Source: Acidobacteriota bacterium
GTDB taxonomy: Bacteria > Acidobacteriota > Terriglobia > Terriglobales > Acidobacteriaceae
DNA: 64,000 nucleotides
Assembly: GCA_003225215.1 (NCBI GenBank)
Contig: QIBC01000002.1
Location: forward strand, 6,589-70,588
Direction: 5' to 3'
Part shown: positions 1-64,000 of the stretch, piece after piece
How the letters are laid out: every line of letters begins with the position of its first letter
How positions within the stretch are numbered: position 1 is the stretch's first letter
Translations under genes and position numbers: made by a program
The notes under the pieces: generated by a model
The model's input: the letters and a program-made list of their open reading frames with translations, nothing else
What the model was told of the DNA's origin: nothing
Databases searched by the model: none

Positions 1-440
1 CCGTGAACGTTAAGTCCGCGATTCGGGATGCTTGTAATGAGCTTGATCGCGATGTGCGTTCCCGAGTCTCCGTCTCGGTAGAGCCCAATTTGATGGTCAG
101 AGCGCAGAGCGCCATCCTGCGACAGGTGCTTTCCAATCTGCTGAACAATGCCGTGAAGTTTACCAAGCCGGGGATGCCACCGTCGGTCGAGGTGGCGGCT
201 TACAGACAACGCGATTACATACAGATTGACATCAGCGACCAGGGAATTGGAATCGCGCTTCAGCATCAGGAACGCGTCTTCCAGGTCTTCGAACGATTGC
301 ACAACGCCGAAGAATATCCTGGAACGGGTATTGGGCTGGCGATTGTGAAGAGGGGGATTACCCGCATGAGAGGGATTGTGAGTCTTCGATCCGAATTGGG
401 AAAAGGCAGTACATTTGAAATCCGGCTTCCTTCGGCGTGA
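1..440 (+). CDS. sensor histidine kinase, C-terminal HATPase_c part (5' end lies outside the window)
   Basis: N-box LLNNAVKFT, G1 DQGIGI and G2 GTGIGLAIV. The stop lies 3 nt before the response-regulator ATG. Confidence 0.85.
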   Translation, partial: VNVKSAIRDACNELDRDVRSRVSVSVEPNLMVRAQSAILRQVLSNLLNNAVKFTKPGMPPSVEVAAYRQRDYIQIDISDQGIGIALQHQERVFQVFERLHNAEEYPGTGIGLAIVKRGITRMRGIVSLRSELGKGSTFEIRLPSA

Positions 441-443
441 ACC

Positions 444-902
444 ATGTCTACGCAACGCAATCTCTTGCTCGTTGAGGATGAGGGAAGCGACGCGCTCCTG
501 ATCAAGAGGGCGCTCGAGAAGACGGGAGCCGACTTCAATCTCTCCCGCCTCAAGCATGGCGAAGAGGCGATCGATTACCTGAGCGGCGTAGCGCCGTTCG
601 ACGATCGCGAGACGCATCCCTTGCCCGATGTCATCCTCCTGGACATCAAGCTGCCTCGCCGAACCGGCTTCGAGGTATTGGAATGGCTTCGCTCGCAACC
701 CGCCGGCCTCAGCCGTATTCCCGTTGTGATGCTCACCTCCTCAGGGCAGGCAGTCGATGTAAACCGCGCCTACGACCTCCACGCAAACGGATACCTTACC
801 AAGCCAGACACCGCCCATGCGCTCCAGGAGATGCTGCTGGATTTTAAAAAGTACTGGCTCCAATGGAATGAACAACCGGAGACGCGGCTGGAGGCGGACT
901 AG
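444..902 (+). CDS. single-domain response regulator (CheY-like receiver)
   Basis: LLVEDEGSD acidic pocket, phospho-acceptor context VILLDIKLP, VVMLTSS and a conserved K in YLTKP. There is no output domain. Confidence 0.9.
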   Translation: MSTQRNLLLVEDEGSDALLIKRALEKTGADFNLSRLKHGEEAIDYLSGVAPFDDRETHPLPDVILLDIKLPRRTGFEVLEWLRSQPAGLSRIPVVMLTSSGQAVDVNRAYDLHANGYLTKPDTAHALQEMLLDFKKYWLQWNEQPETRLEAD

Positions 903-1249
903 GCCGGCTCAGGATCCTTACGCCGCCGGCTCCGCTTCGCTTCACTTAATCATGCGGTGACCCGATCTGATTCATCAGTCCGCCGCTGTGGATCGTTAGC
1001 TTCCACTTCGCCCAACCACCCTATGACCCGATCACCCGATTCTTGATCAATTCCCAACTTGAATTCCACATACGAATTCAGCTACTCTGTCCAGCAACTT
1101 GGCTGGCGCGATTGCTTCGCTGGCCCTCCCCAGCCCGATCGGGGCGCTTATTCGCCTCTCGTATTTTCTATTTATGCGGCTTCTTCTCACGAGCTGGTTG
1201 CTCCCCGTAAGAGGCATATCCCTTTTTTGGTTCCCTGGAGGTCCACCGC

Positions 1250-2167
1250 ATGAAGGTCCGTTCCATTGTGGTACAAACCATGGCGGCGGCAGTTCTCATG
1301 GCCGTTGCGTTCATGAGTCCCTGCAGCCTCGCCGCTCAGGATCGCTCACAAGTCGATAAACTGGAAGTAAAGCCGGCGCACGAACCACCATTGATGGGCA
1401 TGCACTGGGCGCGAGAGTTTGCCCGGACAGCCCGCGTTCGCCGCAGCCCAAATATGACATGGCACAACGGCGCGATTATGACGTCTTCGGCCATTACCGC
1501 CGTTTACTGGGGCACGTCGTGGACATCGTCCAATCCGAAGGTGGCCGGCTTGCAGTCGTTTTATATTGGGTTCAATGGCTCGAGCTACGCGAAGACTTCG
1601 GATGAATACAGCGGTACGAACGGGCAGGTTGGACCAGACGGCACCTATGGCGGCTATGTGATTGATACTTCTTCCGCGACGGGAGGAAATCAAACGTCGC
1701 CCATCCTTGCGGAAGTTTGCAGGGCGGTCCCTAATCCGGTATCGAATGGATACTATCCGGTCTACACCGACGTAAAGCGAGGCAACGCCGGATACTGTGC
1801 GTGGCACAGCTATGGAAGCTGCAATGGCGTTCCCGTACAGATTGCCTTCTTCTTTGACCTCGACAACGACCTAGGCTGCGACCCGCAGGACACCACCACC
1901 CGGCATCCGCAGGGCCTGGCTGCACTTGCTAATGTCAGCGCCCATGAACTCTCGGAGGCGCGAACCGATCCGCGGAACGGCGGCTGGTACGACTCTTCAG
2001 GAGCGGAAAACGGCGACAAGTGCGCATGGACCTTTAACGTGCCATCCGTGACATTCACGGATGGATCAAATTGGAAAGTTCAAGGTGAGTGGTCAAACGC
2101 AGCCTACAACGCTGGAACCGGGTATCCCAACAGCTCGGGGCAGCGTGGATGCCTCGACGGTCACTGA
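1250..2167 (+). CDS. secreted Cys-rich hypothetical protein
   Basis: N-terminal signal peptide MKVRSIVVQTMAAAVLMAVAFMSPCSLAAQ. It has several Cys pairs and an AHELSEARTDP (HExxE-like) motif. I could not assign a family with confidence. Confidence 0.6.
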   Translation: MKVRSIVVQTMAAAVLMAVAFMSPCSLAAQDRSQVDKLEVKPAHEPPLMGMHWAREFARTARVRRSPNMTWHNGAIMTSSAITAVYWGTSWTSSNPKVAGLQSFYIGFNGSSYAKTSDEYSGTNGQVGPDGTYGGYVIDTSSATGGNQTSPILAEVCRAVPNPVSNGYYPVYTDVKRGNAGYCAWHSYGSCNGVPVQIAFFFDLDNDLGCDPQDTTTRHPQGLAALANVSAHELSEARTDPRNGGWYDSSGAENGDKCAWTFNVPSVTFTDGSNWKVQGEWSNAAYNAGTGYPNSSGQRGCLDGH

Positions 2168-2188
2168 TTCAGGAACAGAAACAATGCA

Positions 2189-2212
2189 GCGCCGGGCACC
2201 CTCGCCCGGCGC
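2189..2212. terminator. GC-rich hairpin between convergent genes (possible bidirectional terminator)
   Basis: gcgccgggc-accctc-gcccggcgc forms a perfect 9-bp stem with a 6-nt loop. It lies 22 nt after the stop at 2167. The U-tract is weak. Confidence 0.45.
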
Positions 2213-2348
2213 TCTGCCTTTGAGCAGCAATCCAACTCCCAAAAAAACTTTTACAAACCTGCCTACCGGTTTTTACTTCACCCAATCACCAGATGACGCG
2301 ATCCCCGATCCCTTAACCGATCCACTATTGCGGACAGCACTGACGCGT

Positions 2349-2906
2349 TCAATTCGTTCGATCACGGTTCTCTGCTGTGTACAACTCATCGCTCTCGGCG
2401 TTGTACAACCGGTTCAGGCGCGCGCGGTAGTTCTCGAATGAAATCTGTGCTGCGAGTTCAATTAATTGTTCTTCTGAGAATTGATTGCGAAGCCTGGCAT
2501 AGAGATCGTCGGAGATGTTTGCCGGAGTACTGGTGAGTGCATCCGCGAGTTCAATTACCATGCGTTCGGTTTCGTTGAAGCCGCTGAGATCTTCGCCAAC
2601 CACCGCTGCCAACTTGGCATCGTTGAGTCCTGCCTTTCTGCCTACGGCAGAGTTGATGTCCACTCAAAACGGACAACCAATACGCGCCGCGGCTCGCACC
2701 TTGCCCAACTGCGTGTAGCGCAGCGAGACGCGCCGCTTTTTTCCTAATCCGGCCTCCATGCCGATGCTGCCCCACACGAGTCCAGGGACACGCATCTGGA
2801 TCTTTGCCGGAGTGAGATCCCGGCCGAACATCTTCCTCATTACGGTATAAAACCAGCGCAAATGCCAAGGCGCCTGATTCTTTTCAAGACCTGCAATTCG
2901 TGGCAT
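2349..2906 (-). CDS. carboxymuconolactone decarboxylase / AhpD-like family protein with in-frame TGA (probable selenocysteine, C-P-F-U)
   Basis: Two same-frame ORFs are separated only by TGA at 2664..2666. The joined product reads ...AAARIGCPF-U-VDINSAVGRKAGL..., so the TGA sits where this family has the second Cys of its CxxC. The likely start is ATG at 2904..2906 (MPRIAGLEKN). Confidence 0.7.
2618..2658 (-). promoter_or_regulatory. candidate bacterial SECIS hairpin downstream of the in-frame UGA
   Basis: The RNA reads CAUC-AAC-UCUGCC-GUAGGCAGAAA-GGCAGG-ACUCAAC-GAUG. It forms a 6-bp upper stem (one G:U) plus a 4-bp lower stem. The apical loop starts about 19 nt after the UGA and contains GG. 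Confidence 0.4.
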
Positions 2907-2985
2907 GAAAACTTTCCATCCGGACACAAAGATCACAACTGAAGAGAATACGGGATTTGTTCATATCGTTGGGCGTTGGTTTCCT

Positions 2986-3792
2986 TCAGGTTTCATCCAG
3001 CGATTGCCAACTCATGCCCCAGGAGTAGAGGCTGACGAAGATCAAGACGTCGAGAAATGGACCGAAGACAAAGTACAGCATGGGCATGAAGAGGATGGAA
3101 TTGTGGATTATCCAGACGTGAAGCATGTACTGGAATGGCAGAAAAATGACTAGGTAAGCCATGATTCCGACCGTCAGTCCGATTTTTTGCGGCAGTCGAA
3201 AGTCGAACAAGAAGTAGCTGAAGCCCAAAATCAGTGGCAACAGGGTGATGAAAATTGTTCCGAAATGGAGCATCCCGACGATGTAGCTGGGCAGATCATG
3301 CGGAAATTTTGCCGCGGCAACGGCAAAATATGCGAGCGCAGTACCCTGGATGATCACTAAAAAACGCAGCAAATAGACGAATGGAAGCTGCTCTTCGGGG
3401 ATTCCAAATGTGGTCCAGAGGATTAGTAGCGTAACTGCGGCCGTTGTCCACCATGTAACGGCGTCGGGCGGCCCAGCGGAAATGAGTACGGTTGGCACCG
3501 AAAACTGTATTGGACCCCAGTGTTGAGGCGCACGCGCGACGGATCCTTCGAGCCCCAACATGCGGTGCCAAAAGCGGAAAACATGAAACCAAAGCTCTCC
3601 AACGTAGCGCAGCGAGAGCAACCACGCGGCGCTAATCGACAAAACTGACCCTAATGTGATCCAAAATTCGCGGGCTGTAAACAGCAAACGCGCAAATGCG
3701 CGGTGCGGTGTGATGATTCCACCACGCCAACCTCGGCGCCGAATGTCGTAAATCTGCGCTTCGGTGAGCGCCGATGGAGTCGGTGCGCTCAT
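2986..3792 (-). CDS. polytopic inner-membrane protein, last gene of the EPS-like operon
   Basis: There are about 6-7 long hydrophobic segments (e.g. ITLLPLILGFSYFLF, MAYLVIFLPFQYMLHVWII). The ATG shares 1 nt with the TAA of the upstream barrel gene (TAATG at 3790-3794). Confidence 0.6.
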   Translation of the reverse strand: MSAPTPSALTEAQIYDIRRRGWRGGIITPHRAFARLLFTAREFWITLGSVLSISAAWLLSLRYVGELWFHVFRFWHRMLGLEGSVARAPQHWGPIQFSVPTVLISAGPPDAVTWWTTAAVTLLILWTTFGIPEEQLPFVYLLRFLVIIQGTALAYFAVAAAKFPHDLPSYIVGMLHFGTIFITLLPLILGFSYFLFDFRLPQKIGLTVGIMAYLVIFLPFQYMLHVWIIHNSILFMPMLYFVFGPFLDVLIFVSLYSWGMSWQSLDET

Positions 3793-4652
3793 TAGAAGTC
3801 TACGAAGAGGCCGACGGTGCCTCCGTTGCGGCGGAAGAACGGAGTGTTTTCGTGGTTAAAGATGATATTAATGCCCCAACCTGGGCCTATCCATTGCCGC
3901 CAAGTCGCCGAATATTGGCGAAAGGCAAAGTCCTGAAGTACGGTTTGTGGGCCCGTAATCAAGTATCCTTCGCGCCCCAATTCGGCACGGACGGTTATGT
4001 AGTGCTCTTTCTCGTGCCCTTGTGTGAGCGCTAAGTACTCTGAGAAATCCGATATGTTGCCCGGATTGGCGCGCACGAAATTAACACCACCCTGCGCCGT
4101 GACCGCCCACTTGGTGTAGTAAGCGAACGCCGGACCGAACCGGAAATCGTGATTTACCTGCTTGGATTTGTCATATCCGAACACTCCGGTGAGTACCAGT
4201 TGCTTATTGCTAAGTAATTTTCGACTTACACTGCTGTCAACGCGCAGCCTTGGCAGGAAAAATCCGCCTACGCTGGTACCGGCGTGGACGTCCGCAAACC
4301 AGTTTTCCGAGATGTCGCGCACAAGTCCGGCGCCGTAATACCAGCCAGTGTCGCCGTAGCGGTTGAGCCGCGACGCTTCGCCGCTGAGCGTATTTCTACC
4401 TCCGGAGGCCACGAGGCGCACGTAAGCATCGCGCCAGGGCACGTATGGGCGCGGATACATGTCGCTGTATCCACCGCCAAATTCAATGTAACCGGGTCCA
4501 TCGAGCGTGGATCGGATGCCTCCCAATCCGGGAACACTTGCACCCTGGGCCACAGGAGTACCTGTGTCCTGCCCGAAGAGTGCGAGAGAAAGAAGTAAGC
4601 ACAGGCTTATGGTCAGGACCTTGATCGTCTTTACAGTCATTCGAAGCCTCAA
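3792..4652 (-). CDS. outer-membrane beta-barrel protein (YaiO-like), putative polysaccharide export porin
   Basis: Signal peptide MTVKTIKVLTISLCLLLSLALFGQ, alternating Y/G/R-rich beta-strand pattern and a C-terminal ...VGLFVDF (terminal Phe). Size and pattern resemble E. coli YaiO as I recall it. Confidence 0.6.
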   Translation of the reverse strand: MRLRMTVKTIKVLTISLCLLLSLALFGQDTGTPVAQGASVPGLGGIRSTLDGPGYIEFGGGYSDMYPRPYVPWRDAYVRLVASGGRNTLSGEASRLNRYGDTGWYYGAGLVRDISENWFADVHAGTSVGGFFLPRLRVDSSVSRKLLSNKQLVLTGVFGYDKSKQVNHDFRFGPAFAYYTKWAVTAQGGVNFVRANPGNISDFSEYLALTQGHEKEHYITVRAELGREGYLITGPQTVLQDFAFRQYSATWRQWIGPGWGINIIFNHENTPFFRRNGGTVGLFVDF

Positions 4653-4656
4653 GTAC

Positions 4657-6564
4657 TCAGTTTCCAGCCTGAGGATTCATATTGCTCGTCTGCCGTGCCG
4701 TCAGCGAAACATTGAGATTCTTGCAGTCTCTTGCAGTCACGACCCAATAACCGTCCTGATCGTGGATATCTGCTGAGCCCTTAATCACCTGCGGTTGACT
4801 GTATGTCGAATCGGGAAAGATCCACGCTTCGTGCTCAAGTGTGCGCGGATGGCTCGCCGAGAGTACAGAATTGGCGCCCTGAACCTGAATCAACCACGTA
4901 ACCTCCTGCCGCTCGTTCAGGAAATTCGCGACCTGCGACATCGTGTACCAGCGAAATCGTCCTTCACCGGCAAGCTCACGATTGTGCTCAAACCATGTTT
5001 GCAGCGTCTGGATGTAGCGCGTAGCGCCCAAAGGATGGGAATAGACCAGGCGAATTACGTGTTCACGAGAGGTGAAGTCAGCAACATTAAGAAGCCAATT
5101 CTGCACTGCGGCCTCGGAGATCGAGCCCATGTGCATTTCCTCGAGGCTGGCTTCAGTTCCAAAATGGAGAATCGGGAACGCCCAGATCTTGTCTCCATCT
5201 CGCCCTACATCCCGATAGACACGGGTTGGACCCATGCCGGAATCCCCTGCAAAGTAATAGGCAACTATGTTGTGCTGCTCCAGCCAGCGCGTAACCCAAG
5301 CAGGTTGATTTCCAAGCGGCGCCGAATACTCACGAACCGCGTGGCCAGCGCTCTCTTCGATTGTTTTCTTGTTGAGTTCCAGATATTGCTGGAATGATTC
5401 CTGATTTGAATCGGAGAGGTTTCTTCCAAAGTAATTGTGGATCCAGCCACCGTGGCTCCCCACTTCATCGCCGTGTTCGACCAGGAAACGGACCCAGGAA
5501 CGCGACTCGGTATCGTTCTGCAGGTTGAGGCCCTTCCCATCGTGGAACTCATCCACATCCGGCCCTGCCGTGAAATCCGCAGAAAATGGTCCATTGTTGA
5601 AGATTCCTGCTTTGCGCAGCAGGGCCATCGGCTTGAGCGCCGAAGCTGCGTCGATGTGCCAGTTCATGACTACGCCGCCGACTCCGTCGGGGACATTCGC
5701 CAGATGCGGCATTTGCAGCATGTCCTCCGCAAAGTAATGAAGAAAGGAGTGCAGCAACATGCCGTCGGTGCGGGTTGTGAGATATCCAAGCGGAAGATTT
5801 ACGAAGAGTACTCGACCGGCGCCATGCTTGTTTTCGCCCGCGACCAGGCCGTCCGTCGATTGCAACAGGGTCTTGCCGTGGTATTCACCGGTCGTTTGGA
5901 AGCTTGGATATTCCAGTTCTCCATACAAGTATCCCACCAGAACCTGACGATCTCCCGCCGAGCGTTGTCCAAGGTGCATGGCTACGCGCTTTAACGGCGA
6001 GGATTGATGCCGTTCCTTAAGCGGAGCGTATGCTCCAGGAGGAATTCCGAGATCCTGCATAGCCTCCGGACTGCCCGACACATTTCCGGACACGATGCTA
6101 TCCGTCCCAAAACGGTCGTATAGCGCATACTCAACGCCCGCGAGATCTGACAATCGCGAGCTTCGCGTAGCATATCGATCATTCAGGTCCCAGGTGCAGG
6201 CGTCGTAAACGAGCATCAGCGCCCCGCCTTGTTCGACATAATTGTGCAGAGCGCCAACGAGGGCGTCGTTAGCCTGCCTATGAACCTGATCGGGAACGAT
6301 CAATCCAGCGGCCTTCAACTGGAACATTGGATCGAGCAAGGCGGAGTCGCGTACGACCTGCAGATGAAATCCCTCTTCGGCGGCTGCATCGAGCCACGCC
6401 TGAACTTGAATCTCTTTATCGCTTACCGAATCGGGAAGCAAGAGGAGGATGGTGTCGGCAGAAGCCGGCACGATCGCATTGTGGCGATACACGACCGCTG
6501 CTGTGCAGGTCAGCAGCACCATGGCAATTGCAATCGTGAGTTTCGGCTTGAACATGGCCGTCAT
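4657..6564 (-). CDS. membrane-anchored periplasmic protein, putative polysaccharide deacetylase-like / polymer-modifying enzyme
   Basis: The start was chosen at MTAMFKPKLTIAIAMVLL (ATG 6562..6564), which forms an ATGA overlap with the upstream stop. It has one N-terminal TM segment. The C-terminal half has WHIDAAS ... GSHGGWIHNYFG, reminiscent of NodB-type Asp and His metal motifs but with non-canonical spacing. Confidence 0.5.
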   Translation of the reverse strand: MTAMFKPKLTIAIAMVLLTCTAAVVYRHNAIVPASADTILLLLPDSVSDKEIQVQAWLDAAAEEGFHLQVVRDSALLDPMFQLKAAGLIVPDQVHRQANDALVGALHNYVEQGGALMLVYDACTWDLNDRYATRSSRLSDLAGVEYALYDRFGTDSIVSGNVSGSPEAMQDLGIPPGAYAPLKERHQSSPLKRVAMHLGQRSAGDRQVLVGYLYGELEYPSFQTTGEYHGKTLLQSTDGLVAGENKHGAGRVLFVNLPLGYLTTRTDGMLLHSFLHYFAEDMLQMPHLANVPDGVGGVVMNWHIDAASALKPMALLRKAGIFNNGPFSADFTAGPDVDEFHDGKGLNLQNDTESRSWVRFLVEHGDEVGSHGGWIHNYFGRNLSDSNQESFQQYLELNKKTIEESAGHAVREYSAPLGNQPAWVTRWLEQHNIVAYYFAGDSGMGPTRVYRDVGRDGDKIWAFPILHFGTEASLEEMHMGSISEAAVQNWLLNVADFTSREHVIRLVYSHPLGATRYIQTLQTWFEHNRELAGEGRFRWYTMSQVANFLNERQEVTWLIQVQGANSVLSASHPRTLEHEAWIFPDSTYSQPQVIKGSADIHDQDGYWVVTARDCKNLNVSLTARQTSNMNPQAGN

Positions 6565-7577
6565 GGCGCTGTGGTCACCTCGGAACAAGCACTGGGATTG
6601 GACTTCACTGCATCTTGCAAATGCGCCTGCACGGCCTGGAACGCAGATTCTTCGAGCACATTCCAATTCGTGCTGTACCGCAGCGGCTCAGAGCGCGAGA
6701 GCCAGCAAGCAGCGCTAGCGTCGTCACCGAACTTCAGCGCCGCCATTGCCACCAGCCCCCACGGATGGGGATCAACTTTCTTGTCCAGCCACTCGCTGGC
6801 GAAACGACTCCGCCACCGATCCCACGCTTGCCGAGTTTGCACATCAGACTCCATAGGGAGATCGGCCAGCCAGGGATACACCTGCGCCACAACATCCGGG
6901 TAGAACGCTGATCTACTCTTCTGGATAGATGGTCGAAACCACTCTGCGTGTTTGTTCCAGAACACCCGCTTGATACTTAAATTCAGCTTCTCTGCTTCTG
7001 CGTAGGTAGATCGAGCCCCGTCAGTCTCGCCAAAGCGCTCCTGCGCGCGCGCAATCGCAATCAGGGCGGAGTAAACCTCGATGTTGTCCATCAGCAGAGC
7101 AACATGGTTGCTGCCGGAGATGTGGTAGACCCCGAGCCGTCTGTTCCTCAGACCAGCCAAGCTAGCGCGAGCTTTGCGAACGCTCTGCTGCCACTCTGGC
7201 GGGAGTCCCGAATCGGGAGCGTTGGTGTAAAGCAGTTGCAGCCAGAGTGCCAGCATGGAATCGTCAGCATCGGCCGCGGCGCAGAGCTTCCAATCGGTGC
7301 CAGGCTTACGGCAATAGCGGCCGAAGCCGCCGTGTTTGTCTTGTCGCGGGAGCAACCATTGGATCCATTGCTGAAGCGGCTGGCGAACATCGAGTCCTGC
7401 TTCCTGGGCGAGGAGCAGCGCCTTGGTAGCAAAGTATGGCTCGATGTAGTCCCCATGATGCTGGAGCGAGATGGCGCCGTCGGGAAGCTGGTAACCGTTG
7501 GGATTAAACTCGCGTGCCGTGGTGGACGCGCAGAGAGCCAGCGAGCTGAGGAACAACAGAAGGATTGTGCCGCGCAT
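6561..7577 (-). CDS. secreted all-helical protein, possible (alpha/alpha)-toroid glycoside hydrolase/lyase of the EPS locus
   Basis: Signal peptide MRGTILLLFLSSLALCASTTA, followed by an Ala/Leu/Trp-rich helical repeat pattern. It sits where BcsZ/PslG-type hydrolases sit in synthase operons. The function is inferred from context only. Confidence 0.45.
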   Translation of the reverse strand: MRGTILLLFLSSLALCASTTAREFNPNGYQLPDGAISLQHHGDYIEPYFATKALLLAQEAGLDVRQPLQQWIQWLLPRQDKHGGFGRYCRKPGTDWKLCAAADADDSMLALWLQLLYTNAPDSGLPPEWQQSVRKARASLAGLRNRRLGVYHISGSNHVALLMDNIEVYSALIAIARAQERFGETDGARSTYAEAEKLNLSIKRVFWNKHAEWFRPSIQKSRSAFYPDVVAQVYPWLADLPMESDVQTRQAWDRWRSRFASEWLDKKVDPHPWGLVAMAALKFGDDASAACWLSRSEPLRYSTNWNVLEESAFQAVQAHLQDAVKSNPSACSEVTTAP

Positions 7578-8621
7578 TTAGTCTCCCACGCGGCCTTCTG
7601 TTTTTGCCCACGCAGTGCCATGAAGCACGGAGCCAGGAGCAAGATGAATGAGAGGAGCGCTGACTGTGGTTGGAGTTCCCGGCAGCCCAACCTGCACTCC
7701 GGAATCGATGATCACTTCGCGCTCTGCAATGATTGGACCCTTTACGAAACATCCGCTGGAAATGTGAATCCGCTTTGTGCTCACCAAACTCCCATGGACC
7801 TCGGCTCGTTCTTTGAGGCTTATGTCACCATTGGCTTTCATGCTGCCGAAGATGCAGGCGCCCTGCTCTAGATCAATGTTTCTGGTCGCCACGGCGTCTC
7901 CCCGGTGCTCTTCATCAGCAGGGAAGTGCATTGCTCCATGAACGCGTGTGCGGCCAATGCCGCTCTGCGCCAATCTTGCATATGGTGCATATTCAGTACG
8001 CAAGTTGAGAGCTGTTCCTTCGGTTGAACTGTAGATCACGGGGGCATAGATGCGTTCGAAGCTGCATCCAGGGGAGAGAGTGAGCAACTTGGCGGACGAG
8101 GCGCGCCCGTACAACCTACAGTTCCTGCCAGCCGACAGGCTGGATTCTGCATGTACCCAACGGAGAACCTGCGTGTCGTTTCCTAAGGCAATTTCTTCTT
8201 CGCTTAAGAGAGAGCGAAAGATGCTCTGTTGTCCGCATCGCACGTTTCCTCTACAGTAAAAATCCGCGATTGATTGGAATCCGGCTGGAAGTTCAACTGA
8301 TCCTGCGCATGCCACCAGCGCGACGGGATGGTGGGAACCGGCCCAGGCTCCGGATTGGCCGACGACAAAGGCGCTTCCATGGGAGAGATCGATGAGCTGG
8401 TTATCGCCAAACTTTGCACAGTCGTCGAGCATCCGGTGAAGCGAGATGCAACGTGTTCTTAGTGATGCTGCGAAACTCGAAATGTTGCCATCGTCTTTGC
8501 GGGTGACAAGTGGCCCGGCATCGCGCTTGGAGATCAGTTCGCGAAGTGCCGGAGCGAGCGGCACGATGAGCAATGCGCCGGTCGATGTCGCCAGTGCCAA
8601 CGGTCCGAGAACTGAAGTCAT
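7578..8621 (-). CDS. membrane-anchored protein with beta-helix / bactofilin-like repeats
   Basis: The start was chosen at MTSVLGPLALATSTGALLIVPL (ATG 8619..8621), an ATGA overlap with the GT2 stop. The C-terminal part has repeated short strands (ISLKERAEVHGSLVSTKRIHISSGCFVKGPIIAEREVIIDSGVQV). Confidence 0.55.
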   Translation of the reverse strand: MTSVLGPLALATSTGALLIVPLAPALRELISKRDAGPLVTRKDDGNISSFAASLRTRCISLHRMLDDCAKFGDNQLIDLSHGSAFVVGQSGAWAGSHHPVALVACAGSVELPAGFQSIADFYCRGNVRCGQQSIFRSLLSEEEIALGNDTQVLRWVHAESSLSAGRNCRLYGRASSAKLLTLSPGCSFERIYAPVIYSSTEGTALNLRTEYAPYARLAQSGIGRTRVHGAMHFPADEEHRGDAVATRNIDLEQGACIFGSMKANGDISLKERAEVHGSLVSTKRIHISSGCFVKGPIIAEREVIIDSGVQVGLPGTPTTVSAPLIHLAPGSVLHGTAWAKTEGRVGD

Positions 8622-9931
8622 GCAGACTTCTCCAGCACAACCGGCGCCACACGCGAACGCTCCGTCTTGTGCCAAACCATTTCCTGCCCTCGAATCCACG
8701 AGGTGAACTGCTGCCATGCCGCACGAGAAACGCTGATCGCGCTCACGGTGAAGCCAAGGAATGTGAGCGGAAGCAGTTGAATGCGTGCTCTCGATCCATC
8801 CAGCCGCGCAGCCGCTGCAATCTCGAAGAAGGCAGCGAAGTTTCCCAGAGTGGTAAATGCCGCCAGACCGAGAACTGCAAGGCCTCCTCCCACGGGGGCG
8901 CCGAGGTAAAAGAGCACCATTGCCAGCAGCCAGCCAAGCAGCAATACTGGAGCCATCATGTAGACGCCGAGGAGCAACAGGCCGTCGAATCGCTCCCACC
9001 AACTGACGTTGCGACTGCGCAGCAATAGAGCGGAGTAGCCAACCATCGCCTGGTTGTGTCCTTTGGCCCAACGCATGATCTGCCGTACGCGAACCGGCCA
9101 TCGTTCCGGAACTTCCTCGTAACATTCGGCGCGATTCTCATAAACCGTCTTCCACCCGGCGAGCAGCATTCGATAAGTGAGGTCCGTGTCTTCGGCGAGT
9201 GTGTTTTCGTTCCAGCCTCCAATTTCGTCGAGGGCCGACTTGCGAATGCCTGCCACGGTCCCGCCGTACTGCGGAACGAAATGCAGGTTCATGCGCGCCT
9301 GCTGATCTACTTGATATCCGCCAGAGCGTTCCAAATCGAGAATTCGCGTAAGCAATTTCTTCCCGACGTTCAGAGGAACAACCCGTCCCATTACGCTTCC
9401 TACTTCGGGATCGAAGAAGGGAGCGACTAACTGCCTGATTAGCGCCTTGCCGGGAACATAGTCAGCGTCGAACACCAGCATGATCTCTGTGTTGACGTAT
9501 GCCATGGCATCTTTAAGGGCGGCAGCCTTGCCAGCCCTACCGCCAGTCCGGTGAAAAGGTGTAATGCGTCCGGGATAATGGACCACGAAGCTGTCGATAA
9601 TCTCTCGAGTGCGATCCACTGACCGGTCGTTTACAGGTACGATGGCGAGCTTCTCCGCCGGATAATCAACTTCCAGGAGAGCAGTAAGAATGTCTCCAAC
9701 GACGGCTTCCTCGTTGTGAGCCGCGATTAATACGGTAACAGGGGGCCATTCCGCGGTATCGACATCAACATACGGATGGCGCTGTTGACCGATAATGCGG
9801 TTGACCGTAAAGCAGTAGTGCCGGATCGTGTAAATACAGATCAGTGCAACCACTGCTGTGAATAATCCCAGTAACATCTTCCCTCCCGAGTGGCTCCGTG
9901 AATAACCTGTTAGAAGCCACTGGTCGGGCAA
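8618..9931 (-). CDS. processive family-2 glycosyltransferase (PgaC/IcaA/cellulose-synthase-like polysaccharide synthase)
   Basis: LIAAHNEE, DxD in VFDADYVP, LAEDTDLT and QxxRW as QIMRWAKGH. It has an N-terminal TM plus C-terminal TM bundle. At 437 aa it is the size I recall for PgaC. Confidence 0.9.
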   Translation of the reverse strand: MPDQWLLTGYSRSHSGGKMLLGLFTAVVALICIYTIRHYCFTVNRIIGQQRHPYVDVDTAEWPPVTVLIAAHNEEAVVGDILTALLEVDYPAEKLAIVPVNDRSVDRTREIIDSFVVHYPGRITPFHRTGGRAGKAAALKDAMAYVNTEIMLVFDADYVPGKALIRQLVAPFFDPEVGSVMGRVVPLNVGKKLLTRILDLERSGGYQVDQQARMNLHFVPQYGGTVAGIRKSALDEIGGWNENTLAEDTDLTYRMLLAGWKTVYENRAECYEEVPERWPVRVRQIMRWAKGHNQAMVGYSALLLRSRNVSWWERFDGLLLLGVYMMAPVLLLGWLLAMVLFYLGAPVGGGLAVLGLAAFTTLGNFAAFFEIAAAARLDGSRARIQLLPLTFLGFTVSAISVSRAAWQQFTSWIRGQEMVWHKTERSRVAPVVLEKSA

Positions 9932-10018
9932 GCCTGATGAAAGCGCATGCTGAGGTCCTCAACCCAATGAGTTCGTCGTTGTTAGACTTCTGCTGCTTCA
10001 ATGTTGGATGCGGTACAA

Positions 10019-11215
10019 CTAAGAGACTGTGGCGATTTGCTCCCTTATTCCACTTTCAAACTGTTCTGTTGGCGCCAGCACTGGTATGGCTCCGTTAAGC
10101 CAACGTGAAAGACTCTGAACGATTCGTGCAGAGGCTCGTGCATCTCCATATGGATTTTGTCCTTCGGACATCGTGCGATACACAACGCTGCTTCCCAGAA
10201 TGTCGCTGGCTTCTTTGACAATGGCTTCTCGCGATGTGCCGACGAGGCGGGCTAATCCCATCAGCGACGCTTCGGGTCGTTCCGTGACTTTCCTGAGCAC
10301 GAGCACCGGTTTTCCGAATGTCGGAGCTTCTTCCTGCACGCCTCCCGAGTCGGTCAGCACCAGGTAGCAGCGGCGAAGCAACGATAAAAATCCGAAATAA
10401 TCGACGGGCTCGATTAGATGAATGCGATCCAGATTCCCCAGGCGAGCCAGCACCGTGCCGCGGACGTTCGGATTCAAGTGCACCGGATAAACGGCGCGTA
10501 CATCGGGGAATGCGACCACGAGATCGCGAATCGCATCGCAGATGTTTTCCAGTTCCGTCCCCCACGATTCGCGGCGGTGAGAGGTGATAAGCAGCAATCG
10601 AGAGCTGTCCTCAGGTACGCCGGCCGGCAAAGCCTGATCTGCCATCTTCATGTCCAACAGCATCTTCACCGCATCGACCACGGTATTCCCAGTGGTTACG
10701 ATGGCTGACCGAGCAACTCCCTCGGACAGGAGATTGTCACGTGCGATTGAAGTGGGAGCGAAGTGAAGAGAGGTCACGACGCCGGCAAGTCGGCGGTTCG
10801 ATTCTTCCGGAAATGGATTCGTCATGTCGCGGCTGCGCAGGCCAGCTTCTACATGGGCCACCGGGATCTTGCGATGGAACGCCGCCAAGGCTGCCGCCAT
10901 AGCTGTTGTTGTGTCTCCCTGGACTACGAGGCAGTCGAGTGGATTCGCTGCGAGCACGGAATCCATCGCTTGCAGCACGCGACACGTAAGGCGATTCAGG
11001 GTCTGATTTGGCTGCATCAGGTCGAGATCGACGTCGGGCGAGATGCGAAACACCTGCAGGACCTGATCGAGCATCGAGCGATGTTGTGCGGTCGAAATGA
11101 GATACGGTTTGAACTCCGTGGAATGCTGCTTCAACTCTGCAATAACCGGCGCGAGCTTGATCGCCTCAGGTCTGGTGCCAAACACCACTCCCACTTGTAA
11201 CCGCTTGTTAACCAT
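10019..11215 (-). CDS. wecB: UDP-N-acetylglucosamine 2-epimerase (non-hydrolysing)
   Basis: VVFGTRPEAIKLAPV, HVEAGLRS, TDSGGVQEEAP and the full-length 398 aa architecture. Confidence 0.93.
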   Translation of the reverse strand: MVNKRLQVGVVFGTRPEAIKLAPVIAELKQHSTEFKPYLISTAQHRSMLDQVLQVFRISPDVDLDLMQPNQTLNRLTCRVLQAMDSVLAANPLDCLVVQGDTTTAMAAALAAFHRKIPVAHVEAGLRSRDMTNPFPEESNRRLAGVVTSLHFAPTSIARDNLLSEGVARSAIVTTGNTVVDAVKMLLDMKMADQALPAGVPEDSSRLLLITSHRRESWGTELENICDAIRDLVVAFPDVRAVYPVHLNPNVRGTVLARLGNLDRIHLIEPVDYFGFLSLLRRCYLVLTDSGGVQEEAPTFGKPVLVLRKVTERPEASLMGLARLVGTSREAIVKEASDILGSSVVYRTMSEGQNPYGDARASARIVQSLSRWLNGAIPVLAPTEQFESGIREQIATVS

Positions 11216-11527
11216 TAGGTAAATAGGCCTCGATTCAAGTAGAGTCTGCAGCTGCCGCTCTGGTTGCCCTTCAAATCAGGGCTTCGACATCACTTGAATT
11301 TTGTTCATATGAATTCACAGGAAAGTCGGCGCCGCGAGCAACACGGCTCTTAACGAATTCATCACTACCACGGTGAGCTGCACAAGCAGAGACTCTGCTT
11401 CCGCGCAACAGAACAAGAACGCGCAATAGAACAAGAAGAGAAGAGGAAGAACAGAAACGAATCGACACGCCGGAATCGTTTCCGCCGAGTGTGTGACCGA
11501 GGATGCCGGCAAAAAAGTTAAGGAGTT

Positions 11528-12661
11528 ATGTTGAGGCGCACAAGCACACAACCTCTTCCAGAAGCAGCGCCGGATCGTTTCCGGCGTCGAGCTACGCTTC
11601 ATGAAATTCCGCAGCCCAGATCGTGGAAGAGTTCTTCTGCGGTGCCTGCGTTTGCAGAGGTAAGCGCACCCAGAAAATGGAACCGTTGGGGCGCGAGCGG
11701 ACTTATTCATCTTGCTGCGCTTCTTTTCGTCGTCCGGATCGCGGCATGGCTGCCCAGGGAAACGATGAAGCTCGTCACCCCGACTCATGAGAGTGTGACG
11801 CTGATCGCGCCCACCCTGGAGAAGCCGGTCATTGTGAAGCCGGTGCCGCCGCCGCCTCCCAAGGTCCTCGCGCAGTTGCGTGAAGAACCGAAGCTGCCTG
11901 CTCCAGAGCCGAAAGAAGTGCCCAAAATGGAAACGCCGGTGGTGAAGCCCATGCCTGCTCCTGAACCTCCAAAGGTCGCGGAGAATACCCCTCCACCGGT
12001 TCTGCCCAAACCTCCGGTGCCGAAAAAGATAGTCACTGAAGGTTTGTTTGATTCCGGCAGTTCAGCCAAGCCCACAATCAAAGCCCCTGTGCGCGAAGTG
12101 CAAACTGGGGGATTTGGTGATCCGAATGGTGTTCCGGGAAAATCCGATAAGGACAGGAAGTTAACCATCGCTTCCGTCGGAAGTTTCGACTTGCCTACCG
12201 GACCTGGAAATGGCAATGGTGCGGGCGGTGCTCACGGGAAACCAGGCGTAGTTGCCAGTGCCGGCTTCGGAGATGGGATGGCGGGAGCCGGTTCAGGCGA
12301 TCGGAATCCGCGGGGCGCGGTGAGCACGGGCGGATTTGGCGATGCCAGCAATGCTCAGCCATCGGCAAGGCGCACCACTCGGCAGCCAGATACAACGCCA
12401 GTAGAAATTCTTTCCAAGCCTCGTCCGCTTTACACCGCTGAAGCGCGGCAACTGCGCATAGAAGGAGAGGTCCTTCTCGATGTGATGTTCGGCGCCTCAG
12501 GGGACATTCGCGTCCAGCGCGTGATTCGAGGACTCGGACATGGCTTGGATGAAGCAGCGCAGCGCGCCGCAACACAAATTCGTTTCAATCCCGCAAAACG
12601 CGAGGGCCACCCCTCTGACTCTGTGGCGGTTGTTCACATCGTCTTTGCGTTAGCCGAATAA
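11528..12661 (+). CDS. TonB family energy transducer
   Basis: N-terminal TM LIHLAALLFVVRIAAWL, a Pro/Lys/Glu-rich spacer (PVPPPPPKV...PEPKEVPK...) and a C-terminal TonB domain (YTAEARQLRIEGEVLLDVMF...RFNPAKREG). Confidence 0.85.
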   Translation: MLRRTSTQPLPEAAPDRFRRRATLHEIPQPRSWKSSSAVPAFAEVSAPRKWNRWGASGLIHLAALLFVVRIAAWLPRETMKLVTPTHESVTLIAPTLEKPVIVKPVPPPPPKVLAQLREEPKLPAPEPKEVPKMETPVVKPMPAPEPPKVAENTPPPVLPKPPVPKKIVTEGLFDSGSSAKPTIKAPVREVQTGGFGDPNGVPGKSDKDRKLTIASVGSFDLPTGPGNGNGAGGAHGKPGVVASAGFGDGMAGAGSGDRNPRGAVSTGGFGDASNAQPSARRTTRQPDTTPVEILSKPRPLYTAEARQLRIEGEVLLDVMFGASGDIRVQRVIRGLGHGLDEAAQRAATQIRFNPAKREGHPSDSVAVVHIVFALAE

Positions 12662-12682
12662 GTTCGTTCTTGGAGGAATTAC

Positions 12683-14362
12683 ATGTCGGTCTCACGGAAA
12701 ATCTGGATTCTCGGCGCAGTAGTGCTGGCGGCCTCGTTTGCCATCGCAGCGGATACTCCCGCGCAGCAGCCGAGCCCGGCGAAATCACAGCAGCAAGCCG
12801 TTATTAACAGCATCTTCTACCAGGAAGCCAAGCTCGTCGAGAACATGCACAAGTACACGCCGCTGGTGGAGACCTATATCCAGAACACCAAGCCCGACGA
12901 CGAACTAGGCGAGGTGCCGACGAGCGACAAGTATTTCCTCGGCCGTCTGGTGCTCGATAAACGTGGCATTAGCGACTTGAGTTACGACAGGAAAAAAGTG
13001 GGAATGTTCTCTCGGGTATTGGACCGGCTCGATAGCTTCTACAAGATGACCTACTTGCCGGAAGGTTTCATGCAACTTGTATTCCTGAGCCACGGCTTCA
13101 ATGTCCAGAACTACGACTTGAAATATCTCCGGCAGGAATTTCTGGGCGACGTGCGCACGCTCGTCTTCGACGTTGTTCCACACAAAAAGATAAAAGGAAC
13201 GCACTTCGTAGGCCGTATCTGGGTTGAAGATCAGCAGCACAACATCGTCCGCATGAACGGCACGTATGAGCCGCAGCGCAGCGGCAACTTCTATTTCCAT
13301 TTTGATAGCTGGCGCATGAATATGCAGCCGGGATTGTGGCTGCCCGCGCTGGTTTACACCGAAGACTCCGACGTGAAATATGACCTTGTCCGCAAGATCA
13401 GCATGAAAGGGCAGACGCGCCTGTGGGGATACGACTTGAAGCATTCCGGCCGGCAGACGGAATTTACCGATCTGCAGGTGGAAGAGAACTCTCAGGATGT
13501 GACGGATAAGAGTGGCTCCAGCGCGAACGAAATGAGTCCGATCGAGAGCCGCCATAAATGGCAGCGCGAAGCCGAAGACAACGTTCTCGATCGTATGGAG
13601 CGGGCTGGCGTGTTAGCGCCCGCAGGCGAGGTCACGAAGGTCCTCGAAACCGTCGTGAATAACTTCGAAGTCACCAACAACTTGAACATTCAGCCCGAGG
13701 TTCGATGCCGAGTTCTGCTCACCACTCCGCTCGAGTCGTTCACCGTAGGAAACACCATCGTTCTCAGCCGCGGATTGCTCGACGTACTGCCGGACGAAGC
13801 CTCCCTGGCAATGATGCTTTCACACGAGTTGGCTCACATTGCGCTCGGCCATTCCGTGAATACGAAGTACGCCTTCAGCGATCGCATGATCTTCCCTGAT
13901 GAGCAGGTGCTGCAGAAGATCGGTATGAGGCGCAATGACCCCGACGAAGATGCTGCGGACAAGAAAGCCGTGGAATTGCTGCGAAACTCACCATACAAGG
14001 ACAAACTCGGCAGTGCCGGACTCTTCCTCAGGGCGCTACAGTCGCGATCGCATGAGCTGACATGGCTTATCAGTGCCAATTTCGGAAACCGCATGGCTAA
14101 GGGCAGTGACATTTTGAGAATGGAATCTCTGATTCGATCAGCTCCCGAACTCAAGACTAGCGACGTTCGACAGCTGGCTGCGCTTCCACTGGGCAGCCGA
14201 ATCAAACTCGATCCCTGGGACGATCACGTGAACCTCAAGCGAAGTAAGCCCGAGGCGGTGTTGTCTGCTCGCGACAAATTGCCTTTCGAGGTCACACCAA
14301 TGATTCCCAATCTCGTGCGTGCCGGCGAGGCAAGAGGGAACGAAGTGGCGGAAAAGCGCTGA
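12683..14362 (+). CDS. secreted M48-family zinc metallopeptidase
   Basis: Signal peptide, an HExxH motif in MMLSHELAHIALGH, and a GGAGG RBS 7 nt upstream of the ATG. Confidence 0.8.
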   Translation: MSVSRKIWILGAVVLAASFAIAADTPAQQPSPAKSQQQAVINSIFYQEAKLVENMHKYTPLVETYIQNTKPDDELGEVPTSDKYFLGRLVLDKRGISDLSYDRKKVGMFSRVLDRLDSFYKMTYLPEGFMQLVFLSHGFNVQNYDLKYLRQEFLGDVRTLVFDVVPHKKIKGTHFVGRIWVEDQQHNIVRMNGTYEPQRSGNFYFHFDSWRMNMQPGLWLPALVYTEDSDVKYDLVRKISMKGQTRLWGYDLKHSGRQTEFTDLQVEENSQDVTDKSGSSANEMSPIESRHKWQREAEDNVLDRMERAGVLAPAGEVTKVLETVVNNFEVTNNLNIQPEVRCRVLLTTPLESFTVGNTIVLSRGLLDVLPDEASLAMMLSHELAHIALGHSVNTKYAFSDRMIFPDEQVLQKIGMRRNDPDEDAADKKAVELLRNSPYKDKLGSAGLFLRALQSRSHELTWLISANFGNRMAKGSDILRMESLIRSAPELKTSDVRQLAALPLGSRIKLDPWDDHVNLKRSKPEAVLSARDKLPFEVTPMIPNLVRAGEARGNEVAEKR

Positions 14363-14636
14363 ATGTTTTCAGTCAATCACGGAGCGCCGCGCGCTCTCAC
14401 CCGGCGGACGAAGATGAGTTGGAGTACGACGGATCAAGTATTCACAATCTTCATAGCTCGTCGGGCGGGGACGCCTGGGCGCTCCGCTTCGTGGGATGAC
14501 CAACACTTGATGAAACTAACATCCAACAACTCCGGATTCCTCATGCAGCAGCGTCAGAGCTGCACAACTCCGGGCAGTTTTGTCTTCATCACAACCTAAC
14601 GACGTTTCGATCCGCCACTTCGAGCAAAGGTGATCA

Positions 14637-16067
14637 ATGCTACGGGCTCGTCTAAAAACATTTTGGCATTTTGCCATTCTTGCACTCGCTTGCTGCTATC
14701 TGGCGGGTTGCTTAGCACTAGTCGGGTCGAAGGGCTCAGGAGACAATAGCGGCGGCGGTACTAGCGGCGGCACGGGTGGCGGAGGTGTTGGAGGCGCTAC
14801 TCCAGTGGGCAGCACTCCCGGCCCAAACAACGGCGCTACTGGAGACGTGAGCACGATCAATCACATTATCTTTATGTCCCAGGAAAATCGCTCGTTCGAT
14901 ACATACTTTGGGCACATGAACGAGTATCGGGCGTCGCTGGGGCTCCCGCAGGACGTAGATGGCATGCCGGCGAACGCTTCCAATCCTGCCTTCGATGGAA
15001 GCACAATCAATGCCTTCCACCTGCAGACCATGTGCGTGGAGAACACCAGCGCCGACTGGGCTACGAGCCACATCAACTTCAACCGATTTAACGAGAGTTC
15101 AGATACGCCGACGATGGACGGCTTCGTCGTTCAGGCGGGAGCGGCAGCCTTGGGGCAGGGAAGCAAGGATACGGTTGGCGTTCGCGCAATGGGCTATTAC
15201 ACTGCAGCCGACCTTCCTTACTACTACTTCATGGCTTCGCAGTTCGCCACGTCCGATCGCTGGTTTGCTCCGGCGCCGACTGAGACGGAAGCTAATCGTT
15301 TGTATCTAGTCGCGGCCACGTCAGTAGGGCACGTTCACCGGCCGACGGCCCAAGTGAGCGCAAAGACCATTTTCGACCTGCTCGATACGAAGAACATTTC
15401 TTACAAGATCTACTACATGGATCCGCACCTCGACACGGAGTTAGACGACTTCTCGGGGTTCATGGCCACGCATCAAAACAAGTTCGCGCCCTTGTCGCAG
15501 TACTACACCGACCTTCAGAACGGAACGTTACCGCAAGTTTCCTATATTGAACCTGGATTTACGGATGGCAATGATGAGCATCCGGGACTAGGCAACGACA
15601 TTCAGACTGGAGCCGCCGAGACGGCGAAGATTGTCAACGCACTGATGGCTAGCAGTGCATGGAAAGATTCGGCGTTCATTCTTGTCTATGACGAAGGCGG
15701 AGGGTTCTACGATCACGTTCCCCCACCCACGACCAATGTGCCGAATCCAGATGGCATTCCGCCACAGGACCTGATTACTACGAATCCGCCAGATCCGAAG
15801 GGCGACTTTACCCGTTATGGATTCCGCGTTCCCATAATCGTGGTTTCGCCGTTCACGAAGAAGCATTACGTCTCGCATACCGTCACGGACAGCACAGCCG
15901 TGCTGAAGATGATTGAAGCCCGCTTTGGTCTGCCCAGCTTGAACAAGCGCGATGCTGCCGGCATGGACATGAGCGAGTTCTTCGATTTTCAGGGGAAGCC
16001 ATGGGCCACGCCTCCGACGCCGCCGGCACAGCCAACAAATGGGCCTTGCTACGACGGTTTGCCGTGA
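14637..16067 (+). CDS. phosphoesterase family protein (phospholipase C / acid phosphatase AcpA-like), lipoprotein
   Basis: Lipobox LAGC, a Gly/Ser linker, and IIFMSQENRSFDTYFGH typical of the phosphoesterase family. Confidence 0.82.
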   Translation: MLRARLKTFWHFAILALACCYLAGCLALVGSKGSGDNSGGGTSGGTGGGGVGGATPVGSTPGPNNGATGDVSTINHIIFMSQENRSFDTYFGHMNEYRASLGLPQDVDGMPANASNPAFDGSTINAFHLQTMCVENTSADWATSHINFNRFNESSDTPTMDGFVVQAGAAALGQGSKDTVGVRAMGYYTAADLPYYYFMASQFATSDRWFAPAPTETEANRLYLVAATSVGHVHRPTAQVSAKTIFDLLDTKNISYKIYYMDPHLDTELDDFSGFMATHQNKFAPLSQYYTDLQNGTLPQVSYIEPGFTDGNDEHPGLGNDIQTGAAETAKIVNALMASSAWKDSAFILVYDEGGGFYDHVPPPTTNVPNPDGIPPQDLITTNPPDPKGDFTRYGFRVPIIVVSPFTKKHYVSHTVTDSTAVLKMIEARFGLPSLNKRDAAGMDMSEFFDFQGKPWATPPTPPAQPTNGPCYDGLP

Positions 16068-16219
16068 CTGGTTTGGTGACGGAGCGCAGGGCGCCCTCGC
16101 CTGGCGGAGCGTTGAGGTTTGAATACCGGTATGTCCTTAACTAAACCCACATCTTCGTGCGCCCGGTGAAGGAACCCTGGAGTTCCGCTACCAGGTTTGA
16201 GTAGTTTGGTTGCATCTTC

Positions 16220-17050
16220 TTGCCGCACGTCATAGCCTTGGACGTGCGGCTCCATCCCGGCAAAATCTTCGCCATCCTGCTTGCCAGCGTTTCGCTCATT
16301 TCAGTAGGCCTGTTTGTTTCCCGCCAGTGGTGGATGCCAGCGGCAGCGGCCAGACATGCGTCTTCTCTCGACAAACTGATTGTCTGGGCAATGATCGACG
16401 CCGGCATTGCGTTCTTACTCGCACAACTCGCTTTGGCAGCGCTGGTCTGGAGATCTCGCGTAGACACAGATGCGCGCGTGGTGCCCTTCACGAGCGGAGT
16501 CCGCGTCGCAGTCGTCCTGAGTGTGCTGTTTATCTCTCTAGAGCTCTACAGCGCAGCTACGCTCGGCCGTCGCGCCTGGGGCAGCATGTTCTCGGTTCCT
16601 TCTACTGCGGATCGAGTTAGAGCTCAAGTCATGGGACAGCAGTTTGCCTTCTACTTCCGCTATCCAGGACGTGACGGACAATTCGGTCCGATCCATGTCG
16701 AAAAGATCGACGCCAGCATCGGCAACTACTTTGGACTAGACACAAAGAAGGACGAGGCTTCAAAAGACGACGTCGTAGTTGCAGCGCTTGTTCTTCCTGT
16801 AAATCAGCCGGTCGAACTTATTTTGAGTTCTCAAGACGTAATTCACAGTTTCTACGTTCGCGAACTGAGAATTCAGCAGGACATGGTTCCCGGAATGCAG
16901 ATTCCGGTACGCTTTACGCCGACGAAAATCGGCAAGTACGAGATTACATGTACTCAACTGTGCGGTTTGGGACACTACCGGATGCGTGCTTATTTGGAAG
17001 TTGTTTCTGCGTCGGATTTCGAGAAGTGGATACAGGCACGTGAACATTAG
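16220..17050 (+). CDS. ctaC: cytochrome c oxidase subunit II
   Basis: Two N-terminal TM helices and the CuA motif H-x34-C-x-x-x-C-x3-H-x2-M region (DVIHSFYV ... CTQLCGLGHYRM). Confidence 0.85.
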   Translation: MPHVIALDVRLHPGKIFAILLASVSLISVGLFVSRQWWMPAAAARHASSLDKLIVWAMIDAGIAFLLAQLALAALVWRSRVDTDARVVPFTSGVRVAVVLSVLFISLELYSAATLGRRAWGSMFSVPSTADRVRAQVMGQQFAFYFRYPGRDGQFGPIHVEKIDASIGNYFGLDTKKDEASKDDVVVAALVLPVNQPVELILSSQDVIHSFYVRELRIQQDMVPGMQIPVRFTPTKIGKYEITCTQLCGLGHYRMRAYLEVVSASDFEKWIQAREH

Positions 17051-17111
17051 GCGCTGTGTGACAGATAGTCGTCGTTGTTCAGGCGGAGACGGGAGATCCG
17101 ATCTGAGTTCC

Positions 17112-17274
17112 GTCTTGTGTCAGGGCATCAACTTCCAATCGCGCCGATCGAAATTGTTCGTTCTTGGCTTCAGCCGCTGGTTTGCTTTTCTCGACAGCCA
17201 GTACTCAGCGGCTGAAGCCGAGTCAATCTCTGGCTGTGGCGGCACGACTGGAAGTCGATGCACTGACACAAGAC
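17112..17274. repeat. 163-nt nested palindrome in the ctaC-ctaD spacer
   Basis: The outer arms 17112-17136 and 17250-17274 are complementary at 23 of 25 positions. The inner arms ggcttcagccgctg (17166-17179) and cagcggctgaagcc (17206-17219) form a perfect 14-bp stem. Confidence 0.85.
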
Positions 17275-17441
17275 AAACACCGACGGTGCAAACGGCAAAG
17301 TCTGCCCTCCTCGATGTTCAGCCCCGGGCGTGTCTTCAAATCTATCCTTCCGTTCCTCGCAGCATCTACGAGGATGGTTGTAGCGAGGCTTGCACTTCAG
17401 CAACTGCGCAGCGGGTGCGGCGGGGAATCGAGGCATACTAA

Positions 17442-19208
17442 GTGCCTTCACAGATCCAACTGCGCTCAAGTTCGGAAACGAAAGGATTCCTGCGCAAGTA
17501 CATCTTCAGCACGAATCACAAAACAGTCGGCATTCAATACTTCTTTCTTTCACTCTTTGCCGTTGTAGTGGGCATGGCGCTCTCCTGGCTGATGCGGATC
17601 CATGTTGCCTGGAGCGGGGTGCGAATCTTCGGGCTTGAACATCTCTCTGCTGCCGGAGCTCCAGGTGGAGTGATTACGCCTGAGTACTACCTGTCACTCA
17701 TGACACTTCACGGCACGATCATGATTTTTTTCGTGCTCACGCTCGCTCCCCAGAACGCATTTGGGAATTACTTCCTGCCTCTGCAAATCGGAGCGGAGGA
17801 GACCGCGTTTCCAATCGTGAACATGTTGTCGTTCTGGACTACGTTGGTTGCGCTCCTTGTTTTGCTCGCGACACTATTTGTTGGAGATGGACCGCCTATT
17901 TCCGGGTGGACGGCATATCCGCCCATGAGCGCCGTCGGAAAGGATGCTGGCCCGGGATTGGGCACAGGACAGAATCTCTGGATCATTTCCATTGGGATCT
18001 TCTGCATTGCTTCAGTCCTGAGTTCAATCAATTTCATCGCTACGTTCATGGATATGCGCTGCAAGGGCATGGCGCTCATGCGGCTGCCGCTTACGTGCTG
18101 GGCATGGTTCATTACGGCGATTATGAGTCTGTTGAGTTTTGCCGTCCTGCTCGCGGCTGTCTTGTTGCTCCTGCTGGATCGCACGGCGGGCACGAGTTTC
18201 TTCGTGCCGGCTAATCTGCTGGTCAGTGGCAAGATTGAGCCGCACTCCGGGGGATCGCCTCTGCTGTGGCAGCACCTGTTCTGGTTCTTCGGCCATCCCG
18301 AGGTGTACATCACGATTCTTCCTGGGTTCGGGATCGTCTCTCACGTTTTGTCTTGCTTTTCGCGCAAGCCAATCCTGGGCTACAAATTAGTGCTGGGATG
18401 CATGCTGGCAATCGGCTTTCTTAGCTTTATCGTGTGGGGCCACCACATGTTCGTGAGCGGGATGAGTCCCTTTTCAGGATTCCTATTCTCGATTCCGACG
18501 ATCGTCATCTCTTTGCCCGCAACTATTACGACTCTTCTCTGGTTAGGCACGCTTTGGGGCGGCAGGCTGCAGTTCAGTACTTCGATGATGTTCGGTCTGG
18601 GATTTGTCTCAACCTTTGTCGCCGGCGGGCTTGGCGGGATTCTGCTGGCGCATCCTGCTGTCGATTCGTATCTGCATGCCACATACTTCGTGGTTGGTCA
18701 CCTGCACATGGTCATGGGAGTCTCGGCGATTTTCGCAATCTTCGCTGCGATTTACTTTTGGTATCCCAAGATGTTCGGAAAGATGCTGAATGAGCGGCTT
18801 GGCTTGATTCACTTCGGGCTTACCTTCATCGGTGTCTATTGCATCTTCATGCCCATGCATTTGCTCGGGTTCGCAGGAAATCCGCGCCGTTACGCAATTC
18901 TCAGCGACGACTTTCTGATTCGGCTGATTCCCCTGCATCAGTTCATTACTGTCGCGGCTCTGATCACGGGAGCGGTCCAGTTTTTGTTTCTGTTTAACCT
19001 GTTCTGGAGTCTCTACCGGGGAGAACCTGCTCCTGCGAACCCCTGGAGTGCGACGTCCTTAGAGTGGGAAACGAGTTCTCCTCCGCCGATTGGAAACTTC
19101 AGGCGGCAGCCCATCGTCAATCATGGGGCTTATGAATACGGGGAAACAAACATCGAGCGCGATTTCGTTATGCAATCAGATCCGGAAAGTGTGAGGATGA
19201 AGGCGTGA
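17442..19208 (+). CDS. ctaD: cytochrome c oxidase subunit I
   Basis: FSTNHKTVGIQY, WFFGHPEVYI, HHMF and 12 TM helices, giving the heme-copper oxidase signature. Confidence 0.96.
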   Translation: MPSQIQLRSSSETKGFLRKYIFSTNHKTVGIQYFFLSLFAVVVGMALSWLMRIHVAWSGVRIFGLEHLSAAGAPGGVITPEYYLSLMTLHGTIMIFFVLTLAPQNAFGNYFLPLQIGAEETAFPIVNMLSFWTTLVALLVLLATLFVGDGPPISGWTAYPPMSAVGKDAGPGLGTGQNLWIISIGIFCIASVLSSINFIATFMDMRCKGMALMRLPLTCWAWFITAIMSLLSFAVLLAAVLLLLLDRTAGTSFFVPANLLVSGKIEPHSGGSPLLWQHLFWFFGHPEVYITILPGFGIVSHVLSCFSRKPILGYKLVLGCMLAIGFLSFIVWGHHMFVSGMSPFSGFLFSIPTIVISLPATITTLLWLGTLWGGRLQFSTSMMFGLGFVSTFVAGGLGGILLAHPAVDSYLHATYFVVGHLHMVMGVSAIFAIFAAIYFWYPKMFGKMLNERLGLIHFGLTFIGVYCIFMPMHLLGFAGNPRRYAILSDDFLIRLIPLHQFITVAALITGAVQFLFLFNLFWSLYRGEPAPANPWSATSLEWETSSPPPIGNFRRQPIVNHGAYEYGETNIERDFVMQSDPESVRMKA

Positions 19209-19504
19209 AACGGTGGAAGAGCGGCGCGCTGGTGGCTGGAGTACTGTGTTCCGCCATAGCGTTTTCGGAGAACGCGTTCGCTCAGGGATGCGCCTCATGC
19301 TACACATCGGCTGCGGCCGGGGGACCCGAGACGGCTCACGCGCTGCGGAGCGGAATCCTGCTGCTGCTGTTTCCCCCAACGATAATTTTTGCCGGTATCA
19401 TCATTACGCTGCGAAGATGGAAGAGTGCGGCTCCGGGAATCGGGACTTCGATAAATCGACAGCGCCAAGCCGGAGCTTCGCTAAGCGATGAGAGGACGAC
19501 ATGA
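19205..19504 (+). CDS. small membrane protein inside the oxidase operon (signal peptide, GCASC motif, one TM)
   Basis: GTGA overlap with the ctaD stop and ATGA overlap with the next gene. It has a signal-like N-terminus ...AFSENAFAQ-GCASCY and a TM segment ILLLLFPPTIIFAGIIITL. Confidence 0.5.
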   Translation: MKRWKSGALVAGVLCSAIAFSENAFAQGCASCYTSAAAGGPETAHALRSGILLLLFPPTIIFAGIIITLRRWKSAAPGIGTSINRQRQAGASLSDERTT

Positions 19505-20184
19505 GCGTCTTGTCTCCGATTTCGGCCGCGGATTCGGGCGGTGGTACTCCAACATTCTTAAGTCCGCCGATCGGCTGCGATGAAGCTGAATTTCCCATTC
19601 TGTTGAGACGTTACCGTCTCGGACTTGCATTGTTTGTGGCGGCGATCGGAATGTTGTTTGTCGGATTCAGCAGTGCATATGTGGTTCGCAGAGGCATTCC
19701 AATATATGACGCGGGAACGGGTGGTTACTCGACTGACTGGGAACCGTTGCGTCTTCCGATTCGATTGCTTCTCTTCAACAGTTGTCTCCTGATCTGCGCT
19801 AGCGTGGCCATGGAAGTTGTCCGGCGTAAGACAAGTGCCTTCGTGTATCCGAGCGAAACAAATGGGCGCGAGGTGACGTTGTGGCTCAGCGCATCTCTGC
19901 TGCTGGGTACTGCGTTTCTGCTAGGACAGGGAATTGCCTGGCATGCACTCGTATCCAGCGGCCGATTCCTGAGTACAGGGGCGCGTACAGCTTTCTTTTA
20001 TGTGCTCACCAGCACGCATGCACTCCACGCTTTGCTTGGAGTGTTGGCAGTTGCCGCGATTGCGAGCTTTGGTGCGCGAATTTCGCCTGCTCGAAGGTAC
20101 GTTGCAGTGGATCTAACCGCCTGGTACCTGCACGCAATGACCTTGTTGTGGGTCTATCTGCTCTGCTTCTTGCTGTTCGCCTAA
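19501..20184 (+). CDS. ctaE: heme-copper oxidase subunit III
   Basis: Five hydrophobic helices, FFYVLTSTHALHALLG and TAWYLHAMTLLWVYL (the counterpart of WYWHFVDVVW). Confidence 0.8.
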   Translation: MSVLSPISAADSGGGTPTFLSPPIGCDEAEFPILLRRYRLGLALFVAAIGMLFVGFSSAYVVRRGIPIYDAGTGGYSTDWEPLRLPIRLLLFNSCLLICASVAMEVVRRKTSAFVYPSETNGREVTLWLSASLLLGTAFLLGQGIAWHALVSSGRFLSTGARTAFFYVLTSTHALHALLGVLAVAAIASFGARISPARRYVAVDLTAWYLHAMTLLWVYLLCFLLFA

Positions 20185-20210
20185 AGGCTGCGCGAGTTCC
20201 ATAATGGAAC

Positions 20211-20410
20211 GGAATTTCCCTGCTAATTCCCTGTTGTTTTCTTGAATCTTCAGCAAACCAGGGCTAAGTGCCTTGCTGGATAATGGTTTGCGGAGAAATC
20301 CATACGAATCCCTGATAATTCCCTGGTTTTGAATGAAATTTGCGAATTTTGGGCAGAATTCTGGGCTTGCGCAGCCGAAATCAAGAACTGCCTGTTATTT
20401 TCGCTGTTCT
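20211..20410. repeat. dispersed ~200-bp intergenic repeat, copy A
   Basis: It aligns along its length with 52468-52682. The core 20293-20361 matches 52549-52617 at 59 of 69 positions and ends in ttttgggcagaattc. Confidence 0.8.
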
Positions 20411-20413
20411 CGA

Positions 20414-21094
20414 TCAAATAACGGCGGTAATGCTCGTTCCCGTGGCTGCGAATACGCCGGCTACCTCGAGCTCGGCAATTTCCAGGAAGCACCGCAGTAC
20501 GTGCGGATCGAACTGCGTGCCGCTGCCGGCATTGAGACGGCGAATCGCTTCCACGTGGTCGAGTCCCTTTCGGTAGCAGCGGTTGGAAATCATAGCGTCA
20601 AAGGCGTCGACGATAGATACGATGCGCGAACCCAGCGGGATCTCCTCTCCCTTCAGACCACCTGGGTATCCGGTGCCCTCGAAGGATTCGTGATGATGGA
20701 GAGCGAACAGGCTGGCCTCTTCCAGTCCGGGAAACAGCCGCAGGATCGACCAGCTGTACTCCGGATGTTTGTTCATGATGGCACGCTCTTCGTCGGTGAG
20801 CCTGCTCGGCTTCTTTAGGATTGCGTCGGGAACGCCAATCTTGCCGATGTCGTGCAGGAGAGCGGCAACTTCATACTGATACAAGTTCTCTTCTTCAATC
20901 CCCAGTCTACGCGCCACTCTTACGGCCCACTCAGCCAAACGCGTGCTGTGCACTCCGGTGTTGAGATCCTTCAAATCCAGCAGCTGATTCAATGCGCATA
21001 TAGTGGCGGTGCGCATGGTCACCTGCTGCTCTTCGAGTTCCTTGACGCGAAGAAACAGCGGTGACCAGGAATCAAATGTTTGATGCAGGCTCAT
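20414..21094 (-). CDS. HD-GYP domain protein (putative c-di-GMP phosphodiesterase), no receiver domain
   Basis: LHDIGKIGVP, HHHESFEGTGYPGGLKGEEIP and VDAFDAM. The start is uncertain, either 21094 or 21145. Confidence 0.85.
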   Translation of the reverse strand: MSLHQTFDSWSPLFLRVKELEEQQVTMRTATICALNQLLDLKDLNTGVHSTRLAEWAVRVARRLGIEEENLYQYEVAALLHDIGKIGVPDAILKKPSRLTDEERAIMNKHPEYSWSILRLFPGLEEASLFALHHHESFEGTGYPGGLKGEEIPLGSRIVSIVDAFDAMISNRCYRKGLDHVEAIRRLNAGSGTQFDPHVLRCFLEIAELEVAGVFAATGTSITAVI

Positions 21095-21114
21095 GCGCGT
21101 CGTCAAACCCTGGG

Positions 21115-22569
21115 CTACCACGAAATCCCGACCGCATACCTCCACGCCTTCACGGCCTGATAACTATCGAGCACTCCGTATCCGTACTGTGAGTACGGAA
21201 TCTGCCGTGCGTTGGAGAGAGCCTTAGCCGCCTGCTGCTTTGTGAGCAGCAGAGAATTTACGTCGGCCATTAGAGCCACCGTGCCGGAGACCAGAGGAGC
21301 GCTGAACGAAGTACCCCAACCCACTGCGTAAGTGTTGAATGGATACGTCGTCATCACAGCTTCACCAGGAGCTGACAACCACACCGGCGGTGCACCGTAG
21401 TTTGAGAACGCCGAAGGGGTGTTGTCGTTGGACGTGGAAGCCACATCGATGACGTTCGGCAGCGACGCCGGATACACCGCATTCATTTGCCCATCATTTC
21501 CAGCAGAGGCAACGCAGATAACCCCGCGCATAGTCGCGTAATTGATAGCCGTCGCGAGCTCCTGCGAGTAAGTGGTGAAATCGAAGCTCATGCTGATGAC
21601 TTTGGCTCCGTGGTTGGTCGCATAGTAAATAGCACGCAGAACGTCGGAGGCATATCCGGTTCCGTTTGCGTTGAATGCCTTCAACGGCATGATTTTTGCG
21701 TTGGGCGCTACCAGATGCACGATGCCGGCGGTCATAGTGCCGTGTCCAAATGCGGAATATTTGGAATTGTCGACCACGCCCACTGTGGATTGATCGACAA
21801 CGCCAACCGTAGATTGATTGAGCTGCGCAGGTTGTGCTGAGCCATCCACCACGCCGACTGTGGACTGGTTAATGTCTCCCAGCTCCGATCCACCGGACCG
21901 ATTGCGCGTGAAATCGTAACCATACACTAGCCGGTTCTGGAGGACGGTATTGTTCGGGTCGACGCCAGTGTCGATGATCGCAACCGTAACGCCAGTCCCA
22001 TCCACGCCGTAAGCTGATTGCGTCGTGCTGCTTCTGATGATCTGGTTCGGAGTCTGCAGAACGTATCCTTCCCAAACGGTTGCCCCGTAGTAGGACACGG
22101 GAGTTCTGTCGGTCAGGTAGTCGGGCGTGCTTCCGACGGTCGTTCCTTGCGTCGCTACCGCCTGGTCCTGTTCCACATTGGTGATGCCGGCGCCAGATAA
22201 GAGCTGAGTCAAGAAGACCACTGGGCTGAGAAGAGCGGAAGTTGTGACCACGTAGAGCTGAGCATCTGGGTCACCGATGCCCTGGAGTACCTTACAGCCA
22301 AAAAGCAAGCAGGTAAGGTTCAAACCAAGCAGGCCCTTGGTATCCCGCACGATGTAGCGGTTGGTTCCGAGCAGTCCGCCGCCACCCAGCAATCCGCCAA
22401 GCAACTGCGCGTTCGTCTTCGGAGGAGGAGGTGTAATGGCAAATCCTGGCTGTACGTACACCGCGAATAACGCCAGAGTTAAAGTTACGCTGATCCCCGC
22501 CTTCGCTCGGCTGCGCTTCTCGACAAGACTCGTCTTATTGCTAGTCATTGGATCTCCAGAGACTCTCAC
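21115..22569 (-). CDS. secreted S8 (subtilisin-like) serine peptidase with triplicated QSTVGVVD insert
   Basis: Catalytic Asp in VAIIDTGVD, His in FGHGTMTAG and Ser in GTSFSAPLVSG. It has a signal/TM segment ISVTLTLALFAVYV, and the three octapeptide repeats lie between the Asp and the His. Confidence 0.9.
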   Translation of the reverse strand: MRVSGDPMTSNKTSLVEKRSRAKAGISVTLTLALFAVYVQPGFAITPPPPKTNAQLLGGLLGGGGLLGTNRYIVRDTKGLLGLNLTCLLFGCKVLQGIGDPDAQLYVVTTSALLSPVVFLTQLLSGAGITNVEQDQAVATQGTTVGSTPDYLTDRTPVSYYGATVWEGYVLQTPNQIIRSSTTQSAYGVDGTGVTVAIIDTGVDPNNTVLQNRLVYGYDFTRNRSGGSELGDINQSTVGVVDGSAQPAQLNQSTVGVVDQSTVGVVDNSKYSAFGHGTMTAGIVHLVAPNAKIMPLKAFNANGTGYASDVLRAIYYATNHGAKVISMSFDFTTYSQELATAINYATMRGVICVASAGNDGQMNAVYPASLPNVIDVASTSNDNTPSAFSNYGAPPVWLSAPGEAVMTTYPFNTYAVGWGTSFSAPLVSGTVALMADVNSLLLTKQQAAKALSNARQIPYSQYGYGVLDSYQAVKAWRYAVGISW

Positions 22570-22660
22570 GCCTCTTAAAATTGGAAGGGGGACTACAGCG
22601 GGGGATATCCAGTCTATTCGGCGCCCAGCTCTACGGCCAGTTACGCTCGTAACCTCAAAC

Positions 22661-23305
22661 TCAATTCGGTCCTCGGCTTGCCCCGGCCGGTCGCTTGCGT
22701 TCCTCTACGCCAGTTATAGGCAGGTAAACAGGCGCTGCATCACCAACCGTGACTGAAAGGCGCAAGTTGTTCTTGAGAAGGAACTCGATCTGAAACTCGC
22801 CGTTGTTGTTACTAATGGCGCTGGCGACATTCTTGCGGCCGTCCAGAAGGATCACGGGGACTCCCGATACGGGATGGCCGGGGCGAGCGCTGTCCAGCAT
22901 CTGGCCAACTAAGGCGGCCCGCTCGGAGTTTACTTCAGAATCAACGCGCATATCTACGTAGACGGTCCCGACCCGGTATAACAATTGACGCGCGGACGCC
23001 ACAGAAGCTCTCGCGCCAACAAGAGCAGGCTGCGCCAGGCTGTCGAAGAGAAGCTCGAACGCCCGCTTCGGATGTACAGCTTCCCGTTGTTGAGCTTCGA
23101 AATGCGCCTTCGCTATGCGCACGATGCCTGCAGGAGGCTCGTAAGCTGATTCATTGGCCCCTACACGGATGACATCGCGGAACATTTCAGCAAGATCCGC
23201 GCACTCGCGGCATTCTGCGACGTGTTGTCGAACCTGACTGGCCTCGCTTGGGGGTAAGGTGTGCCGAACAAATTCAGCCAGCGATTCTTGAGGGACGTGC
23301 CGCAT
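22661..23305 (-). CDS. putative zinc-binding (ZAS, zf-HC2) anti-sigma factor without TM segment, C-terminal CarboxypepD_reg-like domain
   Basis: H-x3-C-x2-C in QHVAECRECADL. No hydrophobic helix is present. The C-terminus has VSGVPVILLDGRKNVASAISNNNGEFQIEF, a prealbumin-like pattern. Confidence 0.65.
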   Translation of the reverse strand: MRHVPQESLAEFVRHTLPPSEASQVRQHVAECRECADLAEMFRDVIRVGANESAYEPPAGIVRIAKAHFEAQQREAVHPKRAFELLFDSLAQPALVGARASVASARQLLYRVGTVYVDMRVDSEVNSERAALVGQMLDSARPGHPVSGVPVILLDGRKNVASAISNNNGEFQIEFLLKNNLRLSVTVGDAAPVYLPITGVEERKRPAGASRGPN

Positions 23306-23415
23306 TAGATCTCCCGCAGGCGCTGCGTTCTCGGGCGCCGGTTGATATCTCTTTCACAACTGAGCATAAGTGCATGCAGCCGGACCAAAAATATAGGCCA
23401 GCGGTAAAAAAATTG

Positions 23416-26292
23416 TCACGCTGAACCATTCGCGTATTTGCCCATCAAGACAAACGGAGCCCATTGATAAGGATGCGGATATCGCTCCCGCAATAGGAGC
23501 ATCGCGTCGCGCATCGCTATCGCTTTATCTTCGCCTGTCTGAAGCCGCTCGTAAAATGTGGCCATGAAATCCGCGGTGCTCTGATCGTGGACATCCCATA
23601 AGCTCAACAACAAGGATTGCGCGCCTGCCTGGAATAAACCCCGAGCCAATCCGATCAGTTCGTCTCCGGCTGCAACCACGTTCAGACCTGTGGCGCAACC
23701 ACTTAGCGTCACCAGTTCCACCGGCAAGCGCAATTGATACAGGTCGTAGAGGCTTAAATAGGAATTCCCCATTCGAATCGAAGAAAACATCGGGCTGTCT
23801 TGCCGAAAATAACCGTGCGTCGCGATGTGGATCAGCCGTGCACTTTGTGCAACAGTTTTGAGGATGTACTCGGTGGCAAATCTGCCCACGAACATCTTGG
23901 GCTGCGGCAGAATCTTGCACAAAGCACGCAATTCTCCAAGAATCGATGGAGCGTTCTGATCTGGAACTCCCATTAACAACGCGGCGCCCGATTTGTTTAC
24001 TGTGTTCTTCGTACAAACGGCGTAGATGCTAGCGCTGGGTGCATATGAGACTGTGTAGTCATCGATCAAATATCGGTCGCCGTCGAAGAGAGCGTGGAAC
24101 GGAACATAGTGCAAAGCGCCATGCGGCACAAAAAGCAAATGCTTTGCATTCATCCGGTCGCGAATAGGCGCCAGAAGTTCGTCGTAAAGCGTTTTCAAAT
24201 GCGCATTTGTAGATTGAATTAGCGAATCCCTAAATGCTGACGCATATTCAGTGCCGAGGCGGTACTTTGACAGCTGGAACTGCAGCAATCGCAATGCGTT
24301 GCTGATTCGTGATGCCAGTGTGACTGGAAGGATTTGCAGGCGTTCTCGGCCAAGGAGGCAAGCTAGGATGCGATCTCCGGTCTGGAAGTACTCGACGATG
24401 AGCGTGTCGGGAGTGATCGCCGCGCGTACTTCGTCGATCGATACATTCTTGCTCGCCTGCATTTCCGGATTGTTGACGCCGGAAAGATTTGATTCTTGTA
24501 GGACACGAATCAGATCCGTTTCGCGCGCCCGTACCTGCTCCTCCAGCCGCTTTATGTGCCCCGGAGAACGATGCTCCGGGCGAAGCTGCTCGAGTTCGAT
24601 CAAGCTGTAATACCAATTCAACTCGTCGCGCAGACTGCGCATCCGGCGAACCAGATCGCTTTGACCGCTCTCGTCCGTGCTTGAGTACACCGGTTGCAGC
24701 ATCTGATCCATTAACGTGCGTGACTTGGCCTCTTCGATATATCCGAACGCCTCCTCCAGCGAATTCCTGCCGTAGTGGCCGGAGAGGCATGAGTCCACGA
24801 GCAACTCATAAACTTCAAGACGATTTTTGAGAAATGCTAACTTGAGTTCCTGGCCCCGCAGATTGCTGCGCAACATCTCCAGGGACTCGCGGGAGCTGCG
24901 AAAGCATTCGTACGCATCTTGCTTGTTTCCAGAATGGGAATGCATTTGCCCCATCAGCAGATACGCCTGGTGACGCAACATGGGAGCCTGCATGTCTTTC
25001 AACTTCTCGATCGCAATGCTGCATTCCTTATGTGCGGTTGCAAGATCACTGGTGCGCTGAGCAATGCGTGCGAGCAAGAGCCGGCAGAGCACGGCCTTTC
25101 CTGGCAGCAAGGAAGAATCGAAGAATGTGAGAGCAGCCTTTGCCAGCCTGCGAGCCTCGAAGTGCCGGCCCTCGTTGAACAACACCAGAGCCTGGTATAG
25201 ATCGATCAGCGATGGCCAGACCTGGTTCTTCTCCTTGACGAACATTTCCCGAGCGCGAGCAAAGAGTTTTAAACTCTGAAACGCCTGACCCTGCTGGCCC
25301 ATGGCAATGGCTTCAAAGGCGAGGCATTTGGCGGATTCATAACCCATCTGTAAAGCTTCAAATTCAGCAAAACCAAGACGGGCAAGCTCGGCTGCTTCCG
25401 CTCCCAGATTCAGCTCCAGGTAAAGTTCCGAGAGATCAAGATTGCAGAGACCAGAGTGATAGCGATCGTCAATTTTGTTGCAGCGCAGCCGCGTGGAGCG
25501 CAGCATGTCGATCGCCTGGCTGTACTCGCCGCGCAAAAAATAGAGATAAGCAATGTTGTAGTCCGCCTGCGCAACCAGCAGTGGCATGCCGTGTTTCTCG
25601 CAATACTCGCGGGCGTGCTGATGGGTCTCAAGTGCTTCTTGAAATTGGCCCAGACTGATCAGGCAAATGGAGAGATTGCTAAGCGCAGCAGCGATTCCTT
25701 CGCTATTTCCATGTTTGATCACACCATCGTAGGCACGGCGGTAGCATGCCAGCGCGTCTGCGAAGCGGTCCTGACGGTAAAACACATTCCCGATGTTGAT
25801 CTCGAGACGCGACAGCCGTAGCTCGTCGCCCAGCTGGGTGAAGATCGCGCGCGCGCTCTCAGCAGCCGAGAATGCGGCGTCATAATCTCCGCACAAGTTC
25901 AACGAAAGGATGCTGGCGCTCAGGGTCCTTCCAATCTCTTCTATGTTCCCGACCGCCTCAAATAACCGAGTTGCTTCTTTGTGCAGTTCGACGGCGAAAG
26001 AGTATTGCCCGAGCGCGTGCAGAGCATTGGCTTTGATGCGAGTGGCATGCGCCGTTCCGAGTTGATCTCCCAGGACTCCAGCGATCTCGATCGCCAGCTC
26101 GCCAAGGTTAAGAGACCGGCGCGCGTCTACACGCAGAGATTCTCGTGCTTGATTCGCCAGATCGACGATATTGTCCAGGCTTAGCTGATCCTTGCGGGCG
26201 GCGATAAACTCCCGTCTCGCGTTCAGATCAGAGATCACTTCGAGTTCCTGAAGAAAAGACTTCGTCGCGTCGATTGGAGCGGTCGCGCTCAT
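23416..26292 (-). CDS. TPR-repeat CHAT-domain (caspase-like) protease
   Basis: There are about 600 aa of TPR-like helical repeats. The C-terminal CHAT motifs are LIHIATHGYF (His) and LVTLSGCATG (Cys). The start was chosen at MSATAPID (ATG 26290..26292), an ATGA overlap with the sigma gene stop. Confidence 0.9.
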   Translation of the reverse strand: MSATAPIDATKSFLQELEVISDLNARREFIAARKDQLSLDNIVDLANQARESLRVDARRSLNLGELAIEIAGVLGDQLGTAHATRIKANALHALGQYSFAVELHKEATRLFEAVGNIEEIGRTLSASILSLNLCGDYDAAFSAAESARAIFTQLGDELRLSRLEINIGNVFYRQDRFADALACYRRAYDGVIKHGNSEGIAAALSNLSICLISLGQFQEALETHQHAREYCEKHGMPLLVAQADYNIAYLYFLRGEYSQAIDMLRSTRLRCNKIDDRYHSGLCNLDLSELYLELNLGAEAAELARLGFAEFEALQMGYESAKCLAFEAIAMGQQGQAFQSLKLFARAREMFVKEKNQVWPSLIDLYQALVLFNEGRHFEARRLAKAALTFFDSSLLPGKAVLCRLLLARIAQRTSDLATAHKECSIAIEKLKDMQAPMLRHQAYLLMGQMHSHSGNKQDAYECFRSSRESLEMLRSNLRGQELKLAFLKNRLEVYELLVDSCLSGHYGRNSLEEAFGYIEEAKSRTLMDQMLQPVYSSTDESGQSDLVRRMRSLRDELNWYYSLIELEQLRPEHRSPGHIKRLEEQVRARETDLIRVLQESNLSGVNNPEMQASKNVSIDEVRAAITPDTLIVEYFQTGDRILACLLGRERLQILPVTLASRISNALRLLQFQLSKYRLGTEYASAFRDSLIQSTNAHLKTLYDELLAPIRDRMNAKHLLFVPHGALHYVPFHALFDGDRYLIDDYTVSYAPSASIYAVCTKNTVNKSGAALLMGVPDQNAPSILGELRALCKILPQPKMFVGRFATEYILKTVAQSARLIHIATHGYFRQDSPMFSSIRMGNSYLSLYDLYQLRLPVELVTLSGCATGLNVVAAGDELIGLARGLFQAGAQSLLLSLWDVHDQSTADFMATFYERLQTGEDKAIAMRDAMLLLRERYPHPYQWAPFVLMGKYANGSA

Positions 26293-26873
26293 TTCCACCC
26301 TCTCGACAGGAGTTGCTTCTTCAGGCGATCTAAGCAACGCCCGCGTATGAATCCGATGGATCCGGTTGCGAGCCCGAGTTTCCGCGCGATCTGCTCGTAT
26401 GGGAGTGCTGGAACTTCGAAGAAGAGCATGCGGATTATCTCCGCGCAGCGGCCAGCTACAGCCGCAAGCGCATCTCGCAACATCTGCTCTCGCTCTGCTT
26501 CTTCCACGAGTGTGCCAGCAGTGACATTCGTCAATGCGAGGTCTTCCGAGATCTCCTGGTCCGAAATGCGGCTCTGTTGTTGGCGCCACCTGGCGCACTT
26601 GTGCACAGCCGTCTGAATGAGCCACTTTGGTAGTGCTCTTGGCTCGCGCAACCGGGACAATTCCGAGTAAAGATCCACGCAGACCGACTGAAAAATATCG
26701 TTCGCGTCCTCGCGAGGCAGCTCCCACTTCACCGGGATCGAGTAGATCAGCTTCTTGTATTTTTCAATTAACGCGGACCAGGCTTCTTGCTTGCCGTGAA
26801 GGCATTCCTGTACGAGGCGCTCGTCGGACCAGGTGGCCGTAGTCTCCTTGGCGAGTTTGGCGGTAGCGATCAC
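26289..26873 (-). CDS. ECF-type RNA polymerase sigma-70 family factor
   Basis: Region 2 (LIEKYKKLIYSIPVKW...DANDIFQSVCVDLY) and region 4 HTH (LPYEQIARKLGLATGSIGFIRGRCLDRLK). The GTG start overlaps the SBP stop (GTGA). Confidence 0.88.
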   Translation of the reverse strand: MIATAKLAKETTATWSDERLVQECLHGKQEAWSALIEKYKKLIYSIPVKWELPREDANDIFQSVCVDLYSELSRLREPRALPKWLIQTAVHKCARWRQQQSRISDQEISEDLALTNVTAGTLVEEAEREQMLRDALAAVAGRCAEIIRMLFFEVPALPYEQIARKLGLATGSIGFIRGRCLDRLKKQLLSRGWK

Positions 26874-28648
26874 TTTGCCGTGGCGACCCCTTGCTGACGG
26901 AGATAAAGTTCATCTGCATTCCAGAGAACGTACGGTTCGAGTGGCGCCGGACGAAAGTTTGCGACTTGCTTGGTCGCGCCGACCAGCACATTGGGGCTGG
27001 CCAAGAAAATGAATGGCAAATTATTCGCGATGAGGGCCTGAGCTTCGTCATAGATGCGCTTGCGCTTCTTATATTCCAGCGTGACTAATTGCCGATTCAG
27101 GAGCGCGTCAAGTTCCGCTTCCCATGGTGTCGCCGGCTTGGTCTCATGCATGTTCCAGAGATGGGTACTGCCATTCGACATCCAAACGTTCATGTCGCCA
27201 TTTGGGTCCGCATCGCCACCTCCGAGACCAAGGACGCACGCGTCGTAATCGTTCGATTGGAAGACACGATCCATCACGGCGCGAAACTCGAGTGGCACTA
27301 CGTGCACACTCATTCCGAGTTGAGCCAGATCATCTGCGATCAGCGTGGCCATCTTCACGCGTTGCGCATTCGAAGAACTGGTAATGATGGTAAACTCGAC
27401 GGGCTTTCTTTCGAGGTCCAGAAGTTTTCCCTTCTCGTCCCATGAGAATCCCGCGGATCTCAAGAGATCTTTCGCCTGCGGAATAGAGCGTTCAGGATGG
27501 GGAAGCTCTCGGTTGATCCACAATTTGTTTCCTGGAGTTACGTTTCCCCAAATTGGTACCCCACGACCCCCAAAGGCTAATTTCACGATGCTCCGGCGAT
27601 CGATAGCGAGCGAGATGGCTTGGCGAAACCGCAGGTCACGAAACCATGGCTGTTCTCGAGAAATCTGCTGAAACTTGTCGGGTGGTAACTCGTTCAGATT
27701 AAAAAACAGGAAGTTGTATTCAAGACTAGGGCCGAGATCAACCAGATCATATCCACGATTTTGCTGTTCGCGGGCCATTGCCGGATAGTTATCTGGGCTG
27801 AAGCGACTGATTACGCTAGTCTCGCCCGATTGAAATCGCAAGATCTGTGCATCTTCGTTGCCGACGAAGAGAAACGCAATCTCGTCGAGATAGGGCAAAC
27901 GATGGCCGTCGCGATCTGCCTTCCAGTAAAACGGATTTCGCTCTAGGACTAGTCTTTGACCCGGTAGGTACTGTTTCAACCGAAACGGTCCCAATCCCGC
28001 AATGGTATCGGGAGCAGTGTTGAGAGTCAGCGCCTGAGCGAACGATCCCTGTTCGTAACTCTTGAGAAGGAGATGCTGGGGAAGTATCGCCACGCTATCG
28101 AAAATCCGCTCAGCCGCAGCGTAGGGCTGAGACATGTCAAAGCGAACTGTGTGATCGTCGATCTTGACCGCAGAGATCGGCTTGCCGCCGATAGTTAGAA
28201 GATCGCGATTCGGCGAATGGACTTTTTCATCAAGGTACACGCGAAAGCTAAAGACAACGTCATCTGCGCTGAAGGGATAGCCGTCCGAAAAACGTACTCC
28301 CTGACGAAGCTTGACGGTGAAGCTGCGTCCATCCGTCGACAACTTCCACGAGCTGGCTAGTGCGGGCTCAGTCTGTTGCGTTACACGATTGATGTGGACG
28401 AGGTCAGCCATCATTCGGCCGATCACTTCGCGGGATGGACCGTCTGTGGCCGTAACCGGGTTCAGTGTTTTTGGCTCAGCGCGCTGTCCAACCACAAGCG
28501 TGCCGCCATATCGACCTACTTCGGCCGAGCTGACCTGAAGCTCTTCCCCTCTTTGAATCCGTTCGGGCGCTGGGGCAGAGGACGCGTAGCTGTCGATACC
28601 AGATATTGCCCTGAAGGCAAGGAGCGAAAAGATTGCAAGCTTACGCAT
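26870..28648 (-). CDS. ABC transporter substrate-binding protein, family 5 (peptide/nickel type)
   Basis: Signal peptide MRKLAIFSLLAF, GGTLVVGQRAEPKTLNP, and the size and pattern of DppA/OppA-like SBPs. Confidence 0.9.
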   Translation of the reverse strand: MRKLAIFSLLAFRAISGIDSYASSAPAPERIQRGEELQVSSAEVGRYGGTLVVGQRAEPKTLNPVTATDGPSREVIGRMMADLVHINRVTQQTEPALASSWKLSTDGRSFTVKLRQGVRFSDGYPFSADDVVFSFRVYLDEKVHSPNRDLLTIGGKPISAVKIDDHTVRFDMSQPYAAAERIFDSVAILPQHLLLKSYEQGSFAQALTLNTAPDTIAGLGPFRLKQYLPGQRLVLERNPFYWKADRDGHRLPYLDEIAFLFVGNEDAQILRFQSGETSVISRFSPDNYPAMAREQQNRGYDLVDLGPSLEYNFLFFNLNELPPDKFQQISREQPWFRDLRFRQAISLAIDRRSIVKLAFGGRGVPIWGNVTPGNKLWINRELPHPERSIPQAKDLLRSAGFSWDEKGKLLDLERKPVEFTIITSSSNAQRVKMATLIADDLAQLGMSVHVVPLEFRAVMDRVFQSNDYDACVLGLGGGDADPNGDMNVWMSNGSTHLWNMHETKPATPWEAELDALLNRQLVTLEYKKRKRIYDEAQALIANNLPFIFLASPNVLVGATKQVANFRPAPLEPYVLWNADELYLRQQGVATAK

Positions 28649-29660
28649 AGCTCTGTCCTGAGTTGATCCTGGCACCAGCTTGGTGCAACGCATCGGCGAG
28701 AACGAAGTACGTAAGTGAAACCGCGACTAGAGCCACAAGCGGGGCCGCCATCCACCAATAGGAGCTCACAGTCTGGAACTGCTGAAAGGCCGACAGCATG
28801 TTTCCCCAACTGGGTACCGGCTCACCGATGCCGAGTCCAAGGAAAGAGAGCGTAGCTTCTGCTGCCACGAACTGTGGAATCAGAGTCACCGCCTGCGCGG
28901 TAATAACCCCTAGTGTCTGAGGAAGCACATGCCGTCGCAAGAGATACCATTCCGATGCTCCGAATCCGCGAGCTGCGGAAACGAATGGCCTCTCTCTCGC
29001 GCTGAGCACTACGCCGCGAATGAGACGCGCCGGGCGGGCCCATCCCATCGCGCCGATGACGGCAGACAAAAGAATCAGGGTTCTTGTCGGCTCCACGTGT
29101 AACGGGAGAGACCCGCGGATTGCGAGCAACAAGTAAATCCATGGCAACGCCAGAACGAGTTCTGAGCTGCGCATGATTACTGCATCGACAGCGCCGCCGA
29201 AGTGTCCTGCGATCCCTCCAGCCGCAACGCCAATCAGCAGCGACAGTAGGGTTGCCACCATCGCGGCTAATAGGGAGATTCGTCCGCCAAATAAGAGACG
29301 AGAGAAAATGTCACGCCCGTAGCCATCCGTTCCGAAAAGGAACAGATCGGCCTGACTATCCACAGCCAGCAAATGTATCCCATCGGATTTGCGACTCAGG
29401 AAGCGAATCGGATATCCCGAACTGGGATCCTCGCGATATTGAAACCCTTCGCCTTCAACAGGAACTGAAGGGTAAACAAACGGACGAATGTGTACCTGAC
29501 CTTGCGCATCCACAAAATGCAGTTTGGTCGGTCGGGCGTAAGCGTGTTCTCTGTGTTGCGCAGACGGCATATACGGTGCAAAGAAACCAGCGAACAGAAT
29601 TCCGCAATGCACTGCCGCGAAAGCCATCGCAATGGCGAATATCTTTCGGTGCATCAGCAT
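28641..29660 (-). CDS. ABC transporter permease (DppC/OppC-like)
   Basis: Six TM segments and an EAA-like loop VSAARGFGASEWYLLRRHVLP. Confidence 0.9.
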   Translation of the reverse strand: MLMHRKIFAIAMAFAAVHCGILFAGFFAPYMPSAQHREHAYARPTKLHFVDAQGQVHIRPFVYPSVPVEGEGFQYREDPSSGYPIRFLSRKSDGIHLLAVDSQADLFLFGTDGYGRDIFSRLLFGGRISLLAAMVATLLSLLIGVAAGGIAGHFGGAVDAVIMRSSELVLALPWIYLLLAIRGSLPLHVEPTRTLILLSAVIGAMGWARPARLIRGVVLSARERPFVSAARGFGASEWYLLRRHVLPQTLGVITAQAVTLIPQFVAAEATLSFLGLGIGEPVPSWGNMLSAFQQFQTVSSYWWMAAPLVALVAVSLTYFVLADALHQAGARINSGQSYA

Positions 29661-30622
29661 TCGGCCCTCACGCGCGGATCGACGGCGTACAGAAGCACAT
29701 CGCTGATAAGATTCGCTATTACCAGAAGAACGGAGAACAGCATAACGACTGCCATCACCACATGAAGATCGCGAGCGAAGATCGCGTTAATAAAGAGCGG
29801 TCCTAATCCTGGCCATCCCATAATGACTTCAATCAGGAATGATCCACTCACCAATCCCGCCAAAGAGAGGCCGAAAAGAGAGATCAGCGGATTTGCTGCC
29901 GCTGGTAAAGCGTGGTGCAGGAGCAGACGTCGATTCCCGATTCCATGTCCCTTCGCTGCCTTGACGAAGGGTGAGTTCCAAGCTTCCAGCATCGCTGCCC
30001 GGACGTGACGGAGGAGCATAGGAGCCGCGACCAAGGCCAGTACTGTGGCCGGGATTGCGAGATGGCGAATCACGTCAGCAACCGCAAAGCCAGTTTGTTC
30101 GGAATACAATGAGGTCATTCCACCAGTAGGCAATACCCCGAAGCGGGCCGCAGCGAGCATGAACAACATTCCCAACGCCAGTTCCGGAGAGCTGAGGAGC
30201 AGCGTTGATATTGCCGAATTGCCACGATCGATCCAACCTTTGGGACGGAATGCTCCCCAAATTCCTAGAGGTAACGCCAGCGACCAGGCGATTAGCATGG
30301 CTGTCGTTCCGAGCAGGAAAGTGTTTCGCATTCTGGTCCACAACAGCGCGCTGACGGGCATGTTGTACGCGAGTGAATACCCAAACTCACCGGCAAACGC
30401 CGACGCGATCCATCGAAGATATCGGACGGGTAGCGGCTGATCGAGCCCGTATTGCACCCTCAAGGAGTCAACAGTCTGTGCAGAGATCTGCGGATTCAGG
30501 CGCATCTCGTCGAGGAATGTGCCCGGAGCGAGTTGCGCAATACCAAATGTAAGAACCGAAATTGCAGCAAGCAGAAGTACGGCGTGCAGGAAGCGACGTT
30601 TGAGATAATCGAGGATTCTCAT
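29654..30622 (-). CDS. ABC transporter permease (DppB/OppB-like)
   Basis: MRILDYLKRRFL N-terminus and FVKAAKGHGIGNRRLLLHHALP EAA loop. Confidence 0.9.
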   Translation of the reverse strand: MRILDYLKRRFLHAVLLLAAISVLTFGIAQLAPGTFLDEMRLNPQISAQTVDSLRVQYGLDQPLPVRYLRWIASAFAGEFGYSLAYNMPVSALLWTRMRNTFLLGTTAMLIAWSLALPLGIWGAFRPKGWIDRGNSAISTLLLSSPELALGMLFMLAAARFGVLPTGGMTSLYSEQTGFAVADVIRHLAIPATVLALVAAPMLLRHVRAAMLEAWNSPFVKAAKGHGIGNRRLLLHHALPAAANPLISLFGLSLAGLVSGSFLIEVIMGWPGLGPLFINAIFARDLHVVMAVVMLFSVLLVIANLISDVLLYAVDPRVRAEC

Positions 30623-32250
30623 TCCGCCTCCGCGGGTGCGAAGGCATGCTTGCTTTGAGCATGCAGCAAGTGCTCCGCTCGCCCGATGTTCGAGGTATAT
30701 CCGATCTCAGCGCGGTTGTGCTGCTCGACGATCCTGCCGTCTTGCATTACCAGGATTCGGTCGGCGACCTTGGAGACAAGCTCGAGATCATGAGAGATGA
30801 GTAGCTGCGTGATCCCCAACCTGTGTCTGAGATTCACGAGCAGATCAAGCATCTCGTCTCGCGTTTGAGAGTCAAGACCAGAGAGAGATTCGTCGAAAAT
30901 CAAAAGGCTCGGCTCGAGTGCCAATGCCCGTGCGATTACTAATCGTTGTTTTTGTCCTCCACTGAATTCGTGACACGACCTCTCCGCGGTCGAAGGGTCG
31001 AGCCCGGTTTGTTGCATCAACAGTTCGGCCGCTCTCCTCCTATCTTTTCGACTGGCCCCGTTCCGGACTACGAGTGGCTCCGATATAGCTTCAGTCGCCG
31101 AAAGTCGCGGATTGAGGGCCGCTGCGGGATCCTGGGAAACGTATTGCAGGCGACTGCGAAATGCACGCAGCTGCTGAGATGGCAAGCCAAGAAGGTTAGT
31201 ACCCTCGAAAAGAATCTCGCCTGCATCAGCCTCCTCAAGCAACGCGATGCAACGCGCCAGCGTTGACTTTCCCGAACCAGAGGGTCCGACTAGCGCGGTC
31301 AGCGAGCCCCTCGTGATGCTCAGGTCGATTGAGTGCAGTGCCTGTTTTTCTGCATTCTTTTTTCGAAACAGTCCGCGCGGCTTATAGCACTTGCTCAGGT
31401 TACGAACTGAGATGAGCGTAGTTCTCGAGTCAGGTGCGAGGCCCAATTTTGTACCGGAGGAGATGCACATACCCGACGAGAGATTGCCGCGATCATTGGT
31501 GGAAGGCAAGTTGAGGGTCCTATCTGCGAGCCTGCCCGTGACCGTGTGATCGTGACTGATTAGTAGGAACGCTGCTCCGGTCTCCCGTCGAAGGCGGTCA
31601 ATCAAGTCGAGAACTTCATTTTTCAGCCTAGCGTCGAGACCCGCTGTCGGTTCATCGGCGATGACCAGCGCAGGCCTACATATCAACGCTTGCGCAAGAA
31701 CGATGCGATGAGTCTCCCCCCCACTCAACTCGTGTGGATACGCCTGGTAATAGCGCTCAGTCCCTAATTGGACTTGATTCAACATCAGTCGGGCCTGCTG
31801 CCGGCACTCTTCCGAATTCAGTGCACTGTGAGCCCGCAGAACCTCCGCGATCTGATCTCCAACGCGCATTACTGGATTCAAGGCAAGTGCAGGTTCCTGG
31901 TAGATAATGGAAACTTCGCGGCCACGTATCTCGGAGAGCTGAGTCTCTTTGAGCTTCAACAGATCGTTTCCGCGAAAGAGAGCTTCGCCCCGCACAGCCG
32001 CTCCACGGGGAAGGAGTCCTAGCACAGCCAGTGCAATCGACGTCTTCCCGCTACCCGATCGGCCCTCCAGCCCCAGCACCTCCCCGGTTCGGACCTCGAA
32101 GCTCAGAGCCTCCACGGCGACACGAGTGCTGTCCCGCGTCGCATAAGACACAGTAAGGTCGCGTACCTCAAGCAAGGTGCGGATTGGCGAAGAAACGGGC
32201 AAGAGAGACACTCCGTCCGTGGGCGCAGCCAGGGCGCTTATGCCGGGCAA
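30619..32250 (-). CDS. fused double ABC ATPase (DppD/DppF-like)
   Basis: Two Walker A motifs (GRSGSGKTS, GPSGSGKST), two signature motifs (LSGGETHR, FSGGQKQR) and two Walker B motifs (VIADEPT, LIFDES). Confidence 0.92.
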   Translation of the reverse strand: MPGISALAAPTDGVSLLPVSSPIRTLLEVRDLTVSYATRDSTRVAVEALSFEVRTGEVLGLEGRSGSGKTSIALAVLGLLPRGAAVRGEALFRGNDLLKLKETQLSEIRGREVSIIYQEPALALNPVMRVGDQIAEVLRAHSALNSEECRQQARLMLNQVQLGTERYYQAYPHELSGGETHRIVLAQALICRPALVIADEPTAGLDARLKNEVLDLIDRLRRETGAAFLLISHDHTVTGRLADRTLNLPSTNDRGNLSSGMCISSGTKLGLAPDSRTTLISVRNLSKCYKPRGLFRKKNAEKQALHSIDLSITRGSLTALVGPSGSGKSTLARCIALLEEADAGEILFEGTNLLGLPSQQLRAFRSRLQYVSQDPAAALNPRLSATEAISEPLVVRNGASRKDRRRAAELLMQQTGLDPSTAERSCHEFSGGQKQRLVIARALALEPSLLIFDESLSGLDSQTRDEMLDLLVNLRHRLGITQLLISHDLELVSKVADRILVMQDGRIVEQHNRAEIGYTSNIGRAEHLLHAQSKHAFAPAEAE

Positions 32251-32669
32251 CGTAAGTATTTCGAATGCGGGAAGTCATAGCTCTATCCAACTCAAGGAGG
32301 ATAGTCACTTTCGTAACTATTCGGGCCGCCGGATTGCAGCCGGGCGAGCTAGGCAAAGGAAACAGCAGTTGACGTGCTGATGTTATACAGTCGATCCCAT
32401 TGAAGCCAATATCCCACGCCCGCGTCTCTACCGGGGAGAAAAGACTCTGCTGAATGCGCCTCAGTCGTTTCCGCAGACAGTTTGTAAAGCTCATCGTCTG
32501 AGTTCTGAGGTGATCGCAATCGAACACTTCCGACGTAGTTCGGGCGGCTGATTCTCCCTTGTTGCTGAGCCAGGCCTCGGGAATAAAGGACTTGTATAGA
32601 CATTCGACTGGAGAGAAGATTGCTCGGGCCCTAATAGAAATCCCTTCCTATTTACTGGAGAGATCGAAC

Positions 32670-33563
32670 GTGAAATCCCGTGCCCGAAACCTAACAGTCT
32701 CAGTTGTGTGTTCCTCCATTCTTGCCCTGTGCAGATTCTGTTACAGCGCCGATACCACAGCACATCGTGAGATGCTGGTTTCGACCGCTTGGTTGGCTGA
32801 TCACCTGAACGATGCCAATGTAGCTGTTATTCAAGTCGGGCACGACCATGGCGATTATGAAAAAGAACACATTCCAAACGCTCGCTTCCTGAGCACAAAC
32901 GATTTCACTACTGGGCACACTGGATTGATGGTTGAGTTGCCCGCGTCCGACAAGCTTAGGCAAACCTTCGAGGACTTGGGCATAAACGATGACACTCGGG
33001 TGGTGATCTATACGACCGATTGGTATCCGGTAGCAGCGCGAGCCTTCTTTACCTTCGACTATCTGGGCCACACCAACACGGCCTTACTCGATGGAAGCCT
33101 CGCCCAATGGAAGGCAGAGAATCGGCCGACTGGTACAGACGAACCCAAAATCGCCAAGGGAAGCATCACACCCCGTGTGAACCAGTCGGTGCTCGCATTG
33201 CTGGCGGACGCGAAAGCTGCATCACAACCTGACTCGCAGTTCGTTCTTGTCGACTCACGTCCGAAAAAACGCTATACCGCTGGACATCTTCCCCGAGCTG
33301 ACGACATCTTTTGGGAAGAGACCGTCGCGAGCGCAAAGAAGCCAATCTTTCTGCCTCCCGAGGATCTGCGCAGATTGTTTTCGTCGCGAGGTGTTGCTCC
33401 AGGTCATAAGCTGATCACCTATTGTGAGATCGGTTTGCAGGCTTCGCACATGTACTTCGTGGCGAAGTATCTCGGCTACGAGGTTTCCATGTTCGACGGT
33501 TCGTTCTATCAGTGGAATGACGTTGAGCATCTCGCTTCCGTGAAAGGTAATGCTCCGCGGTGA
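32670..33563 (+). CDS. two-domain rhodanese-like sulfurtransferase (secreted/periplasmic?)
   Basis: MLVSTAWLADHL, two rhodanese modules and the catalytic loop YCEIGLQAS. The start is uncertain, either GTG 32670 with a signal-like N-terminus or TTG 32559. Confidence 0.82.
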   Translation: MKSRARNLTVSVVCSSILALCRFCYSADTTAHREMLVSTAWLADHLNDANVAVIQVGHDHGDYEKEHIPNARFLSTNDFTTGHTGLMVELPASDKLRQTFEDLGINDDTRVVIYTTDWYPVAARAFFTFDYLGHTNTALLDGSLAQWKAENRPTGTDEPKIAKGSITPRVNQSVLALLADAKAASQPDSQFVLVDSRPKKRYTAGHLPRADDIFWEETVASAKKPIFLPPEDLRRLFSSRGVAPGHKLITYCEIGLQASHMYFVAKYLGYEVSMFDGSFYQWNDVEHLASVKGNAPR

Positions 33564-34495
33564 ACCATTGGCAGGAGACCAGACGGACGCTTTCAGTTTG
33601 GGCTCTGGTTCGGTTGCTCATCCTGACAGCTGCTCTCGCACCATCGATTTGGGCATCAGACGCTGGGAATTCCTTCAAGACTGACATGTTAGTGAGCACG
33701 GAGTGGCTGGCTGATCATCTACGAGACTCCAATCTGATCGTCTTATGCATTGTTGATGACGAGCGGTTCTACCTTGCGGGCCATATTCCCGGAGCCCGGA
33801 TGATTCGACTGGCACAGATTGTGACCACACGCGAGGCCATACCAAATGAATTGCCTTCGCCCAGCAATCTTCAGCATGTGTTTGAGGCCGCTGGGCTGAG
33901 CAATAACTCTCACATTATTCTCTATGGAGAACGCTCGGGGATTCTGGCTGCTCGTGCTTATTTCACTCTCGACTATCTTGGGCTCGCGGATCGAGCGGCG
34001 CTGTTGGACGGTGGCGTCGAAAAATGGCGAGCGGAGAGGCGCGAGGACTCAACGGCGGTACCGGCAGTTCGCGTCACCAAGTTGGGGATTCGCCCTCGTC
34101 CCGAGATTCTTGTAAGTCTTGCGCAGATGACTGAGTATTCACGATCAGCCAAAGGGGATGCGGTTCTCATGGATGCCCGTCCGCCATCCGAGTACGCCGG
34201 CGAGAAGCTTTCGGAGGACGTTTCGAAAGCCGGGCATATTCCGAATGCGGTAGGCCTGTATTGGCGCAACTTCCTTCGGGACGATTCCAGTACTGAATTG
34301 AAACCCGCAAACGAGTTGGAAGCCTTGTTCCATGCGTCAGGTGTTACTGCAGGGAAGGAAGTCGTTAGCTACTGTCGGACTGGCATGCAATCCTCTTTCA
34401 GCTACTTCGTTGCCAAATATCTGGGATACAGAACCCGCATGTACGATGGCTCGTTTTATGAGTGGAGTCGATCATCCCCGCCCGTTCAACACTGA
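33560..34495 (+). CDS. two-domain rhodanese-like sulfurtransferase, paralog
   Basis: Signal-like N-terminus, MLVSTEWLADHL and the catalytic loop YCRTGMQSS. It overlaps the previous gene by 4 nt. Confidence 0.85.
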   Translation: MNHWQETRRTLSVWALVRLLILTAALAPSIWASDAGNSFKTDMLVSTEWLADHLRDSNLIVLCIVDDERFYLAGHIPGARMIRLAQIVTTREAIPNELPSPSNLQHVFEAAGLSNNSHIILYGERSGILAARAYFTLDYLGLADRAALLDGGVEKWRAERREDSTAVPAVRVTKLGIRPRPEILVSLAQMTEYSRSAKGDAVLMDARPPSEYAGEKLSEDVSKAGHIPNAVGLYWRNFLRDDSSTELKPANELEALFHASGVTAGKEVVSYCRTGMQSSFSYFVAKYLGYRTRMYDGSFYEWSRSSPPVQH

Positions 34496-34564
34496 ACTTC
34501 CCTACGAGCCTTGGTAGTAAGCAGTGGCGACTTGTACGCTCTGGACTGACCATCTGTCCGGAAC

Positions 34565-37371
34565 ATGAGAACGACATTCCCAACCTACATCGCGATCGCA
34601 ATTCTTCTCTTTTCCACCTTAGCCATCGCGCAGACCCCAGATACCGCGATCATTGTTGGACAAGTCTTCGATTTAACGCACTCTGTCGTTATCGGTGTTC
34701 GCATAACAGCTACCAATGATGCCACTGGGCTAAAACGAAGTGCGGAGACTGATAGCAAGGGCAAGTTTTTTCTTGCCGCCCTGCCAGTCGCGGGCAGCTA
34801 CACGCTTACTGCTAGCAAGGCTGGGTTCGCTGACGCGCGAGTCGAGAACCTGAACCTCGCGGGTGGGCGCTCAGCCGAGATGAGTCTGCAACTCAATCCT
34901 TCTGCGGGATCGACCGTTATCGAAGTGACAGGAGTCGTCGGTGAGGTTCTAACCGATGAGCCTCAGCTGGGAGAACGCATCGACAGTAAGCAGGCTCAAG
35001 AGACACCTCTCCTGAATCGTCGCATCACGTACCTGCCTTTGCTGAACTCGGCCAATCGTCCGGCGCTCAATCAGGGCGACGTTTTCATGAACGAGAACTT
35101 GTTTACTACAAATGGTTCCGGCAGGAGGCAAACCTCCTTCGAGGTGGACGGCAGTACCGGCAATGACAGTTGGGGCAGGCAAACAGTCTTTACAAATCTC
35201 CCGTTGTCGAGCGTGCAGGAGATGACTGTTCTCGAAAACGCATTCTCCGCAGAGTATGGCGCAACCACGGGCGGGGTGGTGAATATCGTTACCAAGAGTG
35301 GAAGCAACGCCCTGCATGGCGAAATTCTTGGAGCATTTCGCCCTTCGGATACGCAAGCCAAACTCTCCGGATTCACTGCAGCAAATGCTCCCAATGGCAA
35401 TGCCATCACTGACGATTCATTGAAGCAGACTTCAGCTTCGTTCGGTGGCCCGATCGGCTCAAGCGGACGCACCCACTTTTTTGTTTCGGGCGAATACACA
35501 TGGCAAAATCGCACCTCACCGGTCACATCGCCAGTTTCGCCTGGGCCATTCGAAGGGCATTATCGCGGCTGGTTGGCTTTCGCGCGCCTCGATCACACGA
35601 TCAACAATCGCCACAGCCTGTTCTTCCGCAGCAACGTTGACAATTTCCACGACACCAATCCGAATGGAGCGGTTGGTGGCAACAGTCTGCCCACCGTTGA
35701 CCGCATCTTCAAACGTCGAACCTACTCGGAAGAACTAGGCGAGACCGCGGTATTGAAACCCGCACTTATCAATAGCGCGCGTTTGCAATTTCAGTTGGGA
35801 TCGCCCATTACCGAGTTCGATCCCGCGGTCTTCAGCACGCAGTACACAGTTCCCATTAAGGGCGTGGGAAGCTTTGTGAGTGGGACATCGCAGGCAGCGG
35901 AACTGCAGAATCGTCAATACGAGTTCAGCGATACGCTCTCCGCTTCAATAGGTCGGCACGAACTGCGATTTGGAGCAGATGTGATTCATGCCCATAACGG
36001 TGGTAATGGTAAAGAATTTGGGGGACCCAGTTTTCTAGGAGCCTTCACTTACAAGACCTGAACCTTGGATTACGGTACGAGCAACAGACATTTACTGACG
36101 CTCGAAAGGACTTTGCACCCCGTGTTGGATTCGCCTACAACCTCGGAGGTAAAGGGCGAACGGCAATTCGCGGTGGATTCGGAATTTACTATTCCCAGCT
36201 CATTAACAACGCGCAAGCGAACTACGCACTCTCGGGACCAACCGGCTTCTTTAACTTCACCGCTGGGCCAGGACAGATAGGGTTTCCGAGCAGCGTATCC
36301 GCAGCTCCGTTGCCGACGTTTCCGCCCGGCGCGCGTATGCCGGTTCGTAACTTTTATCTCCGCCCTGGGCGGGCTTCGTTTTACAACCAGTTCTTTCCGG
36401 TATCGGCACTCGTAGGATATCCGGACGCACTCCTTAATCCCTATTCGGAACAATGGACCTTTGGAGTTCAACATCAGCTCGCGCCAAACTGGCTGCTGTC
36501 GATAGACTATCTGGGTTCGCACACGCTAAAGATTGTTCGCCCGCTGGATGTCGATTCGCCTGCATCAGTCGTGCGGGCGATCACGAGCTCGGGCATGCAG
36601 TCCGTGCGCACTGCACAGGCGGCCAACTGCGCGCGTCCGCTGTGGATCGCTTTCTACAATCTCGGTACTCCGTGCAACGCAACGCAGGCCACCAATCCCC
36701 AGCCGGCGTATGCTCAGATCCTCAGTGACGTGAATAACGGCTACGCCTTTTACCACGCTCTAAACGTCAACCTGAATCATCGCTTTACCAATCGTTTCCT
36801 GATGCTGGCCAGCTATACGCGGTCGCATTCGACTGATAACGTCGATCCGGATGTTCCCGGACAGAATCCGAATGATCCGAACATCACGGGTGCGGCGGAG
36901 TATGGCAATGCCATCTTTGATCAACGCCATCGATTTGTGCTCAGCGGATATTATGTGGGGCCGCTGAAAATCACAGTTGGCGGTGTGTCTACCATTGCCT
37001 CGGGATTGCCATATAACCTGACAACCGGCGCCAACAATTTTGGCGATCCGGGAGCGACGGCGGATCGCCCGTTAATCAATGGAGTGATTGTCGGCAGAAA
37101 TACGGGCCGGGGAAGGGCGATCTACGATGTGTCTCCAATGATTGAACGCCCGTTTGCGCTTGGCTCTGAGCGTGTCCAGCTCACAGTGCGCGCGGAAGCA
37201 TTCAACGTCTTTAATCACGCCAATTTCGTCGGGTTCAATGGAGCATTCGGAAACGGAACCACTTTACCGCTGGGACCGGGTGGTCAAAGCGTGATTGGGC
37301 AGCCATTAGTCGGAATCACAAATCAGTTACCGGCGCGTTCGCTGCAATTCCAGGCAAGGCTCAATTTCTAG
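34565..37371 (+). pseudogene. TonB-dependent receptor with N-terminal CarboxypepD_reg domain, interrupted by a frameshift near 36040-36060
   Basis: The first ORF (34565-36061) has a signal peptide, a CarboxypepD_reg domain (IVGQVFD...SKGKFFLAALPVAGSYTL) and a plug. The reading continues one frame back from about 36046 as LNLGLRYEQQTFTDARKDFAPRVGFAYNL... through to the terminal ...LQFQARLNF. Confidence 0.75.
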
Positions 37372-37414
37372 CGTTTCACAAGTCGTTTATACTGACCGCG
37401 AACGGAGAAGCTGG

Positions 37415-37840
37415 ATGTGGCTTAAACGGAAGTCCGGCGCGCGACAAGCTCCGGTGGAGCAGCTAGGCGCGCTCGAATCAGAGTTGATGGAGCGTATTTG
37501 GGCCCGTGGTGAGACGAGTGTTCGCGATCTTCACGATGAAATCGCCTCCCGACTGGCGTACACCACGGTAATGACAACGCTTGATCGGCTTTTTAAGAAG
37601 GGCCTTTTGGATCGACGCGCTGTAGGTCGCGCTTTTCATTACACCGCGCGAGTAAGCAAGCACGACTACGACCAACAGCTTACTCAACATTTACTTGGAA
37701 TTGCGGTCGAGGAGAGCGGGAGTAAGCAGGCGCTGCTGTCTTGTTTTGTCGATTATGTGAGCGATTCCGACCGCAAGCTGCTCGATGAGCTTGACGAGCT
37801 GATCAAGGCGAAAAAGCGAAGTCTACGGGCCTCAAGATGA
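37415..37840 (+). CDS. BlaI/MecI/CopY family transcriptional repressor
   Basis: Winged-helix LESELMERIWARGETSVRDLHDEI...YTTVMTTLDRLFKKGLL. Confidence 0.9.
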   Translation: MWLKRKSGARQAPVEQLGALESELMERIWARGETSVRDLHDEIASRLAYTTVMTTLDRLFKKGLLDRRAVGRAFHYTARVSKHDYDQQLTQHLLGIAVEESGSKQALLSCFVDYVSDSDRKLLDELDELIKAKKRSLRASR

Positions 37841-38817
37841 ACGCGTTCTGGTTATTGTGCGCAACCCTATGCCTGGGCGTGTTTTTCATCAGCAGCGTCG
37901 CTGGCATTCTGCTTGCTAACGCCTCCGCCTGGACAACCTGGCATTTTCGTAGCCAAATTCAATTGCTTGGTTTTCCTGGATTGTTATTCGCGATCCGGGC
38001 GTTTCCACTAGCATTCGGAGCGGCTCTCACCTTAGGTTTTGCGTTGCCGTCATTCCTCTTACTCGAGCCTAAGAGATCAGTAGAGGCGCCAGAACCGTAC
38101 CTGATTCTTTTTGCCGGGCTTGGATTGGCAGGCATTATTGTCATCGCCGCTCGCTACGTCCGCCTGGTTGCGCGGTCGCGGAAGACTATTAAGCAATGGC
38201 TGGGTTCTGCTCAGTTACTCTCGACGTCATGCCCCATCCCGGTATATCAGATTCAAAGCCCGGATTCGCTTATTGCGGTAGCCGGCATTCTTCGTCCGAA
38301 AGTGTTTGTGGGAAGGGCAGCACTGGCCAGCGTGACCCCGGAAGAGTTGAATGCGACAATCGCCCACGAGTTGGCACATGTCCGCTCGCTCGACAACTTC
38401 AAGCAATTGCTATTAAAGATCACCCGGCTGCCTGACTTCTTTGCTTCTCTGTCTAGGCTCGAAGCAGCCTGGTCTGCTGCCACAGAAGTGGTTGCGGACG
38501 CGAACGCGTTGCGAGAAGGAATTTCCCCAATTGAATTGAGTTCCGCGATCGTAAAAGTTGGCCGATTGAAGACCTTTGCAAACGACGGCCTGTCGGTCGC
38601 AGCGTGCCATCTGATTCCACCGGATGGTGGCTCTTCTGCGCTCGCGATGCGGATACAGCGTCTGAGCGATGCATTAGAAATACATCCAGAATCAGCGGCC
38701 CGCGAAACGAGTGCGTGCTGGGCTGTGGTATTGCTAATAGGAGCCGTAGCTTACCTCCTGGTGTTGCCCGCCGCGCTTCCTGTCGTTCATCGATGGATGG
38801 AGTGGTTCGTCCAGTAA
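37837..38817 (+). CDS. BlaR1-like M56 family membrane peptidase / signal transducer
   Basis: ATGA overlap with the repressor gene, four TM segments and HExxH in IAHELAHVRSLDN. Confidence 0.85.
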   Translation: MNAFWLLCATLCLGVFFISSVAGILLANASAWTTWHFRSQIQLLGFPGLLFAIRAFPLAFGAALTLGFALPSFLLLEPKRSVEAPEPYLILFAGLGLAGIIVIAARYVRLVARSRKTIKQWLGSAQLLSTSCPIPVYQIQSPDSLIAVAGILRPKVFVGRAALASVTPEELNATIAHELAHVRSLDNFKQLLLKITRLPDFFASLSRLEAAWSAATEVVADANALREGISPIELSSAIVKVGRLKTFANDGLSVAACHLIPPDGGSSALAMRIQRLSDALEIHPESAARETSACWAVVLLIGAVAYLLVLPAALPVVHRWMEWFVQ

Positions 38818-39033
38818 ACGCATTCCGCCCCCAAGCGTGTAGGCAGTCGAACTCAACGCAGTAACGTCACCTCTATTCTTGTTCCGTACGCTGCTGAAGA
38901 AGTCCGTCTCTTAAACGGCGACTGAGCGGTTCGGACCAAAATAGGAAGTCCTAACAAAAGCCGAAAATTCCGGTCAGTGATTTTTTGCCAAATAGTACTT
39001 CCGTACTACAATGCCGACGAACCCTACTCCGCC

Positions 39034-39846
39034 ATGTCCATTGATGCTGGGAACAAACTCCGCCATCTTCGCGAGGTCCTTGGACTTACGCTGCGCGAGG
39101 TTGAAACCGGAAGCTCAGAGATAGCGGCGCGCCATGGCAATCAGGAATTCTTCATTCCATTCAGCCGGCTCTCGGAGATCGAGACTAAGGGGACGTTACC
39201 TAGCATATACAGGATTTACACGCTCGCGGCAATTTACCAATGCGACTACCGGACCATATGTGACTGGTATGGCGTGAAGCTCGATTCAATTACGGAAGAC
39301 AGTAATGTGACCGAGATTCCCCGGACTCATCGTTTCGGCTCGGTGCCCCGCCCGGACTCGTTGATGTTGCCCGTGGCAGTCGATCCTGGGTTCGATGTAC
39401 GCCGAACCATGAATCTTGCGAGGATGATTCAACAGTGGGGAACTGTTCCCCTGCAGTTCATGCCACGCTTTACACGTGGATCTCACACGTATGCGTTTCT
39501 TGGAACCGAGGACTTCACTATGTATCCGCTGCTAATGCCGGGAACATTCCTGCAAGTGGATGAAAACCGTACTGAGATCGTGAGCGAGGGTTGGCGTTCA
39601 GAATACGAACGGCCGATCTATTTTGTCGAGACGCGGCAGGAGTTCCTTTGCTCGTGGTGCAACATCACGGATTCCCATCAGCTAGTAATTCAGCCTCATC
39701 CGCTCTCTCCGGTCGCCCCACGGGTATTCCGGTACCCTCAGGAGGCGGAAGTGATTGGCCAAGTAGTGGGAGTGGCTATGCGGCTGAATGATTGGAAGCC
39801 CGCTGGTTCTCGTAGATCAGACGCACCGCGAGCGCGATTGAATTAA
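39034..39846 (+). CDS. XRE-family HTH regulator with ~200-aa C-terminal domain of unknown function
   Basis: HTH in LRHLREVLGLTLREVETGSSEIA...FSRLSEIE. The start was chosen at MSIDAGNK. Confidence 0.7.
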   Translation: MSIDAGNKLRHLREVLGLTLREVETGSSEIAARHGNQEFFIPFSRLSEIETKGTLPSIYRIYTLAAIYQCDYRTICDWYGVKLDSITEDSNVTEIPRTHRFGSVPRPDSLMLPVAVDPGFDVRRTMNLARMIQQWGTVPLQFMPRFTRGSHTYAFLGTEDFTMYPLLMPGTFLQVDENRTEIVSEGWRSEYERPIYFVETRQEFLCSWCNITDSHQLVIQPHPLSPVAPRVFRYPQEAEVIGQVVGVAMRLNDWKPAGSRRSDAPRARLN

Positions 39847-40216
39847 AGTGACGGGGCGATCCGCCTTCGCGATTCTCAGGGATCATCCGGTCTCCGCTGG
39901 CTGCGATCTTGCGTGCTAGCTCTGTCGGATCAGTGGCGTCGCCTCTAGTTTCGATCTCCTCCACAAGCTCCCGAATCGGACTGCGCAGCAGGGTTATGTA
40001 AAGTTCGGAGTGTGCTCGCGCCAAAGCAGCCTGGCTGCGTGATTCCCCGTGGACTCGGCTGTGTCCCCAATGGCAGTATTTCCCATCATCGGAGCGAAGC
40101 TCCGCCATGTACAGCAGCTTCGTCCAGAGTCCCGACAGAGAAGACAAGGTACGGGCCCGAAAATCTTCAAAAGGGGAAAGCCGCGCTCCTCCAGTTACAA
40201 GTTCCGAAATCGCCAA
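39776..40216 (-). CDS. hypothetical helical protein
   Basis: A 146-aa ORF with protein-like composition. Its 3' end overlaps the convergent XRE gene by 71 nt, so one of the two ends is doubtful. Confidence 0.4.
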   Translation of the reverse strand: MAISELVTGGARLSPFEDFRARTLSSLSGLWTKLLYMAELRSDDGKYCHWGHSRVHGESRSQAALARAHSELYITLLRSPIRELVEEIETRGDATDPTELARKIAASGDRMIPENREGGSPRHFNSIALAVRLIYENQRASNHSAA

Positions 40217-40290
40217 GGATTCTCAAACCCCGCTAAGGCTCACCGTTCTGAGCACATTCTGCGACGCAAATCCACTCAAGGAGCTGCGTC

Positions 40291-40425
40291 GTGCGAAAAC
40301 TAGTTCAGATTGCTGCCACCATTCTCCTACTTACAGCTACGCTGTCAACCGCTTCTTTTGCCGATGGGAGCGAGCCGCCCCCTTATTGTCCTACCTGTAG
40401 CGTCGGTCCCTCAGCTACGGGCTAG
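40291..40425 (+). CDS. 44-aa small secreted peptide candidate (signal peptide + 20-aa CxxC tail)
   Basis: This ORF is not in the supplied track. AAGGAG at 40278-40283 lies 7 nt upstream of GTG 40291. The product is MRKLVQIAATILLLTATLSTASFA|DGSEPPPYCPTCSVGPSATG. Confidence 0.45.
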   Translation: MRKLVQIAATILLLTATLSTASFADGSEPPPYCPTCSVGPSATG

Positions 40426-40623
40426 CGTTCCGAGAATCTGCTTGGCCAATTTCAATGCCTCGCCGAAGTGCTTTTGATATTCGGTGAACTGTCGGTTCAT
40501 GTCCAGCGACTGATCGGGCGCGAGTTTAGCATGGAAGAGCATGTCACGAACTTTGACCGGATTGGGAAGCAGGGCTTCGTCGTTCAAGTCTTCAAGTGCC
40601 TGGTGCGGATCGGGGACAGACAT
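40411..40623 (-). CDS. hypothetical 70-aa protein
   Basis: An ORF 78 nt downstream of kdsD with a charged helical sequence. I recognised no family. Confidence 0.35.
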   Translation of the reverse strand: MSVPDPHQALEDLNDEALLPNPVKVRDMLFHAKLAPDQSLDMNRQFTEYQKHFGEALKLAKQILGTLARS

Positions 40624-40701
40624 TTGGTTGATCCTCTATCTTCTCGAACCCACTACCCTCTACTGCGGGCAGTGATGATTGTTGCTACCGAGTCGATCTC
40701 G

Positions 40702-41667
40702 TTAGATCGACTCGGTTCCCCAAAGGTCATGCAAATGCACGACCCCCAGGAGCCGCGAATGCTCTTCCACTACCACCAGCGACGTGATCTTGCGCTCTTC
40801 CATCAGGTTCAAGGCCGTCATGGCAAACGTGGAAGCAGGTACAGTAACCGGTGTGCGCGTCATGCACTCGCCGGCCTTCAGGTCCATCGCGTCTTTGCCA
40901 CGGCGTTCCAGAAGTCGCCGCAGATCGCCATCGCTGATCACGCCTAGCAGCCTCCCGTTTTGGGCAACAGTCGTCATGCCCAGCTTCTTGCGTGACATTT
41001 CGTAAATCACTTCATGCATGGACGTCTCGGGAGCAACGCGGGGCAGGGCGTCCCCTGCGTGCATCAGTTCGGATACTCGCATCAACTTCTTGCCAAGCTT
41101 ACCGCCAGGGTGCAATTCGGCGAAGTCTTCTTCCTTGAATCCCCGCTTTTCTGAGAGCGCGACAGCAACAGCGTCACCGAGCGCAAGCATCGCCGTGGTG
41201 CTTGCGGTGGGAGCAAGACCGAGATTGCATCCTTCCCGCGGAACAGAACAATCGAGCGCCACATCCGAAGCCTGTGCCAGCGTTGACTGCAAATCGCAGG
41301 TGAAACAGATAAGGGCGTCGCCGACACGTTTTATTGTGGCCAACAATTTGAGCAACTCTTCAGTCTCTCCGCTGGAAGACAGAGCGATTACAACGTCTCC
41401 TGCGGCGACCATGCCTAAGTCACCATGCAAGGCCTCGGCCGGATGCATAAATAGAGATGGTGTTCCGGTCGAACTCAGAGTCGCCGCAATTTTCTGCGCG
41501 ATGATTCCACTCTTGCCCATTCCAGTGACGACTACTCGGGCAGTGCATCGATAGAGTAGATCGACTGCGCGCTCAAAGCTCGGCTTCATAGGACCGGCCA
41601 GACGCTCTGCCAGCGCAATGAGGGCTTCCGCCTCGATGCGGACTACATTTTCTCCGGTGTGTGGCAT
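40702..41667 (-). CDS. kdsD: KpsF/GutQ-family arabinose-5-phosphate isomerase (SIS + 2 CBS)
   Basis: VVVTGMGKSGIIAQKIAATLSSTGTP, SSSGETEE and a tandem CBS region at the C-terminus. Confidence 0.9.
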   Translation of the reverse strand: MPHTGENVVRIEAEALIALAERLAGPMKPSFERAVDLLYRCTARVVVTGMGKSGIIAQKIAATLSSTGTPSLFMHPAEALHGDLGMVAAGDVVIALSSSGETEELLKLLATIKRVGDALICFTCDLQSTLAQASDVALDCSVPREGCNLGLAPTASTTAMLALGDAVAVALSEKRGFKEEDFAELHPGGKLGKKLMRVSELMHAGDALPRVAPETSMHEVIYEMSRKKLGMTTVAQNGRLLGVISDGDLRRLLERRGKDAMDLKAGECMTRTPVTVPASTFAMTALNLMEERKITSLVVVEEHSRLLGVVHLHDLWGTESI

Positions 41668-41728
41668 GTCGCGTCTCGAATCGTAGCAGACCCATCCGGT
41701 TGCTATCGGAGACTCTTGGAATTATGAC

Positions 41729-42019
41729 TTAAGAATGAACATGAGCTAGCCGCTGAAGGCGACGTATTCGAATGTTCCTCTCCTGCTTACCGGCCTGCGC
41801 AATATCGTAGAACGCTTGCATTCTCATGAGAGTATCCATCTTCACGCCAAAAGCCTTTTCAATGCGTAAAGCCATATTGCCCGTCAAGTCTGTGCGTCCA
41901 TTCAGCAAACTTGACAGAGCCGGTCGGGAAACTTGCAGAGCGAGCGACGCTGCTGTAATCGAGAGTCCTGCCGGCTCTTTGTCATTCCGAGCAACGCGAG
42001 GAATCCCTGCCGAACCCAT
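41729..42019 (-). CDS. higA: HigA-like XRE antitoxin remnant whose 5' end derives from a palindromic repeat
   Basis: GLSITAASLALQVSRPALSSLLNGRTDLTGNMALRIEKAFG...MQAFYDIAQA matches the HigA HTH core. The first ~15 codons (MGSAGIPRVARNDKE) are read from the repeat at 41981-42063. There is no partner toxin ORF. Confidence 0.6.
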   Translation of the reverse strand: MGSAGIPRVARNDKEPAGLSITAASLALQVSRPALSSLLNGRTDLTGNMALRIEKAFGVKMDTLMRMQAFYDIAQAGKQERNIRIRRLQRLAHVHS

Positions 42020-42063
42020 ACATACTCGTGGAAACAGGGATTCCTCGCTTTACTCGGAATGAC
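41981..42063. repeat. 83-bp palindromic (REP/MITE-like) element
   Basis: The arms gtcattccgagcaacgcgaggaatccctg (41981-42009) and cagggattcctcgctttactcggaatgac (42035-42063) are complementary at 27 of 29 positions. Confidence 0.85.
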
Positions 42064-42094
42064 GAGAAGGAAATGAATGACAAAGAAGAACGAT

Positions 42095-43476
42095 TCACTC
42101 CCACTCAATCGTACCTGGCGGTTTCGAAGTAACGTCGTATACGACGCGGTTAATCCCACGAATTTCGTTAACGATCCGGCTCGATATTGTGCGCAATACG
42201 TCGTACGGCAACGGAACCCAATCGGCGGTCATACCATCTTCCGAATGCACAGCTCGTATCGCGCATGTATAGGCGTAAGTGCGGTAATCGCCCATCACCC
42301 CGACCGACATCACCGGCAGCAAGACTGCGAACGATTGCCAGATCTGGTTGTAGAGTCCGGCTGCCTTGATCTCGGACACCACTATCTCATCGGCCTCCTG
42401 GAGCAGCTTCACACGTTCGGGAGTGACTTCGCCAAGGATGCGCACAGCCAGTCCCGGACCGGGAAAAGGCTGGCGCTGCAGAATCTCTTCGGGCATACGG
42501 AGATCGCGGCCGATGCGACGCACTTCGTCTTTGAAAAGATCCTTGAGAGGTTCGATCAGTTTCAGATTCATCCATTGCCGATGATCTTACGTTTCTTCTC
42601 CGGATCGGTGACCCCGGCGAGCTTTGACAGGAATCGATCGCTGGCATCGACGGCCACGAGATTCAATCCCAGCCGGTCGCGAAGGTTGGTTTGCACTTTC
42701 TGGAACTCATCTTTGCGCAAAACGCCGTTGTTGACGAAAACGCAGGTGAGCCGGTCGCCAATGGCGCGGTGAACGAGCACGGCAGCAACGGAGGAGTCCA
42801 CGCCGCCTGAGAGGGCGCAGATTGCGTTGCCATCGCCGACGGTTTTCTCGATAGAGGCCACGGTTTCATCGATAAATCGTTGTGGCGTCCAGTTGGGCTC
42901 AGCATGGCAAATGTCGAAGACGAAATTGCGCAGCAGATCGGTGCCGAGCTTGGTGTGATGAACTTCAGGGTGGAACTGTACCGCCCACGTCTTGCGCTGC
43001 GGATTCTCGATCGCCGCCAGCGCGCTGGAACTCCTGGCCACTACACGAAATCCTGATGGCAGCTCGCGCGCTTCGTCTCCATGAGACATCCAGACAGAGA
43101 GAGATGCCGGCATATTGCGAAAGAGCGACGATTCGCGTTCCAGGACTTCGACCTGCGCATGTCCGTACTCGCGCTTGGGTCCTGGAACTACTTTGCCACC
43201 GAGTTTGTGAGTGATGAAATGCAGTCCATAACAAATGCCCAAAACGGGAAGTCCAAGCGAGAGCACGCGCTCGTCCGCCGGTGGGGCATCGTCGTCGTAC
43301 ACCGAGCATGGCCCCCCGGAAAGAATGATTCCCGCAGGACGGCAGGCTTGAATTTCATTAAGCGGAGCCGTGCAAGGCAGGACCACAGAGAAGACCCGCT
43401 GTTCCCGAATCCGGCGCGCGATAAGCTGCGTGTACTGCGAGCCAAAGTCGAGAATGACGATGGACTGGGGTTCCAT
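42095..43476 (-). pseudogene. guaA: GMP synthase (glutamine-hydrolysing) with internal ~55-codon deletion and frameshift
   Basis: The N-terminal ORF (GATase plus SGGVDSS P-loop) ends ...[12 protein letters not shown]. The next ORF, in another frame, starts [18 protein letters not shown] and runs to ...KPPGTIEWE. The conserved QGT(I/L)YPDVIES...IKSHHNVGGLP block that lies between these points in E. coli GuaA is absent. Confidence 0.85.
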
Positions 43477-43508
43477 GATTGAGTGTCGCAGAACCTGAGG
43501 CTCTATTC

Positions 43509-43674
43509 AACCACGGAGACACGGAGGCACGGAGAAGAGCAAGCGGAAGCGCGATCTCGTTCGACCGACGCAAAGGCAGGCTCGTAATGTTCCTTTCGAG
43601 AAAACGGCTTCGGACATCTCGATATTCACACAGCACTTCGTTGCTTTTCTCCGTGCCTCCGTGTCTCCGTGGTT
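43509..43674. repeat. inverted-repeat element, perfect 28-bp arms
   Basis: aaccacggagacacggaggcacggagaa (43509-43536) is the exact reverse complement of 43647-43674, with a 110-nt spacer. It fills the guaA/permease intergenic region. Confidence 0.9.
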
Positions 43675-44930
43675 AATCGTACCGGAGAGCTTGCACGGGA
43701 TCGAGGCGCGCAGCACGGGCTGCTGGGTAAAGTCCTGCGACCAGGCTCACCACGAGTGAGAAACCTATCGCGCCGAGGACCAGCCAGAGCGGCACTAGCC
43801 ACACGTCGTCTGGCGTGAACTGTTGTTGGCGCTGCATGTAGATGCGCGTGCCGAAATTAATTACGCGCCCGATTGCCCATCCAAGCAGCACGCCGAGTGT
43901 TCCACCGAAGACTCCCATGGCTCCGGCCTCGGCGAAGAAGAGCTTCTGCACGTCGCCATCGCTCGCTCCAATTGCCTTCATGATGCCGATCTCGCGGCGG
44001 CGTTCGAGAATCGACATCACCAGCGTGTTGATGATTCCGAGCGAAGCAACTGCAAGCGCCAGACTGCCGAAGATTCCGAGGAACAAATCGAGTATTGCGA
44101 AAAATTTCCGCAGACTACGGGTCGCGTCGAGGAGGGAGAAAGTGTTGTAGCCAAGCTGCTTGATCTTGTCTTCCACCGGTTCCACTTGGGCAGACCGGCC
44201 CACTCGCACGATCAGCGCCTGGTAGCTGTTTGACACTGGCGCCGAACTCTGAAGCCCCAGAGGCTGCAGCGTCAGTGTCCTTGAGCAAATGGCGAGAGGC
44301 GTAACGAACAACAATATCCTTGCCGATCAGATCTTCGGGCCTGTCGCTCAGGCTTTTGGCTTCGTCGGCTTGCAGAATGACTTCGGCTGCGTCCGGGGCT
44401 GAAAAGTATTTGCCCTTCATGTTGTCGAAGGTCTCGAGTTGCCGCGCAGACATGGGCAGCCCACTGATCAACTGGTACTCGCGCGTTCTGCCGCGTTCTG
44501 CAGAGTCAGCGGGTTCTCCCGACGCAGCTTTCGTTGCGCCTGATTCTTGCGTGGGGGGATCTTGTACGGCGCCGGCAGAGTCCACCTTTAGTTCCGCGGG
44601 AAAGCGAATGTCCGGATAGACCTCCGAGACCTCCGATAGATTCGCCATCTTCTGGCGCGCGGGCTCATCCAGCGGAGGAGGTGGTCCTTTCCTTCGTTCC
44701 ATGCGGCCATTCGGTCCCTGCATGCGTCTGCCGGACGTCACATAGATGCTGTCGAACAGTCCCGACTTTGCCAAACGCGATGCGGCGAGACGTTGCAGTC
44801 CGATGCCGAGCGAAAGCATCGCGACCAGCGAAGCCACTCCGACGGAGATGCCTACAGTGGTGAGCGAATTACGCAGCACCGACTCGCGGAGATTTCGCGT
44901 AGCGAGTTCGACCAGGTCTCCGGTCTTCAT
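43673..44930 (-). pseudogene. MacB/LolE-like FtsX-family ABC permease, frameshifted near 44270-44300
   Basis: The N-terminal ORF has TM1 (LTTVGISVGVASLVAML) plus a periplasmic domain. The C-terminal ORF, in another frame, carries the FtsX domain (ILERRREIGIMKAIGASDGDV...LDPVQALRYD). The two ORFs overlap at 44115-44314. Confidence 0.75.
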
Positions 44931-45640
44931 GCCGGCACCTCGGAGAGATCGTCGACCAGTTTGCCGTCACGCAAGAAGACGAAACGCGATGCATATCGCT
45001 CTGCCAAAGGACGCTCATGCGTAACCATCAACACGGTAGTGCCTTCACCGTGAATGGTGTGAATCAAGTCCATGATTTCGCTTCCCGTGCGGCTGTCCAG
45101 ATTCCCGGTGGGCTCATCCGCCAGCAACAACTGCGGCGAGTTCACCAGCGCCCGCGCCAGGGAGGCTCGCTGCTGCTCGCCTCCGGACAGTTCTGACGGA
45201 CGATGATCAAGGCGATGTCCAAGTCCCACGCGTTCGATCGCCGTGCGGGCTCGAGTCAAGCGCTGCTCGCGCGGCACTTCAGCGAAGCGCATAGGGAGCT
45301 CTACGTTTTCGAGCACCGTCATCGCGGCTACTAGGTTAAATGCCTGGAACACCATGCCCACGGTGCTGCGGCGATAGCGGGCAAGTTCTTCTCGCGACAT
45401 GCGGGCAAGATCCCGTCCGGCTACCGCAACCGATCCCGCTGTTGGAGTGTCGAGCCCTGCGATCAGGTTGAGCAAAGAAGACTTGCCTGAGCCCGAGGTC
45501 CCGAGCAAGGCGACGAACTCCCCGGCAGCGATGGAGAAGCTCACATCGTTTACAGCGCGGATCTCTGATTCTCCCATTCGGTAGTTGCGGGAGAGGTTCT
45601 GCGCCTCGATGTCAGCGCCTTTCCTGGTTTCAGTCGGCAT
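44927..45640 (-). CDS. ABC transporter ATP-binding protein (MacB/LolD-like)
   Basis: Walker A GTSGSGKSS, signature LSGGEQQR, Walker B LLLADEPTGNLD. ATGA overlap with the permease gene. Confidence 0.92.
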   Translation of the reverse strand: MPTETRKGADIEAQNLSRNYRMGESEIRAVNDVSFSIAAGEFVALLGTSGSGKSSLLNLIAGLDTPTAGSVAVAGRDLARMSREELARYRRSTVGMVFQAFNLVAAMTVLENVELPMRFAEVPREQRLTRARTAIERVGLGHRLDHRPSELSGGEQQRASLARALVNSPQLLLADEPTGNLDSRTGSEIMDLIHTIHGEGTTVLMVTHERPLAERYASRFVFLRDGKLVDDLSEVPA

Positions 45641-45680
45641 GTGAATTTATGACTTCCTCAGTGCGTTCCTTATTACACCA

Positions 45681-45836
45681 CCTGGGGTTAACACGAAGGT
45701 CACGAAGGACAACTGAGAGGTCACGAAACTAAATTCGGGATCATTGGCTCGCAACCACGCGGCTATGATTGCCAACCCCTAAAAAGTCGTTTTTGTGACC
45801 TCGTTTTTTCCTTCGTGACCTTCGTGCTAACCCAGG
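45681..45836. repeat. inverted-repeat element of the 'cacgaaggtcacgaagg' family
   Basis: The left arm is cctggggttaacacgaaggtcacgaagga...gaggtcacgaaa. The right arm is tttgtgacctc...tccttcgtgaccttcgtgctaacccagg. The same arm motifs recur at 63298-63418. Confidence 0.8.
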
Positions 45837-46088
45837 TTCCACATATTTAGCAGCGCGAGTCTGCCTGTTGACTTTGTAATTGGAGCGGAATTATTCTCTG
45901 CTTACACGGGAAAGGAGGGCGATCCAACATATATGAACAATTCTGATGGTAGTAGTAGATCACGTGAGGTGGCTGAGGCTTAGGGCGTTCAGCTCTAAAG
46001 ACCTGGCGAACTCCGCTACACATTGGGAGGTTTGCAGAGGCCATTCGCATAGAGTGACCGCCTCAAGCCAATCTCAACAGCTTACCGG

Positions 46089-46131
46089 CGACCCGCTGCG
46101 GTGAATAACCCGCGCGGGTCGTGTCGTTTTT
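46089..46131 (+). terminator. orphan intrinsic-terminator-like hairpin inside a long non-coding region
   Basis: cgacccgc...gcgggtcg forms an 8-bp stem, extendable with a bulge, and is followed by tgtcgttttt. No plus-strand gene lies upstream of it. Confidence 0.35.
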
Positions 46132-46629
46132 GGGCCATTCTGAGTCCTCTCTAACTTGCTGATTCCAACCAGTCCAAGTACACGCAAGTAACCTAGTGAG
46201 TTCTCCCCGCTTTCCTCCAAGATCAATTGTCCCGCTCCGACAACACACGATACGGCGCGGCAAACCTCTTCGTATTCAGCGATTTGCACGCACACGCTCT
46301 CGGCTTACCTCGAGCGTCGTGCCGCTAAGTCCTTTACCACCAACGTGGACATTACCAATGGCCACCCGCTGGTTACATTGACCGTATGTTAAGACGGCCT
46401 CATGATCAACCCATCGCACCCGAAGTACATGGACCTTTCGGAACCTTCGCTGGTACCAAAATGGGAAAATGAGGGTGCGAGAAGTCAGGCTGGCAGCGAT
46501 GCGAAAAAAAAGATTTCCACCGCTGGCGTCAGACTGTGAATTTGGCTCGAGAAACTGAAAGTTTTTTCCCCTAAATCCACGCGATGAAGGTTGAGTGGCA
46601 ACAGGGGCTCTAAGAGGAGAAAAGAAATT

Positions 46630-47265
46630 ATGAAACGCATGACACTGGCGGTCCTTGCAGCCCTGTTGATGATTGCATCCACATCCTTCGCTGCGACACA
46701 GGCTGCAAACACAAATACCGTGGCTCCGACTCTTAACATTTCAGCCACTATACAGAAGGCTGTCTCGCTCACATTGGCGACTGGCACAACCGGCGGTGTT
46801 ACTCACTGCGCTGTGGTTGCGTCTGGCGGCGCCTCCGACTACACGATGGACTTTGGCACAGTGGATGCGCTCGGAATCAACGGCGGTAATTGCAACAAAT
46901 TCAACCCGGCAACGCCTGGCGTCACCGATGCGATCTATTGGACCGACTATCAGGTGACTCCGGTTTTCACTTCGCACACAGCAGTTTCGGGAACGACCGT
47001 GACTGCCCGGGTGACTACGGATTTTGCAGCTCCGCACAACATTTACGTCGTGCGCGACACCGCGAACTCCAGCACAGTTCCCGCAGGCGTGGGTAGCTTT
47101 TCGGCAATGGGCACAGGCTCAGCTGACACTGTCGGCGCAGCCGGTGTAGCGAGCGGAACTGCATTGACACGATTTATCGGTGTGGCGGTAAAGCCCGATA
47201 ACGGCGCGACTGTGCTGCAAGGAGCTCAGACCGCAACTGTAACGTTCACGTTGACTGTGCAGTAG
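46630..47265 (+). CDS. secreted single-domain beta-rich subunit (putative major fibre/pilin-like subunit)
   Basis: AGGAGA RBS 9 nt upstream. Signal peptide MKRMTLAVLAALLMIASTSFA. The mature part is Thr/Ala/Gly/Val-rich and ends ...ATVTFTLTVQ. It is homologous to both halves of the next gene product. Confidence 0.6.
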   Translation: MKRMTLAVLAALLMIASTSFAATQAANTNTVAPTLNISATIQKAVSLTLATGTTGGVTHCAVVASGGASDYTMDFGTVDALGINGGNCNKFNPATPGVTDAIYWTDYQVTPVFTSHTAVSGTTVTARVTTDFAAPHNIYVVRDTANSSTVPAGVGSFSAMGTGSADTVGAAGVASGTALTRFIGVAVKPDNGATVLQGAQTATVTFTLTVQ

Positions 47266-47273
47266 GCATGGGT

Positions 47274-47299
47274 TTTCCGGTTTCCCCAAAAACCGGAAA
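47274..47299 (+). terminator. intercistronic hairpin right after the putative major-subunit gene (possible attenuator)
   Basis: tttccggttt-ccccaa-aaaccggaaa forms a perfect 10-bp stem. It lies 9 nt after the stop and 6 nt before the next ATG. Confidence 0.45.
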
Positions 47300-47304
47300 C
47301 TAAA

Positions 47305-48459
47305 ATGCCAGCAATCTTCCATGATCGCAAGAATGCCACGCACGCAGCCGCCAGACGAATATGTAGGGTGCGGCGTGGCTTCTGGTGTTGCTGGCCTTCT
47401 GCCGTAATTCTCTCTCTTGCCCTCACGCCTTCCCTGTGGGCGGCTCCCAAATTAAAACTGGCAACCTCCGGTACCGGGTTCACCGTCGCAGGGGTCAGTC
47501 CGGCTTATACAGCTTCGTTTGGCAGCATGAACGCGTTGGCGTTTGGCGCCCCGGCTACCAACGTTACAGCCACAGCTTTGTCGAATGGGGCTCTTTACTT
47601 CACCACGTTGACGGCCAGTGTTCAAGCTATCGGCGGAAATACAGGTGTTGTGAAGGCGTACGTCAGTACGAACTTCATTGGCAACGCTGCGTCGGCGATG
47701 ATTGTGTATGGGTGTGCGGCTCCGTCGGCCTGCACGAGCTCAGGTCAATTTTCCGCATTGGGAACTTCACAAGCTGGCGCAACAACTCTTGCGTCGGGCC
47801 TCAATAACGGGTCGAGTTCCGCCAATGTCGGTTTGGCGATCTTTCTTCCAGACAATAATGGCGCCTCGGCGTTCACCGGCTTGTCGGCATTGGGCTGCAC
47901 GGTGTCTTTCGATTTGTACCTCAACGGCAGCAACACGGTAAGCGACACAGTTACGCTGGCGCTCATCAACGAGACCGTACAGAGCGCTGTGCAGCTCACG
48001 GTAGGCAGCGCTGCTGGCGGTTTGACTATTGGCAATGCCGGCGGTCCATTGCTGGATCCGTTCACGATGAATTTTGGGAACGTAAATGCCCTTGGAATCG
48101 GTCCGTCCGCCGGCCTAACTACCGTAGCGCAGGCAGGCGGAATTATCTATTCAACGCCCTACCACGTTCTGCCCGTGTTTACCGATATGAGTCAGACGAG
48201 CGCTACCGTCAAAGCGTGCGTAAGTACCACTTTCACTCATTCTGTGATCCTGTCTTTGAAAGATTCCACGACCGGATCCGTTGGTTCATTTTCCAATATT
48301 TCTACAAATTGCGGTGCAGCCACATCACTCACTTCTTCGGCTGGGGACCGTTCGACCGTTGCCAGGTACCTCGGCCTGTTTGTCTCGAACGTAAACGGCG
48401 CAACGGCCTTTACTGGGCTCGACAACGCAACCCTGACTTACACCCTGACGGTGCCGTGA
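47305..48459 (+). CDS. secreted two-domain paralog of the subunit (putative tip/adaptor subunit)
   Basis: Signal-like WCCWPSAVILSLALTPSLWA. It has two tandem copies of the subunit fold. Each copy contains an FG-x-(V/M)(D/N)AL-(G/A) motif (SFGSMNALAFG, NFGNVNALGIG) matching MDFGTVDALGING in the preceding subunit. The second copy ends ATLTYTLTVP. Confidence 0.6.
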   Translation: MPAIFHDRKNATHAAARRICRVRRGFWCCWPSAVILSLALTPSLWAAPKLKLATSGTGFTVAGVSPAYTASFGSMNALAFGAPATNVTATALSNGALYFTTLTASVQAIGGNTGVVKAYVSTNFIGNAASAMIVYGCAAPSACTSSGQFSALGTSQAGATTLASGLNNGSSSANVGLAIFLPDNNGASAFTGLSALGCTVSFDLYLNGSNTVSDTVTLALINETVQSAVQLTVGSAAGGLTIGNAGGPLLDPFTMNFGNVNALGIGPSAGLTTVAQAGGIIYSTPYHVLPVFTDMSQTSATVKACVSTTFTHSVILSLKDSTTGSVGSFSNISTNCGAATSLTSSAGDRSTVARYLGLFVSNVNGATAFTGLDNATLTYTLTVP

Positions 48460-48461
48460 AC

Positions 48462-49283
48462 ATGAAGACCTCTCCCAAACTAGCACTCTTCGCACTCTTC
48501 ACATTAGCAACCACGATTTCCGCAGCACAATCGATCGGCCTAGCGCCCGCTCAGATCGTTAGCGACTTCAAGCCTGGAGTTGCATTCGAGCAAGAATTGA
48601 GCGTTGCCAACAACGGCGGCGATGCGGTCGAGCTGCACGTCCAGATCACCGACTTTTGGTACAACGAGAAAAACGAGAAGGTCTTTGGCGCGCCCGGAAC
48701 CTCGCCGCGCTCGGCGGCGAATTGGATTCAGTTTGTTCCGGAAAAATTCACGGTCGCCGCAGGCAAATCACAGAAGATGAAGGCGATCATTACGCCGCCT
48801 GCGGACGCTCGCGGCGGTTATTACGCCGTTCTGTTCGTGGAATCCAAGCCGGTCATTACTAACAAAGAGACAGAGGACGGCAAGCGCGTCTTTACGAATA
48901 TGCGGATCGGCTGCCTGGTTCTGCTCGCGGCCAAGAATAGCGAAGCCTACAACGTGAGCGTGAACGAGTTAAAGCTCGTCCCGCCAGGCAACAATCAAGC
49001 ACTCACGCTGAGCTTCCTGCTCGACAACGAGAGCAACACCCACGTATTTCCTATGGCGCGTCTGGCGATCTTGAATCCCGATCACAAGCTGGTGGCGAAA
49101 TCGGAGAGCGAGCTGAAGCGCTTTCTGCCAGGTCAGAAAGATTCGATGAAAGTTGAGTGGAATGGGGACCTGAACCCAGGGGACTATACGGCGGTGCTCT
49201 CGGTCATCTACGGCGGCACTCACGTGGAAACACGGCAGATCGCGTTTACGGTTCCAGCAAGGACAGCAAGTAACAGCAAATGA
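48462..49283 (+). CDS. periplasmic two-beta-sandwich protein in chaperone position
   Basis: It starts 2 nt after the previous stop. Signal peptide MKTSPKLALFALFTLATTISAAQS. The strand pattern (QELSVANNGGDAVELHVQI ... FTVAAGKSQKMKAIITPP) is reminiscent of PapD-like or Ig-like chaperone folds. The family is not recognised with certainty. Confidence 0.5.
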   Translation: MKTSPKLALFALFTLATTISAAQSIGLAPAQIVSDFKPGVAFEQELSVANNGGDAVELHVQITDFWYNEKNEKVFGAPGTSPRSAANWIQFVPEKFTVAAGKSQKMKAIITPPADARGGYYAVLFVESKPVITNKETEDGKRVFTNMRIGCLVLLAAKNSEAYNVSVNELKLVPPGNNQALTLSFLLDNESNTHVFPMARLAILNPDHKLVAKSESELKRFLPGQKDSMKVEWNGDLNPGDYTAVLSVIYGGTHVETRQIAFTVPARTASNSK

Positions 49284-52200
49284 CGGTTGCAAGGAGGACG
49301 AGTAATACCGCGAAAGCAGTGTGTCTGCTGATCGCTGCCCTATTCGTGTGGGTTCCCAGGTCAGTCGCGGTTGAACCGGCCGTTCCTTCCAGCGTCGATG
49401 TGTACTGGCAGTCCACCCGCACCATCGCGGCTCCCGGTGTGACCAGCGTCATCGTTCTTGACGAGGAAATCGCTCACGCACAGCTTGGCAATGACGCCAT
49501 CGAGTTTGCCGGTCTTTCACGCGGAGACACAGTTGTCTTGGCTTACGTCGATGGAAAGCCAGTCAGCATCGTCGTCCATGTGATCCCGCATCCGATTCAG
49601 GTTGTCCCACCGAGTCTGCAGCGTCGCGAAGCTGAGTTCGCCCACGGAGTCTTCGGATCCGATGTCCAGTTCTCCAGCGCTCAGAACACTTCCAACGTAG
49701 CGTTTCTCAGCAGTCTGGGATGGTCGCAGCAGGTCGGCGACCACTATCTGGATTTCAGCAGCCAGGTCGAGGACAACACACAATTCGGCGGGCATGAGGC
49801 CAACCTAAGAACAGCAGCCATCAGCTATCGCACTCCACACGTCATGGTGAATGCGATTGACTTCAACCAGAGCCTCAGCGGCGCGTTGGGCGAAGACCGG
49901 GTCAACAACTTCTCGACACCCAGCATCATGCAGTTGCGTGGTGGAGCGGTTACGTTCGACGCCGGCAAGAACGAATTCTCCCTCTTTGCTGGAGCTACAA
50001 TTCCGTATTACTTTCTCTCGTTAAACGCCACGCGCGACGTTGCCGGTTTCAGCTTTCATCGCCGGCAGACAAACAAACTGAACTTCTTTGGCAGTACGAG
50101 CTATGTGAATATTCCTACCAGCCTGCCCACCGGAACCGTTCAGCGCCGCGAGTATGCAATGCAGAACCTCGGCGTTAGTTACCGGCTTGGGCAACGATTT
50201 CTCGTGGGCGCGCAAGGGGGAGCAAGCAATCGCGGCGGCATGCTTCGCGGGGATCTCTCCTACAGTTCATTCCGTTTCTCCGGATACGCCAGCGTCATCT
50301 CCGCTTCGCAGACGTTTCCTCTAAACCAGTTGCAGTCGCTTTTCTCGGGAACTTCCTCGGTCAAGGGTGGGTTGAGTTATCGATGGAACTCTCGACTAAC
50401 GCACGGCCTTTACGTCGATCACTCAACGATTACTCCTGGACTCATTTATCGGGTACGCGGAAGCAATGACTACCTCAGTCCGTCAGCAGCATTGAGCTTC
50501 CAATTCAGTGTTCGCGATTCGATCAGTCTTCCCATAAAGGGACAGTCACTCCTGCTAGGCGTGGAACATGATCGCGTGAACCCCTCGCTGATTACCAAGT
50601 TGAACCAGGAGCTGAATTTGCTTTCGCCGCAATTACAAGCTCAGTTCCTGGCTAATCCGGCAGCATTTGTCGATTCCACGAACTTTCCGCCGGAGATCAA
50701 GGCTCTGCTAGCGGCCGAGCAGCCGATCGGCACTACAGTTTCGGCCTCTACGACGATTGCTTTGAAATCGAAGCTGCGGTTCAGTCCAAATGTCTCAGCC
50801 ACCTACGCTTCCAATGGCGCGCTGGCAAACACTTGGACACAATCGTTTGGGTATTCGCTCGTTTATCAATTTCGGCCAGACTTGCAGTTCCGTTCTTCAC
50901 TCAGCAACGTTTTGTTGTGGGACGCCCGCCAGAACAGCACGTTACGAACGACAATTCTTTCTGTTGGCTTCCAGAAGAACTTCACTGCCGCTCCAGGGAC
51001 GCTCCCATTGTTCCATCGTGGGCGCATCATCGAAGGGCATGTCTTCCGCGATAACAACATCAATGGCGCCTTTAATGCCGGGGAGCCTGGGCTGCCCGGC
51101 ATCGATGTGCGGCTTGACGATGGACAAGTGGCAACAACCGATGCGGAAGGTCGATATCGATTTACTGGTTTGTCAGCCGATGAACACCAGATCTCGGTAA
51201 ACCTGACGCAATTCCGGCAACCGGTGCGCATGACCACGCGCAGCGAAGCCACCGCCGACCTGATTCAGCAGCACATTGTGATAGAGAACTTCGGGATTCT
51301 CGACTTCGCGCGGGTGATGGGAAGCATCTACAACGATCTTCGCTTCGAGAATCGCCGGCAGCCTGATTCGAAAGGACTGCAGGGAATCGGACTGCTACTG
51401 GAAGGCGGTAAAGAAGCGAGGACAATACAAACCATCGCTTCCGGAGACTTTGAATTCGACAATGTACCGCCCGGCGATTACAAGCTATCGCTGGATGCGG
51501 CTTCGTTGCCACCGAATTATCTGGCTCCGACCGATTCCATTTCGGTCCATGTGAGTCCAGTCTCAACCGTGATAGAGGACCTTCCGATGCGCGCACTGCG
51601 TTCCATTGGGGGGCGGGTTCTCCTCAGAGTTCAAGACGATGTCGCAGCGAATTCGGCCACGACACTCAAGCAAAATCGCGCCCCGTCGGGACACTCACAA
51701 TCCAGCCCGGAAAAGGAAGAACCAGAAATGGTCCCTGTAGCTGGGGTCCGGGTAACGGCGGGACCATCTACAGCGACTACGGATAAAGAAGGCAAGTTTC
51801 TGCTACGCAATTTGCCGGCGGGCGATCTCAACGTTTCCATTCGGCCAGTAAGGTCAGTGCCTGCAGGCATCAATATCCCGACGGGCAGCGTGAAGCTGCC
51901 ACCAGAGCCGATTCAGATTCAAGGCGCAACCATCGTTGTCACCAACGCAGAGTTGCTCCCCTACCTCACCGACGACATGTTGAAGGCGCCTACAGCACGG
52001 GGACAGCAAGCGATCGCATCCGCGTACACGCGTGCCCATGAGCGAGACAAGCAACAGCCATCTGTGGGTGTGACAGTTTCAAGTGCACCGCAGCCCAAAT
52101 CACCCTCTCCGACGCAACCGCCTTTGCAGCAGAAACAGCCTCCGATGCCGCCGGTGACGAAGACGTTGGTCCCAGCCCAGGTCCAACCGGTCACCAAGGC

Positions 52201-52375
52201 ACAGGCGTCAACTGCCGCGACAATCGCACCGCCGGTTGTGCGAAGCGGCGAACAGAAAACCATTTCCTACGACGCGGTCAGTCGAGCCATCTGCCAATCG
52301 ATGCCATCGCTCGGCGAAGCCGCTCAATGCTTCAATCAGCTAAAGCGGACCGCAGCTACGAACTCACAAAAGTAA
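49280..52375 (+). CDS. 1031-aa outer-membrane protein with usher-like topology
   Basis: ATGA overlap with the previous gene, then a signal peptide. The domains run in this order: secretin/CpaC-type N-domain, beta-barrel-like region, three prealbumin-like domains, P/Q-rich tail. The N-domain pattern is at aa ~35-105 (VYWQSTRTIAAPGVTSVIVLDEEIAHAQLGNDAIEFAGLSRGDTVVLAYVDGKPVSIVVHV). The barrel-like region is ~470 aa and rich in Y/S/G/R/F. The three CarboxypepD_reg/Cna-B-like modules are GHVFRDNNINGAFNAGEPGLPGIDVRL..DAEGRYRF, ..GDFEFDNVPPGDYKL and ..DKEGKFLLRNLPAGDL. Confidence 0.55.
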   Translation: MTVARRTSNTAKAVCLLIAALFVWVPRSVAVEPAVPSSVDVYWQSTRTIAAPGVTSVIVLDEEIAHAQLGNDAIEFAGLSRGDTVVLAYVDGKPVSIVVHVIPHPIQVVPPSLQRREAEFAHGVFGSDVQFSSAQNTSNVAFLSSLGWSQQVGDHYLDFSSQVEDNTQFGGHEANLRTAAISYRTPHVMVNAIDFNQSLSGALGEDRVNNFSTPSIMQLRGGAVTFDAGKNEFSLFAGATIPYYFLSLNATRDVAGFSFHRRQTNKLNFFGSTSYVNIPTSLPTGTVQRREYAMQNLGVSYRLGQRFLVGAQGGASNRGGMLRGDLSYSSFRFSGYASVISASQTFPLNQLQSLFSGTSSVKGGLSYRWNSRLTHGLYVDHSTITPGLIYRVRGSNDYLSPSAALSFQFSVRDSISLPIKGQSLLLGVEHDRVNPSLITKLNQELNLLSPQLQAQFLANPAAFVDSTNFPPEIKALLAAEQPIGTTVSASTTIALKSKLRFSPNVSATYASNGALANTWTQSFGYSLVYQFRPDLQFRSSLSNVLLWDARQNSTLRTTILSVGFQKNFTAAPGTLPLFHRGRIIEGHVFRDNNINGAFNAGEPGLPGIDVRLDDGQVATTDAEGRYRFTGLSADEHQISVNLTQFRQPVRMTTRSEATADLIQQHIVIENFGILDFARVMGSIYNDLRFENRRQPDSKGLQGIGLLLEGGKEARTIQTIASGDFEFDNVPPGDYKLSLDAASLPPNYLAPTDSISVHVSPVSTVIEDLPMRALRSIGGRVLLRVQDDVAANSATTLKQNRAPSGHSQSSPEKEEPEMVPVAGVRVTAGPSTATTDKEGKFLLRNLPAGDLNVSIRPVRSVPAGINIPTGSVKLPPEPIQIQGATIVVTNAELLPYLTDDMLKAPTARGQQAIASAYTRAHERDKQQPSVGVTVSSAPQPKSPSPTQPPLQQKQPPMPPVTKTLVPAQVQPVTKAQASTAATIAPPVVRSGEQKTISYDAVSRAICQSMPSLGEAAQCFNQLKRTAATNSQK

Positions 52376-52467
52376 GTGTGAGGGGTTTCAAAGAACGCCC
52401 TGCGAATCGCAAAGCTTCTGCCCCCTTGAGTCTTGGACTTTTGCTGCCTACATGCCGGCAGCAGCCG

Positions 52468-52682
52468 CAGCATTCCCTGCTCATTCCCTGTTATTTTTTT
52501 GGATCCGCGCAAAAATAGCTCTAAGTCCTTCGTTCATTGTGGCTTGCAGAGAAATCCACAGGATTCCCTGTTATTTCCCTGGTTTTGAACAAGATTTGCA
52601 GATTTTGGGCAGAATTCGATAACTTTGAGGTCTAATTCGAAACTATCACTGTAATTTACGCTGTTGTTTTTCTTTTAGCTGC
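52468..52682. repeat. dispersed ~200-bp intergenic repeat, copy B
   Basis: See copy A. It starts with tandem cattccctgct/cattccctgtt and contains ggattccctgttatttccctggttttgaa...attttgggcagaattcgat. Confidence 0.8.
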
Positions 52683-52851
52683 GGCTTAGGCAGGATTCAC
52701 CGGAATCACCACCGTTCCGGCGAAGTAAAAAGGCAGCCTTCCAACCCGGCGCTACGGGATGTGCCCTTCAGATCCACTCTCGCTTAGGTTGATTTCACAT
52801 GCGTCCTCGCCGAAACGGCACAGTGCTTCCGTCAATTGAAATAAAACTCGC

Positions 52852-53211
52852 CTACTGAGCCACGACGGTAACGGTTTCGAGCACGGCTTCAAAATTTTCC
52901 CTCTGCTCCTTATCTGGGAGTGAAAGCGGCTCTGGAGCGAGTTTATGTCTATCGATCTTCACATCTAAAGTGGGAGTTGGCAGCGTCACAGAGTTGACGT
53001 CAGTGGGGGTCAATTTCAGCGGAGTCGGGCTAGGCACAGCATCGACAACTGTGACCTGGATATGTAATTCGGCTTGTGCGTGCGCATCCGCTGAAGATAG
53101 CTCTACAGGAAGCAGAGCGATGCCCAAAATGGGAGCTGCCAGGGCAAGGCTCCTATAAGAAAAATAGCGTCGCGATAAATTGTGCAACTGCATACTAGCC
53201 CCCGAACACAA
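52852..53211 (-). CDS. hypothetical secreted protein
   Basis: Signal-like SLALAAPILGIALLPVELSSADAHA followed by a Pro/Thr/Val-rich beta pattern. No family recognised. Confidence 0.4.
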   Translation of the reverse strand: MCSGASMQLHNLSRRYFSYRSLALAAPILGIALLPVELSSADAHAQAELHIQVTVVDAVPSPTPLKLTPTDVNSVTLPTPTLDVKIDRHKLAPEPLSLPDKEQRENFEAVLETVTVVAQ

Positions 53212-53407
53212 CTACCATAGGGGGAACCGCCTCGAGCGCAAGAAGGTCAATGAAGCTTGACGTTTGACGAGTCCGCGGACCGAGGCCGGGAAACTTATCA
53301 CAAAGGGAGCAGCGAATGGAAGCCGAGATTGGGCCGAGAGCAACGATCGCCGCAGTCGACTCAGCGAAGCTCCCACCTCTCGCTTTTCACAAAAGGTGGG
53401 AGCAGCG

Positions 53408-54076
53408 TTAGTCCTTCAACGAAACAGTCATGTTGTCGACGTACACGTGGTATGGAGAGCTATTCCCGTCCAGATCGACCTGGAAGGCATTGGTTAGTTC
53501 TAGGCCGTTTCCAGTGAAGAGAGCGTCGTGAGTGATGTTGACCGGATATGTGACGCCGTCCACAGTAACGGAGTCGTGAATCACTTGCGTTCCCGACGCG
53601 TGATAGATGGCCATGATGTGGTGCCAGGTGTCCGGAGCAAAAGGCTGGAACGCTATTCCCGTACCCTCCCAATGCTTCGTCGTGTAATTGAACACGCGCC
53701 AGGATTTGCTGGCGTAGTCAGCTTGCCAGGCATAGTTGTAGGTATATCCGTTCGAGTTCTGCTGGCACTCGAATTCCAGAGCCTGGGGTGCGCTCGCATA
53801 CTGCGCCGGAATGTACAAATCAAACTCGTAGCGCAGGTAGCTCATTGGGTTGGGCACCCTAGGCTGCTCGATGAAGTAGTAACCGCCTGAAAAGGCTGGG
53901 CCCCCGGTGATCCAGAAGTCAGCCGAACTGCCACTCAGCGCCGGACTCGCGATTCCCTGGGTTACGTCGTAGACAGGACCTTGCCCAGTGCCACCATCGT
54001 TGCCGCAGCCGCCACACGTCTGCCATCCCTTCTGGTTCTGGATGTTGGAAATGATCGTTGTTCCCGGCGGGGGCAC
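53408..54076 (-). CDS. concanavalin/LamG-like beta-sandwich domain protein, probably 5'-truncated
   Basis: The domain sequence is Trp/Tyr-rich (YLRYEFDLYIP...WHHIMAIYHASG...VYVDNMTVSL). The only start is GTG 54074-54076. The same frame stays open upstream and encodes an S/T/P linker (SGTSASSSSGSTTPSTPAPAPGVNGTAPVPPPG) with no start codon or signal peptide. Confidence 0.55.
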   Translation of the reverse strand: MPPPGTTIISNIQNQKGWQTCGGCGNDGGTGQGPVYDVTQGIASPALSGSSADFWITGGPAFSGGYYFIEQPRVPNPMSYLRYEFDLYIPAQYASAPQALEFECQQNSNGYTYNYAWQADYASKSWRVFNYTTKHWEGTGIAFQPFAPDTWHHIMAIYHASGTQVIHDSVTVDGVTYPVNITHDALFTGNGLELTNAFQVDLDGNSSPYHVYVDNMTVSLKD

Positions 54077-54412
54077 TGGCGCGGTCCCGTTGACGCCCGG
54101 AGCGGGGGCTGGGGTAGAGGGTGTGGTGCTGCCGGAACTGGATGATGCTGAAGTGCCCGAACCGATTAGCTGGCTTGTCGTAGTACGCGGGACTAGTAGG
54201 TGGGTTAAAGAATTCGTCTTAGGTGTGGGCTAGTACTCTAGAGGCAAAGACACTGTTAGATGAGCTGAGCGGCGGCTACCTGTGTGCCTTCCGCCGAAAC
54301 CCGAGGTCTGTGACGGACGCATCTCCTCGGTTCCCGCGTGTGGCCGTTAGAGAACCTGCAGTTCCGCGGTTCATATCCAGCATTGAATCGAGAGCTCAGC
54401 AGTAACTAGTCA

Positions 54413-54458
54413 GTTTGGGCAGAATTCGATGATTTTCCGATTGAATTCGAAAAATCCC
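54413..54458. repeat. partial copy C of the dispersed repeat (3' half only)
   Basis: gtttgggcagaattcgatgattttccgattgaattcgaaaaatc aligns with 52603-52647 (ttttgggcagaattcgataactttgaggtctaattcgaaactatc). Confidence 0.65.
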
Positions 54459-54580
54459 CGGTTCCTTTCCCTCTTCTTGAAAGCGAACGTGAGTCCACAG
54501 AGTGTGCAGGTCTTGTTGCGAGACTTGACGCGTTGACGCTGCATCCAAGAGTCTGTTCATCGAGGTTTTTCCCGATCGTC

Positions 54581-56320
54581 ATGTTTGGCGCGAACGTTGC
54601 TTCAGACAAAGTAGAGTTCCGGATATGGGCTCCGAAGCTGCACCAGCTTTCGGTTGACGTAAACGGCGCGGTCTTCGAGCTTGATCGCAGCAATGCGGGC
54701 ATATTCTCAGGTACAACGAACGCAAAAGCCGGGGACCGATATTGTTATCTTGTTGGCGACCGGCGGCTGCCCGATCCTGTCTCGCGTTTTCTGCCTGAAG
54801 GTGTGCATGGTCGCACCGAAATTGTCGATCCCGACGGGTTCGCCTGGACCGATGAGAGCTGGGCGGGCTTCGCATTCAGCGAATACGTGATTTATGAGCT
54901 GCATGTTGGGACTTTTTCTGCGGAAGGCACCTTCGACGGCGTAATCGGAAAGCTCGATCACCTGCGATCGCTTGGCGTGACCGCGATCGAGATCATGCCC
55001 GTAGCAGGTTTTCCCGGCGAGCGCAATTGGGGGTACGACGGAGTCTCTCTCTTTGCTGTCCAGGCGAGCTACGGAGGACCAGAAGGTCTCAAGCGCGTTG
55101 TGAATGCCGCGCATCGCGTAGGACTCGCCGTGGTGCTCGATGTTGTTTACAACCACCTCGGCGCCGAAGGAAATTATCTGCGCGAGTTCGGACCGTACTT
55201 CACCGATCGTTATCACACGGTGTGGGGCGATGCTATTAACTACGACGGCGAAGGCAGTGAGCAGGTTCGCAAATATGTAATCGAGAATGCACTGTATTGG
55301 ATTCGTGAGTATCACATTGATGGCTTGCGTCTCGATGCAATACAAGCGATTTATGACAGCTCAAAGACGCACATCATCAAAGAACTAGTAAGCGGCGTGC
55401 AAGAGTTCGCGCGCGGAGCCAATCGGCAAATAGCCGTCATAGCAGAGTCAGACCAGAACGATCGCAATCTAATCCTGCCGGCTAACGAGGCCGGATTTGG
55501 ATTGGATGCTGTTTGGAGCGACGACTTCCATCATTCTGTTCACACGTTTCTGACGAAGGAAAATCGCGGCTATTATCAGGATTATGGAGAGCCGGAGAAG
55601 ATCGTAAAAGCTTTGAACGAAGGCTTCGTCTTCCAAGGACAGCACTATCGCTTCTGGCGCGCCTCACGCGGGTCCAGTCCAGGGGGAATTCCGCTCCTAC
55701 GGCACGTTTTCTGTATTCAGAACCACGATCAGGTTGGGAACCGCTGCACCGGTGAACGTCTAAGTCATCTGGTGCCTCGCGGGGCTGCCAAGGCGGCAGC
55801 CGCATTGCTGCTTCTCGCGCCAGAGACGCCGTTGCTCTTCATGGGCGAAGAGTACGCTGAGCCAGCGCCCTTCCAATTCTTCACCGACTACGGAGATAAG
55901 AACCTACAGGAAGCCGTAGTCGAAGGACGCAAGAAGGAGTTTGAAGACTTCGGCTGGGAAGAAACACCCAATCCGCAGGATCCGAAAACCTTTGCGCGCT
56001 CAAAATTGACGTGGAACATGGATCAAGACATGCTTGCCTGGTACAAGGAGCTCCTGGAACTTCGTCGCAAGTTCGTGACCCACTCACCACGGACCTGTCG
56101 AGCAAGGCTATCGGAAGGAAAGATCGTGGTCGAAGTGCCAGGTCAGAATGCAGAAATAGTACTCACGGTGCGTTTTCTCGGAGGGCGAAAACATACAGAG
56201 GCAAAGGAATCAGCCGAACATGTATTGTTGCGGACCCAAGAGGATGGATACGAAACCGTGATCTTGAAATGTGAGCGCACTTCTCAAGTGCTGCCGCCGA
56301 TCCAAGTGGCCGCCGACTAG
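54581..56320 (+). CDS. treZ: malto-oligosyltrehalose trehalohydrolase (GH13)
   Basis: MFGANV..VEFRIWAP N-domain, GVTAIEIMPV, YNHLG, IDGLRLDAIQAI, VIAESDQND and QNHDQVGNR. An alternative TTG start exists at 54533. Confidence 0.88.
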   Translation: MFGANVASDKVEFRIWAPKLHQLSVDVNGAVFELDRSNAGIFSGTTNAKAGDRYCYLVGDRRLPDPVSRFLPEGVHGRTEIVDPDGFAWTDESWAGFAFSEYVIYELHVGTFSAEGTFDGVIGKLDHLRSLGVTAIEIMPVAGFPGERNWGYDGVSLFAVQASYGGPEGLKRVVNAAHRVGLAVVLDVVYNHLGAEGNYLREFGPYFTDRYHTVWGDAINYDGEGSEQVRKYVIENALYWIREYHIDGLRLDAIQAIYDSSKTHIIKELVSGVQEFARGANRQIAVIAESDQNDRNLILPANEAGFGLDAVWSDDFHHSVHTFLTKENRGYYQDYGEPEKIVKALNEGFVFQGQHYRFWRASRGSSPGGIPLLRHVFCIQNHDQVGNRCTGERLSHLVPRGAAKAAAALLLLAPETPLLFMGEEYAEPAPFQFFTDYGDKNLQEAVVEGRKKEFEDFGWEETPNPQDPKTFARSKLTWNMDQDMLAWYKELLELRRKFVTHSPRTCRARLSEGKIVVEVPGQNAEIVLTVRFLGGRKHTEAKESAEHVLLRTQEDGYETVILKCERTSQVLPPIQVAAD

Positions 56321-56324
56321 CTGG

Positions 56325-59303
56325 TCACGCGCTCACGCCGGCTACCTGGGATTCCGCGGACTCGAACACTCTCTCTACCGTCGCGGGGCAAAGACTGTTG
56401 TAGCCGCAGTTCTTGCAATGAAACCCAGGAGTGGGATTAAAAGCTCCTGCTCGAATTCCATTGGCCACATCCAGAACTTTGCCGCGAATTTTTTCTTCGT
56501 TGTTCACGCGATCGGTTTCGGCGGTGCTGTTGTCTTCGAGGTTGTAGAAGACCAGCTTCTCGACCGTGTGTCCTTCGAGCCTTGCGGCCATCGCGTAGAT
56601 GCCGAGCTGTACGCTGGTGTCCGCATCCACGCTGTTCTTGGGCGCCCCGGTCTTGTAGTCCAGCACCTGAACGGCACCGGTATCGAGCCTGTCAATACGA
56701 TCGATGCGACCGTTGATCATTACATCTTCGATCCCGAAGCGGAACTTCTTCTCGGTGCTGAGGACGTGTGGTTTAGGTTCGAGCGCACGGAGGGCAACAA
56801 ACTGCCGAAGCTGCTCGGCTCCCTGGCGCTCATAGAGCCTTCTCTGCAGAGGTTCCTCGATCTTCGCCTGCTCGAACTCTCGCAAAAAGATTTCAACGCT
56901 TTCTTCTGCAGTGCGTTCAATTCCCTGAAGCACAGCATCGTAGATGTCCTTTAGGGTGGAATGCATCGCCGCTCCATACTGCAGCGCCGCCGATGGTTCT
57001 TCAGGAAGCCGCCAATGCTTTTGTATTGCATATTTCAGCGGACAGATCGCATATGTCTCAATCGCCGACGCACTCAATTCCACTGTTTGCGATACACGCT
57101 TGCCCGCAATAGCCGCCCATGAAGGCAAGTCGAGCACAATTTCTTCGCGAGCCGCGTAACGTGGCTCCCGAATGCGGAGAGCATGTTTCAGAGTTGCGTC
57201 ATCGCCGAGCTCGCGTAAAAATCCCGATGGTGTTTCCTGCCTGCTTTTGCCACCCCGTAGACGGCCATAGAGGGTGAGCGCGTCGCGAGCCCGAGTGACA
57301 GCGACATGAAATAGCCGGCGCTCTTCTTCGCGGTGGATGTCTTCATCGCTCTTTCCAGCAAGAAAATTCGCACGGCTGAGCTCGCGTGGAAACTCAAAAA
57401 GTGTCTCCTTGTAGTTCATCGGGAACGACTGGGAGGCCACTCGCAGCACAAAAATATTCTTGAACTCCAGTCCCTTGGCAGCGTGAACTGTGAGCAGCTT
57501 TACTGCGTCACGCTTCTCGTCAGCATCCTCGGAACCTAAATGCTGGAATTCATCCTCTGGACGCTCGGGAGAAGCAAGCGGAAGCGTCCCTCCGCCAGTC
57601 CGGTACAGATCGAGATACTCGAGAAATTCAAGCAACCTTCCGGTTTGGGAGATGCGCTTCTCTCGCCATTTGGCAGCGAAATCCCGAAATCGAACCAGTT
57701 CGATAGAATCGTGAGAGATATTCAGAAGGGCACCCGCCGCATCGATGACATCGAGCAAGTCCCCATCGACAGCATTCCAATGCTCCGAGAAATTCTGAAG
57801 CGAGCGCTGAAGCTCCGGTCCGCCAGATACCTCTTCGAGAAGCTGAGCTACTTTAGTGCCGCGCGGTGACGAAGACAACTTCGCATACAAAGCGGTGAGG
57901 TCGATGCACGAGTCTGTACGAAGCGCGAGACGAAAGAACGAAACATCAGCGGAGCGAGAAATTAAGCAATGAAGCCACGCCACGAGATCACGCAACGCGT
58001 CGCTCTCGAATACATCGGTGTCCTGTACTTCAAATGGAATCGATCTCGCGCCAAGCTCCTCCACTAACCCTTCGGCGTTAGCGTGGCTGCGAAAGAGAAC
58101 CGCGCAGTCGCGCCACCGTGCACCCTGAGCATGGAGTTCAAGAATACGCTCAGCAATGTCTGAGCACTCTTGCGGATATTCCCGGTACGGAACCATGTCA
58201 ACCGGCTCGGCGGCGAACAGTAGCGCAGTGCCGCTATTGCGATCTTCCTCGTCCCGGGCTGAAACCAACTTCTCGCGCTCAAGACTCAGCCCGCTGCCCG
58301 CCGGTGAGAATCCTGGATTATGACGAATGCTGGAAAAGCCGCAATCGAGAATATTTTGCGTGGAGCGCTGATTCGCCGCCAGATTAATGAGGCTTTTCTG
58401 CTCCAGCCGATCGAAGACGCTAGTGAATTCCGTGAACGCCGCACTCGAAGCGCCACGGAAGTGATAAATGGCCTGGTCAGGATCGCCTACCGCGAATACA
58501 TTCTGCTCAGCTCCCGCTAAAACGCGCGTGAGTTCGATCTGCGCATGGTTTGAATCCTGAAATTCATCAACCAGCAGAAAGCGTGATTTGCGCTGTTCGC
58601 GAGCAAGCAGCACGGCATCGCTTCGCAACAGTTGTGTTGCCCGAGAGACCAGCTCGCCGAAAGTCAGCAGGCGATTCGAGGCCAGCAGCGACTCAACGGC
58701 AGTAAAGATCGCAGAGATCTCTTCGCACCGCTCGAGAACCTCTTGGCGAATCATGCTCTCGGCCTGCTTCTTCTTTCCGACACGGGGCAGTGCGAGTTCT
58801 CCGGTCTTAACGCGAGATACGTATTCGGCGTAAGCGCTCGCATTTACCAACTCGTCAGAACAGCGATCGAAGAAGGTGAGCAGATCTTTGAGGAACCGAC
58901 CTGGATTGGCCGCGCGCAAAAAACGGGTGAGCGGCAGGTCGGCGACTCGCTGGCGCAGAAATGTCCACAGCTCGAATTGATCGAGAAGCTGGAAATCTTC
59001 TCCCATCTCTCGCAGCAGTTGATAGCAATAACCGTGAAACGTCGAGGCGTGCAGCCCTGAGGCTCCGATTCCCGCAGATGACCTCGCGACACGCGACCTG
59101 ATCTCCCGCGCAGCCTTGTGCGTAAACGTGAATGCGCGAATCTCGTTCGGCTGAGCGTGTTTACTGGTAATCAACCGCGATATGCGGTGCACGAGGACGC
59201 TGGTTTTCCCGGTTCCTGCTCCCGCGAGGACCAACATTGGCCCATGAACGTGATTGGCCGCTTGTTTTTGCTTCGGATTAAGCTGCGAATACGAAATTCC
59301 CAT
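56325..59303 (-). CDS. UvrD/PcrA-type helicase fused to C-terminal PD-(D/E)xK (AddB/Cas4-like, Cys-cluster) nuclease
   Basis: Motif I LAGAGTGKTS, DEFQDS and VHAAKGLEF. The C-terminus has YAICPLKY...GRIDRID...VLDYKTG...FHCKNCGYNSLCP. Confidence 0.9.
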   Translation of the reverse strand: MGISYSQLNPKQKQAANHVHGPMLVLAGAGTGKTSVLVHRISRLITSKHAQPNEIRAFTFTHKAAREIRSRVARSSAGIGASGLHASTFHGYCYQLLREMGEDFQLLDQFELWTFLRQRVADLPLTRFLRAANPGRFLKDLLTFFDRCSDELVNASAYAEYVSRVKTGELALPRVGKKKQAESMIRQEVLERCEEISAIFTAVESLLASNRLLTFGELVSRATQLLRSDAVLLAREQRKSRFLLVDEFQDSNHAQIELTRVLAGAEQNVFAVGDPDQAIYHFRGASSAAFTEFTSVFDRLEQKSLINLAANQRSTQNILDCGFSSIRHNPGFSPAGSGLSLEREKLVSARDEEDRNSGTALLFAAEPVDMVPYREYPQECSDIAERILELHAQGARWRDCAVLFRSHANAEGLVEELGARSIPFEVQDTDVFESDALRDLVAWLHCLISRSADVSFFRLALRTDSCIDLTALYAKLSSSPRGTKVAQLLEEVSGGPELQRSLQNFSEHWNAVDGDLLDVIDAAGALLNISHDSIELVRFRDFAAKWREKRISQTGRLLEFLEYLDLYRTGGGTLPLASPERPEDEFQHLGSEDADEKRDAVKLLTVHAAKGLEFKNIFVLRVASQSFPMNYKETLFEFPRELSRANFLAGKSDEDIHREEERRLFHVAVTRARDALTLYGRLRGGKSRQETPSGFLRELGDDATLKHALRIREPRYAAREEIVLDLPSWAAIAGKRVSQTVELSASAIETYAICPLKYAIQKHWRLPEEPSAALQYGAAMHSTLKDIYDAVLQGIERTAEESVEIFLREFEQAKIEEPLQRRLYERQGAEQLRQFVALRALEPKPHVLSTEKKFRFGIEDVMINGRIDRIDRLDTGAVQVLDYKTGAPKNSVDADTSVQLGIYAMAARLEGHTVEKLVFYNLEDNSTAETDRVNNEEKIRGKVLDVANGIRAGAFNPTPGFHCKNCGYNSLCPATVERVFESAESQVAGVSA

Positions 59304-59667
59304 GGAGCCCTTGAGTACTAGAGTGCATTATGCGAAAGAAAGGCGAATGAAGCAACGTAAAACTGCTGCTTGGATGAAAGTGCAAAAGTGGAAGGCGGAA
59401 GGTACGAAGCGCGAGGGCAAAATCACTATGACTTCAGGAACGGGAATTTCGTTCGTGCCGCGTCTCGCGGTACGATGCGAAATCAGCCGGGCAGTAACGT
59501 CCCCAGGCAACGCTAAGGAATCCGAGCTCCAAGGAGGGCCAGCACTTGCAAAATGCAATAAAAGCTGTGCCACCGCAGGGTTCTCTGGGTAGCCGACCTT
59601 CCCGGATGCGAATGGCGGGCTCACCTCACATAACGCCGCAAGCAGCGGCACGAAACAATCGAGCGGA

Positions 59668-60381
59668 TTAGCTTTGCGATGACTGCGCGATTGCCAGGGC
59701 GGCGATTGCCGCTGTCTCGGCGCGGAGTATTGTGGGCCCAAGCGATGCGTGTACCCATTGATGGACACGAAACAAAGCAAGCTCCGATCCGGTCCATCCT
59801 CCTTCAGGACCGATTGCAAGCGACAGCTCTGAAACATCACGAACCGTCTCTGCCAGCTTGTGCTCACGCTCTGTTTCCGCCAGCACGATCCGTTTTCCGG
59901 GTGCACGAGAAATTACCTCCTCAAGCGTTCCGGGCTTGCAAATTTCCGGAACAGCGTCACGCCGGGATTGCTGCGCAGCTTCATGCGCGATTCTGCGCCA
60001 GCGTTCCACCCGCTTTGGGGCTGCCGATACAAGATACGAATCCGTGCGGCGCGCGATTAGAGGAACAATGCTGCTAACTCCTAGCTCCGTGCATTTTTCT
60101 ACCGCGCATTCGAACCGATCGAACTTGAAGATGGCCAAATACAGGTGAATCGGCACTCTATGCGGCACAAGGTTGAGTTGAGGCAGATCGCCGGTGGAAA
60201 AAACGACGCGCTCGGGCTCAATCTCTACGATCTCGCCCAGGCATATACCGGCAGGCGTTGCGATCTCGAATCGTTGGCCCACACGCGCGCGTAGAACGCG
60301 CACGAGATGCTCAGCGTTCTTGCCTAGCAGAAATGCCCGGTCGCCCGTTACCTCATCGGCGATCCAGCGACGGCGAGTCAT
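59668..60381 (-). CDS. rsmE: 16S rRNA (uracil1498-N3)-methyltransferase
   Basis: RsmE length and pattern, with LAIGPEGGWTGSEL and LGPTILRAETAAIAAL. Confidence 0.88.
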   Translation of the reverse strand: MTRRRWIADEVTGDRAFLLGKNAEHLVRVLRARVGQRFEIATPAGICLGEIVEIEPERVVFSTGDLPQLNLVPHRVPIHLYLAIFKFDRFECAVEKCTELGVSSIVPLIARRTDSYLVSAAPKRVERWRRIAHEAAQQSRRDAVPEICKPGTLEEVISRAPGKRIVLAETEREHKLAETVRDVSELSLAIGPEGGWTGSELALFRVHQWVHASLGPTILRAETAAIAALAIAQSSQS

Positions 60382-60394
60382 GTGGGAGAGCCGC

Positions 60395-61498
60395 TTATTG
60401 CAAGCGTGCCTTTATGCGTTCAAAGAAGCTGCGTTTGTCCTGCTTCTCGTCGATCTGTGTGATGATGGCCAACTCTTCTAAAAGCTCGTGTTGACGCGGC
60501 GAAAGCTTCTTCGGAATCTGCACGTCGACGTGGACGATGAGGTCTCCCCGACCTCGCCCGCGCAGCACAGGAACGCCTTTGTTCCGAATTGGAATCTGCT
60601 GGCCGCTCTGTGTTCCAGCAGGAATCTTCAGTGTGTGTTCCCCCTCGAAAGTAGGCACGGTGACCTCCGTTCCGAGAGCAGCCTGCGGAAACGCGATTGA
60701 AACCATGCAATGCAGGTCATTTCCGTCACGCGCGTAGTAGGAATCTTCCTTGACGCTGAGAACCACGTATAAGTCACCTGGCGGGCCGCCGAACACGCCC
60801 GCCTCGCCCTCGCCCTCATAGCGAATGCGCGTGCCGTCTTCGACTCCGGGCGGAATGTCAATCTGCATCTTATGTTCGCGAATTACGCGACCTTGGCCGC
60901 GGCATGTCTTGCACGGATCGCTAATCACCTGCCCCGTGCCGCCGCACGTTCCACAGGTGCGTGCCACGCTGAAGAAGCCTTGCTGATAGCGAAGCTGTCC
61001 CCGTCCTCCGCACGCACTGCAAGTCGCAGGCTGCTTGCCGTGAGCAGCGCCAGTTCCGTGACAAGCATCGCAAGTTTCCGTTTTGCGTACAGGAATTTCG
61101 GTGCTCTTGCCGAAGATCGCATCTTTCAGTTCGATGGTGATATCGGCACGCAGATCTGCCCCGCGCTGCGCGCGGCTGCGGCGGCGCCCGCCGCCGAAGG
61201 CATCGCCAAATCCGAAGAGATCGCCGAAGATTTCGCTGAGATCCTGGAACGATGAAGCATCAAATCCTCCTGCGCTTCCAACCGCCGCATGACCAAAGTG
61301 GTCGTACTGCGCGCGCTTCTTCTCATCCGAGAGAATGCTGTAGGCTTCGCTCGCTTCTTTGAATTTCTCTTCCGCTTCCTGATCGCCCGGATTGCGGTCC
61401 GGATGAAACTGCATGGCGAGCTTGCGGTAAGAACTCTTCAACTCCTGCTCGGTGCAAGTCCGGCTTACACCTAGAACTTCGTAATAGTCCCGCTTCAC
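60395..61498 (-). CDS. dnaJ: molecular chaperone DnaJ
   Basis: J-domain DYYEVLGV...HPDRNPG, a G/F region and four CxxCxGxG repeats (CDACHGTG, CSACGGRG, CGTCGGTG, CKTCRGQG). Confidence 0.97.
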   Translation of the reverse strand: MKRDYYEVLGVSRTCTEQELKSSYRKLAMQFHPDRNPGDQEAEEKFKEASEAYSILSDEKKRAQYDHFGHAAVGSAGGFDASSFQDLSEIFGDLFGFGDAFGGGRRRSRAQRGADLRADITIELKDAIFGKSTEIPVRKTETCDACHGTGAAHGKQPATCSACGGRGQLRYQQGFFSVARTCGTCGGTGQVISDPCKTCRGQGRVIREHKMQIDIPPGVEDGTRIRYEGEGEAGVFGGPPGDLYVVLSVKEDSYYARDGNDLHCMVSIAFPQAALGTEVTVPTFEGEHTLKIPAGTQSGQQIPIRNKGVPVLRGRGRGDLIVHVDVQIPKKLSPRQHELLEELAIITQIDEKQDKRSFFERIKARLQ

Positions 61499-61522
61499 TT
61501 TTGTAGGCAGGTCGATTCTCCG

Positions 61523-62116
61523 TTATTTGCTGGTTGGATTGGTAGCCACTCGGACCATCGCTGGACGCAGCAGCCGCTCTTTCAGCTTGTATCCGCGCTG
61601 CAGCTCATCGATCACTTCGTGATCGCCGTGGTCTGGCGATTCCACCATCTCGATCGCCTCATGCACGCGCGGATCGAAGGTGCTGCCTTGCGCAGGAATT
61701 GCCTGGACTCCGAGCCGCGAGAGAACATCGTCCATCTGCTTGCGGATCAGTTCGATTCCCGAACGCAGCGCCGGATCCGTGCTCTCGGTCTTTTGGCTAC
61801 GCAATGCCAGATCGAAATTATCCAAAATGGGAAGGAAGTTCTTTACCGCGTCCGCGACCGCATACTCGCGAAACTCCGCCTGCTCGCGCGCATTGCGCTT
61901 GCGGTAGTTTTCGAATTCGGCCTGAAGCCTCGCCAACCGGTCGAGCAGAGCATCGCGTTCCTGGCCAACGCGATCGTATTCCTGACGCGACACTCCGCCT
62001 TGCGATTCCTGCGCCAGCTCCTGAGCATCGGCAGGAGGCAAAGATTCGTGTCCACCGTTCTGTTGTCTGTCTTCCGCCATCTGTACTGATTGATCTCGTT
62101 CATTATCGAATGCCAT
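61523..62116 (-). CDS. grpE: nucleotide exchange factor GrpE
   Basis: RLQAEFENYRKR, FDPRVHEAI and GYKLKERLLRPAMV. Confidence 0.95.
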   Translation of the reverse strand: MAFDNERDQSVQMAEDRQQNGGHESLPPADAQELAQESQGGVSRQEYDRVGQERDALLDRLARLQAEFENYRKRNAREQAEFREYAVADAVKNFLPILDNFDLALRSQKTESTDPALRSGIELIRKQMDDVLSRLGVQAIPAQGSTFDPRVHEAIEMVESPDHGDHEVIDELQRGYKLKERLLRPAMVRVATNPTSK

Positions 62117-62124
62117 AGATGTAA

Positions 62125-63168
62125 TTACTCGTTCTCGTTTAAGACTTTGTCAAATAACTGCGCTATGTACGACACAGCCGTAATCGTGTGCTCGTAATCC
62201 ATTCTGGTTGGGCCGATCACAGCCAACGAACCCACTACTTGCCCGCCCACTCGGGCCGGCGCTCCAATCAGCACCAGATTGCGCATCTCGGGCAAACGGT
62301 CTTCCAAGCCAATCACCACGCGAACCGCTTCCTGCTTGGTATCGACATAGCTGGAAAGTAGCTCCACGATGCGCTGCTTCTCTTCGAGGACACGCAGCAT
62401 TTCTCGCAGCCGCTCGCGATCCGTATCTTTCACCACCAGGTTGGAGACTCCCTCGACCCATACCGTTTTGGGATCGTCCTCCTGATGCAATGCTCCGCCG
62501 CGATAGAGCTGCTCCAGGGAGCTCATGAGCTGGGCATACTCGCTGCGCTCCCGTTCGATTCGCCGTGCCAGTTCGGAGCGGATGGATTCAATCGTCCAAC
62601 CCTGGAAGTTCAAGTTGATGTAATTCGCCGCGTTCTCGAGTTCCGTCTGCGAGACGTCGCGCTCCATGCGCAACGCACGATCGCGAACAACTCCCGACTT
62701 GGTGACGACAACCGCAAGAACCTTGCCGGTACTTAGACGCGAGAAATAGACGTGCTCCAATTCATGTCGATCCGCGCCAGGAGCCGATATTGCTACGCCG
62801 ACTCCCCGTGAGATGAGCGACAACACATGCGAGGTGCGCTCCAAAAATTCCTGGGGATCGCCAATTCCAGAGAACGAGTTCGTAATGAGTTCTTGGTCAG
62901 CATGCGAAATCTGCGCCCGGCCAGTGAGCTGCTCCACGTAGTAACGGTATCCCTGCGGTGAGGGGACCCGGCCAGCAGACGTATGCGGCTGCTCCAGCAT
63001 CCCGGCATCTGCCAAGTCTGCCATCACATTCCGGATCGTCGCCGGACTCAATCCATCTTTGTTGCTGCGAGCGAGGGTCCGCGAGCCCACCGGTTCCCCG
63101 GTAGAGATGTACGTCTCGATGATGGCGGTCAGGATCTCGCGTTCGCGGGACCCAATGGCGCTTGGCAT
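62125..63168 (-). CDS. hrcA: heat-inducible transcription repressor HrcA
   Basis: SREREILTAIIETYISTGEPVGSRTLA, LSPATIRNVMADL and the full-length 347 aa. Confidence 0.95.
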   Translation of the reverse strand: MPSAIGSREREILTAIIETYISTGEPVGSRTLARSNKDGLSPATIRNVMADLADAGMLEQPHTSAGRVPSPQGYRYYVEQLTGRAQISHADQELITNSFSGIGDPQEFLERTSHVLSLISRGVGVAISAPGADRHELEHVYFSRLSTGKVLAVVVTKSGVVRDRALRMERDVSQTELENAANYINLNFQGWTIESIRSELARRIERERSEYAQLMSSLEQLYRGGALHQEDDPKTVWVEGVSNLVVKDTDRERLREMLRVLEEKQRIVELLSSYVDTKQEAVRVVIGLEDRLPEMRNLVLIGAPARVGGQVVGSLAVIGPTRMDYEHTITAVSYIAQLFDKVLNENE

Positions 63169-63260
63169 ACTGCTAAGTTATTGATTCTGCTAGATTAAGT
63201 TAATTTAGCAGAGACACCCTGATGATTAGATGATAGGAACCTTAGCGGGATGCTGTCAAG

Positions 63261-63287
63261 ATAGCACTCCGGGCTCGGGAGTGCTAA
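63261..63287. promoter_or_regulatory. CIRCE operator (HrcA binding site)
   Basis: aTAGCACTC-cgggctcgg-GAGTGCTAA matches the consensus TTAGCACTC-N9-GAGTGCTAA. It lies 93 nt upstream of the hrcA start. Confidence 0.9.
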
Positions 63288-63297
63288 GCGTGGGAAA

Positions 63298-63418
63298 GGC
63301 GAACCCGAAGGCACAAAGGGGAAAAGAAGAGGTCACGAAGAACCAAGCTTGCAAGTCAAAGTTGACGGCCTGCTCGCTTCGTGACCTCGATGTTTCCTTC
63401 GTGACCTTCGTGTTCGCC
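63298..63418. repeat. inverted-repeat element of the 'cacgaaggtcacgaagg' family, short-spacer copy
   Basis: ggcgaacccgaaggcacaaagg...gaggtcacgaag pairs with cttcgtgacctc...ccttcgtgaccttcgtgttcgcc. The arm motifs are shared with 45681-45836. Confidence 0.7.
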
Positions 63419-63427
63419 TCGTCCGGG

Positions 63428-64000
63428 TCATCGAATTTCGATCACGCTTTCGGTTTTATGCTCGGCAGCAGTCCGGGCGATCTGACGCGCGAAGGCGAAG
63501 AATGACTTAGCATGCGGAGAATCCTCACCTCCCAGAACCGCTGGTAAACCTGAATCGCCACCTTTGCGGACATCCGGATCAAGCTCTACAGATCCCAGAT
63601 ATGGCACGCCGAATTGCTTCGCCGTACGCTCAACTCCGCCCTTGGAAAAGATGTCGATCTCGTGGTGGCAGTGCGGACAGAGAAAGGTGCTCATGTTCTC
63701 GACCACGCCAAAGACGTCCACTTTTACGCCGCGAAACATTTCAATGGCCTTGCGCGCATCTTGAAGCGAAACATCTGAAGGCGTCGAGACAACAATCGCC
63801 CCTGTGAGTGGCACGGTTTGGAATAATGAGATGACCACATCGCCGGTTCCGGGCGGAAGATCGACGATCAGAAAATCGAGTTCGCCCCACTCCACCTGTT
63901 GCAGAAACTGCTTGATGATCGAGTGCAGCATCGGCCCGCGCCACACGAGAGGACGATCGCCAGGGCTGATGAATCCAACCGAGATCACCTTTACGCCGTG
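63428..64000 (-). CDS. apbC: Mrp/ApbC/NBP35-family iron-sulfur cluster carrier ATPase (5' end lies outside the window)
   Basis: DFLIVDLPPGTGD, VVSTP, the ENMSTFLCPHCHHEIDIF CxxC motif and YLGSVELDPDVR. Confidence 0.9.
   Translation of the reverse strand, partial: HGVKVISVGFISPGDRPLVWRGPMLHSIIKQFLQQVEWGELDFLIVDLPPGTGDVVISLFQTVPLTGAIVVSTPSDVSLQDARKAIEMFRGVKVDVFGVVENMSTFLCPHCHHEIDIFSKGGVERTAKQFGVPYLGSVELDPDVRKGGDSGLPAVLGGEDSPHAKSFFAFARQIARTAAEHKTESVIEIR

Follow-up and report, generated by a model that had tools for sequence, protein, structure and literature searches.

Bacterial selenoproteins with a CxxU motif and an AhpD-like or CMD-like sequence are catalogued under the names "AhpD-like 1" (COG2128/YciW), "AhpD-like 2" (pfam02627), and "CMD-like protein" (PF02627) (Zhang and Gladyshev, Sargasso Sea 2005 and GOS 2008; 2026 review table). 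The description of AhpD-like proteins as an established prokaryotic selenoprotein family, given in an earlier note on this DNA, is therefore accurate, and the cataloguing dates back to 2005. Published selenoprotein surveys include Sec users among the Acidobacteria, and the GOS 2008 paper reported that "AhpD-like 2" is commoner in non-marine samples; the MAG and sample titles of members of the clade described here point to soil. With AhpD-like/CMD-like CxxU selenoproteins and bacterial SECIS elements both already established, the locus described here involves little new principle.

The 64-kb stretch of DNA that was analyzed (the window) contains two ORFs on its minus strand, 2936..2664 and 2663..2349, which share one frame and are interrupted solely by the TGA at 2666-2664. 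The read-through product is 185 aa and contains ...RIGCPF-[TGA]-VDINSAVGRKAGL..., in agreement with the proposal that the two ORFs together specify a protein of approximately 185 aa and normal CMD length. The start was placed at the ATG at 2906-2904 by comparison with homologs (MARISGLEKKQAPWHLRWF...; the full-length ones begin MARISGLEK...), and the resulting ATG-to-terminator extent is exactly the gene span, 2349-2906, that had been suggested. On sequence grounds, it is very probable that 2906-2349 is one gene, encoding a 185-aa CMD/AhpD-fold thiol/selenol oxidoreductase with the motif Cys78-Pro-Phe-Sec81. The designation of the product as a probable selenoprotein, made in the earlier note, is backed by conservation of the UGA, its position in a Cys column, coding selection on both sides of it, and a hairpin that follows it. 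The coding features are as follows:

2349..2906, minus strand: complete coding sequence of the predicted selenoprotein, 185 codons, from ATG at 2906-2904 to the terminator TGA at 2351-2349.
2664..2675, minus strand: CxxU active-site motif, codons TGT-CCG-TTT-TGA, with Cys78 at 2675-2673.
2664..2666, minus strand: UGA codon 81, putatively read as selenocysteine, forming the second redox position of the C78-P-F-U81 motif.
2652..2654, minus strand: Asn85 codon AAC, four residues past the second residue of the redox pair; the Cys-type AhpD-like structures have His at this position.

Family assignment was examined at the levels of profile and structure. With Cys substituted for the stop, the protein matches the Pfam CMD family PF02627 at 28.9 bits (gathering score, 23), and a profile search of the PDB returned Atu0492, Pseudomonas aeruginosa PA0269/AhpD, and Bmp8 in alignments that cross the TGA. 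An AF2 model was made for P0002, a natural Cys homolog with 78% identity, rather than for the read-through protein itself; its core has pLDDT values of 85-97, and the best Foldseek matches of this model are 2gmy, 2ijc, and 7xw1 (TM 0.75-0.85 normalized to the target, with 2gmy and 7xw1 at 0.78-0.85; rmsd 2.3-2.5 Å). The modeled homolog thus has the all-helical AhpD fold, and the family proposed from the sequence, CMD/AhpD, agrees with the Pfam, PDB profile, and Foldseek results. The CxxCxxxH signature of AhpD-type members appears in altered form, with the redox pair kept as CxxU and the His replaced by Asn85. Within the motif, C78 and P79 are invariant or almost so among homologs; N85 is near-invariant within the clade, and the matching position in the Cys variant P0031 is Gly. 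Among NCBIfam models, the best match is NF053654 ("GroundWater_YciW, YciW-related (seleno)protein"), which aligns end to end (residues 1-176 with model positions 1-177 of 179) with E = 4.7e-29 and a score of 101.4 bits, the equivalog cut-off being 310. Cut-offs are also not reached for TIGR01926, peroxidase-related enzyme (29.3 bits against 81.8), and for NF041047, GSU3128 family (seleno)protein, a "distant AhpD homolog" (16.2 bits against 110).

The earlier proposal that the stop falls on the second Cys of a CxxC motif is borne out by alignment with Cys-type relatives and with solved structures. The TGA column corresponds to the second Cys in P0002 (GCPFCVDVNS), P0007, P0031 (GCPYCMDIGS; the Cys codon read from DNA is TGC), and Nocardia CMD proteins (NCEFCLDIGS), as well as in Atu0492 (GCAFCVDMH) and PA0269 (GCAYCVNMH) (PDB 2gmy/2ijc); both the rare variants and the distant homologs have Cys in this column. 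Codon 81 is TGA in 80/80 species-representative genome loci (Acidobacteriota, Verrucomicrobiota, and one Nitrospirota), drawn from 472 species-level genomes with a relative. The same is true of all seven more distant relatives, including a Dehalococcoidia MAG, that were reached through protein matches and look-up of the encoding contigs, giving 87/87 DNA sequences from at least four phyla, a recurrence well beyond what chance would produce. A metagenome scan with P0031 as the query returned no match.

These data bear directly on a sequencing or assembly error, in which the real codon would be TGC or TGT. The assembly is of a metagenome type and is imperfect, with several genes in the window that look frameshifted, and the earlier note had raised an error of this kind. 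However, the identical ORF is present on 23 contigs from independent assemblies, four of four independent assemblies of the same organism that were read have TGA (three being identical over 528 nt), and 80 other species have TGA as well, making an error vanishingly improbable. The identical gene is carried by the ENA assemblies ERZ28573608 and ERZ27315220, and an NCBI Acidobacteria MAG with locus-tag prefix DMG61 is 98% identical. Gene callers split the ORF in every assembly, and hundreds of database matches are exact half-proteins that end in ...GCPF or begin with VDINSAVGRK. "Full-length" JGI proteins with W at codon 81 are also encoded by DNA with TGA at that position.

Differences between the genes of 81 species at codon positions 1, 2, and 3 are 0.17, 0.10, and 0.50 before the TGA and 0.21, 0.10, and 0.52 after it, showing that both halves are under equal coding-type purifying selection. 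A CMD-family gene inactivated by a nonsense mutation would also look intact apart from one in-frame stop; other genes in the window look disrupted, and two orthologs (L021 and L070) each contain one additional stop. Such a pseudogene is nevertheless extremely improbable, given that the same TGA occupies the same codon in every one of the sequences from the four phyla, the downstream half is selected in the same way as the upstream half, and the supposed mutation would have struck exactly the catalytic Cys column.

It is also highly improbable that the locus encodes two small proteins, one of 80 aa stopping at TGA 2666-2664 and one of 104 aa restarting at the adjacent GTG (2663-2661). The division made by gene callers in every assembly and the GTG that adjoins the TGA in the window are what this arrangement would predict, but the codon past the TGA is ATA, ATC, or ATT, all unusual starts, in 22 of 80 aligned segments. 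The break would interrupt one compact domain at its CxxC active-site turn, the structure alignments run across it, and Cys-type relatives are single chains; two independent proteins would, in addition, leave unexplained why a hairpin at SECIS distance is constrained at the RNA level, as described below. These considerations effectively exclude a pseudogene, a sequencing error, and a split gene, and a single gene read through its UGA is the reading retained here. TGA serves as the real terminator of 33 of the 81 genes, including the gene in the window, so TGA is not reassigned.

In the RNA immediately downstream of the UGA, one further feature was identified:

2637..2651, minus strand: hairpin of SECIS type (UCUGCC-GUA-GGCAGA), a 6-bp stem whose 3' arm GGCAGA lies at 2642-2637, with G2645, U2644, and A2643 as the loop.

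The hairpin begins 12-13 nt past the UGA, with 18 nt between the UGA and the loop and the first loop base at 19 nt. Most relatives have a seventh, outer pair; its counterparts in the window, 2652 and 2636, are C and A and unpaired. The calculated energy is -7.4 kcal/mol for the hairpin alone and -8.4 kcal/mol with its flanks. Published bSECIS criteria (Zhang and Gladyshev) describe a loop of 3-9 nt with G in its first two positions, a stem of 4-16 bp, a location 16-37 nt past the UGA, and an energy of approximately -7.5 kcal/mol or lower. With its GUA loop, 6 bp (7 in most relatives), and 18-nt spacing, the hairpin agrees with this description on every point.

Support for the hairpin comes from constraint on synonymous sites. 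Codons that lie in the stem have a normalized synonymous entropy of 0.18, compared with 0.79 +/- 0.16 elsewhere, and no other synonymous sites of the gene are as constrained (TCT in 81/81, GGC in 80/80, AGA in 79/81, GCC in 74/80, and AAT in 79/81). The Arg at the paired position is thus almost always encoded by AGA, whereas the other Arg codons of the gene are CGN; the unpaired loop codon, Val+7, varies freely. Compensatory changes occur in distant relatives at two pairs (UA/CG/GC and UA/AU/GC/UG). Pairing is present in 97.5% of the cells; sliding the partners lowers this to 60% or less, and 0 of 500 shuffles reach the observed covariation score. As the core four pairs never vary, this covariation comes from a few divergent sequences and from the two pairs at the outside of the stem. 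The hairpin model R1, whose alignment includes this site, has its sole match in the window here, at 53.9 bits. Rfam models matched nowhere in the window at their gathering thresholds, and around the site nothing matched even with the limit relaxed to E <= 10. As a single sequence, the region folds no better than shuffles (z-score 0.25), and an equally good hairpin follows 3.5% of all TGA trinucleotides in the window (n = 1922). P0031, the only Cys (TGC) variant for which DNA was read, retains the hairpin unchanged; this fits a recent Sec-to-Cys change and does not imply that the hairpin is needed for Sec alone.

Two other pairings were considered. The first, proposed in the earlier note, is a stem with an 11-nt loop spanning 2618-2658, in which CUGCC (2650-2646) pairs with GGCAG (2634-2630) and an outer helix joins 2658-2655 with 2621-2618 (-8.1 kcal/mol). 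It was rejected because its 3' arm varies among homologs: the Lys codon there is AAA in 69/81, and the Ala codon that follows varies freely at its third position. What survives of that proposal is a SECIS-type hairpin at the canonical distance, with a loop start at 19 nt and the same 5' arm; the 11-nt loop and the 2618-2658 geometry do not. The second, a lower stem in the MFE structure of the window that pairs the UGA itself (UGAGU with ACUCA), is not conserved among homologs.

The surroundings of the gene were surveyed for components of selenocysteine synthesis and insertion. A Pfam survey of approximately 40 ORFs found no selA, selB, or selD in the 64-kb window. There are no tRNA genes in the window and no tRNA-Sec in 60 related loci that were scanned. 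A tblastn search of approximately 1.15 Mb of related loci with an approximate E. coli SelD probe gave no match. Linkage of the machinery to selenoprotein genes is not expected, and its absence near this gene is an absence of support rather than a contradiction. A screen of the window and all loci for other TGA-joined ORFs conserved across loci returned only this gene and its antisense and off-frame artifacts, and no gene neighborhood is shared across the 80 loci. Upstream genes in the window form a cluster of the exopolysaccharide type that has no evident connection with the CxxU gene. Downstream, a pattern scan identified one feature:

2188..2213, minus strand: terminator-like GC-rich hairpin of 11 bp, between the CxxU gene and the convergent gene at 1250-2167.

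From its position, this hairpin may be a terminator shared with the convergent gene.

A remaining explanation accepts the recoding of the UGA and changes the residue that is inserted. Cys could be delivered by a SelB-like factor and a tRNA(Cys) that mimics tRNA(Sec), or another residue by an opal-suppressor allo-tRNA. Both kinds of tRNA exist: some Deltaproteobacteria have a second selB together with a selC* tRNA(Cys) whose anticodon is UCA, and 8/4 and 9/3 allo-tRNAs that are able to suppress in E. coli occur in Acidobacteria (Mukai et al., NAR 2017, PMC5389517). The sequence data concern the codon rather than the residue inserted at it, and the Sec machinery was not seen in the window or the loci scanned. 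Against this, the same UGA and hairpin occur in at least four phyla, compared with the narrow distribution of selC* and allo-tRNAs (PMC5389517), and AhpD-like CxxU proteins are already a catalogued Sec family. A general suppressor would have no need of a position-specific hairpin and would clash with the use of TGA to terminate 33 of the 81 genes. If Cys were inserted, TGA would offer nothing over TGC, yet TGA is retained in all 87 DNA sequences. Insertion of a residue other than Sec is accordingly considered very unlikely; were it true, the gene would mark a position-specific recoding system across Acidobacteriota and Verrucomicrobiota.

For the preferred reading, selenocysteine at codon 81, a mechanism can be proposed. 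SelB carrying Sec-tRNA(Sec) would bind the hairpin, with its G-U-N loop closed by a C-G pair, during translation, and would bring selenocysteine to the UGA, where release factor 2 would otherwise act. In the folded protein, Sec81 would be the attacking nucleophile and Cys78 the resolving residue, and the two would cycle through a selenenylsulfide while reducing a peroxide or an oxidized partner protein. By analogy with Cys-type CxxC AhpD-like proteins, the enzyme probably follows a dithiol-type redox cycle. The replacement of His by Asn four residues downstream might, speculatively, reflect a selenol that is already ionized at neutral pH and has no need of a general base.

The practical consequence is for annotation. 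Essentially all of the public records examined either divide the gene into two fragments, named "hypothetical" or "alkylhydroperoxidase family," or give it a false Trp. The 472 species-level genomes with relatives include abundant soil lineages (Candidatus Udaeobacter, Terriglobales, and Pyrinomonadaceae). Since the clade scores below the cut-off of every curated NCBIfam selenoprotein model, a dedicated protein model used with R1 would recover many missed selenoproteins, and the recovered genes would also flag these lineages as selenium users. Of minor interest are the invariant change from His to Asn near the Sec and an unusually sharp case of synonymous-site constraint from RNA structure.

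In comparison with known systems, the predicted protein shares with the AhpD-like/CMD-like CxxU selenoproteins the PF02627 superfamily, the placement of Sec at the second CxxC residue, and the occurrence of Sec/Cys homolog pairs, a likeness of family and motif rather than of alignment with the representatives MBW1767730.1 and MCB9421940.1. The clade lies below the cut-off of TIGR01926, the model tied to "AhpD-like protein" by the 2026 review. NF053654 is likewise a curated (seleno)protein and is matched over its full length, and the score of 101 against 310 makes the clade described here a sister clade rather than a member. Among Cys-type proteins, Atu0492 (2gmy) and PA0269/AhpD (2ijc, 2o4d, and 7xw1) have the same all-helical fold and GCxxC turn; the debrominase Bmp8 (6ohi) and Mycobacterium tuberculosis AhpD (1knc) are more distant structural relatives. 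In contrast to the Cys-type AhpD-like proteins, the protein described here would have Sec for the second Cys and has Asn for the His of CxxCxxxH, and relative to their structures there is an extra N-terminal region of approximately 45 residues, poorly modeled in the AF2 structure of P0002. The hairpin resembles the bacterial SECIS consensus, for which E. coli fdhF is the prototype, in being a stem-loop directly after the UGA, within the coding sequence, and in having a loop that begins with G and then U and is closed by a pair. It differs in being very short (6-7 bp and a 3-nt loop), in the lack of a bulged U, and in escaping recognition by Rfam models. The loop in E. coli fdhF starts at a nearly equal distance from its UGA.

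The gene occupies two minus-strand ORFs, 2936..2664 and 2663..2349, that share one frame and are separated solely by the TGA at 2666-2664. Homologues begin MARISGLEKKQAPWHLRWF..., placing the real start at the ATG at 2906-2904, and read-through to the TGA terminator at 2351-2349 gives a product of 185 aa, ...AAARIGCPF-[UGA]-VDINSAVGRKAGL.... With Cys put in place of the in-frame stop, PF02627 (CMD) scored 28.9 bits, above its Pfam gathering score of 23. The best NCBIfam match, NF053654 ("YciW-related (seleno)protein"), aligned end to end, and its score of 101 bits lies below the cut-off of 310. The coordinates and description in the earlier note (a single frame broken only by TGA, a 185-aa read-through, CMD/AhpD family membership) were correct, and the family assignment is further borne out by the AhpD-like structures that a family profile retrieves.

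Among 5.8 billion proteins searched, hundreds of matches correspond exactly to one half: ~104-aa pieces that begin [VM]DINSAVGRK, or N-terminal pieces with ...RIGCPF at their end. The "full-length" matches mostly carry W at the UGA position; in database protein P0003, the one W-type match whose DNA was read, this W is TGA in the DNA. P0003 (locus L094, 301-843) and the other JGI "full-length" matches with Trp at the Sec position presumably reflect short-contig gene calling that switched to a TGA=Trp code, which yields spurious "Trp" forms of a selenoprotein that look full-length. When one genome per species was scanned, 472 genomes had relatives, and the best 80 loci all (80/80) have TGA at exactly the same codon. 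These loci are MAGs labelled Terriglobales, Pyrinomonadaceae, Candidatus Udaeobacter, Chthoniobacterales and other Acidobacteriota/Verrucomicrobiota, with one Nitrospirota. Independent assemblies supply 23 contigs with an identical C-terminal ORF; TGA is present in each of the four whose sequence was read, and three of these match the window exactly across 528 nt. Seven of seven more distant relatives, one a Dehalococcoidia MAG, have TGA after GCP[FW] or GCVW, and over the C-terminal half they share 45-70% identity with the homologue P0031. A TGA shared this widely can be neither a sequencing error nor a nonsense mutation specific to one lineage. One extra in-frame stop each occurs in two of the 81 orthologues (TGA at codon -57, counted from the Sec codon, in locus L021, where other sequences have Arg; TAG at codon +83 in L070, where others have Trp), which are possibly pseudogenes or sequencing errors.

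Per-site differences among 81 species, at codon positions 1/2/3, were 0.17/0.10/0.50 for the 80 codons upstream of the TGA and 0.21/0.10/0.52 for the 95 codons downstream, a pattern indicating the same coding-type purifying selection in both halves. Such selection after the TGA, with the same TGA in 80 loci, independent assemblies and seven distant relatives, effectively refutes the reading of the locus as a pseudogene or error. Translation runs on past the UGA. A split gene with re-initiation after the TGA is unlikely, as the following codon is ATA, ATC or ATT in about one-quarter of orthologues and the break would cut the active-site turn of one domain. The true terminators of the 81 orthologous genes are TGA (33), TAG (28) and TAA (20); because TGA ends 33 of them, there is no genome-wide reassignment. 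Recoding of the UGA to a residue other than Sec has precedents, both in selC* tRNA(Cys) accompanied by a second selB and in acidobacterial allo-tRNA suppressors, but is very improbable here: the gene is spread widely across phyla, TGA has been kept instead of TGC, and TGA also terminates some of these very genes.

Cys occupies the UGA column in rare variants and distant homologues:

P0002: GCPFCVDVNS
P0007: GCPFCVGVNS
P0031: GCPYCMDIGS (TGC in the DNA)
Nocardia CMD proteins: NCEFCLDIGS

The family profile search also found Atu0492 (2gmy), P. aeruginosa PA0269/AhpD (2ijc, 2o4d, 7xw1) and Bmp8 (6ohi), whose GCAFCVDMH and GCAYCVNMH segments align with GCPF-U-VDIN. The Cys homologues and structure alignments show that the UGA column is that of the second Cys in the redox motif CxxC, as the earlier note had proposed. 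The AlphaFold model of P0002, a natural Cys homologue, has a core (residues ~70-175) with pLDDT 85-97 and a poorly modelled N-terminal third, and Foldseek matches it best to those AhpD-like structures. In this protein of AhpD fold, the conserved UGA stands at the column of the catalytic Cys. Sec81 and Cys78 would form a selenol/thiol redox pair that may reduce peroxide or an oxidised partner. In M. tuberculosis AhpD the attacking nucleophile is the second Cys of CxxC, and a nearby His is part of its activation. Four residues past the second Cys, where AhpD-like structures have His, the gene has Asn85, nearly invariant in the clade; this fixed change might fit a selenol that does not need a base. 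The TGC variant P0031 (L081, 62-607) lies within a clade otherwise of TGA halves with its hairpin TCT GCC GTG GGC AGA unchanged, and looks like a recent Sec-to-Cys conversion. In P0019 (L082, 10001-10462), GRPSC replaces GCPF-U through three nearby base changes and the N-terminal part lies in a different frame; P0019 is a copy in decay or comes from an error-prone assembly.

Just 3' of the UGA, the N-S-A-V-G-R-K codons read AAT TCT GCC GTG GGC AGA AAA in nearly all 81 species (TCT 81/81, GGC 80/80, AGA 79/81, GCC 74/80, AAT 79/81); in the rest of the gene Arg is CGN and Ser mostly TCG. These five codons have the five lowest synonymous entropies of the gene (mean normalised 0.18, versus 0.79 +/- 0.16 elsewhere), and the third base of the middle Val codon is free (G 56, C 14, T 8, A 3). 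The hairpin built by the constrained bases is (U)UCUGCC-GUN-GGCAGA(A), with the free base at loop position 3. In the window this is

2651-2637, minus strand: SECIS-type hairpin, 6 bp, loop GUA at 2645-2643

with an energy of -7.4 kcal/mol alone and -8.4 with flanks. In divergent relatives the offset is unchanged, and the sequence and even the amino acids differ (T-A-G-S-S, A-A-G-S-S):

CACUGC-CGGGA-GCAGUG
ACGCUGC-CGGGA-GCAGCGU
CUCUGCC-GUG-GGCAGAG
GUCUGCC-GUC-GGCAGAC

Over 69 distinct sequences, 97.5% of cells were paired, against at most 60% with partners slid; at two pairs the bases change in a compensatory way (UA/CG/GC and UA/AU/GC/UG). The observed covariation score was reached in 0 of 500 shuffles. 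A structurally conserved hairpin lies at SECIS distance. With a UGA spacing of 18 nt, the window hairpin agrees with published bacterial SECIS criteria: loop 3-9 nt, stem 4-16 bp, 16-37 nt from the UGA, ~-7.5 kcal/mol, and a loop starting with G then G or U and closed by a pair (review PMC13188914). The window alone gives a weak signal (fold z-score 0.25; an equally good hairpin at 3.5% of TGA sites; no match to Rfam models), so the case rests on the cross-species comparison. Of the stem-loop proposed earlier, the 5' arm belongs to the conserved hairpin; the 11-nt loop and 3' arm (GGCAG, 2634-2630) are not conserved across homologues, although that stem is possible in the window (-8.1 kcal/mol). 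SelB carrying Sec-tRNA(Sec) would bind the conserved hairpin and insert Sec81.

No tRNA genes were found in the window, no SelA, SelB or SelD in a Pfam survey of ~40 window ORFs, no tRNA-Sec in 60 related loci scanned, no match to a SelD probe in ~1.15 Mb of loci, and no second conserved TGA-containing gene nearby. Genes for the Sec machinery are not expected to be linked to those for selenoproteins. Sec users have been reported within the phylum Acidobacteria. The neighbours of the gene are not conserved, and context offered no clue as to its partner or its substrate; in the window it comes after a cluster of exopolysaccharide type (UDP-GlcNAc 2-epimerase, GT2 glycosyltransferase, YaiO barrel). 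A possible shared terminator lies between it (2906-2349, -) and the convergent 1250-2167 (+):

2188-2213: strong GC-rich hairpin, 11 bp (9 G-C)

The upstream YaiO beta-barrel gene (window equivalent 3792-4652) encodes one 282-aa protein in one assembly and two pieces (126 + 130 aa) in another of the same organism as the window (L083 8058-8872 versus L084 8024-8872), which points to assembly-specific indels or strain variation. Elsewhere in the window, two adjacent tandem-rhodanese genes (32559-34495, +; 334 and 311 aa) have uninterrupted ORFs; some rhodanese families are selenoproteins. Three genes look frameshift-broken and could be assembly indel errors or real pseudogenes: a CarboxypepD_reg/OMP_b-brl_4 outer-membrane gene (34565-37371, +; split 34565-36061/36310-37371 in different frames), a GMP-synthase-like gene (GATase and the start of NAD_synthase; 42095-43476, -; stopping at 42568, with a further ORF 42095-42571) and a MacB_PCD/FtsX permease (43673-44930, -; overlapping ORFs 44115-44930 and 43673-44314).

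The main value of the gene, otherwise of modest interest, is the correction of a systematic mis-annotation in abundant soil lineages. That AhpD-like selenoproteins are established in prokaryotes, as the earlier note held, agrees with the literature: AhpD-like (COG2128/YciW), "AhpD-like 2"/CMD-like (PF02627) and other AhpD-related CxxU families have been catalogued since 2005-2008 and are listed in 2022 and 2026 reviews and a 2026 database paper. The gene product would work like these CxxU proteins and belongs to PF02627, but falls below the cut-offs of the curated selenoprotein models NF053654, TIGR01926 and NF041047 and is a member of none; it is therefore an uncurated subfamily within the known AhpD-like/CMD-like kind, distinguished from the CxxCxxxH signature of AhpD-like structures by lacking the His.

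Follow-up and report, generated by a model that had tools for sequence, protein, structure and literature searches.

A conserved operon of soil Acidobacteria that resembles an apparatus for the synthesis, modification and export of an amino-sugar polymer

In the Nfr system of E. coli (NfrB-NfrA-YbcH with WecB; the N4 phage receptor glycan), WecB supplies UDP-ManNAc to the processive family-2 glycosyltransferase (GT2) NfrB, a precedent for a ManNAc polymer, and species without another ManNAc pathway carry wecB in genomic linkage with the synthase gene (PMC8669469). A second precedent is Listeria monocytogenes Pss, which has a β-1,4-ManNAc backbone, needs the glycosyltransferase PssC, and responds in its biosynthesis to c-di-GMP levels (PMC13492145). 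The E. coli PgaABCD system shares with the locus described here the logic of a processive GT2, a periplasmic metal-type deacetylase and an outer-membrane barrel. A similar parts list is found in the E. coli yaiS-yaiP-yaiX-yaiO genes, in which a YaiO barrel stands beside the GT2 YaiP, the acyltransferase-like YaiX and the deacetylase YaiS; we know of no function for this gene group.

The locus lies in a window of 64,000 nucleotides, the whole stretch of Acidobacteriota DNA that was analyzed, where seven genes (g1 to g7 in gene order) were found on the minus strand at 2986–11215, as the original prediction had it. Computation showed here which genes make up the locus, to which families and folds they belong, how far catalytic-type residues are conserved, and that the genes are syntenic with overlapping junctions. 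Read from the sequence, the g2/g3 and g4/g5 junctions are ATGA overlaps, g3/g4 is a 0-nt junction with ATG directly after TAA, and g6/g7 is a 1-nt overlap (TAATG), all as first described. The 4-nt g5/g6 gap of that description is obtained only with a g6 start at TTG 4652; since GAGG lies 6 nt upstream of an alternative start, ATG at 4640, and close relatives of g6 are called at 282 aa, a gap of 16 nt is more likely.

In 83 loci from different Acidobacteriota genomes, wecB, g2, g3, g5, g6 and g7 are colinear in 77–83, with ATGA overlaps at g2/g3 in 56 of 78 loci, at g3/g5 in 46 of 48 and at g4/g5 in 25 of 31. The downstream flanks vary between loci, and the upstream neighbors are kept within one clade only. 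The synteny, together with the ATGA overlaps as family traits, places the organization of the locus far beyond chance. The original prediction would have lost its footing if the genes were not syntenic in related genomes; their order is kept across many of them, and the single, translationally coupled operon proposed for the last six genes agrees with the overlaps seen here and with ATGA as the modal junction family-wide. The "seven-gene" description holds in the window but as a general one fits one clade only, since other loci lack g4. The GT2, g3 and g5 are retained in four distant relatives with 26–29% g5 identity; two of these (L090 and L092) have a g7 homologue, sited upstream of the GT2, and L090 also keeps g6 and a distant g4 homologue, the latter after g5. 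All homologues found come from metagenome-assembled genomes or metagenomes and are unannotated or "hypothetical", which we count against our explanation, and no published description of the gene cluster was found. Overall, this looks like a conserved six-to-seven-gene operon of soil Acidobacteria, resembling a machine to make, modify and export an amino-sugar slime polymer, and in it parts known from several such machines stand beside two membrane proteins of no known kind.

The first gene, g1 (10019..11215), encodes WecB, the non-hydrolyzing UDP-GlcNAc 2-epimerase and putative UDP-ManNAc supplier. By its profile scores, g1 is a true WecB, and the earlier call stands: the full-length match to TIGR00236 (residues 6–370 on profile positions 1–363 of 366) reaches 460.6 bits against a curated equivalog cut-off of 210.15, and PF02350 is matched at E 5e-113. 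The gene adjoins the GT2 in 77 of the 83 loci, across GT2 identities of ~55–95%, and does so again in the distant locus L092 (29% g5 identity). Because this adjacency is hard to explain otherwise, it argues for a functional link of wecB to the locus. The linkage and the Nfr precedent strengthen the earlier proposal of a ManNAc-containing rather than a pure GlcNAc polymer, and the product that we infer is probably a partly de-N-acetylated polymer containing ManNAc.

The second gene, g2 (8618..9877; 419 aa), whose ATG at 9877 is preceded by GGAGG, carries the predicted D (in NDRS), DAD, EDTD and QIMRW motifs, and the D, DxD, ED and QxxRW positions are invariant or nearly so in ~80 homologues. 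One N-terminal and about four C-terminal transmembrane (TM) segments are predicted. Among NCBIfam profiles, PgaC/IcaA matches best, followed by CelA and NodC (E 4e-19), with weaker matches to HpnB (4e-13) and HpnI (3e-10); sequence matches in the PDB are to BcsA structures (E 1e-12 to 1e-14) and PcManGT. With its GT-A motifs and C-terminal multi-helix membrane domain, g2 qualifies on sequence as a processive membrane GT2, a PgaC-like synthase as proposed, and it groups with processive synthases, not with the non-processive enzymes that would have contradicted that proposal. An orthologue of PgaC/IcaA (TIGR03937), the closest characterized family, was ruled out, as g2 scores 131.1 bits against an equivalog cut-off of 422.3. 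This score is so far under the cut-off that the substrate of g2 is unreadable from homology.

Could the locus nevertheless be a PNAG-type system that makes pure β-1,6-GlcNAc, with g2 as a divergent PgaC, g5 in place of PgaB, g6 in place of PgaA, and wecB serving another pathway? The rank of PgaC/IcaA among the g2 matches, the 28% of positions at which g2 is identical to PgaC of E. coli (E 4e-30) and the H-x4-H spacing that g5 shares with PgaB (H184/H189) are consistent with it, as is the 141-nt gap without overlap between wecB and g2, which we count against our own explanation as regards co-transcription. On the other hand, the conserved wecB adjacency, which extends to a relative with 29% g5 identity, the low equivalog score of g2, a g5 that is PelA-like and not PgaB-like, and the failure to find relatives of PgaA or PgaD all argue against such a system, and we regard it as unlikely.

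Still less probable is that no high-molecular-weight exopolysaccharide is secreted and that the product is instead an oligosaccharide of short length, or else a glycan linked to lipid or confined to the periplasm, of the NodC/NodB chito-oligomer or HpnI/HpnK hopanoid glucosamine type, with g6 as an unrelated outer-membrane protein. NodC, HpnI and HpnB do appear among the weaker GT2 matches, the pairing of a GT2 with a deacetylase is the logic of those pathways too, and no YaiO gene was called near the locus in the distant variants L092 and L094. However, the PgaC/IcaA and cellulose synthase matches are much stronger, the GT2 combines QxxRW with a C-terminal membrane domain of four helices, and the predicted location of the g5 body is periplasmic, unlike that of the cytoplasmic NodB or HpnK. 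Furthermore, the barrel gene is present in 79 of the 83 loci and overlaps or abuts its neighbors in most. We hold, with good though not full confidence, that the locus encodes an exopolysaccharide system of the synthase-dependent kind, with a set of parts that has no earlier description.

The third product, g3 (7578..8621; 347 aa), was predicted to be a TM-anchored β-helix protein, and its AF2 model (pLDDT 88.7) has a TM helix at residues 5–30, a long helix at 47–71 and a β-solenoid of ~270 residues with bactofilin-like repeats at 74–345. The Bactofilin profile (PF04519) scores 18.6 bits on g3, under the gathering cut-off of 27.9, and is matched by 41 of 43 homologues at E ≤ 0.1 (best 1.7e-9). 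A plain bactofilin was rejected, as the score is under the cut-off and g3 has a TM anchor and a solenoid of 270 residues, versus a soluble, polymer-forming core of ~100 residues. The positive-inside rule alone (no K/R before the TM helix and 3.4–4.6 in the 20 residues after it among homologues) places the body of g3 probably in the cytoplasm, a refinement of the earlier description. The protein is present in every distant variant examined.

In alginate systems, β-helix proteins (AlgG) have the periplasmic polymer as their substrate. With this precedent, g3 might instead be a periplasmic polymer-modifying enzyme (a lyase, an acyltransferase or an epimerase of the AlgG type), and it has weak matches to the hexapeptide acyltransferases LpxD/GlmU (E about 4e-4) and homologues of which some are named "predicted acyltransferase" by JGI. 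Against an enzyme of this kind, the K/R pattern predicts a cytoplasmic body, Bactofilin, which nearly all homologues match, is a cytoplasmic family, none of the right-handed β-helix or CASH Pfam families was matched among the 43 homologues at E ≤ 0.1, and the model has no structural neighbor below E 0.1 in the PDB, solved enzymes included. We consider a cytoplasmic synthase partner the better reading of g3 and its being such an enzyme improbable.

The second membrane protein of unknown kind, g7 (2986..3792; 268 aa), is polytopic, as originally described, with about five hydrophobic segments. Its arginine-rich N-terminus, predicted to be cytoplasmic, carries the conserved motif R-G-x-R-G-G-x-I-x-x-H-R-A. 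No Pfam, NCBIfam or PDB match was found for g7, and no relatives were detectable outside these loci, in which it is present in 77 of 83. By this distribution, the conserved core includes g7 and leaves out g4.

The largest of the remaining proteins, g5 (4657..6564; 635 aa), was expected to be TM-anchored with a NodB-like HxxxxH/Asp pattern. The TM helix, the conserved motif and the deacetylase fold were found, whereas the family is PelA-like and not plain NodB. In the AF2 model (pLDDT 82.5, pTM 0.85), the TM helix is followed by an α/β domain (GH42-middle-like), a CE4/CE21-like deacetylase domain and a β-sandwich, and Foldseek ranks PelA (9cgy; E 7e-11, probability 1.00, 731 aligned columns) first, with CE4 enzymes and GH42 middle domains next. 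The fear that the 635-aa protein might belong to an unrelated family was thus not realized, and on this model g5 appears to fold like PelA minus its hydrolase domain. K/R precede the TM helix, so the body is predicted to lie outside the cytoplasm.

The likeness to PelA extends to the order of α/β, deacetylase and β-rich parts (PelA domains 2–4), whereas the GH166 hydrolase domain of PelA is absent from g5. The motifs of PelA/CE21 are MT1 H-x-D-x-D, MT2 H-x3-H, no MT3 Arg and an MT5 His (PMC12022489). In g5, MT1 is H303-x-D305, with the His two residues before the Asp as in CE21 and without the second Asp (CE4 has D-D here), MT2 is H371-x4-H376 instead of H-x3-H, and MT3 aligns as Y-S-A-P, likewise without Arg. 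H303, D305, H371, H376 and H510, the putative active-site residues, are kept in 43–46 of 48 diverse family members (H510 in 46). The CE4 profile PF01522 (NodB-type) scores 18.4 bits on g5, under its gathering cut-off of 23.1, and is matched by 33 of the 48 at E ≤ 0.01 (best 7.6e-9); by sequence, solved CE4 enzymes are matched at a marginal level (E 0.02–0.4), which we count against our explanation, as we do the lone MT1 Asp. Given both, deacetylase activity of g5 is plausible, not assured. The Gram-positive PelA deacetylase of B. cereus (TM helix, DUF2194 and CE4) is drawn with its parts in the same order, a TM anchor, then a GH42-middle-like domain, then the deacetylase (PMC7890745). It has a DUF2194 domain, whereas PF09960 was matched neither by g5 (E ≤ 0.1) nor by its 48 family members (E ≤ 0.01). 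A DUF2194 or plain NodB protein was therefore rejected for g5, with no PF09960 match, PF01522 below its cut-off and PelA as the top structural match.

The fourth product, g4 (6561..7577; 338 aa), is probably a secreted six-hairpin glycosidase-like protein. It starts with a signal-like hydrophobic segment, and the six-hairpin (α/α)6 matches among its homologues accord with the secreted helical protein first proposed. MGH1-like_GH scores 19.6 bits on g4, under the cut-off of 27, and is matched by 16 of 23 homologues (best E 1e-6), with Trehalase matched by 4 of 23 and the rhamnosidase six-hairpin family by 2 of 23; PDB profile matches are weak only. Since it is present in only 33 of 83 loci, g4 is accessory. 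Consequently, the proposed PNAG/cellulose/Pel-like logic of a synthase, a modifying enzyme, a hydrolase and a porin stands as to the assignment of its parts, but its putative hydrolase is only accessory.

The sixth product, g6 (3792..4640; 282 aa), is by its profile scores a stand-alone YaiO-family outer-membrane β-barrel, at 124.5 bits for TIGR04390 (cut-off 32) and 80.5 bits for PF19413 (cut-off 23.9), and not a member of an unrelated family, as the original prediction required. It has a signal-peptide-like hydrophobic N-terminus and ends in FVDF; the barrel with a terminal Phe was correctly foreseen, but its length of 286 aa applies only to the TTG start. The YaiO domain stands alone in 120 of 120 homologues among the matches listed, the full-length ones having about 274–326 aa. 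To our knowledge, YaiO itself has no assigned function, and we propose g6 as an export channel. The likeness to the E. coli yai genes is in parts rather than in descent: YaiO goes undetected by the g6 family profile (hhalign probability 5%), YaiX is undetected by the g3 HMM, YaiP is 22% identical to g2 (E 2e-7), and YaiS, which we take to be a small LmbE-type protein, is not PelA-like. No orthology was detected, and yaiO, yaiP and yaiS count as analogues only.

The absences first noted were all confirmed within their scope. No TPR or Sel1 Pfam match was found in the seven products, a TPR protein adjoining only the distant variant L090; nothing among the locus products resembles PgaD (probability 0.2% when the g7 family was compared with PgaD by hhalign); and no PilZ, GGDEF or other c-di-GMP receptor domain was found in them by Pfam/NCBIfam, nor any riboswitch, the c-di-GMP type included, by Rfam, GGDEF/EAL neighbors being rare and not enriched. 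A c-di-GMP receptor of unknown type could conceivably still reside in g3, g7 or g2. PgaABCD, then, has the TPR-porin PgaA and PgaD, with relatives of neither here, and its PgaB combines CE4 with GH153, whereas g5 has the PelA layout and the locus adds the conserved g3 and g7 and the linked wecB. The Pel system uses PelF (GT4)/PelD/E/G machinery in place of a GT2, and no pel genes, PelB included, were found in the locus by Pfam/NCBIfam. The WecB-fed GT2 of Nfr parallels g1 and g2; however, NfrB has no significant BLAST similarity to g2 (E 1.6; family HMM 1e-5), and the MshEN c-di-GMP domain, the NfrA-type TPR-porin and YbcH have no counterpart here. In Listeria Pss, PssC by its described role parallels g2, and PssZ, a glycosidase of the (α/α)6-barrel family GH126 that processes the polymer, parallels g4; the organism is Gram-positive, with no outer-membrane component.

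How might these parts work together? In the pathway that we infer, which extends to the substrate, the polymer and its export, the activities of the enzymes, the topology of g3 and the formation of a complex, WecB would convert UDP-GlcNAc to UDP-ManNAc in the cytoplasm, and g2 would polymerize a HexNAc chain (ManNAc alone, or ManNAc and GlcNAc) and thread it through its own membrane channel. The membrane-tethered β-solenoid g3, facing the cytoplasm, and the polytopic g7 with its Arg-rich cytoplasmic N-terminus would accompany the synthase as its obligate partners in the inner membrane, where PgaD, BcsB or Alg44 stand in other systems, and may provide a scaffold, activation or an input for signals. 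The membrane-anchored, PelA-like g5 would partly de-N-acetylate the chain in the periplasm, and g4, in the clade that has it, may trim or clear it. The polymer would then exit through the TPR-less barrel g6.

A more far-reaching possibility, which we offer tentatively as less likely than not, is that the locus represents a distinct, unrecognized class of synthase-dependent polysaccharide secretion, widespread in soil Acidobacteriota and distantly related to loci of other uncultured phyla. In this class, a PgaC-like synthase would work with two new obligate co-subunits, the cytoplasmic, membrane-tethered, bactofilin-like β-solenoid and the polytopic protein with the Arg-rich N-terminus, which would replace partners of the PgaD/BcsB/Alg44 type, possibly with regulatory input; export would proceed through a TPR-less YaiO-family barrel, and the exported polymer would consist of ManNAc, de-N-acetylated in part and hence cationic. 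If this is true, it would give the YaiO family its first function, by analogy including the E. coli yaiSPXO genes.

The cluster consists of seven co-oriented minus-strand ORFs at 2986–11215 of the window, and direct reading of the sequence confirmed these ORFs and all but one of the junctions that the original prediction had described. The wecB gene (g1) ends 141 nt before the ATG of the GT2 synthase gene g2 at 9877, and GGAGG precedes this ATG. The g2/g3 and g4/g5 junctions are ATGA overlaps, the TAA stop of g3 abuts the g4 ATG with no gap, and g6 and g7 overlap by one base in TAATG. The exception is the predicted 4-nt gap between g5 and g6, which is true only if g6 starts at the TTG at 4652; the ATG at 4640 appears to be the better start (g6 = 3792–4640), because GAGG lies 6 nt upstream of it and g6 is called at 282 aa in close relatives. 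Promoter and terminator scans gave counts at or below the shuffle expectation and were uninformative.

What kind of glycan might such a cluster make? As judged from sequence, g1 is a genuine UDP-GlcNAc 2-epimerase of the non-hydrolysing type, scoring 460 bits against TIGR00236 (cut-off 210). The g2 product is a 419-aa membrane GT2 whose nearest relatives among characterised proteins are PgaC/IcaA (131 bits; equivalog cut-off 422), followed by cellulose synthase and NodC, and it matches BcsA structures in a sequence search. Its identity to E. coli PgaC is 28% (E 4e-30) and to YaiP 22%, and its similarity to NfrB is not significant. There is one hydrophobic segment at the N-terminus and about four at the C-terminus, and ~80 homologues keep the D, DAD, ED and QxxRW motifs with no or almost no variation. 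Taken together, the relatives, the segments, the motifs and the sub-cut-off PgaC/IcaA score identify g2 as a predicted processive-type synthase and exclude PgaC orthology. A PgaC-like processive GT2 with these motifs was what had been predicted, and the motif conservation and the PgaC/IcaA best match bear this out.

The 635-aa g5 product gave weak Pfam matches to Polysacc_deac_1 (E 2e-3) and the GH42 middle domain (E 2e-3), which were also found in 33 and 10 of 48 diverse family members, respectively. Neither g5 nor any of the 48 members matches the DUF2194 model, so this identity was rejected, and a full-length g5 profile search against solved structures found no match. AlphaFold2 modelling from 33 homologues (pLDDT 82.5, pTM 0.85) gave a TM helix (7–29) followed by an alpha/beta domain (~38–285), a deacetylase-type barrel (~297–553) and a beta-sandwich (556–623). 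Among solved structures this model is closest to Pseudomonas thermotolerans PelA (9cgy, E 7e-11), with CE4 deacetylases and GH42 middle domains next. PelA is a four-domain enzyme, the founder of family CE21, in which an MT1 His stands in for the missing MT3 Arg (PMC12022489). The g5 protein equates to PelA minus its GH166 hydrolase domain, and it shares the Gram-positive PelA layout of a TM helix, a GH42-oligomerisation-like domain and CE4 (PMC7890745).

Residues H303, D305, H371, H376 and H510 of g5 are kept in 43–46 of the 48 members, down to 25% identity. In the domain profile, SHGGWIH aligned onto the CE4 His-His motif and the MT3 Arg is absent; the H-x4-H spacing is the same as that of H184/H189 in E. 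coli PgaB. Deacetylase-type activity is likely but not assured, because the second MT1 Asp is missing. The K/R excess before the TM helix (2.9, against 0.6 after it) places the body of g5, by prediction, in the periplasm. A longer form of this family (P0149, 867 aa, with ~250 extra C-terminal residues) is encoded at 1678–4281 of another homologous locus, L095, divergent from a GT2 apparently split into 349-aa and 135-aa ORFs.

The original prediction of a small stand-alone YaiO-like barrel for g6 agrees with scores well above the family cut-offs (124 bits against 32 for TIGR04390; 80 against 24 for PF19413) and with the single-domain architecture of all 120 homologues listed, the full-length ones being ~274–326 aa. 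The N-terminus is signal-like and the last residue is Phe. The g6 family HMM detects neither E. coli YaiO nor the NfrA or PgaA barrels.

The g3 product (347 aa; model pLDDT 88.7) was modelled as a TM helix (5–30), a flexible linker, a long helix (47–71) and a continuous beta-solenoid (74–345), for which no solved structure was a neighbour below E 0.1. Pfam Bactofilin matches the C-terminal third of 41 of 43 homologues, and the profile search against solved structures gave weak matches to LpxD, GlmU and bactofilin. The homologues share a juxtamembrane motif, P-A-L-x-E-L-x-x-K-x-D-A-x-P-L, and carry essentially zero K/R before the TM helix and 3.4–4.6 within 20 residues after it, from which, by the positive-inside rule, we infer a cytoplasmic solenoid. 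Could g3 instead act as a modifying enzyme in the periplasm, for example an AlgG-like epimerase? This charge topology and the bactofilin-type repeats disfavour it, and we consider it improbable.

The g4 product (338 aa) has a signal-like N-terminus and is classed here, from domain matches, as a secreted (alpha/alpha)6 glycosidase-like protein: among 23 homologues, 16 match an MGH1-like six-hairpin glycosidase domain, 4 trehalase and 2 a rhamnosidase six-hairpin domain, and the profile search against solved structures returned weak matches only. The g7 product is a polytopic protein of 268 aa with a strongly basic N-terminus and a near-invariant N-terminal motif, R-G-x-R-G-G-x-I-x-x-H-R-A; searches of Pfam, NCBIfam and PDB returned no match for it. 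What the strict co-occurrence of g3 and g7 with the synthase argues for is membership of its complex, not any specific role.

The g5 family comprises 411 clusters at 50% identity (1.84 billion representatives searched), and g5 relatives are encoded in at least 570 stretches of the species-representative genome collection, so the cluster is not a curiosity but is widespread in an ecologically important phylum. The best 80 of these stretches are nearly all labelled as Acidobacteriota MAGs (Terriglobales, Acidiferrales), with one labelled Dormiibacterota; one distant cluster includes a candidate division WOR-3 genome. When the seven window proteins were searched by tblastn against 83 loci, with the same order and strand required, g5 was found in all 83, g3 in 80, g2 and g6 in 79 each, wecB and g7 in 77 each, and g4 in 33. 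The misses of the six core genes mostly fall at contig ends. The expected synteny in related genomes was thus observed for the core, and the description of a seven-gene locus holds in the clade nearest the window, to which g4 is confined, but not in the remaining 50 loci, in which g4 was undetected. In the g4-less loci, g3 and g5 join directly by an ATGA overlap in 46 of the 48 with both genes complete, and overlaps of the ATGA type are the modal junction across the family.

Downstream flanks vary among loci, and colinearity with L001, the closest relative of the window locus, ends at the g7 stop. Upstream, TonB_C-domain, M48-peptidase-like and phosphoesterase-family genes (11528–16067, divergent from wecB) are syntenic in 17–25 of the 83 loci and are kept solely within the seven-gene clade. 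These flanks delimit a predicted functional block from wecB to g7; the three upstream genes were rejected as system members and, given their clade-limited conservation, are probably inherited neighbours. The downstream Sel1 protein of L001 has no homologue in the window.

Relatives with 26–29% g5 identity keep the core in shuffled order. L090 (4247–14791) encodes a TPR protein followed by g7-GT2-g3-g5-g4-YaiO, L092 has wecB-g7-GT2-g3-g5, L094 has GT2-g3-g5, and in L091 g5 adjoins g3-g7-YaiO. Where a short N-terminus would otherwise stand, the L091 barrel (5310–6515) has a collagen-like triple-helix repeat (Pfam Collagen, E 9e-10). In L090, the TPR-rich protein (610 aa) lies directly upstream of g7, the extra gene at the end (339 aa) has no assigned family, and no wecB adjoins the cluster. 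In this cluster family, a TPR scaffold may be dispensable or be provided in trans. Across these gene orders, GT2, g3 and g5 form the apparent invariant module, g7 accompanies them wherever the contig reaches far enough, and wecB and the barrel are, on the same comparison, frequent companions, with g4 optional.

Is the cluster regulated at its own locus? No Rfam family was found at E ≤ 1 in 2700–11700, nor at gathering score across the window, and the 260 nt upstream of wecB are 76% conserved in L001, 53–54% in the relatives L010 and L011 and ~30–40% elsewhere; a cis-regulatory RNA was rejected on these grounds. The divergent wecB(−)/TonB_C(+) intergenic region contains a perfect 17-bp palindrome, AAGCAGAG-T-CTCTGCTT, at 11384–11400 and two copies of an 18-bp direct repeat at 11402–11437. 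The palindrome is identical in L001, where the repeat is absent, and the stretch at 11384–11437 is a possible operator. A GGDEF-EAL query found neighbours in two or three of 86 loci and none in the window, which gives no support to a c-di-GMP linkage; GGDEF neighbours are not enriched, and the locus has no recognisable c-di-GMP receptor or riboswitch. The sole hint of c-di-GMP involvement is a divergent PAS-PAS-GGDEF-EAL gene in L092 (1679–4222), which sits ~1.5 kb upstream of wecB, beyond a single unannotated gene, and does not recur in Acidobacteriota loci. Two-component genes occur near the cluster in several other loci and are not mutually orthologous; a conserved regulator of this kind was rejected, as the PAS hybrid kinase beside the homologous locus L055 recurs in just 4 loci. 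The window itself encodes, at 3–902 on the opposite strand and 2 kb beyond g7, the C-terminus of a histidine kinase (HATPase_c) and a stand-alone receiver-domain protein. A strong AT-skew trough at 17.5–19 kb coincides with a 588-aa ORF (17442–19208) bearing the haem-copper oxidase subunit I signature WFFGHPEVYI; the skew is no more than the usual composition bias of so hydrophobic a protein. In L001, a COX2 gene lies beside the corresponding region.

The cluster probably encodes a synthase-dependent exopolysaccharide pathway, and the overall interpretation of the original prediction is supported as far as computation reaches. In the proposed pathway, WecB would supply UDP-ManNAc, g2 would polymerise and translocate a HexNAc chain with g3 and g7 as inner-membrane partners, g5 would partially de-N-acetylate the chain in the periplasm, g4, where present, would trim it, and g6 would export it. 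A product of the NodC/NodB or HpnI/HpnK type, either an oligosaccharide that is not exported or a lipid-linked glycan, is very unlikely, because polymer synthases match more strongly, g5 is predicted to be periplasmic and the barrel gene is coupled. A ManNAc component, suggested earlier from the adjacent epimerase, is somewhat favoured by the persistent wecB linkage (77/83 loci) and by two precedents. E. coli NfrB uses UDP-ManNAc made by WecB, and in species without another ManNAc pathway NfrB and wecB are genomically linked (PMC8669469). In Listeria, the Pss polymer, whose backbone is beta-1,4-ManNAc, depends on the glycosyltransferase PssC (PMC13492145). The wecB linkage would be incidental if the cluster were a divergent PNAG system, which we regard as unlikely.

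The exopolysaccharide pathway proposed here has a working logic similar to that of the PNAG, Pel, cellulose and alginate systems, but the locus is a member of none of them; it has no TPR scaffold, PgaD or recognisable c-di-GMP receptor, an absence that was predicted and that holds as far as these were looked for. It brings together a PgaC-like synthase, a modifying enzyme resembling PelA, and a YaiO barrel. An analogous parts list is offered by the E. coli yaiS-yaiP-yaiX-yaiO genes, but no orthology was detected: the g6 and g3 family HMMs miss YaiO and YaiX, respectively. The g7 family HMM likewise misses PgaD. A description of the cluster was not found in the literature searched on the component families and on acidobacterial synthase-dependent polysaccharides. 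At the level of sequence, the novelty is thus a new gene combination in a synthase-dependent system of a kind already known, with two conserved components of unknown kind.

Acidobacteriota, including Terriglobales and related groups, rank with the most abundant bacteria of soil, and their matrix polymers are thought to influence soil aggregation and desiccation survival; to our knowledge, the genetics of acidobacterial exopolysaccharides is largely unknown. If the proposed pathway is correct, it would be a new architecture beside alginate, cellulose, PNAG, Pel and Nfr, and a PelA-type modifying enzyme would be able to serve a GT2 synthase. It would also give the YaiO barrel family a testable function, its first functional hypothesis, and would add two synthase partners of new kinds, including one that ties a bactofilin-like solenoid to polysaccharide synthesis. 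The genes behind acidobacterial slime, a long-open practical question, would then be directly testable.

Follow-up and report, generated by a model that had tools for sequence, protein, structure and literature searches.

In the type III-E craspase the TPR-CHAT protease Csx29 cleaves Csx30, by which the ECF-like CASP-sigma is released (PMC10028731). The N-terminal part of this inhibitor binds the sigma factor and its C-terminal cleavage relieves the inhibition (PMC10028731). For DdvA, too, cleavage of the anti-sigma by CHAT has been suggested (PMC11506125). In Myxococcus xanthus the ECF sigma factor DdvS has as its partner the anti-sigma DdvA, which carries an N-terminal anti-sigma domain with a CHCC/HCC zinc motif as well as a TPR-CHAT module; DdvA is narrowly distributed and regulates a CBASS/CRISPR island. 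In RIP pathways (RseA/DegS/RseP, RsiW) a signal sets off the proteolytic destruction of the anti-sigma, which frees an ECF sigma factor. ChrR/RpoE of Rhodobacter sphaeroides has a soluble anti-sigma with an H/C-x-HxxxCxxC motif, a four-helix domain and a C-terminal beta-rich sensor domain, and RsrA (RsrA/SigR) is a further soluble zinc-motif anti-sigma. In the RRNPP systems of Firmicutes (Rap/Phr, NprR, PlcR/PapR, PrgX) a protease-processed secreted oligopeptide is imported by Opp and received by a cytoplasmic TPR protein.

Here we describe a nine-gene cluster of soil Acidobacteria that is probably a so far undescribed signalling circuit; no published description of it was found in the literature. 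It lies within the window, i.e. the whole 64-kb stretch of DNA that was analysed (Table 1). All nine genes are on the minus strand and the unit extends from 20414 (HD-GYP) to 32317 (upstream dyad), so that the limits of 21115-32250 given in the preliminary description enclose confirmed genes but fall short at both ends. All genes, overlaps and motifs were found where that description had them, including the overlapping junctions from the ATPase to the CHAT gene (ATGA, 7 nt, 8 nt, GTGA, ATGA) and the 110-nt gap between the CHAT and zf-HC2 genes. Three genes were confirmed with a revised or uncertain start. The ATPase may start at TTG 32250 or GTG 32211, the S8 protease more likely at ATG 22548, which has a GGAGA Shine-Dalgarno sequence, than at 22569, and the HD-GYP protein probably at 21094, not 21145. 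The genes of the importer (Opp/Dpp-type), sigma and TPR-CHAT form one tightly packed unit with overlapping start and stop codons, and the anti-sigma, the secreted S8 protease and usually the HD-GYP protein form a second, separate unit. Base composition is uniform and the flanking genes are housekeeping genes (cytochrome oxidase, rhodanese).

Table 1. Features of the cluster in the window, from the upstream to the downstream end.
Feature	Position	Strand	Characteristics	Junction or context
P2 dyad GTTACGAAAGTGAC	32304..32317	-	-10-like TATGACT at 32279-32273	Upstream of ABC operon
Fused OppD/OppF-type ABC ATPase	30619..32250	-	Two ABC_tran domains (Pfam, NCBIfam)	
ABC permease 1	29654..30622	-	BPD_transp_1 and N-terminal domain	ATGA overlap with ATPase gene
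ABC permease 2	28641..29660	-	BPD_transp_1	7-nt overlap with permease 1
Family-5 solute-binding protein	26870..28648	-	Signal peptide; start MRKLAIF; SBP_bac_5, E = 3e-83	8-nt overlap with permease 2
ECF-type sigma factor	26289..26873	-	194 aa	GTGA overlap with binding-protein gene
Cytoplasmic TPR-CHAT protease	23416..26292	-	958 aa	ATGA overlap with sigma gene
P1, GCCTATATTTTT-N13-GCACTTATG	23365..23398	-	A/T tract upstream	Between CHAT and anti-sigma genes
Soluble zinc-motif anti-sigma-like protein	22661..23305	-	214 aa; zf-HC2 (Pfam)	
P2 dyad, second copy GTTACGAGCGTAAC	22640..22653	-	-10-like TAGACT at 22616-22611	Upstream of S8 gene
Secreted subtilase (S8)	21115..22569	-	Signal peptide; Peptidase_S8 (Pfam), E = 7e-36	
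Octapeptide QSTVGVVD, three copies	21769..21867	-	Two copies in tandem	In S8, between catalytic Asp and His
Stand-alone HD-GYP protein	20414..21145	-	HD_5 (Pfam), E = 1e-41; HHE...GYP present	

The sigma factor matched TIGR02937 with 67 bits (cutoff 43) and the PDB profiles of AlgU, RpoE, SigW and SigH, and its AlphaFold model (pLDDT 81) contains eight helices. The binding protein scored below the cutoffs of the Opp4A, NikA and DppA models, and its substrate is not assignable from sequence. In the TPR-CHAT protease a TPR superhelix (residues ~60-690) precedes the CHAT domain (698-952; Pfam CHAT E = 2e-64). Both the His motif (HIATHG) and the Cys motif (LSGCATG), reported earlier as intact, are there, with conservation of at least 95% over 66 orthologues. 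The CHAT region weakly matched the CHAT domain of Csx29 (54 bits with the Csx29 model, whose cutoff is 300). The TPR region matched profiles of LGN, KLC, AfsR and RapF. Its profile is like that of TPR proteins that bind peptides, RapF and RapJ among them, although the likeness to these two is weak.

The anti-sigma belongs to a family of 2779 representative clusters. Its AlphaFold model consists of a four-helix domain (6-75), a flexible loop (95-102) and a beta-sandwich (104-196). The HVAECREC motif was found as described, and H3, H28, C32 and C35 are each kept in at least 95% of 67 orthologues. In the same orthologues G97 and R99 (Gly-x-Arg) in the low-confidence loop are invariant, and this loop is retained even in paralogues lacking the zinc-motif domain. 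The lack of a membrane helix also held (maximum Kyte-Doolittle 19-residue mean, median 1.05 in 67 orthologues). The prealbumin-like end proposed earlier scored below the Pfam threshold (21.8 vs 32.3 bits), although AlphaFold does give a beta-sandwich there. The top fold match, a weak one, was ChrR, and the sequence match to the N-terminal domain of DdvA was also weak (E = 0.07). The protein is taken here as a soluble, ChrR-like anti-sigma, and presenting a soluble zinc-motif anti-sigma as unusual was an overstatement. Unlike in ChrR, the C-terminal domain is an Ig/transthyretin-like sandwich and not a cupin, and in contrast to both ChrR and RsrA, a CHAT gene is a conserved neighbour and the anti-sigma is transcribed separately from the sigma factor.

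Synteny was compared in the 80 closest loci among more than 550 sigma relatives, all of them MAGs and nearly all from Acidobacteriota. In these best 80 of the more than 550 relatives, the TPR-CHAT gene directly followed the sigma gene in 74/75 loci, the zf-HC2 gene was next in line in 69/70 and the S8 protease lay downstream in 66/68, and the HD-GYP gene was present in 48/61. Upstream of sigma, the binding-protein gene was found in 69/76 loci, permease 1 in 64/68 and permease 2 in 68/72, again among the best 80; most related loci have a separate gene for each of the two ATPases. The sigma-CHAT adjacency and the zf-HC2 partner proposed from the window alone were therefore conserved in related genomes, as was the unbroken run of transport genes into sigma and CHAT, where in 64/66 loci each junction was either an overlap or no longer than 30 nt. 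The binding-protein/sigma and sigma/CHAT junctions had a median of -4 nt (a 4-nt overlap), and the CHAT/anti-sigma spacer was at least 59 nt in every related locus measured. As the gene order is kept in 80 loci, nearly all from Acidobacteriota, it exceeds chance. Across orders of Acidobacteriota the cluster keeps its colinearity, and its divergence tracks the sigma gene, which points to vertical inheritance and not to an island. Three variant loci (L081, L083, L084) retain CHAT and S8 together with a 170-aa protein that has no zinc-motif domain. Sigma, the ABC genes and the motif P1 (PWM scores no higher than 2.5) are missing from them, and thus P1, sigma and the zinc-motif domain of the anti-sigma are lost together.

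P1 is a bipartite, promoter-like, family-specific motif with the consensus CCTATATTT-N16-CCCTTAT that scored ~37 bits by PWM scan and occurs once per locus at the CHAT/anti-sigma spot, where it is conserved in at least 66 loci and always precedes the second unit. Across 1.4 Mb, 66/74 matches fell in this spacer, and the single match in the 64-kb window lies 5' of the anti-sigma gene. P1 is a candidate for the promoter at which sigma would start the anti-sigma operon. Typical ECF promoters carry an 'AAC' -35 signature; P1 does not. Of 122 exact P1 matches in metagenomes, 55 were upstream of an anti-sigma gene, and in 12 the next genes downstream encode a small secreted protein and then the ATPases. 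One of these 12 loci (L143), the only one long enough, also shows the permeases, binding protein, sigma and CHAT after them. In a sister clade P1 is thus also found 5' of the ABC-sigma-CHAT operon, a position that reads as the signature of ECF autoregulation. It was not found upstream of this operon in the window's own clade (PWM test p = 0.21), nor upstream of S8 in the window. The search for an ECF-type promoter that the preliminary description had suggested thus gave a strong, conserved motif before the anti-sigma gene and none before the ABC and S8 genes of the window. These two share the P2 dyad instead: GTTAC-N4-GTRAC has only two sites in 64 kb, with 0.05 expected. Clade variants of P2 recur 5' of the ABC operon in related loci, and TTAC-N4-GTAA followed after ~23 nt by TAGACT is conserved in their anti-sigma/S8 spacers. 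The anti-sigma/S8 part of the window does therefore have promoters of its own. As the ABC-sigma-CHAT operon of the window's clade is preceded by a dyad-type site and not by P1, another regulator is probably involved.

Somewhat short of an even chance, we favour a vertically inherited signalling module of Acidobacteriota made up of an ECF sigma factor, a soluble ChrR-like anti-sigma, a CHAT activator and an imported signal. The anti-sigma would be inactivated in the cytoplasm by the CHAT protease, possibly on an imported ligand. In the resting state its N-terminal four-helix domain would hold the sigma factor. The signal, most likely a ligand from the co-translated importer and plausibly an oligopeptide made outside by S8, would be bound by the TPR superhelix of TPR-CHAT, the dedicated activator, which would then cut the anti-sigma. 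The most plausible cleavage site is the invariant Gly-x-Arg, in the flexible loop that belongs to the beta-sandwich domain. Degradation of the remnant would release the sigma factor, much as Csx29 cuts Csx30 and frees CASP-sigma in type III-E CRISPR. With P1 as its own promoter, free sigma would induce its own inhibitor, the anti-sigma, as a negative feedback, together with the exoprotease S8 and the HD-GYP protein as c-di-GMP phosphodiesterase, and in some lineages also itself, the importer and the protease. Synteny, junction overlaps, conservation of P1 and its co-loss with sigma and the zinc-motif domain support this model, as do the positions of exact P1 in metagenomes, the conserved CHAT His and Cys, the HHCC motif and Gly-x-Arg loop of the anti-sigma, the likeness of the TPR region to peptide-binding proteins, and the craspase precedent. 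Counted against it are the missing 'AAC' and the missing P1 described above, and 3 of 72 loci without ABC genes and 4 without a binding-protein gene. The triad of CHAT, 170-aa protein and S8 also survives without sigma, and CHAT's primary partner may thus be the beta-sandwich domain, for another purpose.

Proteolysis by a cytoplasmic CHAT protease was put forward as a working hypothesis for a regulatory design different from the usual RIP or partner-switching ECF pathways, which was too strong a claim given the craspase precedent (PMC10028731) and the DdvA proposal (PMC11506125). Like craspase, the cluster has a TPR-CHAT gene beside those of an ECF-like sigma factor and of a soluble inhibitor with two domains, and the CHAT domains are distantly homologous. 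Unlike craspase, of which Csx31 is also a part, it has no Cas7-11, crRNA or CRISPR array, its inhibitor is a zf-HC2 domain with a beta-sandwich and not Csx30, its presumed activator is not target RNA, and it is tied to an ABC importer, S8 and HD-GYP and vertical in Acidobacteriota. In contrast to DdvS/DdvA, CHAT and anti-sigma are separate, soluble, cytoplasmic proteins. RIP differs in that the acidobacterial anti-sigma has no membrane helix, the cluster holds no site-1 or site-2 protease genes, and all parts except S8 and the binding protein are cytoplasmic.

The HHCC motif could also make the anti-sigma a protease-independent redox sensor. A redox or zinc switch of the ChrR/RsrA type, in which HHCC oxidation frees the sigma factor and CHAT, importer and S8 are co-regulated output or neighbours, is consistent with the conservation of H3, H28, C32 and C35 and the fold match to ChrR, and five sigma cysteines invariant in 75-77 of 77 orthologues may contribute. 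We consider it unlikely, as it explains neither why sigma is sandwiched by codon overlaps between the binding-protein and CHAT genes nor why the beta-sandwich with Gly-x-Arg stays beside CHAT after the zinc motif and sigma are lost; many zinc-motif anti-sigmas are, moreover, not redox sensors.

The favoured model can be refined into a self-encoded peptide loop, in which the identical tandem octapeptides, excised from S8 outside the cell, would be imported by the Opp-like system and bound by TPR-CHAT, the anti-sigma destroyed and S8 raised by sigma, so that the exoprotease would carry its own autoinducer for quorum- or efficiency-sensing. The catalytic D, H and S motifs of S8 are conserved, and a perfect tandem pair of Q-x6-D octapeptides is present in 47/59 S8 orthologues, in 16 lineage-specific variants whose copies always change in concert. 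Between the tandem copies 1-8 of the 24 nt are changed in the DNA, always synonymously, which argues for selection of octapeptide identity at the peptide level, and a copy number of 2-9 fits an exposed cassette. S8 also lies downstream of P1, and all RRNPP-like parts (export signal/protease, Opp-type importer, TPR receptor) are in the cluster. The repeats are, however, also kept where the ABC genes are missing (L015, L046) and in sigma-less triads (L081); there, uptake by this transporter cannot be their purpose unless they act in trans. They could also be a structural or autoinhibitory insert, which leaves this refinement decidedly unlikely. The likeness to RRNPP is drawn from the weak TPR matches to RapF and RapJ, and membership is unsupported: the phylum is another one, the protein has neither an HTH nor a phosphatase output domain, a protease would serve as the receptor, and the putative peptide is embedded in S8 and not encoded by a small precursor gene.

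A plain nutrient operon, in which importer and S8 scavenge peptides, sigma regulates S8, and CHAT and zf-HC2 have unrelated roles, would fit Opp-type genes beside an exoprotease gene and the dyad operator shared by S8 and ABC, which suggests a joint classical transcription factor; the strict sigma-CHAT conservation with codon overlap, the dedicated P1 and the co-loss favour an integrated device and make this reading quite improbable. Anti-phage defence, with CHAT as a craspase-, CBASS- or DdvA-like abortive-infection effector or sensor and sigma turning on defence genes, is extremely improbable, because the known CHAT and ECF sigma/anti-sigma pairs of CRISPR and CBASS islands (PMC10028731, PMC11506125) and weak PADLOC matches to BovA (28 bits) and a subtilase model stand against the lack of a CRISPR array and of significant defence-family membership, the low Csx29 score, the housekeeping flanks and uniform base composition, the vertical inheritance, and the tie to a nutrient-type importer.

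If the favoured module, with an imported signal acting through CHAT on the anti-sigma, is true, these bacteria would tie the output of their exoprotease and their level of c-di-GMP to the extracellular peptide supply.

The cluster was found to consist of nine genes lying head to tail on the minus strand, from 32250 to 20414, and coding for a fused ATPase, two permeases, a binding protein, a sigma factor, a TPR-CHAT protease, an anti-sigma factor, an S8 protease and an HD-GYP protein. The genes and overlaps of the preliminary description were confirmed: the junctions from the ATPase to the CHAT gene are ATGA, 7 nt, 8 nt, GTGA and ATGA, and a 110-nt spacer then precedes the anti-sigma gene. The S8 gene probably starts at ATG 22548, and the start codons of the ATPase and HD-GYP genes are uncertain. 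Base composition is uniform over the window, and the cluster is flanked by cytochrome oxidase (cox), rhodanese and outer-membrane protein genes. Two adjoining ORFs on the plus strand (34565-36061 and 36310-37371) cover consecutive portions of a single OMP_b-brl_4 profile, and a CarboxypepD_reg domain is present in the first as well; the pair may represent a TonB-dependent-type outer-membrane protein split by frameshift, as a pseudogene, or by sequencing error. Short tandem repeats with periods of 18 and 20 (2-2.5 copies) were detected at 11402-11437 and 63374-63422 and are unrelated to the cluster.

Features of the cluster and of related loci, with the number of loci in which each gene neighbours that of the sigma factor
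Feature	Position	Strand	Basis or place	Neighbour of sigma (loci)
Fused ATPase, double ABC_tran		-	Pfam	
Two BPD_transp_1 permeases		-	Pfam	64-68 of 68-72
SBP_bac_5 binding protein		-	Pfam	69/76, upstream
Sigma-70 r2/r4 protein	26289-26873	-	Pfam	
TPR + CHAT protein, 958 aa		-	Pfam, CHAT E = 2e-64	74/75, downstream
zf-HC2 protein with sub-threshold CarboxypepD_reg match		-	Pfam	69/70
Peptidase_S8		-	Pfam	66/68
S8 octapeptide repeats (Q-x6-D)	21769-21867	-	inside S8 gene	
HD_5 (HD-GYP) protein		-	Pfam	48/61
P1 motif	23398-23365		CHAT/anti-sigma spacer	
P2 dyad, ABC operon	32317-32304	-	upstream of operon	
P2 dyad, S8	22653-22640	-	upstream of gene	
Variant loci	L081 6973-12164 (S8 10587-12164); L083 147-5223; L084			
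Sister-clade loci	L143 (oriented) 3227-13419; L093, L097, L109, L117, L122, L128, L135, L142, L159, L161, L170			

Searches with the sigma factor gave 7097 relatives at E ≤ 1e-5, and when the sigma alignment was run against one genome per species, at least 550 encoded relatives were confirmed. The best 80 of these at least 550 loci (L001-L080) all come from MAGs, nearly all labelled Acidobacteriota, and include members of Terriglobales, Acidiferrales, Solibacteraceae and Bryobacteraceae. Based on tblastn with the proteins of the window, gene order and strand were the same almost everywhere in these 80 loci; the neighbour counts in the table refer to those loci whose flanking DNA was long enough. 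Between SBP and sigma, and between sigma and CHAT, the median junction was -4 nt, with no more than 30 nt in 64 of 66 loci, and the CHAT/anti-sigma spacer had a median of 133 nt and a minimum of 59 nt. We consider it very probable that the genes of the cluster form one functional module.

The sigma protein was found to be an ECF (group IV) sigma-70 factor, with Sigma70_r2 and r4 as its sole Pfam domains and 67 bits against a cutoff of 43 with the generic ECF model TIGR02937. No named NCBIfam subfamily reached its cutoff for this protein, and its PDB profile matches were AlgU, RpoE, SigW and SigH. The structural model shows eight helices in two bundles, joined by a disordered linker at 106-116. 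Five cysteines (C24, C65, C93, C143 and C180), distributed over the two sigma domains, are fully or almost fully invariant among 77 orthologues; such a set is unusual in an ECF sigma and may indicate chemistry with a metal or redox basis. The same cysteines are present in a 55%-identical sigma paralogue (L050 10052-10597), the sole exception among the 75 loci tested, which has no CHAT, anti-sigma, S8 or P1 nearby.

The protein encoded after the spacer has an N-terminal helical domain with HxxxCxxC, as in class I zinc-motif (ZAS) anti-sigma factors, and its zf-HC2 score was 27.5 bits against a cutoff of 22.2. H3, H28, C32 and C35 are at least 95% conserved and follow the ChrR-type HHCC pattern. 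No hydrophobic segment was found in any of the 67 orthologues. The AlphaFold model (pLDDT 76) has four helices at 6-75 followed by a short strand, then a loop of low confidence (95-102) and a beta-sandwich at 104-196, and its best fold match, which is weak, was ChrR in complex with its sigma. The conservation peak, 'LLFDS..P..G.R....ARQ.LY', lies outside the putative sigma-binding domain, and G97 and R99 are invariant within the flexible loop. The family comprises 2779 clusters at 50% identity, nearly all of 200-240 aa.

Together with the sigma cysteines, the zinc-motif residues could also be read as a redox or zinc switch that operates without CHAT involvement. On the side of the protease, the His (HIATHG) and Cys (LSGCATG) motifs of the CHAT domain show at least 95% conservation across 66 orthologues. 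The best indirect evidence on how the anti-sigma is divided between sigma and CHAT comes from three variant metagenomic loci (L081, L083 and L084). In these loci a CHAT gene, its product in L081 60% identical to that of the window, is followed by a gene for a 170-aa protein and then by S8; the 170-aa protein corresponds to the anti-sigma without its zinc-motif helical domain. Sigma, ABC genes and HD-GYP are absent from all three; the zinc-motif domain, the sigma and P1 have been lost together. Because the beta-sandwich protein with its Gly-x-Arg loop is retained with CHAT and S8 where the sigma is missing, it appears to belong functionally with these two. The variant loci thus point to the helical domain as the putative sigma-binding part of the anti-sigma and to the beta-sandwich as the part that CHAT would act on. 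The three variant clusters adjoin very large ASH/Cep192/HYDIN-type Ig-repeat surface proteins.

No signal peptide was recognized in the TPR-CHAT protein when its N-terminus was inspected by eye. Its CHAT domain is distantly related to Csx29 in the PDB (E about 1e-4). The profile of the TPR region matched peptide-binding TPR superhelices (LGN/Pins, kinesin light chain and AfsR), and similarity to RapF and RapJ was weak and generic (E about 1e-5).

By aligning the CHAT/anti-sigma spacers of 63 loci we discovered a bipartite promoter-like motif, P1, in which an A/T tract is followed by cCCTATATTTTt and, at a constant distance, by CCCTTaT. The P1 PWM had a single match in the 64-kb window and 74 matches in the 1.4 Mb of the best 80 loci, with 66 of the 74 in the CHAT/anti-sigma spacer position. 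P1 was absent from the sigma-less loci, where the best PWM score was at most 2.5 versus about 37. The exact pattern was matched 122 times in metagenome contigs, and 55 of these matches precede an anti-sigma gene; roughly half of all exact matches, on low-GC contigs or without a recurrent downstream gene, were treated as chance matches to a 16-base pattern. In a sister clade of 12 high-GC contigs P1 precedes the gene for a 145-aa secreted protein, with ATPase genes directly after it, and L143 displays the full series of P1, 145-aa protein, ATPases, permeases, binding protein, sigma, CHAT and anti-sigma, as well as a second P1 variant before the anti-sigma gene. A bipartite, non-palindromic motif with fixed spacing, present at several operons including that of the sigma itself, is what an ECF target promoter usually looks like. 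Because P1 has these properties, and in the sister clade stands before the operon encoding the sigma, we assign it to the sigma of the cluster as its putative promoter. A sigma-70 consensus reading of the site (GTGACA-18-TATATT, the sole match in 13 kb) overlaps P1 and was rejected, as its -35 part is not conserved in the orthologues.

The 145-aa protein that heads the ABC-sigma-CHAT operon of the sister clade has two cysteines and no Pfam family, and neither the window nor any of L001-L080 encodes it. P1 was also observed before a gene for a Ser/Ala-rich secreted protein of about 300 aa with a weak TrbI-like match (L132, L181, L184, L086, L145 and L136), which is likely a further regulon member. 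Single cases were found before a HisKA_3 histidine kinase whose N-terminus has the 'FDS...GAR...ARQ' of the anti-sigma ('MFDS...GAR...ARQ'; L189, oriented, about 5300-6270), before a paralogue without the zinc motif, after which an NtrC-type regulator is encoded (L022, minus strand, near 2882), and before a receiver-domain protein (L129).

In the clade of the window the P1 PWM gave no match before the ABC operon or S8. A 'CTATCG box' considered as a degenerate P1 was dropped because the PWM gave no match, a split -35/-10 scan of 41 ABC-upstream regions versus 2000 control segments gave p = 0.21, and a loose P1 regex matched in 4 of the 41 regions. Both places carry instead a dyad, P2 (GTTAC-N4-GTRAC), with two sites in 64 kb versus 0.05 expected, each having TATGACT or TAGACT about 23 nt further on. 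Clade variants of the dyad (ATTAC-N4-GTAAG and GTAC-N4-GTAC) occupy the same two places in other loci. P2 is less likely to be an ECF promoter, being palindromic and having its half-site 23 nt, not 16-18 nt, from the -10-like TAGACT. Its geometry would suit a dimeric activator with its centre near -41.5, a class II activator site being the better fit, and the regulator is possibly CRP/FNR-like.

The importer has an Opp/Dpp/Nik-type composition (SBP_bac_5, two BPD_transp_1 permeases and two ABC_tran domains), and the best models for its binding protein were Opp4A (134 bits), NikA (124) and DppA (117), all far below their cutoffs. A plain nutrient operon is a less likely reading of the cluster. 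The binding-protein gene alone is missing in four close relatives, and in three loci the ABC genes are missing while sigma, CHAT, anti-sigma and S8 are still present. Since loci without the binding protein or the ABC genes keep these four, they form the core; the importer is a very frequent partner of the core and HD-GYP a frequent one. The four relatives without a binding protein (L002, L004, L005 and L006) carry the closest relatives of the window's sigma (about 70% identity); the gene has been lost precisely, and the permeases and ATPases are kept directly upstream of sigma. In the loci without ABC genes (L015, L046 and L056) no clear shared promoter was found upstream of sigma. The HD-GYP protein, a putative c-di-GMP phosphodiesterase, matched HD_5 with E = 1e-41, and its translation contains the HD and GYP motifs in 'LLHDIGK' and 'HHHESFEGTGYPGG'.

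The S8 protease carries an insert between its catalytic Asp and His, which in the window reads NQSTVGVVD, nine residues, and QSTVGVVD-QSTVGVVD. An identical adjacent octapeptide pair is found in 47 of 59 S8 orthologues. There are 16 lineage variants, such as QSTVAVLD, QHTAAMLD, QRTVAVLD, QETTPILD and QSTTSILD, and every copy within one S8 protein is the same variant. Two to four copies are present in L001-L080 and nine in L081, where one QSTAGVVD stands with eight QSSAGVID. Between the two DNA copies 1-8 of the 24 positions vary, mostly 4-5, and every change is synonymous; the identity has therefore been held at the peptide level over long times. Such constancy would be expected if a single partner recognizes all copies alike, as it might do with excised peptides.

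In the mechanism that we propose, the anti-sigma would hold the sigma until a signal binds the TPR domain, upon which TPR-CHAT would cut the anti-sigma, probably at the Gly-x-Arg loop. The freed sigma would transcribe the anti-sigma gene, giving negative feedback, together with S8 and HD-GYP from P1, and in some lineages also the importer, sigma itself and CHAT. As signal, a ligand taken up through the co-translated transporter is plausible, and S8 might produce it in the form of peptides. As a whole, this chain of anti-sigma hold, CHAT cleavage, P1 transcription and imported signal is tentative, its likelihood falling just short of even. The octapeptide cassettes hint at something newer than the sigma-CHAT module. 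Here the S8 protease would bear its own autoinducer as 2-9 identical octapeptide cassettes, the peptide to be released, imported by the Opp-like transporter and bound by the TPR domain; CHAT would then cut the anti-sigma, and the ECF sigma would raise exoprotease and HD-GYP. We regard a peptide-signalling circuit of this new type as improbable. If true, it would bring RRNPP-like logic outside Firmicutes, with a protease as receptor, and would be a CRISPR-independent relative of the craspase switch.

Craspase, the type III-E CRISPR system, is the closest working analogue of the cluster: in it the TPR-CHAT protein Csx29 cleaves Csx30, and the inhibition of the ECF-like CASP-sigma is relieved (PMC10028731). 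In contrast, the CHAT of the cluster fails the Csx29 model NF041237 (53.7 bits versus a cutoff of 300, with the match confined to the CHAT domain), its inhibitor is another protein than Csx30, and no Cas genes, Cas7-11 (gRAMP) or array are found here, the conserved neighbours in the 80 loci being ABC, S8 and HD-GYP genes. A defence system was the least supported reading, as PADLOC and a tandem-repeat/CRISPR scan were negative, with no CRISPR-like array in the 64 kb. The pair DdvA/DdvS of Myxococcus xanthus resembles the cluster in combining a zinc-motif domain with a TPR-CHAT module. However, DdvA unites them in one membrane-spanning polypeptide whose CHAT domain is periplasmic (PMC11506125), whereas the cluster has two separate genes 110 nt apart, an anti-sigma without hydrophobic segment and a CHAT without signal peptide. 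With ChrR the anti-sigma shares a soluble two-domain plan. The likeness to RRNPP systems lies in the proposed logic only; the output domain here is CHAT, not an HTH or phosphatase, and no gene for a small pro-peptide precursor, as in RRNPP systems, was found in the spacers of the cluster.

The preliminary description had proposed a cytoplasmic, CHAT-dependent proteolysis of the anti-sigma linked to imported peptides. The conservation and promoter checks, where run, speak for this reading, but with craspase and DdvA/DdvS as precedents the design is less unprecedented than was claimed. We found no literature linking CHAT with ECF sigma factors in Acidobacteria, and the main text of the ECF reclassification paper makes no mention of CHAT. 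The sigma-CHAT module is phylum-wide and, as far as these searches go, undescribed.

Much of bacterial signalling runs through ECF sigma factors, and for many of their groups the input mechanism is unknown. With this module the known inputs would come to include, in ordinary physiology, a cytoplasmic caspase-like protease devoted to destroying an anti-sigma, a logic so far documented only inside type III-E CRISPR loci. Its reach would extend over the at least 550 relatives among species-representative genomes and the 2779 anti-sigma clusters. The analysis defines a promoter motif and names candidates for the cleavage loop and, in the octapeptides, for the ligand. Acidobacteriota rank with the most abundant bacteria of soils, yet experimental understanding of them is still poor. 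Control by the circuit seems to extend to a secreted protease, to an oligopeptide-type importer and to the turnover of c-di-GMP, and these are relevant to how proteins and peptides are turned over in soil and to changes of lifestyle there.
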